From NCBI GenBank assembly GCA_964035545.1, contig OZ037769.1, positions 9,888,633 through 9,952,632 on the forward strand: a stretch of 64,000 nt of DNA, in the 5' to 3' direction. This DNA is from Bugula neritina. Taxonomy: Eukaryota; Animalia; Bryozoa. Below are positions 1 through 64,000 of the stretch, piece by piece. Position 1 is the stretch's first letter. The number at the start of each line of letters is the position of its first letter. The notes beneath the pieces were generated by a model. The model was not told the origin of the DNA. It did not search any database and worked only from the letters and a program-made list of their open reading frames with translations. Made by a program: the position numbers and the translations under genes.

Positions 1-1047
1 ACTCTGACTCTTGTAGCGAGCGTGCTCTGTGTCGAGCCTGTCGGGCACGTAGCCGCCTCTTCAGTCGCCCCACTGAGTCCTTCAGCTGGTATAGACCTGT
101 CGTCGTATCCAGCAGGTCAGGGGCCAGTTGCGTAAACTCGGCTTGTAGTTTTATAAGCCGCTCTTCTACATTAGCCAGTCGGCTAGGCCTTGGTGGGGTT
201 GTAGTAGTCTCTGTTATTGGGGGTATTGTTGTTCCTTCTAATTCGAGGGTGTTGCTAGGGTTGACGGGGGTAGGAGACGGGCCCTGAACCATAGGGGACT
301 TATGGTGGGCGGATAACAGCAGTACTTGGAACCCTGACGCTAGTGCGGCCAGGGTGATGGCCTTCTTGATGACTGGCTTGATGGTGTCCATGTACTGGGG
401 GAAACTGTCCTCATCAACAATATGGTTCTCTCCGGCGAAGCAGCTCAACTTATGGACTATCACAGGATACGGGTATACATCGTGGAACCCGCATGGGCAG
501 AAATGAAGTAGAAAATGGGCGTCTACATGCAGACGCAGGGAGCGGTGTGACGGGCACTCCTCGAAGCAGACCTGGCAGGTCCGGTGGGGTCCACTGGGTT
601 CCCAGGCTTCCTCAATTCTCCTTTCCGTCGTGGGTGACACCCAGCGGTGTCGTCGACGAAGCACCACGGGTAAGCCATTCTCCATTACAGGTTCTTCTTC
701 CATAGGTAGAGAGGTTGGCTGGTCCCGTGACCGGGAGGTGGTCACTCGAGTGTGATCTGAAAGAGTAACAGTGTTAAAGATTATACACTGAGGTACCGTC
801 GGCGTGTACAGCCTGACCGGTACTCTGTTCAGTTACACTCGTGATATTCAGGCTAATGAATAGTTGATGGAGAACACACTCGCTATGGCAGATTATTTAA
901 AATCAAAGTCGACGTGTATTCCCACCACTGTTTATCATTATCGAATCTCCAGCTCGCTAGCTAGTGTAGCTAAAGCTGACTGATGCAGTCTAGTTATCGT
1001 ACCAAAAACATAATTAACTCACCCTTCGATCCAGAATAGTAAGACAT
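1..1047 (-). CDS. Accessory zinc-finger/coiled-coil protein (ORF3) of copy A; predicted exons 1047-1023 and 756-<1
   Basis: Hand translation (missing from the ORF track because it runs off the window): CQVCFEECPSHRSLRLHVDAHFLLHFCPCGFHDVYPYPVIVHKLSC...RLANVEERLIKLQAEFTQLAPDLL, homologous to ORF3 of B and C. Donor AAGG|GTGAGT at 1022, acceptor ACTCTTTCAG| at 757. Confidence 0.8.
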
Positions 1048-1070
1048 TTTGGAATGAGAGTGGTAAATGA

Positions 1071-2671
1071 TTACTGTTTAGTGGCACGTCTACTCTTGAC
1101 TGCATCAACGTAGGAAAAGACCGGACAGCGTGGTTGTGAAACGTGACTAGGGCTTTTCACTTCCCGCGGATGAATCTCGTGTGAGATTCCGCCAAGGCAA
1201 AAGTTGAGATTTCCGTGGTGTTCACAACTCCCACGTCTCTTTGCCTGTTTTCCCACGCGAGACCTCGCTAGACTCTTGTAACTGCCGCTTGTACCGCGGT
1301 CACGTACACAGTCTCTGAGACACGCTGGGGGTTGCCTAGTGTGTGGTCCTGGAGGCGTCGTCACTGTGGGAGGCGGTGTGCTCACCCGTGGATTGTTATG
1401 TCTCACGGGTGGTTTTTCCAGCCTGTTTGTGACGGTTGTTCCTACGTTGGTATCTCCTTGCGGAGCCCCTCCCACGGGGGTTTTTTGCACTTCCGGACCC
1501 GTTTTTGGTTCCGGAAGTGGTGGTGATGGCAGGCTTGACGTTGGGGGTGGTGGGCGCACTTTCAAGGACGGAAGTGGCCTTTCTCGCCTCGCCAAGTCTT
1601 CCTGAGGTGTCATGGAGGTGTTTCCGGCCAGGACGACAGTCTCCGCCTGCCAAGACCTTCTCGCACAATGCGTCTGCCGCCCGCTTCACCAGGGAGACGG
1701 CTATGCTTGTTGGTCTGGCAGACTTCGCACCGTCTCACTCTGCGCCGGATATCCCGCTCCATGTTGGGCCAATACCACCGGAGTTGTAGCTTGGTGACCA
1801 CCCCTTGGACTCCTCCGTGAGTCTTCTCGTGGGTGTCTTGTATCAACTCCCGGCGGATGGCAGCTGGGCAGACGATCCTTTTCCTGGCTGGTTGTCTGTT
1901 GTTGGCGGCCAAGGTCATGGTCAGCAGACCATCTGGCCCGACCCGCAGAGAGTTCCAACGTTGACAGTACAGCCGTAACTCGGCGCATCCCTGTCGCCGT
2001 TGTTTACTACTGGGTCGTCGCCCTTCCTGTTTCGCTCGGTACACGTCGGCTACCACCCCAGGAAGGCTTTCCTGGAGCTTTGGCAGCTCCCTAACGTTAC
2101 CAGCCCATACAGGTTTAGCGCGGAGGCTCTGGACAGCCTCCGGGGGCGTGTCAGCCCTCTGTTGGAGTTGCTGAGCAGGGGCGGTCTTCGCCGCCCGTGG
2201 TACCTCACGACGGCCTGCTCTATTTAGGCGGGCGTCGTGGTCTGTGTGGAGGAACGCCTCACTGTACCCATGTGGCAACCTTGCCATAGCCTGGCGCTTC
2301 CCGTTGCCTGTGTAGCCACGCGTCCCTGGAGGATGGGAGGCGTGGGTTGGGACGGCCCTCCGCCCTTGAGACGGGCTCTGCTGAGGACCTTCCGTCGTAG
2401 CTCCCGACGACGGCCCAATGGCTTCCTCCCGGACAGGATGGAAGCGGCCCAGCATGGACCTGGGTGGTAGGTATACTGTCTCTGAGGAGGGGTTGACACA
2501 CTGCACTGAGATCTCTCCTTGTCCCGTAAGCCGGCTAAAGCTATGGGCAAGTTGGATTCTTGAGTGCGTACTTTCGACAACTCCCAACTTAGAGGTTTGG
2601 CCACCGTCTACTTTGCAGCGGACGGTAGCCCGGGAGTGGCCTGGTATCGTACAGCTCCGTACTACCTGCAC
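1071..2671 (-). pseudogene. Deleted pol remnant of copy A: post-protease spacer, integrase HHCC region and Pol tail
   Basis: ORF 1610-2671 joins QVVRSCTIPG... directly to GNVREL...HEKTHGG...CEVCQ. ORF 1071-1613 carries RQPPACLRDCV...FSYVDAVK, as in the tail of B. Confidence 0.85.
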
Positions 2672-2969
2672 TGCTCCTGCACTGCTTAGCCTTGTCCGTC
2701 AGCGCCATCCTGAGCTTGAGCAACGCCACTCTTGGTGGCCACTGTGCAACTTCCATCACATCTTGGAATTCTTGGATAAACTGCTCCACTGCTTCTTCGC
2801 CTGTGAAGGTGGGCGCCTTCAGCCGGTATCTGTCTTCACCATGCTCTCTAGGAATTCTCACTTCTTCTAACACTACTGGTTCCACAGGTATATCAACATT
2901 ATCTCTCTCACCTTCATTCAGTGGAATGGGTAGCTCCGTGCCGTCTTCTGCCATGACTGCTATACGCAA
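2672..2969 (-). pseudogene. Truncated gag of copy A
   Basis: YRLKAPTFTGEEAVEQFIQEFQDVMEVAQWPPRVALLKLR matches Gag of B; the match stops at a deletion junction near 2670-2690. Confidence 0.85.
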
Positions 2970-2970
2970 G

Positions 2971-2988
2971 ATCCCACTTCTGCCACCA
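2971..2988 (-). promoter_or_regulatory. Primer-binding site (tRNA-Leu-like) of copy A
   Basis: TGGTGGCAGAAGTGGGAT one base after the LTR end; differs at 2 nt from the PBS of B. Confidence 0.8.
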
Positions 2989-2989
2989 C

Positions 2990-3342
2990 TGTAGTAATTC
3001 GTGCAATTACTGTGCGTGAGTTATCTACTTGCGTATACTTAGTTGGCTATTCTACTAGCAATTACTAGGGTAGCTGTCGAGTAATTATATTTATTATCCA
3101 CAATAAAACATAAAGCAAACATTGCATCAAATTATCCTATACATCAGTCAACTACTAACACATGTTTCTACTTCAAGCCTCCGCTTACAACAACGTGATC
3201 AATTGTCAATAGCCCGGGAAGTGTCACGTGAGTCGGAAGCATATCTTCCGGTGCTGCTAATTGGTTGCTACATAAGGGCCTTAGTATTCCCAGAACGGAG
3301 AGAGGGCGATTCCCGTATTTGTACTTTGCATGACTCACTACA
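2990..3342 (-). repeat. 5' LTR of copy A (353 bp)
   Basis: TGTAGT...ACTACA termini, adjacent PBS, and a U5 end nearly identical to that of the C LTR. Confidence 0.85.
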
Positions 3343-5541
3343 CTATAACTACCAAAACAGCACCATAATAATTATTTTATGAACAATAAATTGAGCTCAC
3401 ACTTATTGCCATGTTAATTATGGAAAAGGAGGCTTATGTAAAACATAAAAACACTTTCTTAATAATATAGCTACAACACCTCTAAAACAAGTTCAATTAA
3501 TTGTTTATGAGAATATTGAGTAATAGTATAACATTTATTTGATCTCGTTAGCAGTTGTAGGCAAAGCAAAAAGCATTTAATATTATTGTGCAGTTATAAA
3601 TATATTTTATAGCCTATACTGATATTAAAATTGTTGCTCAAAAATGCTGGCAAAATACTTTTTTAAAGTAATAGAAGTTTGAAAGCATATAACAATCATT
3701 ACTTATGAGCTCTATCATAAAAGCATGCTGACTACTTCCACTGATTTATTCACGCCATTTAATTATGCATTGCAAATATTATTATACTATTGTAATAATG
3801 GGTGGGCACAGGTAAAAATGATATTTATTTCAGAGATTATAAAAAGTCAAGTAACACAACAAAGTTTGCAAATGCAGACATGAAAATGTGTATATTCCAG
3901 CTTGAGATTCAAGTCTGAAATTCAGACTTATCCAAGTTGAATTGATTCACAAGAACAAAAAAATTCAATAAAATTATAACTTGTACAAGCATGTAATGAA
4001 ATATTTAATTTATTAGCATAACTGGAAGAAAGATCTGTTTTCTCTATAAGTTGTTTGACTACATAATACATGTTTGACAAATGTTATTTCAAAATGAAAT
4101 GAAACTGTCATATTGTTTGGCTAGACATGCACCCCATTGTCACATTTTTTGGCAAAATATATGACTGGGATTCAGTAGTCAATCAGTTAAGTTCGACACA
4201 AGCAGTTGTCCCCTCCATTCCGAAGACCAATAACAGGAACATCTATAATAACCAACATGGAAAGTACTTAAAATTACATTTCAGTTTACAACAATCCTTA
4301 AAATACATGTTGCCTTCTACAAATGCTAAATAAGAACACGGTGTAATGCTATGCTTACTTAGACTAAACCTTGCTGATTTAGAATGAAGTTCATTTATTT
4401 CAATTTGAAAATTCCTGTTAATAACTTGATTCTATGCTAGCAACTAATTGTAATACTGAAATCACACTGCTGCTTTTAGTTTAAGAAATCCATTTTCATT
4501 ATTGGTTCAATATACAGTGCAATATATTTAGAGGCTTTTCTATTATTAACAAACAATGGGTATACAGACAGATGAAAGACTAGGTCTACAAGAATTTTTT
4601 GCCTAACAAAGAAATGAAAGAGTGCATAAAAATTAAAAACTCTAAAAACTTGCAATTTGAATGAGGCTCAGGCTTTCAGGTGAGCAAGAGAAACCAGAAG
4701 AGTACTTTAATGAATGAAATTACTGATTGATTGTTTATTTGCAGACTGCATTATGTATTTGATTGTCACAACCACCTTTGAAATGGGAAACTCCATTAAA
4801 TTGAGACTACTGGCAATCAACAGAATGATAAGCAAAATTACCAAGTAGAAATTCACTTCTCAAAGCAAACTGTAGATCATACATTATAGATGCTTAGAAG
4901 AAGCAGGCAATAGTGAATGCTAGTGTAGATCAGTATTCTACACTATGACCAGTAAACTGAAATTCCAGTGCACTTTGAACTTTTTTTTAAAAATGGGCTT
5001 AGTGCTTTATAGTACCTTAAAATTCTTTCAAGTCTAATTGGCACCATGCTATTAGAATGCACAGATAGATAACCCTTTAAAATTCTGTCGATATCTTCAC
5101 GATTTTCAGTCAGAGATTCAATTTATCCAGGATTGAAACTTCACAAAGTTGCATTGTGAAGCCACTGGTCAAAATGTTTGGTTTGTGATAACTTGACCAG
5201 CTGATTTCAGAATAACCATCACTGGGAATGTTAACTTCATGTAGATACAGATATTTATGTTTATAATTATGTAGGCTGCCTTCATCAATTATCGATCTTA
5301 TGCTGCCAAATCGACTAATTAATTACATTTTGAAACTCCAAAGGACATCGAATAGCAATTAAGCAAGTTAGATTTTCAATATTTTAAACCAAACTGCTGT
5401 ATCAACATAATTTAAACAATTTTCAGTAAGACTATAACTAGGAACTTTGGCGAGTAGTATTGTAATGGATTTTCATCCTCTATTTATTCTGAAGTAACTG
5501 CGTGGGTCAGTATTATTGTGATATTTTTGTGGGTTGAATAG

Positions 5542-5949
5542 TGTGGTAGATTTTAGTGGTGCAATTATTATTGTATTAATCGAAAAGGTTCACTTTATAT
5601 TGTTTATTATCTTGGGAGTTCGACACTGTCGGAGTGTAGCTATGGACAGCAGTGGCACCATTAGTAACCACCAATCAGGACAGTCACACTAATTGATAGC
5701 AGGTGGAGCTAGCTACTCGTAGTTGCAGTGCGCTGAGTAGCTAGCCGGCAGAGCAGCTTGGGACTTCATTTAGAGTAGTTGTGTATTAAAGCTCACTAAT
5801 TATGTAATCGTTTTCTATTCATGTTAGCAGTAAATAACCTTCTTGTATTTGTGTAAATAATAAAGTATCTTATCGTAAACAACCTGGTGCAGTGGCTTTG
5901 ATTAAGTAGACCCACACATAATAATAGTGAACTGGCAAAATTCACTACA
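5542..5949 (+). mobile_element. Solo LTR (408 bp)
   Basis: TGTGGT...ACTACA termini, 4-bp ATAG duplication at 5538-5541 and 5950-5953, internal AATAAA, no PBS or PPT beside it. Confidence 0.7.
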
Positions 5950-6136
5950 ATAGAACTAGTGCCTGAACATACTCTTTGTTAGAGAGAACAAGATGTATTG
6001 TAAAGGTGAAGAAATCTTTATTTAATCGAATGATATAATATATTGAAGGTCCTCTGCCAGTGAGCTCCAGTAGTAGACTGCACTACACTGGAGCTCACTG
6101 GCTTTTATATACAACAAGATACAGTGCTTTTTCATT

Positions 6137-6285
6137 GTTGCCGAGATCGGAGGCCCAAAACGCCGAACTTCGGCATTTCGGCAGTCCGAAACACCGAATT
6201 TCGGCACTTCGGGCTTTCGGTAGCCCGAAATGCCGATTTTCGGTATTTCGGCATTTCGGAAAGCCGAAATGCCGATCTCGGCAAC
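6137..6285. mobile_element. Small foldback/MITE-like element
   Basis: Perfect 14-bp inverted ends GTTGCCGAGATCGG / CCGATCTCGGCAAC; interior built of CCGAAATG/CATTTCGG-like 8-mers; no clear TSD. Confidence 0.55.
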
Positions 6286-7493
6286 CGGAACCAAGTGCAT
6301 GCAAAATCCATTACATTATAATTACTTATTGCGTATCATTTTGAATGCTATAATTGTAGCTAAGTTGAGCAAGCTTTCTAATGCCTAATTATTGAGATTG
6401 TTGTTAAAGCTTTCAGTGTAATGTAATTTTCATGAAATACGCATTCCGGAGTTATATTCTTTTTTACCATTTTATCGTTTTTGTAACAATACTGATATTG
6501 GAAATTTGTTGTCCGAAATTCTTGTTCTCTCTTACAAAGAGATATGTTCAGCACGTAAGTTTCATTGAACCCACAAAGTTACTACAATATTAACTGAAAC
6601 TTAGTATTTTTTTCAGTAAAGGTATAAACTAAACTCAACAGAAACTTAAAAACGGTAATTAAACTTTATGCTTTGGCAACATGTACACAATAAATTCCTT
6701 CATGGTGCAAACATCTTTGTTGGTTGTTTTTCAACATTTTCACTAGAGCAAAGTTGAAAGCAATTTGGAAACTGCATAGTGACGCAAATTATTGACACAT
6801 CATCACCTAAGAACTTTAGCAAAGCCTCCATCAATAGTTTGTAATACTTTAAGCAAATCTAAAAAGAAAGAAACAATATTTTTTTTGTAATCTAACCCAT
6901 CAATAAACACATCAACAGTTAGTGCGGCCATGGTTTAAACCTCATTATTTTCATGCTACTTTAAGGCTTTTGCAAGCTAAAAGATGTAAGTCATCAGTAA
7001 GAGAAATTTTAGGTGTATGAAATAAATAGAAGTGTAAAAGCAAACAGGAATAAAGGAAGGATGAGTTAGTTAGTTACGAGTTAGTGGACGTACTTTTACT
7101 TGTGACTCACACTTTTAAACAATAGATGAGCTAAGTTGTAAAATTTTGATAACCACCTTTTACACTATAAATTTATGCGGCATAAAATATTCTTCACATA
7201 TTCAACAGCTACGAAGGTTTGTTGAAGATAAACTTCCTCAACAAGTATACAGAAAAAAGCTGCTTGAATGCCACATTTGGTTAGCATGTTATAGGAGTAT
7301 TTGTGTTTCATGTTTATATACATTGATTTAGTCATTTAACTGATAACTAATGATTTCACTTTGTTTTTCATTTAATAAAAACTAAGTTTAGTTTGTATAA
7401 AAAACAGCAATTATTTGGATTCAAGTGATGATCACTTTTTTCTCACCCTACACTGCGTAGGCAAACAATTGGTTAGTTTTGAAGGTGACTAGT

Positions 7494-7618
7494 CAATATT
7501 CCGAAGGTCCATTGATCCGAAGGTCCATTGATCCGAAGGTGCATTGATCCGAAGGTCCATTATTCCGAAGGTGCATTGATCCGAAGGTCCATTATTCCGA
7601 AGGTGCATTAGTCCGAAA
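7494..7618. repeat. 16-bp subterminal tandem repeats in the left MULE TIR (mirror copy at 19867-19959)
   Basis: CCGAAGGT(C/G)CATT(GAT/ATT) units, about 7 on the left and 5 on the right. Confidence 0.9.
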
Positions 7619-9767
7619 ATTAGTAACACAGGATTATATCACTGAGAATATCATAAATTTCACTCACAATCTTGCTATATTATTGCTAGCTGTGGGTGGC
7701 ATACGTGTTGCCTACTTGTGATTGTTTAGCCTGAGATTACTTTATGAAGCTGTCTCAATTAAGGTTGCATTATCTATCAACTTTCCATAAATAAAGTACA
7801 CAGCAATCGATTTGCTAGCTTGTCAGCTAGCAAGCCTGTAATTAGCAGTCTATATGCGTCATTTCCATTTATAAAAAAAACTATATAAGCTATTGAAAAT
7901 TTCAAAAAGGTACCTCTGAGCAACAGGAAGATCTACAACATGGTTTTTCAATTTTACTTTAGGTGAGGTTTTATTTGGCAGCACTGAATTTTTATATACT
8001 AGTAATGCAGCCTCAGCAAAACAGTTACAGCTAAAAGGTTGCCCTTATCTACATATCTTGTGGAGTTGTTTGGTTTGGTGTATATGGTGTGCAGCTTTGG
8101 TTATTTAATTTTCGAATAGTGTCCAAGATGTTTATAGTTTTTTGTCTATAATGCTTATATTTATAGCAGAAAAACTTCAAATAAAACTCTTAAGGTCAAT
8201 GTAACAATTGGCTGATTATCAATATTTAAACTTCATGCTAATCATATAATATTTGACTACCCAACAAAAATAGTGTGTGGCAATGTATAGACAATTTTAA
8301 GCAAAGAATGTTATTAACTTTTCTCATCATTTCTTATTATTTTCAGATCTGTTGTGAATAAAAATTGATGTATTATATATGCTACAGGGTTTAATCATTT
8401 AGTAGCACAAGCAAGCCGCAAGCATTTCTTACTATCTCCCCTATTTTAAAGTTTGTGTTGAAGTGACAGGAGACAGAAATTTCAACTATTCAAACAAAGA
8501 AAAATAAAACAGCCTGAACATTTTTCTTTATTGTGTAGTATTTGAGAGTAGACTTGTCCAAATATTTGCTGCAGTGCAGAATTTATAAATAGCAAAGTGC
8601 TTTTGAAGTTACAGCCAAAGAAATAGGCTAATTCTAGGATCTTTGTATTAAGCTCAAACTAAAATACCCTTCTTGGCAGCTACTCTTTAGTAAATTAAAA
8701 GCCTGTAACCTTACTTAAACTTCCTCATTAAAAATTATAATGGAGATCAAAAGAAACCCGGCAAAAACCAGCTATTACCCCTTGTATACATAATTATAGG
8801 GATGTGTTCTCTTTTAGACCTTAGTAGAAGTAATTTGCAGTAACGCATAGTTTTCTCTGTAACAAGCAGTATATAAATAAGAAATTTTGTGAAACCCATC
8901 ATTCTACCATTTGAAAGTTACAGTTCAGCTAGGTAATGCTTGCGGAGCAGTTATACTACATTTAAATACTATAATAACTAAATACTACACTGATAGAAAA
9001 AGTGCGTGTTTTGACCCGAAACAGTAATAAAAAGTTGTGCAGAAGGTTGGAGACAGCAGAAGGTATGTATCTTTTTAAGTAGGATATTATTTTAATTTTT
9101 TAAGGCTCATAAAATATATTTACACTGTTTTAATTGTAGTTAATAGACTGTCAATTTTATGAGAACGTAGATAATTTTGTTTATGTAACAACTTACTAAA
9201 ATATGGATGTTTTTTTAAAATAATTTGAATCATTAAACCAAGTAAGTTATACTTATTTGTTGATTGAGAAAACTATCATAATGCCTACCAAAAAAAACAT
9301 GCGATGTCAAGTGGTCCTCCAGTATCAAACATCTTAATTTAATATTTACCTGCAAATTATTATTTTGCTTTGAAAGCAGCTTTATAGATTGTTAATTTTG
9401 TTACTTTGTTTTCAGGGATAGTGTTTGACCTTTACGTTAATATATATTTACGCAGTCATCATGGCCTTTATTCAAATGGGATTAAGAGGAGGGAAAATTT
9501 TGATTAACAATGGATACAGATACCAAAAAACAAAGTGACAAGTCATAAGATATTCTGGAGATGTTGGCGAACAGCCTGTAGAGCTTCTCTTCAAACTGAC
9601 TTGTTTAATCTAGAGGAGGAAAATCCTAACATAACAATATTGCAAGTAAGTCAATGCATTTTGATTGTTGAAACAGGAAACAAAATTGTCTATGTAATAG
9701 ACATATAATTTTGTTTTACCATTTTATGCTTGTGAATTTTAAAATTGCTACACTGGCCTGATGATAA

Positions 9768-10072
9768 TGTGGTGGCTCGTGGAGCTACCAGCAACACAAT
9801 ACGCAAGGTTGCGTATTGACCCGGAACAATGTATTAGCCAATTAGCTAGGCTGTTTTATGGGAGTAGTAGCAGCTTCGCGCTACTAGCTCAGTTGAGGAT
9901 AGTGCTGTAAATTAAATAGACGTGCGTATCATTACTGTTGTACATTAGATTTTATTATGTATTCTTGGATTAAAATATAACGATATCTACTCGACTTAAC
10001 TCGGTGAAGTTTCTCTAGTGATAAATAGACTCTCTTGGTGACACATCAACCCTATATCTGAAAATCATAACA
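9768..10072 (+). repeat. 5' LTR of copy B
   Basis: Direct repeat of 16909-17213. Confidence 0.97.
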
Positions 10073-10073
10073 G

Positions 10074-10091
10074 TGGTGGCAGCGGTGGGAT
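10074..10091 (+). promoter_or_regulatory. Primer-binding site, tRNA-Leu
   Basis: TGGTGGCAGCGGTGGGAT is complementary to the 3' end (ATCCCACCGCTGCCA-CCA) of metazoan tRNA-Leu(AAG/TAG), recalled from knowledge. Confidence 0.88.
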
Positions 10092-10105
10092 AGTGTATAT
10101 CAAAG

Positions 10106-10972
10106 ATGGAGACTGAAAATGCTAGAATGCAACCACCCCCAGTAGAAGGTGAGCGTAGAAATGCTGTTAATCCTGTGAATCGTGAAGGAGAAGAAGCTTA
10201 TAGACATTGCTTGAAGGCTCCCACCTTTACTGGGTCGGAAGATGTCGAACAATTTATACAAGAATTTAGAGAAGTAATGGAAGTTGCTCAATGGCCGCAT
10301 AGAGTGGCCCTTATTCAATTGCGGAGAGCGGTGACGGAGCAAGCCAAGCCGTACGGAGTGGGAACGGACGTAGACGGGATACTGGCTGCGCTGCGGGCCC
10401 GTTTTGGCACCTCCGTAATAGACGCTAGGACCAAGCTAGAGAGATTGTGCCGCAACCCGCGGACCTCGCTGCAAGAACATGCCGCGACGGTGAAGAAGCT
10501 GGCGCAGATTGCATATAGCGATCTGCCAGCACAACACCAAGAGCGTTACACCTATGACGCCTTTGTCCAGTCACTAAACGACCTGGGCCTAGACCATCAC
10601 CTACGAGCTAAAGGGATAACCAGAATAGAGGATGCCCTGAAGGCTGGAGAAGCTTACCTGTTGGCTACCCAAATGCATCGAGCACAAAGGAACCCACCAG
10701 TAGTTGGAGTCAGCGCTGCCAGGGCTACGACAGGCTCCGAAGCCCTCCCGCTGGAAGCCGAAGTGGACCGTATGGTAGAGATGCTGGGACAACTGGTAAC
10801 CATTCTGGCCGGTGCTGGCCCCGGTCAGGCCCTGCGGGTGCCCCCAACCCCTGTGGGGCAGGGCTGGAGTAGCGCTGATCAGGACCAGGGACAGAAAGGA
10901 CGACCCCAATACCAGGGGGCGTTAAACTGTCACGGCCCGCGGAACCTCTCCCTCCCCGCGGGCCGCAACTAA
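10106..10972 (+). CDS. gag: Gag of copy B (288 aa, no CCHC knuckle seen)
   Basis: First ORF after the PBS; capsid-like PTFTGSEDVEQFIQEF segment conserved in copies A and D. Confidence 0.88.
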   Translation: METENARMQPPPVEGERRNAVNPVNREGEEAYRHCLKAPTFTGSEDVEQFIQEFREVMEVAQWPHRVALIQLRRAVTEQAKPYGVGTDVDGILAALRARFGTSVIDARTKLERLCRNPRTSLQEHAATVKKLAQIAYSDLPAQHQERYTYDAFVQSLNDLGLDHHLRAKGITRIEDALKAGEAYLLATQMHRAQRNPPVVGVSAARATTGSEALPLEAEVDRMVEMLGQLVTILAGAGPGQALRVPPTPVGQGWSSADQDQGQKGRPQYQGALNCHGPRNLSLPAGRN

Positions 10973-13900
10973 AGGAGTATGGTGGAACGCGCCGTCGTCT
11001 GTCCGTACGGACACGGCGGAACATTCCACCCGAGTGGCAGGTACCACGCAGGACTAGTAGGCCCGCACAACAGCCCAGTACCTTCTCCCTGCCACTCGCT
11101 AACCGGTTTCACCGGTTACCTCGGGAAGAGGAGCCCGCCACTGAAATGGAGCCAGAAGGCCCAGTGGAGAGCCCCAAACCCCGCCGGCACCAACCTCGCC
11201 GCCGGAAGCCCCGTAAATCACGGGTGAAACCCCCGCCGTCCTGTCAATCCAGGACAGCACATGCGGGGGGGGTGAAGGTACAACCACATGGAGAGAGCTA
11301 TTTCCTACCCGGAAAGGTGGCTGGCAACGCCGTCACTTTCCTGCTCGACTCCGGTTGTACTACCAACCTTCTCAGTCGTAGAGTCTTTGAGGCACTGCCC
11401 CGCCGGGACAGGGATAGAGTACGACCGTATACTGGAGAACATGGCACCTTGGCAGACGGGTCATGTATCCCCTTTTATGGTATTATCGAGCTCCCTGGGC
11501 GTGTCCGAGATCAGGCTGTACAGGAGACCTTTATCATAGGTCAACTGGAGGAAGATGCTATCCTCGGAATGCCCTTCTTGAAGCAACACCAGTGCCGAAT
11601 AGATTTCAGTAAGTCGGTGGTGCTGATGGGCGGGCGAGAACTCGCCTGTGTGGATAAGTTTGGGCATCCTCTGGTGGGCGGTGTTCAGGTAGTTCGAAAC
11701 TGCACCGTACCCGGACGCTCCAGAGCTACTATCCACTGCCGAGTGAACAGCAACCGGATAGCCAGGCTCGGGGTCGTTGAAAGCGCGCACGAAAGGATCC
11801 AACTCGCCAGTAGTTTAAACCGACTGACTGAGCGAGGGGAGGTCTTAGTGCAGTGCGTCAACCCCTTTACCGAGCCCATTGAGCTCCCAGCTGGGTCAAT
11901 GCTGGGCCGGTTCCATTCCGTCCAGGAAGAGGACGTGGGCCCGTCGCTGGGTGACGCGACGGAGGCACCCCCTCGACACCCTATTCAGGGACGAGGGGCA
12001 ATCCCAACACATCTCCGGGAGTTATACGAAACAGCCAGTGGCGGCTGCGCGAGTAACAGAGAACGCCAAGCTATGGCTAAGTTACTACGCGACTACGGTG
12101 ATGTGTTCAGCAGCGGAGAGCATGACGTGGGACTGACTGGAATTGTCAGACACGAAATACCGCTGACTGCAAGGACAGTCCCTGTCCGGCAGCCCACGCG
12201 CAGGCTGGGGCCGGAGAAAGAGAAGGAGGTTAGCCGACAAGTACGGGATCTTCTGGACCGGGGACTGATAGAGCCCGCCCATAGTGCGTGGAGCTCGCCA
12301 GTCGTACTGGTCCGGAAGAAAGAGGGCAGTTGGCGGTTCTGTGTGGACTACCGCAAACTCAATAGCGTAACCATACAGGACGCCTACCCTCTACCTCGTA
12401 TTGACGAGTCATTGGACGCCCTAGCCGGCAGCAAGTACTTCAGTACGTTAGACTTGCTAAGCGGCTATTGGCAGGTTCCTCTGAGTCCCGACGCCCAAGA
12501 GAAAGCGGCGTTTATCACACGGGACGGTTTGTGGAAGTGGAAGGTGTTGCCCTTCGGGTTAACCTCCGCCCCAGCCACCTTCCAGAGGCTGATGGAACAA
12601 GTCCTTAGCGGACTCCATTGGAAGACACTGCTGGTCTACCTCGATGATGTCATCGTAATCTCTCCAGACTTCGAGACACATGTCAGTCGTCTGCAGGAGG
12701 TTTTCGAGAGACTCCGAGGTGTCGGTCTTAAGCTCAAACCTTCCAAGTGCGCTCTATTGCAGCCGGAGGTCAAGTACCTGGGGCACGTTGTCGGTCGAAA
12801 CGGCGTGGCAACGGATCCCGAAAAGGTACGGGCAGTAGAAGACTGGGTCACCCCCCAAGACTTGACCGGACTCCGGGCTTTCTTGGGGCTGGTAGGGTAT
12901 TACAGGCAATACATACCAGACTTTGCGGGCATAGCCCAGCCGTTAAACCGGCTCACCGCAAAGGGAGTGACGTGGCAGTGGACTGCAGTCGAACAAGAAG
13001 CGTTCGACCGCCTCAAGGGCTGCCTACTGACGGCGCCCATCTTGGCCTACCCAGACCCCACTCTGGAGTACATCCTAGACACGGACGCCAGTGACCAGAA
13101 TGTTGGCGCTGTGCTGTCACAAGTGCAGGAAGGCCGAGAGGTAGTAGTAGCCTACTACAGCAAGTCTCTCTCTCCCGCTGAACGAAATTACTGCACTACC
13201 CGCAAGGAGCTGCTGGCAGTAATCAAGTCAGTGAAGCACTTCAGACCATACCTATATGGCAGGAAGTTCCGGCTGCGTACGGATCATGCCTCGCTGATCT
13301 GGTTGTGCAAGAGAGCAGAGCCCTCTAGTCAGGTCGCACGGTGGCTCGAAATCCTAGCTGAATTCTCATACCGGATCGAACATCGACCGGGCAAGAGACA
13401 CAGCAATGCGGATGGGTTGAGTCGCCGACCTGACGGAGGTTGCAAACAGTGTCTCAACATCGAGAGGAGGGATGGAGGTCCCCCACGATGCGAGTTGGAG
13501 ACGCTGGCTCATCACGGAGCACCGTTTGACTGGGATCAAGGTCAACTCAGGCAAAGAGTTGATGAGTCCCCGGAGGATGTACAAAACCTCCGCGCCAACC
13601 CTGTACTGGCCGGTAACGTTCGAGAGCTGAAGAAGCTCCAAGAAGAGCTGCCTGGAGTTGTGGCAGACATATACCGGGCCAAAAGGGAAGGGCGACGACC
13701 CAGCGAGGAACGCATACGACAGGGATGCGCCGAGTTCCGGCTATACTGTCAGCGTTGGGACTCGCTGCGGATCGGGCAGGATGGGTTGCTAACCATCTCT
13801 CTAGCTGCCAGCGGCAGACACCCGGAAAGGAAGAGGGTAGTCTGCCCAACAGCCATCCGCCGTGAGTTGATTTGGGATACTCACAAGCAGGCCCACGCAG

Positions 13901-14961
13901 GGGTCAAGCGAGTGATATCCAAATTACGACTCCGGTGGTATTGGCCGCAGATGGAGCGTGACGTCTGGCTCAGAGTCAAACAGTGTGAGATCTGCCAGGC
14001 CAGTAAGCATAGCCGCCCCCCTGGTGAAGCAGGACGGCGGAGGCTATATGCTGGTAGGCCCTGGCAAGTAGTCGCTGTAGACCTGGTCGGACCCATGCCC
14101 CTGACCCCCAGAGGCAATAATTGGATCCTAGTACTAACCGACCACTTTACTAGGTGGGCGGATGCTCTGGCTATCCCAGATGCATCAGCCCCAACAGTGG
14201 CCAGGGCACTAGACCAACATGTATTCTGTTATTTTGGGCTTCCCGAACAGATACACTCTGATCAAGGCGCTCAATTCCAGTCTCAACTGATGAGCGACCT
14301 TTGCCACCTCTGGGGAGTAAATCAGAGCAGGACCACCCCCTACCACCCTCAAGGTAACGGGGTGGTGGAGCGCAACAACCGGATGCTAGGTGATGCACTC
14401 CGGAGTCTCCTCCTTGGACGAGGTCAAGAGGAATCGGATACGGTGTTGCCGCAAGTCATGCGTGCATACCGTAGCACCCCACACACCAGTACTGGTGAGA
14501 CCCCAAACCTCTTGATGCTCGGGAGAGAGACTCGTGTCCCTGACCATCTCACCTATCACGTTCCAGAGCAAGACAACTCGGTTCACGAGTATGCCAGTGA
14601 ACTAGTGGAACGGATGAAGGCCGCACACGAGATACTGCGTCAACAGCAGTGGAAGGTGCGGCACGAAGATTCCGATGAACCACCCCTCTATCAAACGGGA
14701 GATAAGGTGTGGATGGTCAATTACCGTAGGCGTCGCGGACAGGCTGATAAACTGAAGCCTAAGTTCGTAGGCCCCTACGTAGTCGTCGAGGCTATGCCCA
14801 ATCATACGTACAAGATTGAGCGCTCAGGACAGGTGTCTATCCAGAATGAGTCTCGCTTGAAACCGTATTGGGCTAGCCCTGACGGAGTGGGAGAAGCCCC
14901 CCCCGTTGTTAGAGCCCAGGAGGCAGACAACGACGCGCGGGCGACGGCGGCATGGACCTGA
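10873..14961 (+). CDS. pol: Pol of copy B (protease, RT, RNase H, integrase); first ATG at 11146
   Basis: LLDSG, LPFGL..APATFQR, YLDD, TDAS/KELLA/TDH/ADGLS, HHCC, D-D-E (VDLVG, SDQG, VERNN) and GPY motifs. Confidence 0.97.
10921..10977 (+). promoter_or_regulatory. Predicted -1 ribosomal frameshift signal (gag-pol)
   Basis: G_TTA_AAC (10921-10927) in the gag frame, 5-nt spacer, perfect 10-bp stem CGGCCCGCGG/CCGCGGGCCG (10933-10965). The pol (-1) frame is open from 10873. Confidence 0.8.
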
Positions 14962-15547
14962 ATACGAAGTGGTCATACCGCGGGAAGAAAACTTGGTGAG
15001 AGAGGAGCGGCAGCTTTTGTCAACAGAAGCGTGTCCGCCACCGCCAAGTCTAATTCCATCACTTCCAGAAACCGAGCCGGTTCCGGAAGTGCAAACCCCC
15101 ACGGAGGGAGGGGCTCCATCCGGAGAACAAGAAGAGCTGACCGCTAACGGTGAAGTAGAGACGCCATTAGAGGCCCCTACTAACGAACTGGCAAGCGTGT
15201 CACCCCCCCTAGAAAGGGGACAGCGTACGAGGAATCCCCCACCGTATTTGAAAGACTTCGTATGTGACTGCATTAGAAGCGGCGCACATGAAAGTCTAGG
15301 GGAAAACCGTACGATAGAATGTTGGAGTTGTGAACCCCACGCAAATATCAACTTTTGCGAGGGCGGAATAGTGGGAGGAATTAATGCGCGTAAAGCAAAT
15401 AGTTCCGACCTCGTGCCTCAGAAACGATGCTCAGCCTTTTCTTATGCTGACATCGCCAAAGGCAGGCGTATCTCACAACCAGCTCCAACCTTACCAAGAA
15501 CGTTGAGTATGGACATTAATACCGAGTTCCCAGGTAAGCCAGTATAA
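14906..15547 (+). CDS. Pol C-terminal tail of copy B, shifted out of the pol frame at a C8 run
   Basis: Contains RTRNPPPYLKDFV and FSYADIAK, shared with A and C; removing one C at 14897-14904 restores continuity with integrase. Confidence 0.65.
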   Translation: MLEPRRQTTTRGRRRHGPEYEVVIPREENLVREERQLLSTEACPPPPSLIPSLPETEPVPEVQTPTEGGAPSGEQEELTANGEVETPLEAPTNELASVSPPLERGQRTRNPPPYLKDFVCDCIRSGAHESLGENRTIECWSCEPHANINFCEGGIVGGINARKANSSDLVPQKRCSAFSYADIAKGRRISQPAPTLPRTLSMDINTEFPGKPV

Positions 15548-16638
15548 GTCTTGTATTCCTATTCATGGAAACGGGCTCGATGCCAGTAAATTCTGAACTA
15601 ATTCAGCAGATTGAATCAGAATTACTGGGAACCACGTTTCATGTGAATGACGATGAAGACACTGTAATGGCCGACGGTCTGTTAGACCTGGAGCTAGACA
15701 CTGTTCTTGGTCAGTCCACACATGATTCATCAGTTCCTCGAGTGCATTCCAAAAGCTGTGACTCTCAGACTAGCAACGGTCGACAGTCACTAGAATTATG
15801 TTGTAAAGATCCACCGCAATCTAACAATAATTCTACTTTTGTAGACACACTCGCGCCCGTCTCTCCGGGCATGCCTTCTCTAGAGATGGCGTGGGACCCA
15901 GAGCCGGCCCCAACAACTTCTACAACCAGGCAACTGCCACCCCAGTTGGAAGCAACCTCCAACTGGATTACCCCTGCCACAGAGAGAGAAATCAGGACCC
16001 ATCAAGGAGGTGAGAGTAATCGTGAATGCAACCTCTGCCAGCAGCGATTCACAACCCACCGCAGACTAAAAGTACACTTGCCGCAGCACTACATCACCAC
16101 TTTCTGCCCTTGCGGAGAATATAGCTACAATCGTGATTACCTATTGCGGCACCAACGTACTATGCAGTGTTATCAAGGGCATGTCTATGAAGTAGACGAA
16201 TCATCCTATCCTGCCTTTCTCAACGCCATCAAACCACTCATCACTGACTCAGCTCGGCTATCTCGCCTGGAGCAAGGCTTCCCTTCCCCGCGACCCATCA
16301 TCTCTGGAGCCGCAGATAAACCTACCCAGTCTACTAACTCTCCACCTCACAGTCCTCTACGCATGCCGCATACCTTTCCTCGTGTCGTACTACAGAGGGT
16401 AGACACAAATGCGTATACACTCCCTCCTCCCCTTCCATCCTCAGAGCGGAAAAGACACAGACAGCCGACTTCCTCTCGCTCATCCCCCTGGGCCCGCAAC
16501 CTACGTGAAGTAGAAGCTAGGGCGCACGACTTGGAGCAAGAAGTGTACAGACTGGCCCCACGGGTGCAGGCTGCATCCAGTGAACTCAAATATTTACAGG
16601 AGTCTATTAAACGCATGAAGCGTGCGGCCCGCAGTTAA
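15509..16638 (+). CDS. Accessory zinc-finger/coiled-coil protein (ORF3) of copy B; spliced 15509-15533 + 15845-16638 (272 aa) or unspliced 15565-16638 (357 aa)
   Basis: C-x2-C-x12-H-x3-H, then C-x-C-x12-H-x5-C, a Pro/Arg/Ser linker and a C-terminal heptad region. Donor CCAG|GTAAGC; acceptor CTAAC...TTCTACTTTTGTAG|. Confidence 0.88.
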
Positions 16639-16897
16639 CTCGAGTCTACCTACAACTCCATACTACTCATTCCCCTACCTCTCTGTGGCATTCCCTACCG
16701 TAATGGTGGCACGTACTATACATGTAGATAGGACCTTCTCTTACTTATTACTTAGTGCACGTTATACATACCTGTATATTTTTATCAGTTGTTGTTTTTT
16801 TTTGTATATACTTTTATACTGTTCTCTTACCCCCCCACAACGAAGTATACGTTTTTTTTATGTGAATTTTATTTTATCAGAAAGTGGGCTTTCTGCT

Positions 16898-16908
16898 GGA
16901 GGGGGCAG
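16898..16908 (+). promoter_or_regulatory. Polypurine tract of copy B
   Basis: GGAGGGGGCAG directly before the 3' LTR. Confidence 0.85.
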
Positions 16909-17213
16909 TGTGGTGGCTCGTGGAGCTACCAGCAACACAATACGCAAGGTTGCGTATTGACCCGGAACAATGTATTAGCCAATTAGCTAGGCTGTTTTAT
17001 GGGAGTAGTAGCAGCTTCGCGCTACTAGCTCAGTTGAGGATAGTGCTGTAAATTAAATAGACGTGCGTATCATTACTGTTGTACATTAGATTTTATTATG
17101 TATTCTTGGATTAAAATATAACGATATCTACTCGACTTAACTCGGTGAAGTTTCTCTAGTGATAAATAGACTCTCTTGGTGACACATCAACCCTATATCT
17201 GAAAATCATAACA
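16909..17213 (+). repeat. 3' LTR of copy B
   Basis: Direct repeat of 9768-10072. Confidence 0.97.
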
Positions 17214-20200
17214 ATAATTCCACCATCTGCATCGGAGGAGATGTAAATAAAATTGTTTAATTAAGGTAGCAGTGATAATGATAATAATAAGCTATTCATA
17301 TTTATCACTCTAAAACTGTATTTTTTAAATGTTGCCCCACTTTGACAAAATGCTTTGTTTCTGCTGTTACTCTTTCACACTCATTATAATTATTTTCAGT
17401 CACTCTGGGATCGTTCTAAATCTTCTCATACGTTTTTGAGGTGATCAAATATTGTTGGCATCATCTTGCCATTAATTTAATTATTGTTACTTCTAAATCA
17501 TACTACTTTAAGGTTGCAGAGCATAAAAGCCATGGTCAAGAAAATGACCTTATCAAATCATCAGGTTTAGCAGAGCAAATGCTAAAAGAGATAGAAAAAG
17601 ATCCAAGTAAGCCGACTAAAAGAATCTTTGATGAAACTGTTGGAAGGAACATACATGTAAATGTTGATCAAGTTCCAGAGTACCACAAAGTGAAGTCAAG
17701 ATTAGTGAGAAAGAGAGCGTCGCTGAACCCTGCCATACCTCACGAAATATCTGATGTGGAAATTGTAGGACAATGGAAAAAAACATGGACAGGAAGTAGA
17801 TTTCTCTCTCACCAAGATAATGAGTGGGGGATCCTTGTATTTGAGACCAAAAAAAATTTTAAGATGTTACAACAATGTAACATTGTATATGTTGATGGGA
17901 CATTTAAAACCTCCCCAATACCTTACAAACAGTTTGTTACAATCCATGGGTTATTTCATGGAAGACCTCTACCATTTGTAATGGCCCTCATGGGAGGAAA
18001 GACAGTGGGACAGTATAGGCAGCTGTTTCAGCATGTTAAAAGCAGAGTGAGAGAAGTAACAGGTCACCATTGGCGACCAAGAAGAATCATATCTGACTTC
18101 GAAATTTCTCTCATCACAGCTATTGAAACAGAGATGCCCCAAGTCCGAACATCCGGGTGCTATTTTCATTTTTGTCAAAGTATGTGGCGCAGAATACAGC
18201 ATGTTGGCCTCAGTAGGGGTTACAGGTGCTGTAGGCGTCTTCAAAAATGTCTAAGAAAATTTATGGCTATTGGATACTTGCCTCCAGCGTTGGTCCGACA
18301 AAACTTCAGATTACTAGCCACTTCTAACTCAATGCAGCAATTAGTAGCCCAGCACCCTGCTCTGCTAGAGTTTATTAGATACATGGAACAAAATTATTTA
18401 AATGGGCAGTTTCCTCTAGCTTTTTGGAATGTATTTAACAGGAATGGTGACTCAAGAACCAACAATAATGTTGAAGGTTAGTCTGCTATAGCTCAAATAA
18501 ATAATTGTTTTATAGTGGTTGAATTCTCAAGTAATATTTTGTGTCTATGTTAGATAACACCTGATGAATCTAAAATTGAAGTTATTAAAAAATAGGTGTT
18601 TGGTATTTAAAAATTGGAATTGGAATTGTTCAACAATTAACAGCTTTTGCTAACAATTTATTCCTATTGGTTAACTTTTAATTGTGTTGCTTTACTGTTC
18701 AAAAGAATTAAAGTTACTTGGCGTTCATCATCCTGAATAAAGTGCAAATTGGAGTAAGCGTTCCTGCATACACCTACGTTGGCAATAACAGCTTTATTTA
18801 CTAATCCCTATTCATAGTAGAGTATTAATAGAATTAATTTAAATTAATGGTATGGTAATAACTTTAGAAATGAAATTAAATGTATCAAAAAAACCCAAAA
18901 AAGCTTTGAATAAAATGTGTTCAACTAATCTGAGAATAAAGTAGCTTAAACAAATCTTGCATGCATTGGTTACATACCTAGACTAGTCAAAATAATCCTA
19001 AATATATACTAAGCAGCACTGATTAAAAATGTATTTATTTCAGGGTTTCACTGCAGATGGAATGATACTGTTGGAGTTCGACATCCATCCTTGTGGTATT
19101 TCCTGCGGAAACTCAAAGATGAACAACGACTGCTTAATGTTTCATCTCTTGCTGCAAGAAGAGGAGAGGCACCACTACCAAAAAGGAGAAAATGGAGAGA
19201 ACTGGAAAGGAGAATTGAAAGACTGAAGGCAGAGTACAATAATGGGGATAGAGATCTGCTGAATTACTGGAATGCTGTAACTCATGCAATAAAAACATAT
19301 GTTTAAATGACTAAAATTACATTCCAGATAGTATTAAATTTTTACTGATGTTTTAATTTGTGAAAATAGTTTATTTTATATAATGCATCATTGTTCACAT
19401 GAAACTAGATTTTGGTGTACACGCACAGTTAGATGTATATCATATGCTATAATTATTATAGATACAAATCCACTGAAAATATATTTAATAAAATTGTGCA
19501 TATATTTATTTCAATTAACCATGTTGTAGATCTCGGTGTTGCTCAGAGGAACTTTTTTGAAATTTTCATAGCTTTTTACAGATTTTCTATAAATAAGTGA
19601 TTTATCCACTAAAAATTCAATACTGATGCATATAGACTACTAATTACAGGCTTGCTAGCTGACAAGCTAGCAAATCGATTGCTGTGTACTTTATTTATGG
19701 AAAGTTGATAGATAATGCAACCTTAATTGAGACAGCTTCATAAAGTAATCTCAGGCTAAACAATCACAAGTAGGCAACATGTATGCCACCCACAGCTAGC
19801 AATAATATAGCAAGATTGTGAGTGAAATTTATGATATTCTCAGTGATATAATCCTGTGTTACTAATTTTCGGACTAATGCACCTTCGGAATAATGGACCT
19901 TCGGATCAATGCACCTTCGGAATAATGGACCTTCGGATCAATGCACCTTCGGAATATTGCTCCGTCCCCGTTTTGAACACCACATCAGTTGCGTGACAGC
20001 ATAACAGCATAACCAGTGGAGAAAAGAATCATACATACCGATAGATCAGTGGGAACTTGTGAGTGTGTCAGAGTAGTGTCTTGTTGCGTGTCTCTGAAAA
20101 TAAAGTATGAATTTGAATACACTACAAATTTGCAAACGTTTATTTCTGTAGTAATTTGTGCAATTACTGTGCGTGAGTTCCTAGCTTGTAATTATAGTTT

Positions 20201-20802
20201 ATGTATCCACATCAATAAAGGAGCTCTCAATAAGATTAGACGAGGTTTATTTACTACTAAATACAATAAAGAGATATAAAAGCACACGGATTAAAAACAC
20301 TACATCTTTACTATTCTAGTACGCTCTCTCTACTACTCTATACATCGCTGGGGGTTATCACATGACGCGCTCTTATTGGCTAAGGGGACTTGGGGGACGC
20401 GCGTATTACGTACTCACTACACCGCCCCCCCCCAGCAGAAAGCCCTACTTTCTGATAACACAGATACAGTTAGTACTAATACAAAAATATTACAAAAAAA
20501 AACTATAAGACTGAGAGAGCGTATGGTACATAAAAGAAAGAAACACAACTATATACAGTAAAAAAAATATAGAAAAATATAACAATATAAACACACACTA
20601 TGACACTGACGGGAGAGGCACTTATAGGTAAGCGGCCCATAGGGCTACGAAATGTATACTTGTAGGTTACTATATGATTGTCACACTGGGAGATTGTTCG
20701 TCAGCACCGGGCACGAGAGAGGTTTTAGATGGGGCACCACCTGCGGTACCATCAAGAGTGGAGGGTAGGTCGAGTAGGGGAAGAAGGTTTGGGGACGCCG
20801 TC

Positions 20803-21947
20803 TCAAGCGCTTCCTTTCATTTGGGCTACCGAGGCAGAGAGAGCCCGGAGTTCAGATGCGGCGGCAGAGATTCTCGGTGCCAACCTTTGCACTTCTTTCT
20901 CTAGATCCCGTATCCGTTCTTCTGCTTCTCTTAGGTTCCGGGCGGGGGCAGAGTGTCGGTTGGGAGACGAAGATGGCCAACGTCGTTTACGGGAGGGCCT
21001 GGGAGAGACGGGAGGAGAGAGACGCCATCGCTGTGGCACTTCGATGCGTCGTAGCACGACTCTGGGTATGGAGTCGGGGCGGGGCACTGTGCGTGCGGGG
21101 GGTGATGAACGGGGCATGGGTGGTCTCTTATATCCGGGTGGTTTAGGGCAGTGTCCTTGCGTGATGGCCTTGGGTGCGGGGAACTCCTGACGCAGCCGTT
21201 CGTAGCGAGTCGGGTCTGATATGAAGGGTCGGATGAGATCAAGGAAGTGTGGAAAGGAGTGTTCGTCAACTTCATAGAGATGTCCAATGTGACATCCCAT
21301 GGTTCGCTGGTGACGGAGGATGTAGTCCCTGTGGTAACTATATTCACCACAGGGACAAAAGGTGGTGACATAATGTTGGGGGACGTGGACCCGGAGTCGG
21401 CGAGGGGTGGTGAAATGGAGTTGGCACAAGCGGCAGGTGGTGCATTGGTCATCGCCTTTAGATTCTTGAATAAGTGCTTCCGTGTCTTGGGTAACCCAGC
21501 ATGACTGGCTTAAAAGTGGTTCTGGCAGTGTGACGGGGGCAGGTTCCTCATCCCAAGCCATCTCTAATGGTTGTGTGTCACGGGGAAGAGGAGAGGGAGT
21601 GATATCTAAAAGAGCAGAATTATTGTTAGATCGAGTGTGATCTTTACACCATAATTCTGATGACAACCGACTGTTCCTAGTCTGAGAGTCATACATCTTT
21701 TTAGATGGCACTCGAGGGACTGTGTCGTGGGGTGTAGACTGACCGAGCGACATAACGTCAAGCTCCAGATCTAGTAGATCATCGGCCATTGTTATGTTCT
21801 CGTCCCCTTTCACGTAAGACTCAGTCCCCAGTAGTTGTGATTCAATCAGGGCGATTAAATCAGAACTAACTGATGGTAGACCTGATTCCATGAGTGGGAA
21901 TGTTAGGTCAAAGCAAGCTTACCTGAGAACCCGGTATTTGTAATCAT
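20803..21947 (-). CDS. Accessory zinc-finger/coiled-coil protein (ORF3) of copy C; spliced 21947-21923 + 21605-20803 (275 aa) or unspliced 21891-20803 (362 aa)
   Basis: CRLCQLHFTTPRRLRVHVPQHYVTTFCPCGEYSYHRDYILRHQRTMGC and RNLREAEERIRDLEKEVQRLAP. Donor TCAG|GTAAGC; acceptor CTAAC...TTCTGCTCTTTTAG|. Confidence 0.88.
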
Positions 21948-24593
21948 ACTCAGCGTTCAAGCTTGGATGTCCGTGGATTGAGTTTGGATGCGTCTGCCTT
22001 TGACAACGTCAGCGTACGAAAAGGCTGGGCAGCGTGGTTGTTGCGCACGGCTAGAACTATTTGCCCCGGGCGTAGTAGTTTTGTTTACTACTCCGCCTTC
22101 GCAAAAGTTGAGATTCCGTGGTGTTCACAACTCCCATGCTTTGCTGCCAGTCCTTCCGTACGGCGCCCAGCTAGACTTTCGTAACTGCCGTTTGTAACGC
22201 GGTCACATACGAAGTCTTTCAAGTATGCTGGGGGTTGTCTAGTACGCTGTCCCCGTTCCAAGGGAGGTGACGTATTAGCTGGGGAGGAGGGTGTAGTTGT
22301 TGGTCGGGGCGGTGTACTCACTGGTGGGCTATTTTGTTCCACTTGTGGTGTTTCCGGCCCGTCGTTGGTGATGGCATTTCCCTCTCCGCTGTCACCGGAT
22401 GGAGCCCCTCCCACGGGGGGGGGGGGTTTTGCACTTCCAGACGCGGATGCGGATCCGGAAGTGGTGGGGGTAGACTTGGTATTGGGGGCGGTGGGCGCAC
22501 TTCCGTTGATGGGAGTGGCGTTTCTTGCCTCACCAAGTCCTCCTCCCGCGGCACAACCACTTCGTATTCTGGTCCATGCCGTTGTCGCCCGCGCGTTGCT
22601 GTCTGCCTCCTGGGCTCCAACAACGGAGGGGGGCTGCTCCTGCTGCTCCTGGGCTGGCCCAATACGGTTTCAAGCGAGCTTCATTCTGGACAGAGACCTG
22701 TCCAGAGCGCTCCAACTTGTACGTATGATTGGGCATCGCCTCGACTACTACGTAGGGTTCCACGAACTTAGGTTGGAGCTTAGCCGCTTGTCCTCGACGC
22801 CTACGGTAGTTGATCCTCCACACCCAGTCCCCAGTTTAATAGAGGGGTGGTTCCTGAGAGTCCTCCTGCCGTACCTGCCACTGCTTTGCTCGCAGTATTT
22901 CGTGTGCGGCTCTCAGGTCCTCTATCAATTTGCTGGCATACTCGTGGATGGTATAGTCTTGCTCTGGGATGTGGTATGTGAGGTGGTCGGGCACTCGCGT
23001 CTCTCGACCAAGCATCAGGAGGTTAGGGGTTTCCCCCGTACTGGTGTGTAGTGTACTACGATAGGCCCGCATGACTTGCGGTAGTGCCGTATCCCATTCC
23101 TCCTGACCCCGGCCGAGGAGCAGACTGCGGAGTGCTTCGCCCAACATGCGGTTGTTGCGTTCTACCACCCTGTTGCCCTGAGGATGGTATGGAGTGGTCC
23201 TGCTTTGGTTTACTCCCCAGAGGCGGCAGAGGTCGCTCAACAGTTGAGACTGGAATTGAACTCCCTGATCCGAATGTATCTGTTCGGGTAGTCCGAGGTA
23301 GCAGAATACATTTTAGTCTAGCACCCTGGCCACCGTCGGGGCGGACGCATCTGGAATAGCCAGGGCGTCCGCCCACCGTGTAAAGTGGTCGGTTAATACT
23401 AGTATCCAACTGTTTCCTCTGGGGGTGAGGGGCATGGGTCCGACTAGGTCAACAGCTACCACCTGCCATGGCCTTCCAGCATATAGCCTACGCCGTCCCG
23501 CTTCGCCAGGGAGACGGCCATGCTTGCTGGCCTGGCAGATTTCGCATTGTTTGACTCTAAGCCATACATCACGCTCCATGCCGGGCCAGTACCACCGGAG
23601 CTGTAACTTGGAGAGCACCCTTTTTACCCCGGCGTGGGCCTGTTTGTGGGTGTCCCATACTAACTCCCGGCGTATGGCGGCTGGGCAGATCACCCTCTCT
23701 CTCCCGTACTGGCTGTTGTAGGCGGCCACTGTGATGGTCAGCAGACCATCTGGCCCGATCCGCAGGGAGTCCCAACGTTGGCAGTATAACCGTAACTCGG
23801 TGCATCCCTGCCGCAGTTGTTCTTCGCTGGGTTGTCGCCCCTCTTTTTTGGCCCGATACACGTCGGCTACTACTCCGGGGAGGTCCTCTAGGAGTCTTCG
23901 TAGCTCTCTGACGTTATCAGCCAAGACAGGATTGGCACGGAGGCTTTGGATAGTCTCCGGGGGCGTAGTGGCCTTCTGTAGGAGTTGACCCTGGTCCTAG
24001 TTATACTCTTTTCCAGGGTGGTCCAGTGCCCTCAACTCGGATTTTGGGGGACCCCCATCCCTCTTCTCGATGTTGAGGCACTGTTTGCACCCCTCGTCCG
24101 GCCGCCGACTCAGTCCGTCAGCATTGCCGTGCTTCTTACCGGGCCGATGCTCGATCCGGTAAGAACTCGGCCAGGACCTCGAGCCATCAGGCGACTTGGC
24201 TGGACAGTTCTGCTCTTTTGCACAATCAAATCAAGGAGGCGTGGTCGGTCCGCAAGCGGAACTTCCTGCCGTATAGATAAGGTCTAAAATGCTTCACCGA
24301 CTTGATTACTGCCAGCAGTTCCTTTCGGGTAGTGCAGTAATTTCGTTTGGTGGGTGAGAGAGACTTGCTGTAGTAGGCCACGACTACTTCGCGGCCCTCC
24401 TGCACCTGGGACAGCACAGCGCCGACGTTTTGGTCACTGGCGTCGGTATCTAGGATATACTCCAGGGCAGGGTCTAGGTAGGCTAAGATAGGGGCCTCTA
24501 GTAGGCGGCCCTTGAGGCAGTCAAACGCTCTCTGTTCGACGGGAGTCCACTGCAAGGTCACCCCCTTTGCAGTGAGCCGATTTAACGGCTGCG

Positions 24594-24597
<4 letters not shown>
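21948..24597 (-). pseudogene. Disrupted pol of copy C
   Basis: RNase H and integrase motifs split over several ORFs by stops and frameshifts. Confidence 0.9.

Positions 24598-24657
<60 letters not shown>
24595..24657. repeat. (TA)n microsatellite
   Basis: About 31 TA units. Confidence 0.97.
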
Positions 24658-24662
<5 letters not shown>

Positions 24663-24689
24663 GAAGAAGTAAAATGAGATTTGATTAAT

Positions 24690-24760
24690 ATAATGGCATT
24701 TATTACTAGTAGTTTCGTACACAAGAACGATGTGCACTCGTCAGATAAATTAGCCATTAT
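24690..24760 (-). ncRNA. Type I hammerhead ribozyme motif
   Basis: Minus strand: AUAAUGGC-UA-AUUUAU CUGACGA GUGCACA-UCGUUCU-UGUGUAC GAAA CUACUAG UA AUAAAU-GCCAUUAU. Full core, 7-bp stem II, bulged 6+8-bp stem I, short stem III, GUA cleavage triplet. Confidence 0.8.
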
Positions 24761-24892
24761 ACTGTTTGACCTGCGTGATATATAAAATAAGATTATCCCC
24801 CTAAGTTTCAATAATTTACAATAACTGCCACTCTCTATTCTTTGTGTCATGCATAACGTCTAACGTGACATATTATTTTTTGAATTTCATTC

Positions 24893-24941
24893 ATTGCTAC
24901 TCTGAAGATGGGTACAGTGGTACCCGAAATATCAGTGTAAT
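24893..24941 (+). ncRNA. Minimal hammerhead ribozyme motif (Penelope-like type)
   Basis: AUUGCUACU CUGAAGA U GGGUAC-AGUG-GUACCC GAAA UAUC AGUGUAAU. Palindromic AUAU replaces stem III; AATAAA lies just downstream. Confidence 0.7.
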
Positions 24942-26009
24942 TACTTTACCTAATAAAGTAATAAATAACAATGTTTCTCGTATACCTATTTATAATATAT
25001 ATATATATATATATTATACATGTCAAATAGTTACTACAAATTTCAAAAATAGCATAACTTAAGTAGTATTACCGTGTTTTTTTGCATCCTATTTACTAGT
25101 CTTACATTTATAGCAACTGTAACGTATTTTGTGTAAAATGGTTATTGCAAGCATAATTCAATTCATATTCACATTGTAATCACAGCGAAGCCTAAACTTT
25201 ATAGCTTTATATTGACGTGCATGATTGAGTTTTAATTTTTTTTTAATTTTATGTGTAATAAAAGTGTCTTTAAAAACTTTATTAATAAATAAAACTAAAA
25301 AAAATGTACACATAAAATAGAAAAATAAATAAATAAAAACAGTGGCAAAATTTTCTTCTCTAATTTATGTAAACTCGCGGTACCAATTTTGGCATAATGG
25401 CGCTCATATGGTTCCGTAAGATTTCCCAATATCAACACTCCCAATATATACCACTCTGCGCTCGAAACGCTATTAAAAATGAAAAAAGTGTGCTCGCTTA
25501 TTATTACATGATAATGAGCCAATTAGATCAAACAAGACGCACGCAAACCCTGCTCATGATTATCAATTAAAGGTATAAAAGTCGTTTCTCGAACGTCACG
25601 AACGTGTAAAACGCGTCGTGTGGCCCTACACTAACCCGTAACTGCACACTGACCCCAAGCTCAACCCAAGGCCACATTATAATTATATATTACTCGGTGA
25701 GTTTACGATACCCAAAATCATAAAAACCCACCATAACAGTTATGATTTAATCATTTATGCATTTTTTATAAATTTATAATCATAATGATAATGAATGAGA
25801 CTCGGAGTCAGTGGTACACCGCAGCCAACTGTAAATGACATTACAATAGTGGAAATTCATAACTATAGTCCTAGAACATACTCATAATGATAATGATTAT
25901 GATGCGATCATAATCATAATGATGATGTAATAATAAAAATAATATAAAATTAAATACGGTGAGTCTTGCTTTTTTAGTCTTTGTCGAACAATAACATTCA
26001 GCGTGTGAC

Positions 26010-26278
26010 GGGTGTGACTAAATGGGTGACCACCCGGTGTCGCGGTCCGTGACACCCTTTTTAGTCATAAGGGGTGTTGACTAAAATGGGTGTCGTGAAT
26101 AATTTCCTTTTTATTTTCAGATTTTTAGACATTTGTAGCCGCTGATATCGTTATTAAATATATCTACAGTGAATAATGAGCATTTCACAATCGCTTAAAC
26201 CAAAAAACATGAAAAAATAATGATTAAATTAAATTAATTTCAACAAGAAATAAACCCGATAAGAGTTATCTTTCCTTA
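26010..26278 (+). repeat. Orphan copy of one arm of the foldback element at 39348-41031
   Basis: GGGTGTGACTAAA..GGGTG..CCACC..GCGGTCCGTGACACCC... is collinear with 39348-39620. Confidence 0.8.
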
Positions 26279-26837
26279 TAATATAGCTAGCATATTATAT
26301 TTCCAACATGAAACTAGAGTTGGAGTAGGTGTGATTTAGGAAGCCATCACAATTAATTTTGTTGTTACTTATTTCAAGTTACTGTTCCTGCAAAATTCTA
26401 TTAACTACAAAGCTTCACAGTGCCATACTTTCTCTCCGAGTGTCATACTTTTAATATAACTATAAGCAAATAAAATATTATTATACATTTTGTATGTTGA
26501 GTTAAATTTAATCATAATGATTATCATCATGATAATTTTAAAATTAAATGATTGCTGTTGATGATGTTATGGTGATGATGATAATCTTCAGCATGATAAA
26601 ATTAAGTGTTCAATAATCATAATGAGAATGACAATCATAAGCCTAAGAGTAATCATAACTATTATTTTTATTTTAACTTTCATTTTGATTTGGTTGTACT
26701 TGTAATTTGAGTGAGACTAAGAGTAAAAGTAATCATAAAATTAAATGGTTCAACTAACAGTTAGTGCTACACTTACTTGTTACTAAGTCAGTTGCTGTAG
26801 ATCAAGATGAAGATGTAACACCAACTAACACTGACAG

Positions 26838-26895
26838 TCTCTCCCTCCCTCCCTCCCTCCCTCCCTCCCTCCCTCCCTCCCTCTCTCTCTCTCTC
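26838..26895. repeat. (CCCT)n/(CT)n microsatellite at the LINE 3' end
   Basis: Read directly from the sequence. Confidence 0.9.
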
Positions 26896-29800
26896 AGTAG
26901 AGTATTAGTATGATGTCTGCCTACAGCTGTTTGTGAGTAGCTTGATGACTACTGAGTCCTATCAGTGATCTGCATATGCAGTCACAGCGAAATCATTTGA
27001 GGTCATCACTCGGTGTGTCTATAGAGCTAAGCCTTCTTGCGGCCAGCTCTAAGTTCGTCTCTGTGTCGCATTCTTTCCTCTTTAAAGATTTGCATGCATT
27101 TATGAACCATAGATCTCCATTTGGTCCTCCTTGCGGCATTTCATTCCCAGGTCTCTGTTCTGATGTGAGAGCATTTCATACTGTCTTTGAGACAGTCTTT
27201 AAAGCACTTCCTCTGTTCTCCTTGCAATCTTTTACCTATTTGTAGCTCCCCATAAAAGATCTGTTTAGAAAGTCTGTGTCCTTTCATTCTCACTAAATGT
27301 CCCGACCAACGAAGTCTGTTCTTGATGGTGAAGCTTTCAAGGCTTGGAATATTTGTTTGTTGGTATACGCTGTTATTAGTGCGCTTGTCAGTCCATTTGA
27401 TGTCCAGTATTCCTCGCAATTTCCTCACGTGATGATTTTCTAGCTTTTTTATATCAGTACTGTAGGTAGCTCGTGTCTCAGTTGCATACAGAAGTGTTGG
27501 TATGATGACAGCCTTGTTCACTTTCAGCTTTGTGCTTACCTGCAGGTTGGAATTGTCAAAGACACTCTGCCTCAGCTTGCTGTAAGCAATACTAGCAGCT
27601 TAAAGACGTCTGTCAATCTCTCTCCTCAGTCTGGCCTTTGATGACAAGTTGCTTCTTAAGTACACAAAATCGTCAACAGGGCACAGTGTTTCACCCCCAG
27701 CAACAATAGTGGGAGGGTCAACATTTTTTCCTGGTTTTGGTTGGCAGATAACTTGTGTCTTCTTCGCATTTAGCTTCAGTTCAAGAGAGTTGTAAGCCTT
27801 CTCGAATGCAGTCATGGCAGCTTGAAGATGTTTTTCAGAATCCACCACTAGAGCATTGTCATCAGCATACTGCAACTCAAGGACTGATGTCTCTGATGTT
27901 AGTGTCTTGGCACGCAGTCTTTACAGGTTAAACAGGTCCCCGATATAGTTTAGTCCGATGCCTGTAGGAAGTTCTTGTTTCACAAGGTACAGCACAGCAA
28001 ACAAGTAGATAGAGAACAGCATTGGAGCTATAACACAGCCCTCTTTTACACCAGTTTGCACCTTGAAAGATTCTGATTTTTGGCCATTAACTAGGACAGA
28101 TGCTTCCATCTGATCATAAAGGAGACGGACCATTGTCAAAAACTTCAGGGGACATCCAATCTTTCCAAGTATGGTCTAGAGCAGGGGTGTCCAACCTTTT
28201 CAAACTGAGGGCCACAGAAATAGAATATTTCATGGTGAGGGCCACATTGTAAGCTTCAGCTTGTGCTGGGGGCCACAGCATTAGTATTTTTCAAACTACT
28301 TTATTCCAAAACTTTATGAATCATTACACAATTAAGTCTCAATAGTTACTGCCAGCTGCATTTTTTGTGTTATTTGTATAAATAAGGCATTTAAAAGATG
28401 GCTTTTCACTTTAATTCATGTAAACAGTGAAAAATTATTTTAGCTTTATGCCTTCGAGGGCCACATAAATGTAGGCTGGGGGCCACATCCGGCCCTAGGG
28501 CCGCCTGTTGGACAGCCCTGGTCTAGAGGGATATTTTGTCCACAGTATCAAAAGCTTTTGTCAGACCGATGAAGGCCATGTACAGGTCCTGATGCTGTTC
28601 TCTACACTTTTCCTGGATCTGCCTTGCAGTAAAGATCATATCTACTGTGCCTCTATCTGGTCGGAAGACGCACTAAGATTCGGGGAGAATGTCTTCTGTT
28701 ATGTGTGAAAGTCTTGTACATAAAATCCTGGCTAAGATTTTACCAGCTGTCGATAGGAGAGATATGCCTCTGTAGTTACCACAAAGTTTCACCCTTTTTG
28801 AAAATAGTCACAATCAGTGCGTCACGTAGATCGTCTCTATACTCTCAGTTGTCCAGATACGCAAGAATAGCTTGTGCAGTCTTCTGCTGAGTTCAGAGCA
28901 TCCATGTTTGAAGACCTCGGCAGGTATTACATCAGCACCAGCAGCTTTCCCACATTTCATCGCTTTTAATGCAGATTTCAATTCCAGAAAAGATGGCTCT
29001 TTTGACATCTGGTCATGGTACTGCAGCTGAGGGAGCTTGTGCAGAACTGTATCGTCAACCGTAGAGGTCTGGGTTCAGGAGGCACGAAAAATATTCTTTC
29101 CAATGTTGCCTGATATCATCCTTATCCTTGTAAAGTACACCGTCCTTGTCCTTGACTGAAGCTGATCCTCGAGATGTTGGTCCATACAGCTTCCTGGTTT
29201 CTGCAAAAAACTCTCGGGTTTTGTTTTGAATTGCTAAGTTCTGCAATTCCATTGATTTTTCAGTTCACCAGTCATTCTGCATCTTCTGAATACGTCTCTG
29301 TACATTTGCTCTCACTGCATGGTACGCCTGCTTCTTATCTTTATTCCTGAAGTCATCTTGCCATGCTGAAAATTATACTCGCTTCTGAGCCAGGAGTTGT
29401 TCAATTACATGATCATCTTCATCAAACCAGTCCTGGTGAAGTCTCTTCGAGTTACCTAGCACAGCTTTACAAGTCTCGGTGATACAGCCCTTCAGGCAGG
29501 TCCAATTAGTGTCAACATCTGGGTCCTCGGGTAGGTCTTTCAGTTTTTCGGTAATCTTAGTCTCAAGGTTTTGTCTCACTGCCGGTTGTTGCAGGAGTCT
29601 GACATTGAACTGTGGTAGTGATGTGTGTTTTACTCGGCAGTATGTGAGCTAAATTGAGAAGCTCAACAAAGCTTTTACAAGTCTATGGTCTGTCCAGCAG
29701 CTGTCTGATGAATCGATAGCCTTCGTAATCTTCACATCAGCCAAATCTCTGCATCTGGTGATTGTGTAGTCTATTGGGTGCCAGTGACCAAAACGTGGGT

Positions 29801-30900
29801 GTCTTCAGGAAGTTTTACGCCTATTCTTCTGTCTGGACATGGTGTTTGTGATAACAAGTCCAAGTTATGCACATTTGCTGAGAAGCATCCGATCATTTGC
29901 ATTCACATTATCGATACCGTCTTTGCCGATAACCGTTTCCAAGTCTCATTGTCAGTACCAACTCTTGCGTTGAAGTCTCCCAGTAGAACAACCTTGTCAG
30001 CAATCGGGATCTGTGACACTGCGTGATCAAGAGCTGAATAGAATAGCTCCTTGTCAGCCTGTTCAGCCAAAAGCGTTTGAGCATATGCGCTGACCAGAGT
30101 AGCTTTCCTGTTATTTCCAATGTTTATCTGCAGAGTCATCAGTCAATCCGAGATTCCAACAGGAAGATGATCCATGTGCTTTCCCAGTTTATTCTTGACA
30201 GCAAAACCCACTCCATACAGCCTGTGGTCATCTGCCTCCTTTCGTTTCTAATAGAATGTATAGCCGCCGTGGACCTCAGTCAACTGACCCTCATCTGCGA
30301 GTCTAGTCTCTTGAAGTGCAGCGATTTCAATGTTCAGTCTTCTGAGTTCACGCGCCACAAATGCAGTACGCCTCACAGGTCTGTTACTGCTCCTATTGTC
30401 CATAAGTGTTCAAACGTTCCATGTTGCCAATACCATATGTTGTTATCTACCCCATGAAGGTGAACGATGTAGTTGCGGCATTCCAGCCAGGTTGAGGTTG
30501 AACAGACCATGTCTGGGACACATTTTATAGCCCCTTCCTCAGATTGAGGTGAGCAGGGCGGTCTCTAGAAAGGGCTGCTCAGTCGTCAAAGCCACTACCG
30601 AACATCTCTCCTGTCCAATCCAAGAGATGAGCAACTGATAAGCTTTCACCGCCTATGGGCTAGTTGGGAGCTGAAGATTTCTAGACTTCACTACCCTGTC
30701 CCAACCTTTTAATCGCCATAGGGCTTTGTGTGGGTGTTTGCAGGCAGAATGTTGTGTGTGGATTAAAGTGGTTCTCATGATGCACTACAGAGACCCACTG
30801 ACTTGGCTTGTCATACCCTGATCCAATGACAAGGATACCTCGACAATTGGGAATATAATAAGTTGCAATGGACAACCGTTAGTCTGTAATTATTGGTATT
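26896..30900 (-). mobile_element. RTE-clade (BovB-like) LINE, near full length and degraded; 5' boundary approximate
   Basis: AP-endonuclease motifs (LATWNV, SAYA, LGDFNARVG), RT motifs (TGVKEGCVIAP, QYADD), RWSGHLVRM..IFYGEL and a C-terminal CRSLIGLSSH; many stops and frameshifts. Confidence 0.9.
28182..28520. mobile_element. hAT (Charlie-like) MITE inserted in the LINE RT region
   Basis: TIRs CAGGGGTGTCCAAC / GTTGGACAGCCCTG; 8-bp TSD GTCTAGAG (28174-28181, 28521-28528). Confidence 0.93.
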
Positions 30901-33900
30901 GCTGTCGGGATTCCATGGGCCGGAGATGTTTCTTGGTGGATATTGTTTTAAGTTCCTCCAGGTCCCTCTAAAAGAGGAGTTGTCGGTTTAGTCGCAGACG
31001 GCCTGACCCATGTAACAGGTAGCACTGGATTACATGGTTACCAGTAGCAGGTTGGCGATCAACCTGACCTGACAGTCACTGTGACTGTGTCAAGCGAGAC
31101 TGTTGGTCTAAACTTTGTCTCACTTTGAGCCGCACATCACGCCCCATCTTTGCCCAGTAACACTGGAGTGACAACTTAGCGAACACCCTATAGACTTCTG
31201 AATGAAGTTGCTTATGGGTGTCCAAAGATAACTCCCGGCAGATAGCAGCAGGGCAGACCACCCTCTCTCTCTCTGGGTGTCTGCCGTTGGCGGCCATTGT
31301 GGTAGTCAGGAGTTTATCCCCGTTGATCCGTAAGGAGTTCCAGCATTGACAGAATAGCCGGAACTCAGCGCATACCTACTTCAGCCGTTCTTCACTGGGC
31401 CGCCTCCCGTCGTTCTTGGCCCAGATACATCTGCTACCACTCTAGGAAAAGTTTTTCTCAGCTCAGAGACATTACCGGCTAAAATGGGGTCAGTGCGGAA
31501 AGTCTGTACAGCCTCCGCATTTTTGCCAGTCGCCGACATCAGCTGGCCGTGCTCTAAGCTCTACTCCACTCTGTTGCCAGGCGGTGTCTCCAACTTGAAC
31601 TGTAAGGGCCTACATCCTCCTTCTCGATGCCGAGACGCTGTCTGCATCCTCCATTAGGTTGCCGGCTCAGCCCGTCTGCATTGCCATGTTTCTTGCAGGG
31701 TTGATGTTCGATCTGGTAAGAAAACTCAGCTAAGATTTGAAGCCACGGTGCGACCTGGCTGGAAGGTTCGGCTTTTTTGCACAACCAAATCAATGAGGCA
31801 TGGTTCGTACACAGCTGAAACCTTCTGCAATAGAAATAAGGTCTAAAGTGTTTCACTGCTTCGATTACTGCTAAGAGCTCCTTCCTGGTGGTGCAGTAAT
31901 TCCTTTCAGTGGCGGAAAGAGACTTACTGTAGTAGGCTACTACCCTTTCTCAGCCCTCCTGCACTTGCGACAACACAGCACCGCCATTGTGGTCGCTGGT
32001 GTCCATATCCAAGATGTACTCCCAAGCCGAGTCGGGGTAGGCCAATACGGGCGTTTCAAGCAAGCAACCCTTGAAACGGTCAAACACCTGTTAATCGACC
32101 GGAGACTACTGCCAGAGAACCCCCTTTGCGGTGAGCAGATTTAACGGCTGCGTTATCCCCGCAAAGGTCTGGTATGTACTGCCAGTAGTACCCTACCAGA
32201 CCTAGGAATGCCTGGAGTCCGGTCAAAACCTTGGGGATGACCCAGTCTTCAGTTGCCCGTAATTTCTCGGGATTCGTCGCCACGCCATTTCAATGGACGA
32301 CGAACCCAGGTACTTAACCTACGCCTGTAACAGAGCGCACTAGAAGAGTTTCAGCTACAGACTGGCGCCTCTGAGTCGTTCGAAAACCTCCTTCAGACGG
32401 CTGAAATAAGTCGCAAAGTCTGGAAAAATCACGATGATGTCATCGAGGTAGATGAGCAGTGTCTTCCATTGCAGTCCGCTCATGACCCGCTCCATGGGTC
32501 TTTGAAAAGTGGCCGGGGCGGAGGTCAACTCAAACGACAGCACCTTCCATTTTCAGAGCCCGTCGCGCGTTATAAACGCAGCCTTATCCTGAGCATCAGT
32601 ACTAAGGGGGGGGCTGCTAGTACCTGCTTAGCAAGTCTAATGCACCGAAGTAGTTGCTACCGGCCAGGGCGTCTAGATTCATCAATGCCGGGAAGAGGGT
32701 ATACGTCCTGTATGATTACGCTATTGAGCTTGCAGTCATCCACAAAGAACCACCAACTCCGGTATTTCTTCCGGACCAAACAGACCGGCAAGCTCCATGC
32801 ACTGTGTGCTGGCTCTATGAGGCCACAGTCTGGCAGATCCCAAATTTGCCGACTTACCTCTTTTTCCAGCCCCAACCTACCTGTAGGTTGGCGGATTGTG
32901 ACCGTTCTCGCAGCCAGGGGAATCTCGTGGACAGCTTGCGTCAGGCCCACGTCATGGTCTCTGCTACTGAACATGTCCTTGTACTCCCGCAGCAATTTTG
33001 CCATGGCCAGGCGTTCCTCGTTGCTTGCGCAGCCCTGACAGGGCGCTTTGTACAAGTCCTTGACATGTGCTGGGACCAGCGCCGACCTTTCTGCTGAAGT
33101 CGACAGGGGTCATTCGTTGCCTCGCCCAACGACGGCCCCACATCTCCTTCCTTGACAGAGTGAAACCGGCCCACCATGGACCCAGCTGGCATATCCACCG
33201 ACTCCGTGAAGGGGTTGACGCGCTGCACTAAGATCTCTCCTCGCGCAGTCAACTGATTTAAGCTGCTGGCAAGTTGGATTTTATCAGGCGCGCCTTCCAC
33301 CACCCCTAGTTCTGGGATCCGCCTAATATTCACCCTGCAGTAGATAGTGGCTCGGAAGGGCCAGGTATCGTACAGCTCCATACTACCTGCCCACTTACCA
33401 CCAAGAGACGGCCGAACTTGTCAACACAGGTAAGTTCACACCCAGCCATAACCATCCCAGATTAGCTAAAGTCAATATGGCATTCGTGTCTTTTCAAGAA
33501 CGGCTTCCCGAGGATAGCATTGCCCTTGAGTTGACTGAAAATGAACGTCTCCCGGATGGCCTGATCCCGTACATGTCCCGTCAACTCAACTATACCATAA
33601 AAGGGAATATACGACCCATCGTGTTCCCGTCGTATGGTTCCAATCTAGCCTTATCTCTAGCGCTGATGGTGTCAACGAGCTGGCGACTTAGGAGGTTCGT
33701 AGTGCACCCCAAATCTGGCACGAAAGTGACAGCTTTACCGGCTACTTTACCTGGTAGGGAGTAGCTGTTTTCGAGGGGGGCGCACCTGCACTTCCCTAGT
33801 GCGCTCTCTCTCTCTGCAGGAGACGCCTCTTTCGCTTTGGGTTTCAGCCGAAGTAGCCTGCAACGGTTGTGGACATGCCTTCGAATGATAAGAAGTGTTC

Positions 33901-34194
33901 CACCTAGCTCCTGTTCCTCCTCAGACTCTGGTTCTGGCAACTCGAAGGTAGTAGGCCAGCTGTACAGCTTGCCTGTCCATTGTGGCACCTGCTACTTCCG
34001 CAAAGTTGTTTGTCTCGCCAGTACGTGCTGCTGACGGTTCCTCCACGCAGGGGGTCGTATTTCCGACCCGCAGCTGGCGGAAGTTCCTACGTTCCGCAAT
34101 AGTTTAACCCTCTCTGCATAGAGGAACCCTCCCTATGGGAGGGTTCGTGGCTACCACAATCCCAGCAAGTGCTAGCCCGATCCCTTGGCAACCT

Positions 34195-35421
34195 TTTAGA
34201 CTTATTTGTAAACGTCTATATCTCAATCATTTTTCTAGACTGAGTCTTAAAATTTGATGTGGCGAATATTTGAAATTTTATCAACATTTACAAAAATTAA
34301 ATCATATTCAATGGCTTAGCATATATGCACACAAGGTATTCTGTACTGTGTTGCTACTAGTGTAAATTGATAGGTATTATCAAATCGCACAGCAAATTTT
34401 AAGGCTCAGTCTAGAAAAATAATTGAGATATGGATGTTTATAGATTGGTCTAAAAGTAGAAATCCTAAATTTTCCTCAAAATTTTCCTCAACTTTTGTCC
34501 AAAAAAGTAGTCATTTTTTAAAAAGTGTTTGTCAGGCCAAAAATATTTAAGGATAGTACTCAGGACATGTGTAGGTCTATTTGGTGCAATATAAACAAAA
34601 TCTGAGGGTTTCATCCCACATAGACGCTTCCCAGATAGACGCTATTTTTATTTTGTACCATAATAATGTATATAACTGGTTTATTGATTGCTAAATGGCT
34701 AATTTGCTTATAATAGCTATTATAGCTGATATAAAGTGTCTGGAATAATTATAGCCCACTTTTCACAGACCTGTGTGGGGCAAAAAACAGTAATACATTA
34801 TTAATAGACATTATTTTTGATAGGTACTTATTAACGAAATATTTTTTTTCGAATAACAAAAAGTATAAAATATGCAAAATCACTAAGTGAATGCAGATCA
34901 AAGACATTTATTTATGTGCTAAATAGAAAACAATTGATCCAAGTTTATTTAAATATACCTTTATTTTAATAATATTCAAATAAATTGCACATAAAATATG
35001 TATTGCACCAAAATAAATAAAGAGCGTTCAACTGGGAGGCGTCTAAGTGAGAAGCATCCAAGTGGGTAAGTTAGCCTAGCGTCTAACTGGGAAGCGTCTA
35101 TCTGGGATGACACCAATCTGAGACGCAAAGTCGTGTGCCATTTGGTGAGTTGGCATGGAGTGACCCTATACTATGTTGACTCAATCTGAACTTGTTATTT
35201 ACCAGTAGGCATTGTATAGGAAAAGGATGAATTTTTTAAGATTTAAAAATTTGAAGTAATTGACATGTAATTATAAAGTAATTGTAAAAATCAATTACAT
35301 TAGATATGTAATTAATTACAATTTCATTTTTATACATCAATTACAAATTACATTCAATTACTTCAAAAAATGTAATCAATTACAGCCAATTACAATTACA
35401 AATTACAATAACCCCAACCCT
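34195..35421. mobile_element. Composite of DNA-transposon fragments interrupting gag of copy D
   Basis: AT-rich block inside GC-rich gag; ends in (CAATTA)-rich repeats and CCCCAACCCTG; contains the MITE at 34607-35114. Confidence 0.6.
34607..35114. mobile_element. MITE with 16-bp subterminal repeats (Mutator-like)
   Basis: TIRs GGT(T/G)TCATCCCA.ATAGACGCTTCCCAG.TAGACGCTA; 8-bp TSD AATCTGAG (34599-34606, 35115-35122). Confidence 0.85.
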
Positions 35422-36128
35422 GCCCCGCGGCTTCGATGTAATTGATTGGCCAGCAAGTAGGCCTCACCCTCACACAGTGCGCCCTCGACTGTCGCGACTC
35501 CCCTTGCCAGAAATTGGTGATGGAGCCCTTAGTCGTTGATGGACTGCACTAACGCGTCAAAGGTGTACTGCTCGCGGTTAACCGGTAACAAGTTGCTATA
35601 CGTGATCTGTGCCAACTTCTTAACCGTGGCGGCATGCTCTTGGAAGGAGGTGTTGTAAACAGACCTGTTCCACTATGGAGGAGATGCCAATCCTCGTCCT
35701 CAAAGCTGCGAATATACCTCCGACATCAGGTTCCAGCTCATATGGTTCAGAAGTTTTTGCCAGCGACATTCGCAACTTTAGCAGAGCTACGCGGGGTGGC
35801 CACTGAGTGACTTCTGTCACCTCACTGGACTCCTGAATAAACTGTTCAGACTCAGACTCCTAAATATACTGTTCTACGTCTTTGTTGCTGATAAAGACGA
35901 AGGCTTTCAGGTCATACCTGTCACCAGGTAATTCCATGTGAGCCTCCTCACCTCCTAGCATGGGATTTGCGAGAACAACATTATTATCTGGCTCACTGTT
36001 TTCTTCTGGTGCAGACTGCGCCGGTTCCTCTGCCCCAGCGGGAGCTCTTCCCTCAAAGTCCGCCATTTTTACTTCCTCATTATAGTCCAGATGTAGTTAA
36101 GACAACATAATAAAATTCTACCGCTGCC

Positions 36129-36768
36129 CCCCCCCCCCCAAAGCCTGCCTAAGTGTTCCAAATTCAAGTACTTGGGCACAACAATCCAACAAGAGGGAGG
36201 CTGTCGGAGGGAGGTTGAGCTGAGAATATCCAAAGCTTGGAATAAGTGGAGAGAGCTGTCTGGTGTGCTCTGTGACAAGAAAATGCCCACAAAACTCAAA
36301 GTGCTGATTTACAAAATAGCTATTGGACCAACCCTACTATACGGAAATGAGACTTGGCCCATCACAAAATCTCTGGCAGACAAGATGTCATCATGTGAGA
36401 TGCGCATGCTGCGATACAGTTTGAATGTCAGTTTAGAGGATCATAAGCCAAATGAGAAAATAACAGCAGAAGCGAGAGTGATGCCAATTAAAGACCTGAT
36501 GAGGAAAAGACGAATGCAGTGGTATGGACATGTTAGAAGAAGAGAAAGCGAGGAAGACATCCGGAGAGTGTCAGAGATGACAGTTGAGGGAGTTCGACCT
36601 AGGGGTAGACCAAAGCAAAGATGGTGTGATACAATAAACTCAGACCTTAGATGGCTTGATCTAGATGGCGCAGATGCTGAAGATCGGGTTCGATGGAGAT
36701 GCCTGGTAGAACTTGGTATCAAGCAAAAACCCGCCACCCGTGCAGGACCACGACGGTGAAAGGTGACC
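36129..36768 (+). mobile_element. 5'-truncated RTE-clade LINE, a different family from 26896-30900
   Basis: Uninterrupted C-terminal ORF FKYLG...LCDKKMP..LK..IY...LLYGNETW...WYGHVRRR...RPRGRPKQRW; 20-bp TSD AATAAAATTCTACCGCTGCC (36109-36128, 36769-36788). Confidence 0.93.
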
Positions 36769-37257
36769 AATAAAATTCTACCGCTGCCACCACTGTTGTA
36801 GTTTTGTGAATCACAACTATTTGTGGGTATTATTGTGTAATTGACTACTGCATCATTATTGAGGTTATAACAGAACCGAGCGTGTTGATTTATACGATAT
36901 TATTATATTAGTTACAAAATATACAGAGCAATAGAGGTTACATCAGTTGTTAAAAGACAAAAGCACAATAATACAAAAGTTAACTATCTAGTTACTAGCG
37001 TGGTCCTCAAACTGCCGTGCGCGCCGGCTGGCGCTGTTTATAGGCGTTGGGTAACGTGTTCAATGTCAGTGCTAATTGGCGGGTAGCTTCCAGTGTTACG
37101 CATGTGAAGCCGGAAGACTAGGATCGAAACTGATAGATACACATGATTAAAAAGAGGTAAACATGAGCAAAATCCATGAACAAAAACATAATCGTCAAAG
37201 ATATTTATATTATTGATAATAAAGATAGATTGAATGAATTACAGGCATAATACCCAG

Positions 37258-37900
37258 TTAATACATGGCAAAACCCGCAAATGTTGATGGTAATTTGCAT
37301 TTCCTAACTGACCCAAAAGATTGGGGTTCAGAATTAGGGTCAGAAGAATCTGGGTCTGCAGTCTGCAAAGGACTTTGAACCAACTGCTTAGCAAAGGAAA
37401 CATTTTGCCTCGGAACATCTCCAGATAGTTCAGAACACACCATATCCAAACCCTCTTGGTATGGATCTGAACTAAAATTAGTACCCAGCTTACTTCTTTT
37501 TTTCTCGCCTCATTAAAACAGTATCACTTTGATTATTAGAATATTTTCTTGTACCACGGTCAGCATGATCCTTCATCTTTTACTTATATTGTGCATCAGA
37601 CTCGCACGCCTCATCTACTGTGCCTTTTATGTTGTTTAACGAAATGAGAAGTTGTATTCGCATTCCTTGACCAAACGGTGTCAGACTGGTAGCAGTGTGT
37701 GACGTACTTTTCTAAATTTTCACCTTGAGAGTTGACAGTTTTGAGGAATTTCTGTATGGTACAGTTGGTTCTCTCAACTTCTCATTTAGCTTTTATACCA
37801 CAACATTTCAGGTAGAACTGCATTTCTTGTGAAATGAATTGTGAGCAATTGTTAGACCTGAGCATCTCTGAGTACCCATAGACCGCAAAAACCTCATTCG
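37258..37900 (-). pseudogene. Degraded integrase relic of an unrelated LTR retrotransposon
   Basis: Hand translation gives AVYGYSEMLRSNNCSQFISQEMQFYLKCCGIK and STSHTATSLTPF, resembling the integrase SDNGxQF and STPHxxTGxTP motifs. Confidence 0.55.
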
Positions 37901-39347
37901 AAAAAGAAACAATTTTCTCAGGGGGTGCTTTTTGATAGCGGGAGGCTGTAGTAGATTTGGAGACCTATTTATGTCTTAATTGCTTTTTTACTCGAATGCC
38001 TTAATTATATTTTGTGTATGAATACGTCCTATTTTTTTTTGTGAATGCCTTAATTGGTGTTTTTATACTTAACCTCTTGATGTAGTTTTCTTTGTTCAGT
38101 TTCTCTTTGTTTAGTTTTCTTTGTTCACTTATATAAGTTTAAATTCAAGCATCCCGAAGTTTGAGATATCGAATTCGGATGTCGGCTCCCAAATATGGCA
38201 TCTAAATCAAACTTTTAGATGCCCAAATTCCATTATGGATGTTCGAATTCAGCCTGAATTTAAAATGTTGTGGAATTTAGAGGTGTCCGAATTCGGGGGT
38301 ATACAAGGGCGAGCTTCCCAGAGTTGAATCAGTCTACTGCTGGAGCTCCAAGACTCAACTAATGCTTTCAAGACTGCTGCATTTTTCAAGTGCACAAATA
38401 ATGTTACTACATCTGGAAACTGCCTTCTCTCTCTTTCTTGCAACACAATGAGCTTATTTTCACTAGCTAGGTTCTATAAATAACCAACAAAACTATCGCA
38501 CATACTGTTTTCATTCTCTATGTACTACTCAACGTGTTTACATGTTCTGTACAATAAAAAGCCTTTTTATATAATACTGTGTGTATGAAAAAGAACTGGC
38601 ATATGCTCTTATGTTGCAAGAGTGGTGAAAATTGTAGGTCATAAAACTAATGTATTCTTCTACAAGCATGGTTGTGATGGCTTTTTTCTTTACACTATGA
38701 AGAAAGCAATAATGGCAATCTTGCATCAAACAAGATATGAAATGCAAGCTACATCTAGGTTGAGGTTTTCTGTAAACCTAGACCTAGCACAGTTAGTAGC
38801 ATGCCATACGGTTATATATAGTTACAATAACATGTATCATATCAATAGGCTATGTTCTTTTTTATTTCACTTAGTTTTCAGTTTTATTTTGTTTAGCCAT
38901 TTTTCAGTTCACTACAAAGTTAAAACAACTTCTTCTGTAACATAAATAGCATTAGTTCAACCTGCCCTACAGATCAGTTCAATGCACATTGAGCCAAAAA
39001 TCATGGGCTAAAAACTAACTGTTTCTTATGTTTATTCATTTAATTTCATATGATGGACTTGCATGGCTGTGGTTCCTAAACTGGTTCTTAATTTCTTCTA
39101 AACTTGTATTTAAACGTGGCAAGTTTGGTTCAACTACACCCATCATCCAACTGCTGAAAATTAGATATTATTTCAGCTACTCTTAAATTTACTCTTTTCA
39201 TGTAATAATAAGTGGTAGGAGCTAAAGTATAGAAATAGGTGTTTAACAAACTAATCCTTAAAATCTATATTCAACAATGTCTGATGCTATGGCAAAAAAC
39301 TAAATTAATAACTAGTAAAATTAATTTGTGCTTTAGTAGTTTTTATT

Positions 39348-41031
39348 GGGTGTGACTAAAATGGGTGGCCACCTGGTGCCGCGGTCCGTGACACCCATCT
39401 TAGTCATAAGGGAGGGTTTTGACTAAAATGGGTGTCGCAAACAATTTTCGTTTCATTTTCAGATTTTTAGACATTTGTGACTGTTGAAATTGTTATTTAA
39501 TAAATCTTCAGTGAATAATTCACATTTCACAATCAGTTTAAACCAAAAAACATGAATAAATAACAATTAAATTAAATTAAGTTTAACAAAAATCAAACTC
39601 GTCAAGAATTATCTTTCCTCATCAAAAGTTTAATTTTCACTTAATTTTACTGTTATCGATATGATTATAGACATGCTAACTTATGAAACATGTATTTTAA
39701 ACTATTAAAAACTTTTTGAGCAATATTAACAAACAAAAATGTCTGCAAAACGTGAAAATAAAACTAAAACTATTCGCGACACCTATTCTAATCAAAACAC
39801 CCACGAAGGATTAAAATGGGTGTCACTGTGATTTTTGCTTTATTTTTAGCTTTCTGGGCGGTTTTGGATACTATAAATTATGTCATGTTGAAACTTTTAC
39901 TTGCTTTTACCAATTAAAACTATTAAAGTTTTTAATACTCACAAATATTGGGGAAAAATCATAAAAACAAAACTAAGAACTAAGGAAAGATAACTCTAGG
40001 GGGTGTCACTGATAGTTTCGGTTTTGTAAATTATTATTTAATATTACTGTCATTTGGGGTGAAACAGTTATAATATATTAGAGTTTTCCTTAAGTTTTGA
40101 TCAACAACCAATTTAACAACAAGAATTGCCAAAAAGCTAAAAAATAAAGCAAAAATCACTGTGGCACCCATTTTAGTCATTTGGAGGGGGTTTTGACTAA
40201 AATGGGTGTCACAAAAATGTTTAGTTTTATTTTCACATTTTGTGAATTTTTTTTTTTGTTAATATTGCTCTCAGTAGTTTTACTAGTTTAAAGTATATGG
40301 TGCATTAGTCAGCATGTCTAAAAACTGAAAAATAACTATGAAACTAAATCAAAATACATGTATTGAATTTTTCCCTTGACATCCCCTAGTTTTTGACCCC
40401 AAAGGTTTTCACAATGACTTTAATCTTATTTATTCTATGACACAGTTTCGTAGCTTTTTAATTAGCTAAGTTGGTGTAAAAATGCAAAAGCAGTTTAATG
40501 ATATCAAGTGTAAAATTATATCTGTCCTCAATGCAGAATGCCAAATGCAAATAAAAAAATCTTGTGACACCCATTTTAGTCATTCTGGACTAAAATGGGT
40601 GTCGCGAAAGTTTTTAGTTTTATTTTCACATTTTGTAGACATTTTTGTTTTTTACTATTGCTCAAAAATTTTTTAATAGTTTAAAGTATATGTTTCATAA
40701 GTTATCATGTCTATGATCATAACGATAACAATAAAATTAGGTGAAAATTAAATTTTTGATGACGAAAGATAACTCTTGATAAGTTTGTTTTTTGTTAAAA
40801 TTAATTTAATTTAATCATTATTTATTCATTTTTTTGGTTTAAACGGTTGTGAAATGTTCATTACTCACTGAAGATTTATTTAACAATAATCTTAACAGTC
40901 ACAGCTGTCTAAGAATCTGAAAATAAAACGAAAATTGTTCGCGACACCCATTTTATTCAAAACCCCCTCTTATGACTAAAATGGGTGTCACGGACTGCGA
41001 CACCGGGTGGCCACCCAATTTAGTCACACCC
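39348..41031. mobile_element. Non-autonomous foldback/Mutator-like element
   Basis: About 430-bp imperfect TIRs starting GGGTGTGACTAAA, repeated GACTAAAATGGGTGTC modules, and 9-bp flanks GTTTTTATT / ATTTTTATT. Confidence 0.85.
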
Positions 41032-41561
41032 ATTTTTATTTTTGTCAACATAATACTTTTATTTCTAAGCTGTAAATGTGTATTTTTGACAATTTATTTG
41101 GAATAGTAGAACTGTAAAAAAAAATTATTTTCTTATGGGGATGTAAACAAATTCATTTTTGCAAGCCATTTTGGAAAACTGCAATAAATGCCATTTGTGT
41201 AAATTAGGTATTGGGTCATTTATATACAAGTGAGAATAAACTTTGCTATTGGTAAGTTTATTAGAGAGCAGCGGTGGTCTAGCAGTTGAAAAGCTGGCTT
41301 AGTCAACACAAACTCAACGATTTAACTTCCAGTAAAAGCTATCGTTGATATTAAGAAAGGAATTCAGTTGTAATTACTCTTTTGACACATTAGATAATAA
41401 AGTCCTTAGTCAGCCTAAAAACCTTTTTTATTTAGTTGGAACATAGTGAGCTACTTACAGTCGGTACTTTCTACTACTTGTTAACACTTTGATTGAGTCA
41501 TTTACAAGTCCATAATTTTATTTTGCTCATATTTTTTTCAGAATTGAACCCAACAGCCAAA

Positions 41562-44500
41562 ATGACCGATTCCAAATATTTCACCACCACCAAAAAAGGT
41601 CAGTGTAGGATTGTAGGTAGCAGCGTGTAGGGCTTGGTTTGGTTTGGGGTTTGAGCTGCTGTAACAGTTTGAACTTTCAAGGTTGCTCAGTGATTGAGCT
41701 TTGTGTTGCAGCAGCTAAAAATAGCATCTGATGAAAGTTAGCAGTAATTTACTACCGTATTGATTTTATAATGCCATGAATCCAAAGTCAACCTGAAATT
41801 TCATGGCACAGTAAAAATGGCACAGGTAATAATGACGCAAATGGCAAAGTAGGTAAAAAACCCCAATGGATTGGCTTAGCTGATTATTGGCTTGTTACTT
41901 TGATAAGACAACGTTTCACCATAGGAATAATTGTAATACATAGTCATCGTAAAATACTAATCAATTTCTGGGTTTGAAAGAAATAACCCTGCTAACCATA
42001 TTAAAACTAACGAATAAAATATACTTACCAGTATTTCATAATCTTGTTTAGTAGCATTTTGAATATTTCAAGGTCAATGCAATTAATGTAAATATTTTTT
42101 TAATCAAATCGAAAATGAAAAACTAGCTATAGGTTATATAATATATGGCAAAGCTCTAATATCTGGTAGACGGTTATTGACAAGGCTATCTCGAAAGATG
42201 AATAATGTTTTTTGAGAAGAAATATAAATTGTAGTAAAAATACTTACATGGTTGTATTTAGTTCAAGCTAGACAACTTATTGTTATTTAGTCATCATGAT
42301 GATTCTTTTTGTTTACTAAAGGAGAGTTGTTTGAACTGAAAGCTGAGCTTAATGGTGACAGAAAAGATGTTCAGAAAGATGCTATAAAGAAGGTGATTGC
42401 TAGCATGACTGTGGGGAAAGACGTCAGTCAGCTCTTTCCTGATGTTATCAATTGTGGACAGACAGATGATCTCGAACTCAAGAAGCTTGTTTACCTTTAC
42501 TCAATGAACTATGCCAAGAGCCAACCACGGCTCACCTTGATGGCTGTTAATACTTTTGTTAAGGTGTGTTTTAGTCTTTTACTTTCGAAATTACGTGCAT
42601 ACTACAAGGTAAACACCTAGAATGATGTACCTGAACCAAAGCTGTAATGAGATGGTATTTGCGCTCACATTTTTTCATATACTTGTTATATAGGCTCAGT
42701 TTTTAATGCTAATTTATGTCAACATAAAATTCAATTAATGGTTTTAGTGAGCATTTACCTAATTAATGAATTGCATTTACTGAATAATGAATAAATAGTT
42801 ACCAGTCCACTTATAATAAAGTAATGCATTTATATATAATTTTGTTATTTGTTTTTGAACCCATGATTCAAATTTAGTAACTTAAAAATAAAAAATCTTG
42901 ATTGATGGTTTTTTCTACTAATTTCAATTCTATGTTTTATGCAATATTTTGTTAGTTGATTAGTAGAAATATGTAGAACTTTTTCATTTTTGTTGGCCTG
43001 AGCTAGATTTTATCATCATCATGCATGTTCAATATAATTATTTTCGAATTTTCAGTACCGCAGCAGATTCCTGATGCTATCAAAAGCCAATAATCCTGCA
43101 ATACTGCACTAATACTTCGGCATTTGCCTATTATTTTGCAATTAAGCTTTTTATTTCTATCTATTTTTAAGGACTCAAAGCACCCTAATCCTCTAATTAG
43201 AGCTTTAGCTGTAAGGACTATGGGATGTATACGAGTGGACGAAATAACTGACTATTTCTGTGAGCCGCTGAGGAAATGTCTCAAGGTGTATACACATGTA
43301 AAATTACAATTTAAATTTAAGTATAGATTGAGAAAATTTTCAATAAGTTTTTAGTTTCTCAACAGGTTTGTTTTGTGAAAAGTGATAATTTGTGGCATGA
43401 GTTGATTTCCTTAAAAAAATTATTTTCATCAAGAACAATGTATTATAAAGTTTAAATATTTTAAATTACTAGTATAAACTAAGAGCATGCTGTTTCGCAG
43501 ACCCTTGAACCTGGCAGTATAGAGTATATGTGTGCATGGGTTTGTTTTGTATATGTCTATGTATGCTTAGGATGATGACCCTTATGTAAGAAAAACAGCT
43601 GCTGTTAGTGTTGCCAAACTATACGACATCAATGGAGAGCTTGTGGAAGAGCAGGGGTTTCTGGAGATGCTCAAGGTGAGTTTTCTGTGTGCGTGTTTGT
43701 GCAAGTGCTTTGCCCACCTGCCAATTTTTGTGAGAGAAAGTTTTATAGATTTACAATATTTCTTGAAAGCCATTTTAGTCTTACGCCTAAATTACTCAAA
43801 TAATTACGTAATTAAAATTATATGATGCTCCTTTGAAAATTGCTTAACTTCTGTATATAAATGAATATCCCATTCAGAGTGATAACCCCCCCCCCACCAG
43901 ATACAAAAAGTTATCTGCATATTTGAAATCAGTAGAATGTTGGCTTTTCGGTGATATATAGCAGCAAAGGTTAGTATTGATGTGCTCTACCGCCCAATTT
44001 TTCATGCTTGCACCCCACTAATAATTCACTTTCTGTGAATGAATGCAATAATTTTAATTACATTCCCCAAAAGCAGTGCATTCTCTTCCAAACCCAAGGT
44101 AAATAGCAGTTGTATCAACCACTGACTTATAACCAACTTCCAGTAAATCTAACTTGTCCGGTGAAAGATATGTTTAAATAATTTTCAAGTGCCTAGCGTT
44201 GACTTAAAAATTATAAAAATATATTATATAATTACTGAGCCTATAGTCGTGAACTTGAATTTTAGAACCTATTGTGTCAGAGGTATAGTTCTTTTTTCCC
44301 AGTTGTTAGGATCTCTTTCTCATGGGCACTTGCTATTTTAGGACCTGCTGTCAGATAGCAACCCTATGGTAGTGGCTAATGCAGTTGCAGCTATAGCTGA
44401 GATTAAAGAAACCTGCACCAGGCCTCATGAGCTACTCTCTTTCAATCAGGGAACTATAAATAAACTGCTGACGGCTTTAAATGAGTGTACAGAGTAAGTG

Positions 44501-47500
44501 TTTCTTTATAGACTGCTTATTGTAGGATTTCTTCTTTAATCCATATGTTGTCTCAGTTCATTTATTTTTGTTCGATTTATTTTTTAAAATATTGCTGTAG
44601 CCTTCTAGCATCAAAATACACAGTACCTAGTTTTATTGGTATTTATATCATACATTATTGAAATATACCATATGCCACAGATGATTTTAATAATTGAATT
44701 GATGAGTTTCAGTCCACTGAACAATTCACCTGGTGTGCTACAAGTATCGTTATTATAATTTCTATTGATCAAAATGGATGATATTCACTAGTTGTGGTGT
44801 TGATTAACCCCAATTTCTCAACACAGCTGATTTAGCTATCAACTTACTTTTGTTTTCTTTCATTTTTTATATAAGAGGCTTAATGGTTTTGTCTTGTTGG
44901 TAAAAATTATGTACAAAATGGGTGCCAACTTACTGAGACTTTCTAGCTAGGTTTTATGTCAATCAGATTTAATGTATCTAGCACTCTAGTGAAATTGTAA
45001 CAAATTGTCAAAGCTTGAAAGCAAATGTTAATGATGGGTGAATTGTATTTTACTTGTTCGTGTGGTGAACCACCATTGTTGTAATGAAACCTAATTTTAC
45101 GACACCTTTTTGCCTTTAACTTCTATGATGCATCGCTTACTTTTTTGCAGCTTGAAAGTTTTTATTAAATTAAGGTTCAAGAAATTCAAATTTTCAGCTT
45201 TTTTTCTAAAGTGGCTTCAGCTGGAAGATTTTCCTCCATGTTCTTCACTTGGCTGCATTTGTTCACTAATGAGTTTGCAACATCTCATATAAATTCTTTG
45301 CATTGTGGCAAGCATCTAATACAGCTATGTTTTTCCATGTAAAGGTTTCATACCAAGCAGCGGTGTAAGCCTCAGCTGATTTTAAACCTATGTGCTCCTC
45401 TCTGCAACTCAGTCAGTCCAATAAATCAAATTATACATTCTTGAAAGAAAACAATTCAAAGCACTCAACTCAGCGAATACATATTTGACTCAGCACAATA
45501 AATGTTCAGAAAATATTTAATTCTATATTTTAGATGGGGGCAGGTGTTTATCTTAGACTGTGTGGGAGGGTATGAACCCAGGGATGAAAGAGATGCACAA
45601 AGTATTATAGAGAGAGTAACTCCAAGACTGTCCCATGCTAATGCAGCTGTTGTTCTATCTGCTGTCAAGGTTATTAAGAATATTATTATTTTGAACAGCA
45701 TTATTATAAGAAACTTCCAAACTTAAAACCCCTTAGATTCTGTATTGAGTAATTTTAAGACATTGAACTTATAAATTTTGACATTTTTTGTTCATACAAC
45801 ACCTTTTATTGCATCATGAATATCATCCTTCATGACATTATATGCACACTGAGCAAGTAGTCTACTAAAAAACTAACTTCGAAAAACTACATTCTGGTAG
45901 TTTAAAATAAAAAGTGTAAAAATATGTGAAAAATGACAAGTATTTTTTTGAAACGCAATGCCAGAAAGATGACTTTAAATGAAATTTTCACAAATCAATA
46001 TGAATATGAACTTTATTATACAAGTCTTGTATTTCCAGTGATTATCCCAGCTATTGTTTGTATTTTCACAAAATGTATTGACACTTAGAATTAACCGTCC
46101 GTGCCATGCACAGTGCTCCTATAGATATCGTCAGCCATGGTTTATTCTTCAGTAGCAATATGAAAAGTTGAATGATGATTGCAGGTAATAATGAGATTAC
46201 TGGATATTCTGGACCAATCAAGTGAATTTGTTTCTTCACTGACCAGGAAACTAGCAGCTCCTCTGGTTACGCTGCTTTCTGCAGAACCAGAGATACAATA
46301 TGTCGCACTCCGAAATATCAACCTTGTCATTCAAAAAAGGTATGTTTTGCCTGGTGAAAATCTTTACTTTTCTATTAGTAATGCAATATTTATGATGTGT
46401 AGATAGCTTTGCACAATCTTTAGGTGTGCTTTACCAATTATTTAGCAATCTAGTTGTGAAGATCTTAAACTTGTGTTGTAGCAAATAGTTTGGTGTCTGA
46501 ATTGTAATCACGAAGTAAAAACAACAGCAGTCGTTTTTTTAAAATAAAGTGATATGTTATTTTGTTGTTTGTACACCTGGTGAGTTGTTATGTCCGTAAT
46601 AGCTTATTAGCCCATAGAACTTCAGGCTAAATCCTTTGACCTGGGAGGTCCACCACACAGTATTTTAGCTGGTCATTTCGGTTGACCATCTAACCGTGGT
46701 TGCATTTCAATGTTCTTGTTTTAATTTATCTTTTTTTATCAGTAGCCACTTGGTGGTCATCCTATTTTTATATTTTAAATTCACGAGGTCTGGGTGGAAC
46801 TAAATGCACTTATTTGGCTACTGCATCTCGACTGTTGTTATACTATTTTATTTATTTATTTATTTATTTATGGTTATATATGCACAATTTTCTGTTGGGC
46901 AGCATCTATCACTAAATTTATTAATATCATTACTGCTCTGTCATTTACTTCATCTTTTCCTTCTTGCTTAGCTTTTTTTAGCTTTTTCAATAATCTGTTT
47001 GATAGTAAATGTCTTGGTACATTAGCTTTGAATGTAGTATTTCATCCATAATAATTAGTACTTTTATCTCGTGCCCTCTTCACATTACCATCACAGCACC
47101 TGCGCACAGTTACAACCCATGTTGGTTGGTTAGGGTAGCCTTCTAAGTATTTTGTTCTTTTTTCCATGTCATCTTCAGCTAACATCTACATCTAATTCTA
47201 TTCCCTTTTAAATTCAGTCAAGATTATGCCAAAACCCTCTAAAAGCACATACATTTTTAAAGTTAGCTTTGTGCAGTTATATGCAACACCCTACACGTTG
47301 CATGTATATTACAGACCTGATATTCTGAAGCATGAACTGAAAGTATTCTTTGTAAAATACAACGATCCAGTCTACGTCAAGATGGAGAAATTGGATATTA
47401 TGATTAGATTAACTAATCAGTCCAACATCACTCAAACGCTATCGGAGCTGAAAGAGTTAGTGTTTATGTTGTAGTAGCATTAGAATTTTCCTATATTAGT

Positions 47501-50500
47501 CTGAAAAGGCATGCTTCAATGTTTTCGAATTTTAAGTATCAAATTATATAGTTTATTTCTTATTACCTCTCGTCCTATTGCTAATGACCATTGTGGTAAA
47601 ATGATTCCATCACATTGTGATTGAGTCAATTTAGATGTTCTGTATAAATTTGTGCTAGACACCATAAAATGTGATTGGTACATTTAGTCCTCTAATTTGG
47701 GTGTTCATAAAATACACTGGTAGAGATAATAGATAGGGACAAAGTCAGAATGCATTGCTGAAATTTATGATGTATATTTAAGATATGCTACAGAAGTGGA
47801 TGTAGATTTTGTAAGAAAGTCTGTTCGAGCTATTGGCCGATGTGCTATAAAAGTGGACGTGGCAGCAGAGCGATGCGTCAGCACACTCTTGGATTTGATA
47901 CAGACAAAAGTGAATTATGTGGTTCAAGAGGCTATTGTTGTTATTAAGGTAATGTCTACTTGGGTCCTGGAGCCCAAGTATATTATGAAATATTATACTT
48001 TCTCTTCATTGTACATAGATTCAAATTGAAAGTATAGTTTAATGACGAGTTTTTAAAAACATTCGAAACAAAGCTAACCCTAGAGGTGTTTAATCATTTG
48101 TGACACCTGGTTCAAGCCCTTCTCGTCACCTCTGGAATTTCATGAAACGGCGATCTGTGACCTACGGACCAAGAAGTGTATATAGCTGTTATTATTGCAC
48201 ATTGAATTTATTTTCATCACTGTACAGGAAACTTTGTCATGATTGGTTATTTCAGGATATATTCAGGAAATATCCTAACAAATATGAATCAGTGATTGGC
48301 ACACTCTGTGAATGTCTTGATACTCTTGATGAGCCTGAGGCTAGAGCAAGTATTATCTGGATCATAGGAGAGTATGCAGAGCGAATTGACAATGCTGCTG
48401 AGTTATTAGAAGGTTTCCTTGACTCATTTCATGATGAGAACTCCCAGGTGCAAAATATACTGTATATGAGAGTAGTTATACTGTATATGAGAGTAGTTAT
48501 ACTGTATATGAGATTAGTTATACTGTATGAGAGTAGATATACTGTATATGAGAGTAGTTGTACTGTATATGAGAGTAGTTATACTGTATATGAGAGTAGT
48601 TATACTGTATATGAGAGTAGTTATACTGTATATGAGATTAGTTATACTGTATGAGAGTAGATATACTGTATATGAGAGTAGTTGTACTGTATATGAGAGT
48701 AGTTATACTGTATATGAGAGTAGTTATACTGTATATGAGATTAGTTATACTGTATATGAGAGTAGTTATACTGTGTATGAGAGTAGTTGTACTGTGTATG
48801 AGAGTAGATATACTGTATATGAGAGTAGTTGTACTGTATATGAGAGTAGATATACTGTATATGAGATTAGTTATACTGTATATGAGAATAGCTAAGCTAT
48901 ATATCATGCTGCATATTCTACTGTGTATATTATATTGTATATCACTTCTCTAGGTACAGCTACAGATACTGACGGCAATTGTCAAACTTTTCCTCACTAA
49001 ACCTGCAGACAACCAGGACTTGGTGCAACAGGTCCTCAGTATATCCACACAGGAGACTGAAAACCCAGATCTTAGAGATAGGGGTAAGTCTCAATTTTCG
49101 CAGTCCACATCGTCTGGTAGATTGTTTGAATCAGCAAAAGTAATATGTTTCTAATTTATATTAAAAACTTGAAACTTTTAATACATTGAAATATACAAGT
49201 AAAAATTCACTAGAACGTGGTCAAAAAGATAGTAGGGGTAACTGGGGCACAACGGCCATAGAGGTACAAAAAGCCCTCAAAATTGTGAGAAAACTTATCG
49301 ACTTAGAGTTGTGATTTTTTTTAATAAAAATGTATTGACATAATTATTCAGCCATTGTAGTTCCAACACATGGGGAGCATACATGTTGAAGAGGCGAGTC
49401 AAAAACTGTTTTTACCTACTTTTTGTAAATGTAAATTTAAAGCTTTATAACTTTTTACACTCAAAGGTAACAAGCCTAGATTTTACTGATATTGTTGCCA
49501 TTGCTTTTCTCTGCATTGCATAACTAGTATAACCGCAAACTCTAAATTAAGTTTTCCTTGAGCCACATTTATTTTCAACTTGGCCACCCGGGGCACAATG
49601 GGCCACCTGACCAGGGCACAATGGGCCACCTTATTGTTGCACCCTGATTACTGTTATTAGTTTGTTTGCCCAAAAAGTTAGTTGAAATGTTAATAAAATC
49701 TATAGATATAGCCATTTCTGACCTTTTTTGTAAAATATCAAAGATATCATGGTAAGACTACCGAACTACAAGGTGAAGCTCCCCTAATACATACATCTGG
49801 TGTGGTTATCGCTTTGCCATTTTATTCATCATAAAAACACTCAGCTGTTGCTACTAGTGGATAGTCACGATATTCAAAATACATTATATCATTGAGGGAA
49901 TATACATGTATTTGACTAAAATAAATTGCGATTTTCTCATTTCCTCCCCCTCCCCCTTCCGTACTCCAGTCACAAACCTCAGCTATGCACCTTCGCTACA
50001 GTTCATAGAAAAAAGTCTACACGGAGTTTTTCAACACATGTTACTAAAGTTTTTTCTGATAAAATTTCCTGTGAAGTGGAAATAGAAAAAACATTTTTAG
50101 TTCTAAACAATAATGATTATGGCACCATAGAAATGAGTGATGTGCATTTGATTTTGCCTCCCCCTGCTATCCGTGGTGGGACAAACTGTACAGCTAAAAC
50201 ATGATTTTTGCTGTAGACCTGAAAGTATATTTTTATTTATTTGTAATATTAAATAAATAAAGGTCAGATGCAACCAAACCAGCAAAGTCTCAATATATTT
50301 GTTGTGTCCCACCTAGTGGCCCATTGTACCCCGGTACCAGGGCACAATGGCCATTTTTTGTCATGAAAATTTCCTTATTCTGAAAGTTGTGATGGAGATA
50401 GAAACAACCAACTGATACCTACAATAGACAACTGATGTAGCATTTAGACTAGAGATTGTTGATCTAGTAATTTGAAAAACAGACGAATGATAACAAAAAG

Positions 50501-53500
50501 TTCAAAATCCGGCCGGTTATGCCCCCCCGTTACCCCTATCATTTTTTTACAAGCAAAAATCAACTTCAATATCTACTTTACACTACTTACCCATCTGTCT
50601 CGCATTTGCTCATCTGTCTCACACTTACTCATCTGTCTCACCCTTACCCATCTGTCTCACACTTACTCATCTGTTTCATACTTACTCATGTGCTTCCCTA
50701 TTTTGGGTTAGTATATACACTTGCTCCAAAAATTTGTTGTATATGAGGAAGACTAGTTTCAACAGTTTAAGACACTATTTTATAAAGAGTAGTTACTAAT
50801 GCTTTTTATGTATGTAAGTTTATTATTGATTAAATTGACCTTTGACCTGGCACAATTAGGTTACATCTACTGGAGGCTGCTATCCACAAGCCCCCAGGCT
50901 GCCAAAGAAGTTGTGTTGGCCGATAAACCACTGATTTCTGAGGAAACAGATTGTATCGAGCCTGCACTTCTTTCAGAGCTCATAAGTAACATAGGAACTC
51001 TAGCATCTGTCTACTACAAGCCAGTGTCTGCATTTATAGATGGAGCTTTGTATAGGCCAATTCACAGATCGCGAGCTGAGTAAGTTGGCTTCTCTTGTAC
51101 AAGCTAAAGGCTATACATACTGCCAAGTGGACAAACATATACTCTGATTTGTTATTTGTAATGATATCAGCTCAGCTGCAGTTTTATCTATTGAAGAGTT
51201 AAATGCTGATAGCATTAGTAGATATTATTTTGTCCCTCTCCTGGATATATTTGCTGAACATCTTATCTACATTTTACATCTACCTTATGCAAAAGATTAA
51301 TCACAATGTCTAATCAGGTTGCCCAACCTTCCGTGCATGCTATATATAAGTACTGATCAATAGTAAGGCACTTTACTGTTTTAATAATTTGGAAAAATTA
51401 AATTGTATTTACTATTAAATTTTGCATTTTTAATGCTAATAGAAATGCTGGAGACGAAGATCCAAGTACATCCATTGCACCTCCAACTCTTCCTTCAGCC
51501 AAGCCGTCAACTGGTGGAGGAGATCTTCTCATTGATGATTTGCTCAATCTTTCAATGCCATCCCCTACGCCTGCTGCCACCATTACATCACAAACACCTT
51601 CTAGCAGCATAGATCTGCTTAGTGGTGGCCTGAGTGACTTGGTAAGTCTGCTACTTACTTGGTAAGTCCACTGCTTACTTGGTAAGTCTACTAATTACTT
51701 GGTAAGTTTGCTACTTACGTGATAAGTTTAGTGGTATAGTTTAGGTATTTTACCCATTTCTCTGTAGCTTAATATATTTACGTGGTTGGGTTACTGTGAT
51801 GCTTGATCAGCTTTTCAATTACTTGATGAAATCATGGCAAGGTATCTTTTGTTGCTTTCAGTCTATTACTAAAGATTTAAATTGTTTTTTTTTGGTTATG
51901 CTATTTTGTTCATGTTTGTGGTATATGTGCGATTGTATTGTTCGATGCAGTTGGATACTGGCATATCATCCGCTCCAGTACAACCTTCAGCAGCTCCTAT
52001 TCCATCATCCTCCGGGCTACATGACTTGCTAGGATTTGACAGTAGCCTGAACACTGCATCACCATCTCTTCAAAGCTCTGCATTTCCTCAGCAGATGTCT
52101 GCGGCACAGCCCGCGGTCTCCTCACAGCAGGTTGGCTCTTAATTGTATTTATGCCATTAAAATCATAAGTAGTACATGTATACAAATGTTTAATTTTGTG
52201 GTTAGGGTTTGAAAGACATGCAAATAGTAACTTTACTGGCAAATGCAAAAAGGTCATTTTATTTTGTTCAGTACATTTCAGTACATTTTATAGTTTGTTC
52301 TGTTTGTTCTGTTTGTTTAGCAATTGCATATACATTGAAAATTTCATAAAATTAGTTTAAATGTAGTTGTTTTGTGCTAATTTTAGGTGTTTTTTATTAT
52401 TATTAATCCTGCTACTACTTTTATTAAATGCCAATACAATGATCATAATAAATGATAGTGAGATATGCTCTAAAATGATTATATATATAAATATTAAAAC
52501 GAAATTTCTGGGTGCTTGTACCTGTGTGTGTAGCATTTCACATATCATACCTCCTAAAGTTGACCTCAAGGCTATTAAATGGTAAACATATAAGCATGGA
52601 ATAGTTTTCACTATATAGATATAATTTCTCTAGGATTAATCTGATCAATCAGGATGAAATAGTTTTCTAAATTATTCTAGTGGGTCATAATTTTATAGTG
52701 TGAAACTGGGCCAAACAAGACTGCAGTGAGATATGCAGTTTTAAACATGCAGAATTTTGGTTTTTGTGTCATGCATACATTTACTAATACATATGTGTTC
52801 TAGATATGGCTGACTAAAGAAAAAGGTAAAGGTTTGACCATCTCTGGGTCATTCGCTCGAAGAGCTGGCAAGATCTACATGGACATGACACTAACAAACA
52901 ACACACTTCAGTCACTCTCTGCATTTGCTATTCAATTCAATAAGAACAGGTACACCATGTACTTATTCAATTATTCTACAATTTCACTTTGATATCTTCC
53001 TGTGAAATCAAACTTCTAGCCTAAATCTAAAGTTTGAAGCCAAGTATAGTGTCCATTACATGTTGTATTATTGACAGAATTAATTGATAATGCAAATTAT
53101 ATTATACGAAATGTACGCCAGCCTTGTTTAAAAATCTCAAACTTATATATCCAATGTGTTTTGAAAAGCTTAAAAAGCTTTATGTTCATTGATGTGTTTC
53201 TTCATAGATCTAATGTTTTTGTTTATTTCCCTTTTCTTGTTTTTCTTCTTTCATTGTTGTATCACCTATTTTAACTTTTACCTTATTAATGTTTGTTCTC
53301 GCTGAAGCAACTGCTGGTCATCAAACCTTCCTTAAATTCCCTCATTTGGAAACCTCTGGGAATGTTCTCATTGACATTTTTTTCTCGGGTCACTCCTGAG
53401 GATATGGCTCTTGTAAATCATTTATAAGGACAGTCCTTCTCTCTCTCTCTCCTAGTGGGCTTAATCTGCTTGAATTGTGCTCCATTGTTGTGGCCATTTC

Positions 53501-54416
53501 TATTGATATGTTTTGCCTTACTGTGCTGTGAAGTTTTGCACACTGATTTTAATAGTATCATATGCTATTTTGTTGCGTGTGATACTCACTTTTTAGTTAT
53601 TGATTGCTTTGTTCAACTACTTTTCTACTTCTTTGGTATATAAAGAGCTCTTTTAGTTTTAAAATCTGGTCATGCTTCGTTTCCTCTGACCAAGCACTAG
53701 CCATTGCTCGTAGGACATATGCTGCTAGATTTCAAAGGGTCTGCTGCCAACGGAAAACGATGCTATAATGCGTAGGTCATTGAGTTAAGTAATATAAATA
53801 TATTACTAAATTTAATGACATACATGGCTTAGTAATATTAGCAGGCTTGAAACCATTCTATTTCTCACTTATATCAAAGGTGAACCATAGGCATATCTCT
53901 ATTAAGCTCAATATTTTTCAATATTTTGAATCGGTGGTGCTAGCTTGAACTCAATTTCTGGAGTAAATATATTTCCCTGGTCCACAAAAGTCACAAATCT
54001 ATTTGTACAAAATGGTTGGCATTTGATAGAATTAAATGTTTATTCTAGTCCAATATGTTGTTATTATTAAGGATGTTTAATAAATATCATTTGCTGTAAG
54101 TTATATCAGCTTTAATAGCAATTGTTTTCCACAGCCAACATTTATTTATTTTGTAGTTTTGGACTTGTACCAGCATCACCATTAAAATTAAACCCTATTC
54201 CAGTCAATGCTACCATTACAACTAGTCTACCTCTTAACACCACCGGCACTGTACAAAAGATGAATCCCATTAATAACTTGCAGGTACATCTTAAGCAAAA
54301 GCTATCAATTATAAGTTTCTCGAATTGACTAAACATGTCCTGTGGTCCTAACAGCTGTTACAAACTACATGGGTGTTTTGTGTTCAAGAATAGTGTGTGT
54401 CCGAAAAATATGCTGT

Positions 54417-54479
<63 letters not shown>

Positions 54480-54532
54480 CACATATATATACACATGCAC
54501 ATATATATACACATATACATACACCTATATAT

Positions 54533-54595
<63 letters not shown>

Positions 54596-57124
54596 TACAC
54601 ATATATACACATATATACACACACACACACCACACGCACCACACGCACCACACGCACCACACACACACAATAGCAAATGATAATGACTGGTAGGGTAATA
54701 GCAGCAAGAGCTAGACAAAGCGTTATCTGCTGCTCTCAGTAAGTTTGAGAAACTTGAAACAGATCAGTGGCATTTCTGTGAAGTTTATAAAAACTGGTTA
54801 CTTTGACTCTGCTTGCACTAGCTACAGATAAATCAACTGGTTACTTCATAATTTTCAGTAACTGAAACTTTAAAGTATCTTCAATCTCATAGTTGAATAG
54901 CGTACTTTGTCACAGGTGAGAAAAGCAACACAGTCTTTTATAAATTCAAGCATCAGTAACTGTAATTCCGTACATCTTAGTTATAGAAAGACTGTCTGAA
55001 TACAATTTTTCTATAAATTTGAATTCTGCAAAGTCATGTGAAATCACCAGTAGTTGGTATTTTTCACAGGTAGCTATCAAGAACAATATAGACGTTCTGT
55101 ACTTTGCTACACTTGTGCCCATCCAAATGCTTTTCACTGAAGATGGATTGATGGAAAGAAAGGTTTACCTCAGCACGTGGAAAGACATCCCGGCACAAAA
55201 TGAAGCACAAATCTCAGTGTCTGGGGTGACCATGTCTCTAGGTGAGTGTTCAGTGTTGTGTGTTTGTCTGTAGGAGTGCATAGAGCAGTATTTCCACTGC
55301 ACCAATTAGTGAGGTTGTACAGAGTCGTCTTTTTAATATTGCATTAAAATTTAGTATAAGGTCTAGTTGTTTTTTCTGAAATTAGTTGATAGGCTCAAGC
55401 AACTGTTTGTAAAACTATTTCACTTCAAGTTAATAAACACATGCACTGTATTTCAAGCTGTTTCAAATCACTTATAAATGATTTGCTCTAGAATGGTGCA
55501 AGACTGTGCTGTAAATTTCTACTGTCTAAAGAAACATGTGTTTCTATAACCTCAACAAACCACTAATTTTCCAATAAACACCATTTATAAAATGTCATTA
55601 ATAACTGCAATATTCAAATTACATGAATTTCCCAAGTATCCATATTTGAGGTTATTGCAACAGCATAAAATCTAAAAAAATTTCTGAAGTTAAATTTGGA
55701 ATTGGATTGGAAAATACTGGAAATCAAACTTTCACAAAATTTAGGACAGGCTAATTGTTTCAAGTATACAAAGTAGAGTTAGACAACATACTACCAATCG
55801 AAGTTATGTTGAATATAATTGCTAGCTTTCTAACAAATAGCTACACATTCCGCAACACTATAATAGTAGCCGGTAAGTATTATAGAATATTTAGTTGATT
55901 AGGTCAATAAAAGATAAGGTGTGCATGTAAAAATTATAGAATTTTGTTTTCAACAATAATTTTCGAATTGTAATTTCGTGGGTCTGCTCAGCAGGAGTAT
56001 TCAAACTTTTAATAGTAATATTTTTTTCAACAGTTGCCCTTTCAAGTGTTGTAAAGTGAATTTATACTTTTTAGTCTACGTCTATGTCTACATCTCCTAT
56101 ACATCACTTTGCTCTCACCTATAACTGGTGTTGCAAAATTATTCATTTGACTTTCGCAACAATGGACTTCACAGTTTGAAATACAGTTTGTAGCAAGTTT
56201 ATTCGAATAAATACTTCATACTACGGCTGCAACCTGCAATATTAGCAACTATTTTACATGAGTATCAATTTTGCTATTATATAGATGTATTGCAAGAGAG
56301 GTTGAAAGACAACAATATCTTCACTGTGGCTAAACGAAGCGTTGATGGTCAGGATTTGCTATATCAATCAGTAAAATTAGCCAATGGCATTTGGTGCTTG
56401 ATTGAATTGACTCCGGACCTAGCTAATGCTTCCTTGCAGGTAATACTTGACTTTTTCGCTTTGGCTACCTGTAAAAACTTGTTCAAGCTTTATTTTTTAT
56501 CAAAATGGAGTGAGACTAAGTAAAATAATAATTTTGTATAAACTCATTACAGTAAGTGAATGGCTTGAAAGGTTGATTAAATTTAAGATCTAAATACACA
56601 AATGCTAATTGTTGTGGGTTCAAGTCAACATCCGGTACATGCAACTCAAATTCAAAATACTGTAAAAAAAGATTAAGGTCTACCTCCGTAGGGTGGATAC
56701 ATCACCATAATTTGTGAGTAACCATTTTGCTGATGTAATGAGGAATTTTTTGTATTGACCAGTATTGTTTTTTGTCAGAGCTTGAAACTCTGTAAAGCTG
56801 TGAAGTATTCACAAATAACTTTCTTGAAGATAATGTATTGCAAGCGTTGTGAAATAAAATTACTTAGCAAGGTACTAGAACAACTCTTGCATTGTATCAT
56901 AGGCTGCACTATTATTATTTACATGGTTTTTTTTATAGAAATAGAACTTGTTATTTTTGGACTTTAGAAATGTACTCTTCCCATCAGTAAGTGTAACAGT
57001 TTATCAAATTTATTAATCAGAATATTATTCCTATATGAATGTGTTTCAGGTATCCTTGAAAGCCAGAGTCACTGATATTTATCCTTCCATACAAAAAGCC
57101 TTCCAGTCACTTCTAGCAAACTAA
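41562..57124 (+). CDS. AP1B1: AP-1/AP-2 complex subunit beta (beta-adaptin), 19 coding exons, 947 aa: 41562-41598, 42322-42563, 43172-43285, 43571-43675, 44342-44493, 45534-45669, 46185-46339, 47315-47455, 47783-47948, 48256-48447, 48954-49083, 50860-51079, 51443-51641, 51951-52130, 52804-52949, 54157-54283, 55070-55241, 56285-56439, 57050-57124
   Basis: [14 protein letters not shown] start, [48 protein letters not shown], hinge, and appendage motifs ([25 protein letters not shown]). Junctions are GT-AG and in phase, total 2844 nt. Beta1 versus beta2 cannot be resolved; many invertebrates have one shared gene. Confidence 0.95.
48456..48891. repeat. 21-bp minisatellite filling intron 10 of beta-adaptin
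   Basis: ATACTGTATATGAGAGTAGTT, about 21 copies with variants. Confidence 0.95.
49235..50536. mobile_element. Non-autonomous TIR DNA transposon in intron 11
   Basis: Ends GGGGTAAC.GGGGCA.AAC / GTTATGCCCCCCCGTTACCCC flanked by TA; internal GGGCACAATGGGCCA repeats in both orientations. Confidence 0.75.
50584..50690. repeat. 20-bp tandem repeat
   Basis: CTTAC(C/T)CATCTGTCTCACA-like unit, about 5 copies. Confidence 0.8.
51639..51718 (+). repeat. 20-bp tandem repeat that copies the exon-13 splice donor
   Basis: TTG|GTAAGT occurs four times at 20-nt spacing. Confidence 0.85.
54418..54669. repeat. Compound (TA)n/(CA)n microsatellite
   Basis: Read directly from the sequence. Confidence 0.95.
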
Positions 57125-57590
57125 TGTATTAGTCTCAGTATTTTTATCAATCAATTATTCAAATCACTTCATGTTTATGGTAAATGGTGTATGTAATAAT
57201 GTAATTTCTTATAGCTATTTTCAACACTATATTTATTCTCTATGTATTTTAAAATGAAGTCATTGTTCCTATTAATGTTATTATTCCTTTTCAAATGAAA
57301 TGTTTTCATGCATACCTATTTCTGGTTTCAAATATACATTTTTATTTGATAGAATTTTACACAATTTCTGTATTCTCAAGAAATAAAATACAATATAAAA
57401 TAATTAAAAATTATTGAGAGACATTATTAAGTATTTTGATATTGAGATTAAAATTGTATTATGAACATTGTTGCTGCAATTAATGGGTTAAAATTTGTGT
57501 TTGGTATTTGTAAGTTTCCAATGCAAAAATTGGGATTATACTAAGAGTTGGTAGTTTCAAAAAAGTTTGGTGCCCTGTTGTGCTGTTTTC

Positions 57591-60500
57591 TTAGACTTCT
57601 CGGTTTTTCATCAGCAGATAAAACCCTGCCACTAATGCTCTATTGGTGTCACATGCAAGTGGTAAAGTAGGGTCACAGGTTTTTGTAGTCTCAGCCTTGT
57701 TTCCTGACATCTGACTTTTGTGATAATGCATGCTGTCTGTAAGCTTTGCTTGGTGCTTCAGTGTTGTGCTAGATAACATGTTGCCTGTTAGTTTAAGCAG
57801 CAGAGCATCATCTTTACTACTCTCTAAAAGGTTTGATAGCTGAAAATGAAGAGAATTTCTTTTGTCATCATGTGTTATTAAACAGACATCTGTGTCTTCA
57901 TTAGCTTCTGCATCTTCACTGCGAAGATTTGGTTTATACTTTCTTCTTTTCTCTAACAGTTTATCAATCATTGGATTTCGACTTTCATTTTTTAGCAAAC
58001 GAGATGTTTCTGTCATTATTTTTGTAAACCGTCTTTTTTCTGCGATGGCAAGATATCGAAGTTTTTGATCAGCTGGTACATTGCACATTTCTAATGGAGA
58101 GAGCCAGCTTGATTTATAAAAATTTTTATTGTTATTGAAACTAGGAACTTTTTTATTCTCAACCTCATCAGTTGCACTATTTTCAGTCATTCTACTATCT
58201 CCATTTATACATGTTCTCAACCCTATTCTGGGCTCACAACTCTTTGATCTTGGTTGTCTTTTTGCTGGGTCATTCAATAGTTCTTTGCTTTCAAAGAGCT
58301 GGGATGGAATGCACGTTTGAGGTCGTAATCTTTTACAAAAGGCAGTTCCGCTACTAATTGACGTGTTAAGATTATCTGATTTCCTTTCTTCTGAATCGCT
58401 TGAAGTAGCTACAAAAATTAATTTAACATGTTTATTTCACTTGAAATCTCTTAAACTTGGTTTGTTTGCAAATGCATTCACTAAGAACATTTGGATTAAA
58501 AGATATAGCTATCCACACCTTCAAAAAAGCAAAACTGAAAAAATGTTTTGTATTGCACATTATAATGCTGCGTCAATTTAATATATCGCAAGTTTGCTAG
58601 TACATACAGAATAGTTTTAGAAAGCTATTTCACAAATGTTGCTGATGTGATTTGAGTAACCTAAAGCACAAAAAGTTAATATATTATAGTAGTTTGTATA
58701 ATGATATGTACATACGCTATATGTATACACGAATATGCACGATAATACACATGTTCTTACGCTAGATGAGTTAGTGGGGGGCTTATTGAAGATAAAATAA
58801 AAAATGCACACAGTAATGCTTATAAAATATTTGGTAAGTAAATTCCACTCTTTAGGTAAGAGGTTATTTTTGTAAGAGCTAGGGTTTCTAGATATAAGGG
58901 TTATTTACTGTATAAACAGTTATGCACAAACAATTAAAAATAATTAGTAAAATTACTGCACAAACAAGTATGAAAATATTGCAGGTTGATTAATAAATTA
59001 TGACAACTGATGAATTAACATTCACACTAATAGTATAAAACCAAACTGATTTCACAACAATTTTGCTGTGAATATTCAAGTTAGATTATATGAAGCTTAA
59101 CATTTGCTGTACATTTCACCAGACTGCAGTTTCATTCTTCAATTATCAGCTGGTTGGTATAATTCTGCAAACTATATTAATTATCCTGTCAATTATTTCA
59201 ACCCAAAAAACCGCAAAATCAGCTTTACAATAAGCTTAAATTTAGGATTCCCTTCAAACACACTGATCATTACCCTGTCTGATAGATGTCATATTGCAAT
59301 GTGTGGGTGTGTGTGTGTGATTACTAAATTATGTTCCTCAATGCTACAAAATATCAAAGCAGAAAAGTGAGACTCATGTTTTAATATAAATCAAATATCT
59401 ATTCACTAATTATGAGGCTCCTGCTGTATCATGTTTATACAAATTATTTACTATAAAATATTTGACAGTAAAAAGTCTCAACTATACTAAGATTTACTGC
59501 GTAAGACGGCTTCACCAAAATTTCATCTGATTTGTTCAGTTTGAAAAGATTTTAAGCTCTAGTCAGAAATTTTCAGACTTTGATCTTTTACTCGTGCATG
59601 TTGAAACTAAATGTTTATAGTTTTTTTAAAAAGCGGTGAAATATAAAATTATTCAAGCTTGCTAATTCTAAATTACAATGACAAGGTCACAGGATAGTTC
59701 AAGGCAACCTTTTAGCTGCAACTGTCTTGCTGAGGTTTGCATTGTAATCATATAAGAATTCAGCACCAGTAAAATAAAATCTCACCTAATTGTGCTAGAG
59801 TCAAAATTTAAAAACTATGTTGTGGATCTTCTTTTTCCCCAGTGCAACTTTTTTGGAAATTTCAATTTTCATTTTTTTGCAAAGTTATACACAAAAAAAC
59901 TGCCCAATTTGGGCCAAATTGGCCTGAAAAGCTGACTTTTCAGTACCAGTAAAATATCTCAGCAGCAAAACATGATATCTGAATAAAAATTGCACTGCTG
60001 GAATCCTGAGATATTTCTTCAGTGCCATTTTTTTTCTTTTTCCAATAACTCTTCTAGATTGCCCATAAATTGGTGAGTTATACACTTAAAATGCTATGTT
60101 TTTTCATAGGTAATTAGCAGCGCGCAGCACTTCACGCTTCAATGAGCACGTAGGGATGAGAAGATATTGGCGCGTACATACTAACTACAGGCTTGCTACC
60201 TGGCAGGCTATAATGAATAGCTTGCTTTGTACTTTGTTTATGTAGCACCCATAATGGAATGTTGATAGATAACGCAGCCCTAATGAAGGTTGCTGCTTAT
60301 TGGTTGTAGTTTAATCCTAGGTTAAACAATTGCAAGTAGGCAGCACGCATGCCACCCGCAGAGCCATAATATTCAAGAACCTGAACTACGTTTTGAGAGA
60401 AATTTATAATATTCTTAGTGAGGATATCTTGTGGTTTTCCTGTATATGTAAGCCAATAATAATGCGTAAAACTTGTCAATGTACTGAGATATTAAAGAGA

Positions 60501-62498
60501 GGGAAAAAGTTTCTAAAAATTGCCCAGTATGTCTGCACAATTGGCCTTCACAAAAAAAATCCTGAACAAATATCTGTTAAACAATTTAAACAATTAAAAT
60601 TGGCTTGATTTTATTGGAAGCACAACTCTTGATTAGTTATTCATAACATATTTTTTAAAATATCACTTTCAATGTTTCAGCACTAGCTATGAAAACAAAT
60701 AAGTACACTGTAGTGCAGTAAAATGTGGCGTAGTTATACAGTTTAGTGCGTAGCACAGTTTAGTGTAGTACAGTTTAGTGTAGTACAGTTTAGTGTAGTA
60801 CAGTTTAGTGTAGTACAGTTTAGTGTAGTACAGTTTAGTGTAGTACAGTGTAGTGTAGTACAGTTTAGCGTAGTACAGTTTAGTGTAGTACAGTTTAGTG
60901 TAGTACAGTTTAGTGTAGTACAGTTTAGTGTAGTACAGTTTAGTGTGGTACAGTTTAGTGTAGTACAGTTTAGCGTAGTACAGTTTAGCGTAGTACAGTG
61001 TAGTGTAGTACAGTGTAGTGTAATACAGTTTAGTGTAGTACAGTTTAGTGTAGTACAGTTTAGTGTAGTACAGTTTAGCGTAGTACAGTTTAGCGTAGTA
61101 CAGTGTAGCGTAGTACAGTTTAGTGTAGTACAGTTTAGTGTAGTACAGTTTAGTGTAGTACAGTTTAGTGTAATACAGTTTAGTGTAGAACAGTTTAGTG
61201 TAGTACAGTGTAGTGTAGTACAGTATAGTGTATGTTTTTTTAATTTATTAACACTAGACTAGTGCTGCTCTTTTCCCTTTATCACAGTTTTAAACAATAA
61301 AGATAGATGTTATCATTCGAATTATATTATGCTGCTCTGCCTTCCAGGTTTTTTTAATGTATCTATTTGTGTTGTAGCACAGCCATAACTTATTTGCAGA
61401 CCTACATATATTTAGTTCCATCAAATTTAAATATAATTTGAACTTGAATATAAACTCATCGCTGGTAAATTAATTTTTTTAGACAAGTCAACTTGAAGTT
61501 TTTTTTGTGCAACTCTCATTTTTTTTTATTCATTTTGTTTAAAAGGCTAGATGCCCACCATTGTGAACTGGTTCATCTACTGTTAACTTGTAATACAGAA
61601 ATAACATGCGTTTGCCAAGGCGTGGTTTACTATGGTTTTGTTTTTGTTATTTTATATTTAAACACCATTGGAAAAAGGGAATGAAGTTTAAACTGGTTGC
61701 AAAGTGGGTTTTTTCAATTTGAGGTTACAAAGCTTGCACGCGTTGAATAAAGTTCTCAAATATTATCGAAGCTTCCTGTGGATGATTATGTAAAGCTTTA
61801 GAAGCACTACTCTTTTAGCATGAAATCAAGGCACCTTGAGTTATAAAAGAAACTCTTCATATGTAGATAATTATTATAATAAGCTACAATTATGCTAAAA
61901 CATGCAATTTACTGTAATGTTTTATTTACCTTTAGCAAGGTTCCCAATTTCAATGCTTTTTCCATCTTTATCCAATGGCCTGTAAAGTAAATATAGAACA
62001 AAATTATATTTGAAATCCTGTGTTTATAGCACTACTAGCATTTGGTTTAAATAATGATACGGAAGTTTTGAAACAAGGTGCTCCTTTGAAAACCCTAACA
62101 TAAATGGGGTCATATATTATCGTTTTAAAATTAGTTCTATCTCAATAATTTTATTTTCATTTTTAGTCGAAATATAATTTAAACTTCATGATAAAGTTTG
62201 TCTGGGGCAGCCATGGTCTAGGGGTTAGAGTGTTGGCTTTGTGAACACGAAGTCATGGGTTCGAACCCCAACAAAAGCCATTTGTGATGTTAGGAAAAGC
62301 ATCCAGTCATAATTGCTCCTGTGCCTCATCTTATAGACAAGTCCTTGTAGCCTGTTCTAACAAAAACTCGTTCTACTGGAGGTTTCTCACAGGGATAGCG
62401 ACTATAAACTTGAGTGAGAGTCTATAATGAAATTTGTCCTCGACAAATTGTTGTAATGATACCATATAAGTTTAACCTAAAAGGTTTTAAGAGTGTGT

Positions 62499-62580
<82 letters not shown>

Positions 62581-63460
62581 TGGTCTATGATATGCCTATT
62601 GCATGATTCTGTTAAAATTATTTACCGGTTGTTTTGGGAGTTCCTACAATATCTATGAATCCCTGTCGTTGTAGCACTATTGTATATTTTGTTGGGTCGG
62701 ATGCTTGTTGTAACTCTTGAAGGTGGCAGGTAGCTCAAACCAACTTTAGTGGATGTGCAATTCATCATTTGTCTCATAGCTTTGTTCTCTACTTGATATG
62801 GATCTCCTGTGTTTTAGGTATATATAAGTGAGTAATCATGACAATCAAGATTGTTTAACTAGAAATTAATGGTTTCTCCAGAATTTTATTTCTTTTAAGA
62901 TTTTAAGCTGATATTTGAGGTTGAACAATTTAGCTGTTAGAAAACTTGGAAAAATAACTTCAAGTTGATGTCTCATTGTTTAGTTAGTGGCTCAAACTAG
63001 TTGAAAATGAAGGATAACCAGCGTTTCAAAATATTTAGTTCTGAAAAGATACCTAATGTGAAATGAATTAAATCAAAAAGGATATTTAAGATAAAAACTA
63101 TTTATATATATCAAAGTCATTACACTATATCAAATAGAACTTTTTACCTCCGCCTTTAAAAGCAATTGCAATTACAATATACTTGTATAACCATTTTGGT
63201 GAATCAGAAATATTGATAGTAACAGAGCTGATCCTAAAAATCTAACAGCTCTTGGGTGAGCCAATGGTTAAAAATATATGGTTTTTCATGCGGCAGTGGT
63301 TTTCATATTATAGAAGAATCATTTTTCCAATTGGCAATATCTAGTTCACAAGCATGCAGTTGATGCACAAGTTGATAGTATTTGCAACATGCAAAGGAAA
63401 AAACTACTTACCAGTTTTAGACTTCGATGTTTCAGCTGGAGGTACAGCAGGAAGTTCCAT
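57591..63460 (-). CDS. Uncharacterised protein; predicted exons 63460-63412, 62806-62626, 61979-61930, 58408-57591 (365 aa; may extend further 5')
   Basis: Four AG/GT-bounded segments with compatible phases (1, 2, 1) splice into one stop-free frame: MELPAVPPAETSKSKT-GDPYQVENKAM...-RPLDKDGKSIEIGNLAK-ATSSDSEERK...MKNREV. No domain recognised. Confidence 0.65.
60755..61231. repeat. 15-bp minisatellite
   Basis: TACAGTTTAGTGTAG, about 31 copies. Confidence 0.95.
62204..62416 (+). mobile_element. tRNA-derived SINE (a diverged relative lies at ~41266-41410); 3' end approximate
   Basis: A-box-like TGGTCTAGGGG, B-box GGTTCGAACCC, then a non-tRNA body shared with the 41.3-kb copy. Confidence 0.7.
62503..62577. 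repeat. (TA)n microsatellite
   Basis: Read directly from the sequence. Confidence 0.95.
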
Positions 63461-64000
63461 CTATAAAGAACACCAGATGAGCTAAAGCTTCAATTATGAT
63501 TATTTACAATTTCATACTCTTATTATAGCACTTAAAATGTGTAACTATAATAATGAATTCATGCAAGTATATGAAAATCCAACCATATAATAGAAGTAGT
63601 ACTATAATAAGGTTGTTGGTGTCATGTAGCTAAAAGTCATGTTTTGGTATTATAGCTACAGTGTAGATGCTTTAAACATTATAGATTCAGAGCAGGTGGT
63701 ATTGGTGAGCACTATTCTGATTGTAAGCACTATAGCGCAATTTCCGCATAAAATATTTCTTAGTCTCACCATCTCACCATTTATATATTGTTTAGCATGG
63801 TTACATTCACCATACATAAACAATATGGCAAGTTTTCTAGCAAATATGGGCTTCCAGCAAGGTAAATAAAAAACTTGACTATAACCATCCATGGATAGTT
63901 CATAGCAACATTATGATAGTCTACTTATAAAATAACGTTCTTCATAGGAGTTCATTATATAACTAGAGATGAGAACAAATAAGCATTTACAGCCTACACT

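Follow-up and report, generated by a model that had tools for sequence, protein, structure and literature searches.

The window, a 64,000-nucleotide stretch of Bugula neritina DNA, contains an LTR element, here called copy B, at 9768-17213 on the plus strand. The two LTRs are 305 bp each and 100% identical, and a 4 bp target duplication, ATAA, is present on both flanks. The following features were assigned to the element.

9768..10072, plus strand: 5' LTR of copy B, TG...CA, with the target duplication ATAA before it
10074..10091, plus strand: primer-binding site, the sequence immediately 3' of the LTR; copy A has a similar site
10106..10972, plus strand: gag ORF, 288 aa
10879..15547, plus strand: pol, PR-RT-RH-IN-SH3 followed by a low-complexity tail
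16909..17213, plus strand: 3' LTR of copy B, with a purine tract before it and ATAA after it

The primer-binding site is presumably of the tRNA-Leu type. No CCHC knuckle was found in copy B gag in any of the three frames or in the gag-carrying protein P0408. A single frame change interrupts pol towards its end, in the overlap of ORFs 10879-14961 and 14861-15547. Its Pfam matches were RVT_1, RT_RNaseH, rve, Integrase_H2C2 and SH3_Tf2-1, and the Pfam positions (144-236, 478-637, 701-829 and 990-1157) give the order PR-RT-RH-IN. The LTRs, target duplication, primer-binding site, purine tract and domain order place copy B among the Ty3/Gypsy LTR retrotransposons. In the pol tail (15240-15480), past the PPYLKDF motif, Cys/His and FSYADxxKGRR-like residues are kept in copies A, B and C. 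The LTR of copy B contains a perfect 10-bp palindrome (9797-9818), a candidate binding site that may be due to chance.

Copies A and C are decayed relatives of copy B on the minus strand. A homologous third ORF after pol, reported for all three copies in an earlier note on this DNA, was confirmed.

1..1047, minus strand: gene in copy A, with ATG 1047, a donor following 1023 and acceptor 757; the ORF is not closed before the window edge
20803..21947, minus strand: gene in copy C, with ATG 21947, a donor following 21923 and the ORF at 21918-20803

The ORF3 of copy C (21918-20803, minus strand) is 53-54% identical to its homolog in B. That of copy A (832-2, minus strand) is 27-28% identical to its homologs and runs past the window edge. 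A six-frame profile search of the window found three finger domains. A fourth decayed copy at about 31100-36000 (minus strand) comprises gag and pol pieces of the same clade, and no finger domain was detected in it by this search. The 3' LTR of C (20150-20421) shares both ends with the 5' LTR of A (2990-3342; coordinates approximate), yet the ORF3 of C is closer to B (53%), suggesting recombination between subfamilies. Directly after copy B is a MULE transposase ORF of 353 aa (17420-18481, plus strand). A stretch at 36097-36759 (plus strand) looks like the C-terminal part of an ORF from a non-LTR retrotransposon, and 48094-48450 (plus strand), with an adaptor-protein beta subunit-like motif, is presumably a host exon. 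Tandem arrays were seen at 60613-61300 (15-nt units), 48400-48965 (21-nt), 54380-54670 (short) and 7478-7633 (16-nt).

The third ORF of copy B (ORF3) spans 15538-16638 on the plus strand, with an ATG at 15565. The earlier note had started it at 15509; the ATG there lies in a different frame, which is closed after 12 codons, and forms part of a 25-nt candidate exon described below. ORF3 was divided as follows.

15565..15844, plus strand: residues 1-93, extending the N-terminus in the long form, with an acidic stretch and the candidate phase-1 acceptor 15586
15931..16302, plus strand: core domain with Trp-helix, finger 1, finger 2, VD strand and helices
16027-16089, plus strand: finger 1, C155/C158/H171/H175
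16105-16170, plus strand: finger 2, C181/C183/H196/C202
16447..16461, plus strand: basic cluster RKRHR, candidate nuclear localisation signal
16486..16638, plus strand: C-terminal long helix and stop, heptad pattern, predicted coiled coil

The motifs listed in the earlier note were all present: finger 1 as C-x2-C-x12-H-x3-H, finger 2 as C-P-C-x12-H-x3/5-C, VDExS(F/Y)P, the Pro-rich linker and the LxxVEER...LAP heptad. Classical C2H2 spacing is found in finger 1 only and there is no TGEKP-linked array. Residues 8-50 form the acidic stretch, with 11 D/E and no K/R. Of 24 family members scored, 18 have a basic cluster at most 30 aa ahead of the helix. The view that ORF3 is not env also held. Signal peptide and membrane anchor were judged by 19-residue hydropathy, and no membrane segment was found. 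The highest values were 0.58 in B, 0.94 in C and 1.58 in A, and the peak in A is absent from B and C. No F- or gB-type fusogen was among the structural matches listed and the model is that of a small zinc-finger domain.

ORF3 is under purifying selection, with a B versus C pN of 0.327 and pS of 0.684; the earlier note had asked whether the ratio lay near 1. The bootstrap interval of pN/pS was 0.41-0.56 over 350 codons. Constraint was seen in the finger region (pN 0.19, pS 0.84), extended to residues 8-64 in the B/C family (pN 0.235, pS 0.559) and was near-neutral in the linker (ratio 0.62-1.1). Integrase was more tightly constrained than ORF3 (pN 0.096, pS 0.551). The B versus C ratios are conservative because synonymous sites are close to saturation.

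AlphaFold predicted a confident core at residues 121-246 and a helix at 308-356 (pLDDT 87-96), with disorder between them. Modelled alone with AF2 (~120 aa, 72 sequences) the core reached pLDDT 96 and pTM 0.87. A two-copy dimer prediction for residues 296-357 scored 0.11 against a mark of 0.32, which speaks neither for nor against a dimer. Heptad scores for the C-termini of Pol-fused relatives gave no uniform picture, with 14 of 26 at no more than 13 of 200 shuffles. The finger pair was the sole part resembling known structures, and weakly so. In VIA, none of 48161 chains had Z of at least 5; the top match was Kaiso (Z 3.5, rmsd 2.8 over 57 residues), and the best neighbours were mostly DNA-bound tandem C2H2 proteins, again weakly matched. 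Foldseek returned nothing at E<=0.001 from PDB and viral structures. With Kaiso, ZBTB and CTCF the domain shares two consecutive beta-beta-alpha-like fingers, and it differs from them in the C-x-C second finger, the 5-residue linker without TGEKP, the extra Trp-helix and VD strand, and a Pfam score under the cut-off. The PF00096 score was 15.7-19.2 bits against a cut-off of 25.2, with seven of 72 members at E<=0.01. No Pfam family reached its gathering cut-off for the domain and nothing in NCBIfam matched it, so the earlier failure to recognise a named family stands for these two databases. No Pfam match to a chromodomain, GDSL esterase or DEDDy exonuclease was found. In the ESM Atlas the top matches were unnamed clusters, followed by C2H2 sets. 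The predicted architecture is of the kind seen in nuclear nucleic-acid-binding regulators.

Copy B contains three AG/GTRAG sites in 6837 internal bases, two of them at places conserved in other copies. These and the acceptor region are given below.

10106..10148, plus strand: gag leader exon, 14 codons and 1 base, donor AG/GTGAG
15509..15533, plus strand: internal ATG and 25-nt candidate exon, donor AG/GTAAG, in the pol-tail frame in B
15820..15844, plus strand: acceptor region with a TCTAAC resembling a branch point, a pyrimidine tract and a phase-1 TAG acceptor

The gag donor (B 10148) recurs at the same position and phase in copy A (2912, exon 2954-2912). The spacing of ATG, 25 nt and donor is kept in all three copies (B 15533, C 21947-21923, A 1047-1023), and both donors are phase 1. 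In copy A, which is decayed, the internal ATG follows the pol stop and is in another frame. Acceptors homologous to B 15844 are present at C 21606 and A 757. Just upstream of 15844, over residues 65-92, synonymous divergence is down to 0.22. One database protein, P0080, matches A gag over residues 1-14 (12/14) and A ORF3 from residue 15, at the acceptor codon. This gag-leader-to-ORF3 join, exact on both sides, was found in 1 of 504 proteins compared; P0080 derives from a 5320-base JGI contig, and a reinserted spliced copy explains the join as well as a transcript does. The one spliced product on record is thus a short form, in which the acidic extension is absent. The constraint on residues 8-64 in the B/C family makes it likely that a long acidic form also exists, begun at ATG 15565 or joined at acceptor 15586. 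A YAG at residues 7/8 for the latter is compatible with 32/32 homologs; 15586 stays a candidate, since the residue-pair test is a lenient one in which 14 of the first 130 positions reach 80%. Acceptor 15768 was rejected as out of phase. Acceptor 15733 was also rejected, being compatible in only 42/48 homologs and without a tract.

No GT..AG joint was present among the joints listed on 9700-17300 or on 15380-15900 in assembled contigs from five runs; the only run recorded as RNA is X2, whose coverage of the junction region is very thin. A contig of X2 maps to 16290-16565, which is not proof of transcription. An inverted repeat was seen at 15792-15834 (plus strand) and in C at about 21657-21615 (minus strand), with TCTAAC in its 3' arm. 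Its folding z-scores were weak (-1.67 and -0.93). Lying at the branch point, it could gate acceptor choice. ORF3 is likely made from a spliced sub-genomic RNA.

Protein searches gave 65 matches with B and 100 with A, all of them unnamed metagenome or run-assembly records. A profile search of 1.84 billion representatives gave 321 cluster representatives at E<=0.001, of which 147 were at 1e-10. The Trp, eight ligands and VD strand were 90-98% conserved in 101 more distant domain rows; for the last ligand the count rests on 72 rows, and the most distant members often have His there. No match was obtained by phage tblastn and no related loci were found in the metagenome contigs or viral contigs searched. 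The carriers of the module are a Ty3/Gypsy group from marine samples.

In 24 of the best 120 Pol relatives (of 7865 matches) the domain follows integrase in the same frame, at E 2e-7 to 6e-27, and P0305 is also fused. The earlier description of an extra ORF is thus right for the A/B/C sub-lineage, where ORF3 is separate and no fusion to integrase occurs in the window's copies; it does not extend to the many relatives with the module in the pol frame. The domain was absent from the protein records of all 13 relatives for which NCBI gives an organism name (frogs, fish, a pseudoscorpion, a moth), and a separate ORF in non-fused Pol relatives is invisible in such records. Domain identity tracks RH-IN identity over 25 fused proteins and B (Spearman 0.61, 0/5000 permutations). 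As kin share both parts, this indicates long joint descent and not co-adaptation. The domain diverges fast, with a median identity of 21% compared to 54% for RH-IN. Upstream of it an acidic hydrophobic helix was found in 11 of 25 Pol-fused relatives, where shuffles gave an expectation of 0.6; the motif was defined post hoc, after the sequences had been read, and B, C and A miss its strict form. In many fused forms a Met and an acidic helix are found 200-600 aa past integrase, resembling the start of a separate gene. Judged by sequence, ORF3 is of long standing as an accessory module in a single Ty3/Gypsy clade. Recent capture from the host, which the earlier note had considered, is largely ruled out by the 321 representatives, the fusion in 24 of the best 120 Pol relatives and the co-divergence with Pol.

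Thirty homologs were looked up, and every cluster for which an organism was named came from bryozoans. The proteins were XP_067940963/4 (two domains) and XP_067944745 of Watersipora subatra and KAF6040922 and KAF6040923 of Bugula neritina, the Bugula pair being neighbouring genes (EB796_000763/764). XP_067944745, KAF6040922 and KAF6040923 have a common extra N-terminal domain of ~60 aa before the finger domain (P0245, P0302, P0482), and genes with this domain are possibly a conserved bryozoan gene family. In trees of 96 rows, made by a quick search with an assumed root, the bryozoan genes were scattered at several places among element domains. A single clade of these genes was rejected (p-AU 0.018) in a test on 40 of the 96 rows, with a simpler model and the group named after the first tree was seen. 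The simpler reading is that the module was probably domesticated repeatedly in bryozoans, and it is possible that the gene models are mis-annotated element pieces. The splice structure, the Pol fusion, the CERV precedent discussed below and the bryozoan genes are all missing from the earlier note.

The reading we tentatively favour, at a probability of about 0.45, is that ORF3 is a nuclear transcription regulator which would bind its own LTR and boost expression of the element. The gag leader of 14 codons, or the internal 25-nt exon, would be spliced in phase 1 to acceptor 15586, giving the long form with the acidic stretch, or to 15844, giving the short form without it. The basic cluster would import the protein into the nucleus and the C-terminal helix would pair two copies; LTR DNA would be recognised by the fingers, and co-activators would be brought in by the acidic helix. 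Activation would be the work of the long form, with which the short form may compete. Disordered linkers set the folded two-finger core apart from the long helix, as in the layout of a transcription factor, and the module order (Met, acidic helix, linker, fingers, basic linker, long helix) favours LTR activation. Separate ORFs with their own splice signals in A, B and C point to action apart from Pol. Further support comes from the DNA-bound tandem C2H2 neighbours, the acidic helix in 11 of 25 relatives, the exact join in P0080 and the purifying selection, and foamy virus Tas, discussed below, is a precedent. C2H2 fingers bind RNA and protein too. Several results count against LTR activation: the strict acidic motif is missed by B, C and A, and P0080 is a short form; finger 2 and the linker are non-canonical, with no Foldseek match at E 0.001; and the LTRs of A, B and C share only a 6-bp motif, AATACG, and then a CCAAT box, which could be chance.

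It is a poorer bet still, and improbable at present, that this envelope-less clade is a 'complex' retrotransposon encoding a sequence-specific transcription factor of its own, in which alternative splicing (long activator, short competitor) would act as an on/off switch and the module would move between Pol fusion and spliced gene and be repeatedly tamed by bryozoans into a family of host genes.

An RNA factor like CERV or Rev, which would bind unspliced element RNA, block the gag donor and export the genome, or replace the missing nucleocapsid knuckle, is the alternative that survives best, though we consider it unlikely. A consensus donor inside gag means that the genome must escape splicing, and so strong a donor needs protection. 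The absence of CCHC from B gag and P0408 would fit such a role, as would the hairpin at 15792-15834, which covers the branch point in B and C, its low z-scores speaking against it. The motif MAD(D/G)LLDL(E/A)LD, which we take to resemble a nuclear export signal, occurs in 24 of 37 long-form B-family proteins with an LLDL core, but within the part that the short form skips. The layout is shared with CERV (gag-shared 5' exon, env-position ORF, Cys finger, leucine zipper and basic NLS), and by analogy the role of CERV in RNA export tells against LTR activation. The C4 loop and G-protein-like domain of CERV were not seen in ORF3, whose structural neighbours are mostly DNA binders.

The Pol fusions allow a further reading, more doubtful again, in which ORF3 is a chromodomain-like targeting module that, on the integrase C-terminus (joined there as a direct fusion or by way of a small intron at the internal donor) or in trans via the helix, would tether integration to DNA or a chromatin mark. 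The in-frame position behind integrase, in P0305 as in 24 of the best 120 Pol relatives, fits this reading and counts against LTR activation. The divergence that tracks RH-IN (rho 0.61, 0/5000 permutations) and the internal donor of B, in the pol-tail frame and phase-compatible with both acceptors, are also consistent with it. Against it, the gag-leader splice of P0080 yields a protein without integrase, the Met and acidic helix of many fused forms lie 200-600 aa past integrase, and the internal ATG of the decayed copy A is out of the pol frame.

An anti-silencing or host-modulating factor, binding element DNA or a host repressor and lifting heterochromatin, is very unlikely. The fast divergence of the domain (median 21% versus 54% for RH-IN) fits a conflict with the host and the domain occurs in bryozoan genes too; no enzymatic or known chromatin-reader domain was found in Pfam, and such an activity is hard to tell from activation. 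Least credible, and already largely refuted, is a recently captured host zinc-finger gene, decayed env or neutral passenger, to which the four annotated bryozoan gene models with the domain lend some weight, set against purifying selection, the lack of a membrane segment, a domain that tracks Pol across the clade, and bryozoan genes scattered among element domains with one clade rejected (p-AU 0.018).

Accessory genes with regulatory roles are characteristic of complex retroviruses. The case opens to direct test the ways in which elements without an envelope gene control their transcription, RNA export or choice of target. For annotation it supplies an unnamed zinc-finger domain of ~120 aa and candidate domesticated bryozoan genes; bryozoan repeats are described as poorly annotated in the available text of PMC13326412.

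Foamy virus Tas/Bel1 resembles ORF3 as a spliced 3' accessory gene and is an activator of the LTR, the function proposed here for ORF3. As far as the available text goes, Tas binds both the LTR and the internal promoter (PMC517496, PMC4929722). It has an internal start, and an internal promoter for ORF3 may be suspected from the conserved ATG-donor exon; unlike the ORF3 element, foamy virus is a true retrovirus with env. In chromoviruses a chromodomain is fused at the integrase C-terminus, like the ORF3 module in being behind integrase in one clade. ORF3 differs in fold and also exists as a separate, probably spliced ORF.

Bdelloid rotifer LTR elements also have a non-env third ORF after pol. 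Those ORFs are GDSL esterases, DEDDy exonucleases or TM proteins, and zinc is not mentioned in the text available (PMC5408684). Env-carrying Ty3/gypsy elements, bryozoan ones included, likewise have a third ORF in metazoan Ty3/Gypsy; theirs encode F- or gB-type glycoproteins, with the order gag-env-pol in bryozoans, and the part of PMC13524379 at hand has no mention of 'zinc finger' or 'coiled'. Neither this domain nor a zinc-finger ORF3 of any animal Gypsy element was found described in the literature outside Repbase, Dfam, GyDB and subscription journals, where a curated entry may exist.

The closest precedent is CERV of C. elegans Cer1, which exports unspliced RNA and is dispensable for transcription according to the available text of PMC10309623. 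In that text CERV is a 517 aa protein with H, M and G domains and a C4 loop, forms ring multimers and is reported from nematodes only. Like ORF3 it is a non-env ORF placed after pol and ahead of the 3' LTR with a Cys finger, leucine zipper and basic NLS (PMC10309623), and it is made from a spliced mRNA sharing the gag 5' coding sequence, for which the ORF3 counterpart is P0080 and the donor in A and B. ORF3 is set apart by the domains described, having two C2H2-derived fingers and a C-terminal helix, and by its frequent fusion to Pol. Within the literature found, CERV is the sole such protein characterised in an invertebrate LTR retrotransposon. ORF3 would be a second, unrelated-looking and clade-wide example with defined splice sites. 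Its kind, a non-env accessory gene, is known; its protein module, found across the clade, carries no name in the databases searched and comes with a defined splice design.

Follow-up and report, generated by a model that had tools for sequence, protein, structure and literature searches.

The locus and its elements

The window, i.e., the whole 64,000-nucleotide stretch of Bugula neritina DNA that was analyzed, consists of AT-rich eukaryotic DNA with GC-rich islands, and contains a full-length Ty3/gypsy LTR retrotransposon (element B) together with related copies. The principal features of these elements are:

9768..17213, plus strand: element B, with identical LTRs and flanks bearing a 4-nt target-site duplication
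9768..10072, plus strand: 5' LTR of B, 305 nt
10074..10091, plus strand: primer-binding site (PBS) of B, recognized from the sequence
10106..10972, plus strand: gag of B, identified by position and by tblastn to the other copies
10879..14961, plus strand: pol of B (protease, RT, RNase H and integrase, by Pfam), the frame of which ends after the frameshift and before the Pol tail
14861..15547, plus strand: frame of the Pol C-terminal tail of B, which runs through the micro-exon
15845..16638, plus strand: ORF3 main exon of B, encoding a two-finger zinc domain, a basic stretch and a long C-terminal helix
16898..16908, plus strand: polypurine tract (PPT) of B, recognized from the sequence
16909..17213, plus strand: 3' LTR of B, 305 nt
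1..756, minus strand: ORF3 main exon of A, which runs off the window
20803..21605, minus strand: ORF3 main exon of C

B displays the direct LTRs (305 nt each and 100% identical), target-site duplication, PBS and PPT of a Ty3/gypsy element, as well as the pol domain order protease-RT-RNase H-integrase. Its PBS is presumably of the tRNA-Leu type. The gag product has no Pfam match, and gag overlaps pol by 94 nt (10879-10972) in a different frame, an arrangement that suggests programmed frameshifting. The proline-rich Pol tail lies in another frame than the main part of pol and reaches 15547. A (1 to about 3300) and C (20415-24600), both on the minus strand, are decayed relatives of B. The same Gypsy family is represented by another decayed pol copy (31116-33850, minus strand), in which no ORF3 was detectable, and beside it lies a degraded LINE-like frame at about 27000-30500, delimited by eye.

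Elsewhere in the window, a MULE transposase frame (Pfam PF10551) occupies 17420-18481 directly to the right of B, and a 343-nt inverted repeat pair (7519-7861 and 19624-19966), 97% complementary and partly made of 16-nt tandem units, lies on either side of B and the MULE frame. An Adaptin_N match (Pfam) at 48094-48654 marks a host exon. MITE-like nested inverted repeats are found at 39347-41032, with a second copy 13 kb away at 26020-26279, and minisatellite arrays at 48402-48965 (21-nt units), 54381-54670 (units of about 8-12 nt) and 60613-61290 (15-nt units).

The ORF3 zinc-finger protein and its relatives

A profile search with the ORF3 zinc-finger domain recovered 281 relatives, counted as clusters at the 50% level with E<=0.001 (150 listed), and their near-invariant residues form a CxxC-H-H pattern followed by CxCG-H. 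In the AlphaFold model, which has a mean pLDDT of 82, residues from about 31 to 150 form a domain predicted with confidence, and a helix of 49 residues occupies the C-terminal part. The C2H2 score of the B protein is 15.6 bits as against the Pfam cut-off of 25.2, and 7 of 92 ORF3 members match zf-C2H2_4 at E<=0.01, with the CxxC...HxxxH motif being nearly invariant. None of the Pfam matches of these 92 members is to an env family, and the model comprises a zinc domain and a helix, not an envelope fusion glycoprotein. No curated family was found for the zinc domain, and Foldseek searches of the PDB and viral libraries gave no fold match at E<=0.001 (best PDB E=0.18); the PDB sequence matches cover one finger, and the ESM Atlas returned unnamed clusters and C2H2 sets at 0.88-0.91, which are leads only. 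The zinc fingers, basic stretch, coiled-coil-like helix and optional acidic N-terminus (see below), taken with general knowledge, suggest that ORF3 is a nuclear nucleic-acid-binding regulator. That it regulates the element itself is a tentative proposal, which falls a little short of probable.

When 20 distant ORF3 matches were looked up, those bearing names were bryozoan or 'hypothetical'. Five relatives of the domain (P0174, P0240, P0310, P0313 and P0321) are encoded by genes annotated in two bryozoans, Watersipora subatra and Bugula neritina, with P0174 carrying two tandem ORF3 zinc domains; such genes might possibly represent either domestication or the source of the domain. In another distant relative, P0305, a Pol-tail-like motif is in frame with the ORF3 domain, which recalls Cer1, where the last cerv exon lies in the polyprotein frame (PMC10309623).

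The acceptor preceding the ORF3 main exon

The original prediction held that the element has to retain unspliced RNA while splicing part of it, and this is borne out, with the acceptor of the ORF3 main exon being supported; the splice signals would persist because Gag-Pol is encoded by the unspliced RNA only. The residues at the acceptor were compared in a B-type set of 61 proteins (59 homologs plus B and C), 48 of which have the motif preceding the acceptor. In these 48 the preceding residue is L in 26, S in 12, V in 9 and I in 1, and the pairs flanking the acceptor (a slash marks the splice boundary here and below) are L/D 25, S/D 12, V/D 8, V/E 1, I/D 1 and L/A 1. All of these residues are compatible with NYA/G, even though L, S and V are chemically unlike (a comparison at the protein level). 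As an interchange of Leu, Ser and Val is just what a YAG signal permits, the acceptor residue follows the YAG and not amino-acid chemistry. Among the A-type proteins, 32 of 101 matched, with S in 26, L in 5 and P in 1 (a mis-hit); here the pattern itself fixed the residue after the acceptor and only the preceding residue was free. The acceptor of the ORF3 main exon is thus real. The tracking of the YAG also argues against an absence of regulated splicing, whereby translation of ORF3 would begin on unspliced RNA, either at an inner Met or through re-initiation downstream of the Pol stop, and the spliced-type protein P0077 described next would be a chance deletion.

The donor at the start of gag

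The following exons at the start of gag are pertinent to the question of which donor is joined to this acceptor:

10106..10148, plus strand: gag start exon of B, 14 codons plus 1 nt, then donor G/GTGAGC in phase 1
2912..2954, minus strand: gag start exon of A, 43 nt, with donor G/GTGAGA
35952..36066, minus strand: gag remnant of a fourth copy, with phase-1 donor G/GTGAGG 115 nt after its ATG

A phase-1 donor G/GTGAG lies 43 nt after the gag ATG in both B (10148) and A (2912), and the starts of their Gag proteins are unlike in sequence. The original prediction makes no mention of this donor, which has better support than the micro-exon as the partner of the ORF3 acceptor. These are the only two instances of ATG-43nt-G/GTRAG in the window; the fourth gag copy also has a phase-1 donor, at 115 nt. 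Given the codon usage of B, a kept Gly-Glu would read GGT GAG with a chance of 0.11 per copy.

The splice product predicted from this geometry is represented by P0077, a natural protein of 261 aa from a 5320-nt JGI contig, in which A-type Gag residues 1-14 are joined exactly to the zinc-finger exon: its start agrees with A Gag 1-14 in 12 of 14 residues and then continues with the acceptor Asp of the main exon. Across 1351 Met positions in 307 proteins, the P0077 junction scores 63 versus 28 for the next best. The 307 proteins yielded this one gag junction, which is A-type and was read at the protein level; no B-type Gag junction was found among them, and when residues 1-45 of P0077 were used for a region search, P0077 alone came back, with no second gag-ORF3 junction. 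Since the predicted mRNA measures about 1.5 kb, well below the length of the contig, P0077 is likely a genomic copy of reverse-transcribed spliced RNA. Internal deletions and chimeras do occur among decayed copies, as in P0036, P0150, P0193, P0205 and P0291, and could in principle account for P0077 under the no-splicing alternative; however, the joins in these five proteins, as assessed by eye, are at other places, whereas that of P0077 falls at both of the independently predicted sites. That the start of ORF3 is supplied by a splice from gag is hence indicated by one A-type protein together with the 43-nt donors, and we regard splicing from the gag donor to the ORF3 acceptor as highly probable.

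In one thin RNA run (21 contigs), neither this splice nor that from the micro-exon (see below) is among the 15 joints listed, with 82 more beyond those; coverage is nil for the bin 15542-15795 and present for the next, 15796-16049, which with 21 contigs is no evidence either way. Locus searches of viral contigs, metagenome contigs and prokaryote genomes returned no further loci of the element.

The micro-exon as a possible second entry to ORF3

A second candidate donor lies just downstream of pol in each of the three copies:

15509..15533, plus strand: micro-exon of B, ATG, 25 nt, then GTAAGC
15534..15844, plus strand: small intron of B, 311 nt, also coding from ATG 15565
21947-21923, minus strand: micro-exon of C, 25 nt, then GTAAGC
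21606..21922, minus strand: small intron of C, 317 nt, coding from ATG 21891
1047-1023, minus strand: micro-exon of A, 25 nt, then GTGAGT
757..1022, minus strand: small intron of A, 266 nt, non-coding

The original prediction described an ATG exactly 25 nt before a donor in A, B and C, followed after 266, 311 and 317 nt, respectively, by a branch-like motif (YTRAY), a pyrimidine tract and a YAG in phase 1 of the zinc-finger frame, and every one of these coordinates and features was confirmed in the sequence. Its view that geometry is conserved and not sequence likewise stands, in that the A intron barely aligns with those of B and C, yet the ATG, donor and phase are kept. The proposal that the micro-exon is the exon partner of ORF3 fared less well: the acceptor is upheld, but the one junction that was found starts from the gag donor, and the micro-exon is joined to the main exon in 0 of 307 proteins.

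The window has 66 G/GTRAG sites on both strands. An ATG exactly 25 nt before such a site occurs three times, always at the homologous places of A, B and C, compared with about 1.2 expected anywhere; the 25-nt spacing is known from these three copies. Alignments of the small introns against shuffles gave z=24 for B-C, z=3.0 for A-B and z=1.8 for A-C. Treatment of the copies as three independent observations was rejected, as the homology of the B and C introns is clear, leaving about two independent lineages. Two further candidate regularities were dropped. A shared intron length class of 3n+2 was rejected as meaningful, with the A-type P0066 implying 265 nt if its start corresponds to the donor, and the idea of an acceptor conserved directly before the micro-exon ATG was rejected on sequence comparison.

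These data may also be read as an ordinary env-like plan, in which the gag donor alone functions, and the ATG and GT of the micro-exon either arise as by-products of Pol-tail sequence or form a decoy U1 site that dampens use of the acceptor. That the only junction found is that of the gag donor fits this reading, as does the small number of independent lineages. Additionally, donor-like words are common enough, at 0.65 per kb (5 in the internal part of B vs 4.5 in shuffles), and another such site is common to B (14995) and C (22534) within the Pol tail, likely kept through Pol coding alone. Against it stands the position of the micro-exon. In B the Pol tail reads through the micro-exon and includes its ATG in frame, but in A and C the Pol-tail stop precedes the ATG by 23 nt and 9 nt, respectively; lying beyond the stop, the micro-exon of these copies cannot be maintained by coding. 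Further, the ATG, phase and donor are common to A and B/C amid neighboring sequence that is close to unalignable, and each copy has an A at -3 of the ATG. The micro-exon Met is also kept at the same place in P0187 and P0284, a sister subfamily in which it runs straight into ORF3 in frame, with Asp in place of the donor Gly (at the protein level, in this one subfamily), a pattern expected if the micro-exon ATG matters. On balance, we judge the gag donor as sole donor to be rather unlikely, and lean, by a modest degree, toward the micro-exon as a functional second entry to the ORF3 main exon.

The small intron of B and C as a coding region

The small introns of B and C are fully open in the ORF3 frame (in B from ATG 15565 to the acceptor), which has 0 stops where the other frames have 8/7 and 10/11; the two introns differ in length by 6 nt. 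The A intron was originally noted to have an in-frame stop; stops in the ORF3 frame are indeed present, but there are five of them. Between B and C the intron has a pN/pS of 0.48 compared to a column-shuffle median of 0.745 (P=0.012), with selection weaker than that in the zinc domain or integrase. Synonymous divergence is also lower, and a nucleotide-level constraint may therefore add to the coding selection. The simulated chance of an open frame for the B-C pair alone is 7-10%, which is not decisive. The first 55 residues of the intron-encoded part include 13 acidic and 0 basic residues, and the inner Met is the first residue in 29 of 59 homologs. Searched as a profile, the intron-encoded part reached more distant relatives (P0202 at E=4.5e-12 and three at about 0.01) and had no match to any A-type protein.

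On these sequence grounds, the small intron of B and C is a region predicted to encode an acidic 93-residue N-terminus under purifying selection, and the label 'intron' needs qualification: the splice geometry is present in all three copies, but in B and C the same stretch is protein-coding. The coding intron looks ancestral and was probably lost in the A-type. An open and selected frame through the 'intron' of B and C is in line with the reading without regulated splicing; the five stops in the A intron, however, are at odds with it, and with the acceptor and P0077 also opposed we consider it very improbable.

Conserved blocks in the Pol tail

Two stretches of the Pol tail, upstream of the micro-exon, stand out in the alignment:

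15231..15372, plus strand: blocks of frozen synonymous sites with predicted hairpins, in B
22060-22225 and 1160-1322, minus strand: counterpart Pol-tail blocks

In the two blocks at 15231-15372, which were chosen by eye after the alignment had been seen, 18 of 20 codons for shared residues are identical in A, B and C, versus 46 of 99 in the integrase (Fisher P=0.0004); the next motif beyond them has 1 of 9 codons identical. Folding of six windows gave z values from -1.5 to -4.3, better than average, in five, and -0.2, no better than shuffles, in the sixth; covariation cannot be established from three sequences. Rfam gave 0 matches in B. The blocks might serve as an internal promoter, as in foamy viruses (PMC12789967), or as an RNA response element, the latter being conceivable because they lie inside the intron of the gag donor.

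The Pol tail also bears on a tat/rev-like scheme, in which RNA from the LTR would be doubly spliced through a Pol-tail middle exon bearing the micro-exon ATG. Two phase-1 donors and one strong acceptor suit such multiple splicing, and three acceptor-like sites are present in the B tail (14912, 15068 and 15212). None of the three passes the same filter in A or C, so that no Pol-tail acceptor is found in more than one copy among A, B and C, which argues against a middle exon. Moreover, the donor upstream follows the gag ATG and would generate a competing upstream frame. As the single junction found is made with the gag donor, in the manner of the simple gypsy-env plan, a doubly spliced scheme is not needed, and we regard it as quite unlikely. 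Of the complex-retrovirus-like strategy proposed in the original prediction, the acceptor survives, and a version with several isoforms and a regulator would be plausible, but the doubly spliced tat/rev route receives no support, the filter having found no Pol-tail acceptor shared between copies.

A proposed expression plan

Of the readings considered, we modestly favor one with two donors and one acceptor, in which ORF3 would be produced from spliced subgenomic mRNA, the micro-exon would furnish a second entry and the product would act as a nuclear regulator. First, with considerable confidence, RNA from the LTR would be spliced from 10148 to 15845 to yield a 278-aa product headed by 14 Gag residues, a step based on the A-type P0077 junction and extended to B through the identical 43-nt geometry. 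Second, and only somewhat more probably than otherwise, a shorter RNA starting in the Pol tail would use the micro-exon ATG and donor to give a product of 272 aa. The preferred source of this RNA would be an internal promoter in the fashion of foamy viruses; such RNA would lack the PBS and hence leave no retro-copies, which fits their absence. Third, retention of the small intron in B/C-type elements would give a 357-aa form with an acidic N-terminus, for which coding selection is observed and expression is predicted. Fourth, and more tentatively, with our confidence just below the halfway mark, the zinc domain, basic stretch and helix may bind the element's own DNA or RNA, with 15231-15372 as a candidate site, and thereby tune transcription or export of the unspliced RNA.

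A more far-reaching and speculative possibility, which we consider unlikely as a whole, is that of a widespread invertebrate Gypsy lineage with an independently evolved foamy-virus-like circuit. In it, one zinc-finger regulator in three forms (Gag-led, internal-promoter micro-exon-led, and intron-retained with an acidic activation tail) would act on the Pol-tail element to switch between early synthesis of the regulator and full-length RNA, and related domains would have been taken into bryozoan genes.

Comparison with known systems

To our knowledge, proven regulatory proteins are rare in LTR retrotransposons, and CERV is the clear case in print. The ORF3 family would be a second candidate regulator, apparently unrelated to CERV and much broader (281 protein clusters), and B, as a young insertion with identical LTRs, offers exactly predicted junctions. 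If the two donors, one acceptor and coding intron hold true, retrovirus-like complexity of expression arose outside Retroviridae; if the gag splice alone is real, the element has an ordinary env-type plan with a new cargo domain. No description of the ORF3 family was found in the literature, including the accessible parts of PMC5408684, PMC13524379, PMC11952523, PMC12440569 and PMC8556966; Repbase, subscription journals or supplements may hold one.

Among the closest parallels are other Ty3/gypsy elements. In Drosophila gypsy, a splice between gag and an acceptor located after pol provides the env gene (ORF3) with its start codon (PMC8096092), a plan that the present element very probably shares. 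Unlike that env, the ORF3 described here is a zinc-finger protein with no env Pfam match, takes 14 Gag codons and has an extra internal ATG-donor unit. CERV of the Caenorhabditis elegans Ty3/gypsy element Cer1 is likewise expressed from a spliced, gag-sharing mRNA for a post-pol ORF (PMC10309623); however, it has five exons, in contrast to one gag exon and a second donor just after pol here, and RNA export is proven for CERV (PMC10309623), whereas it would be a candidate role for ORF3. No homology of CERV outside nematodes is reported in that account (PMC10309623).

Among retroviruses, an internal promoter drives foamy-virus tas/bet, and the RNAs for tat/rev and tax/rex are doubly spliced (PMC12789967). 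The resemblance would lie in regulatory genes at the 3' end that are reached by more than one route. Those viruses are Retroviridae with env, whereas for the present element an internal promoter and trans-activation are proposals, and the filter detected no middle-exon acceptor conserved among the copies. The LTR elements of bdelloid rotifers, which are also invertebrate LTR retrotransposons with a third ORF, have captured non-env ORF3s that are reported to be typically expressed from spliced messages (PMC5408684). These are of GDSL, DEDDy, coiled-coil or transmembrane types, and the term 'zinc finger' is absent from the main text of that report (PMC5408684). Spliced ORF3s and one Rev-like regulator were already known in Gypsy elements, and the novelty here lies in the domain carried as cargo, in a second ATG-donor unit and in an intron that also codes.
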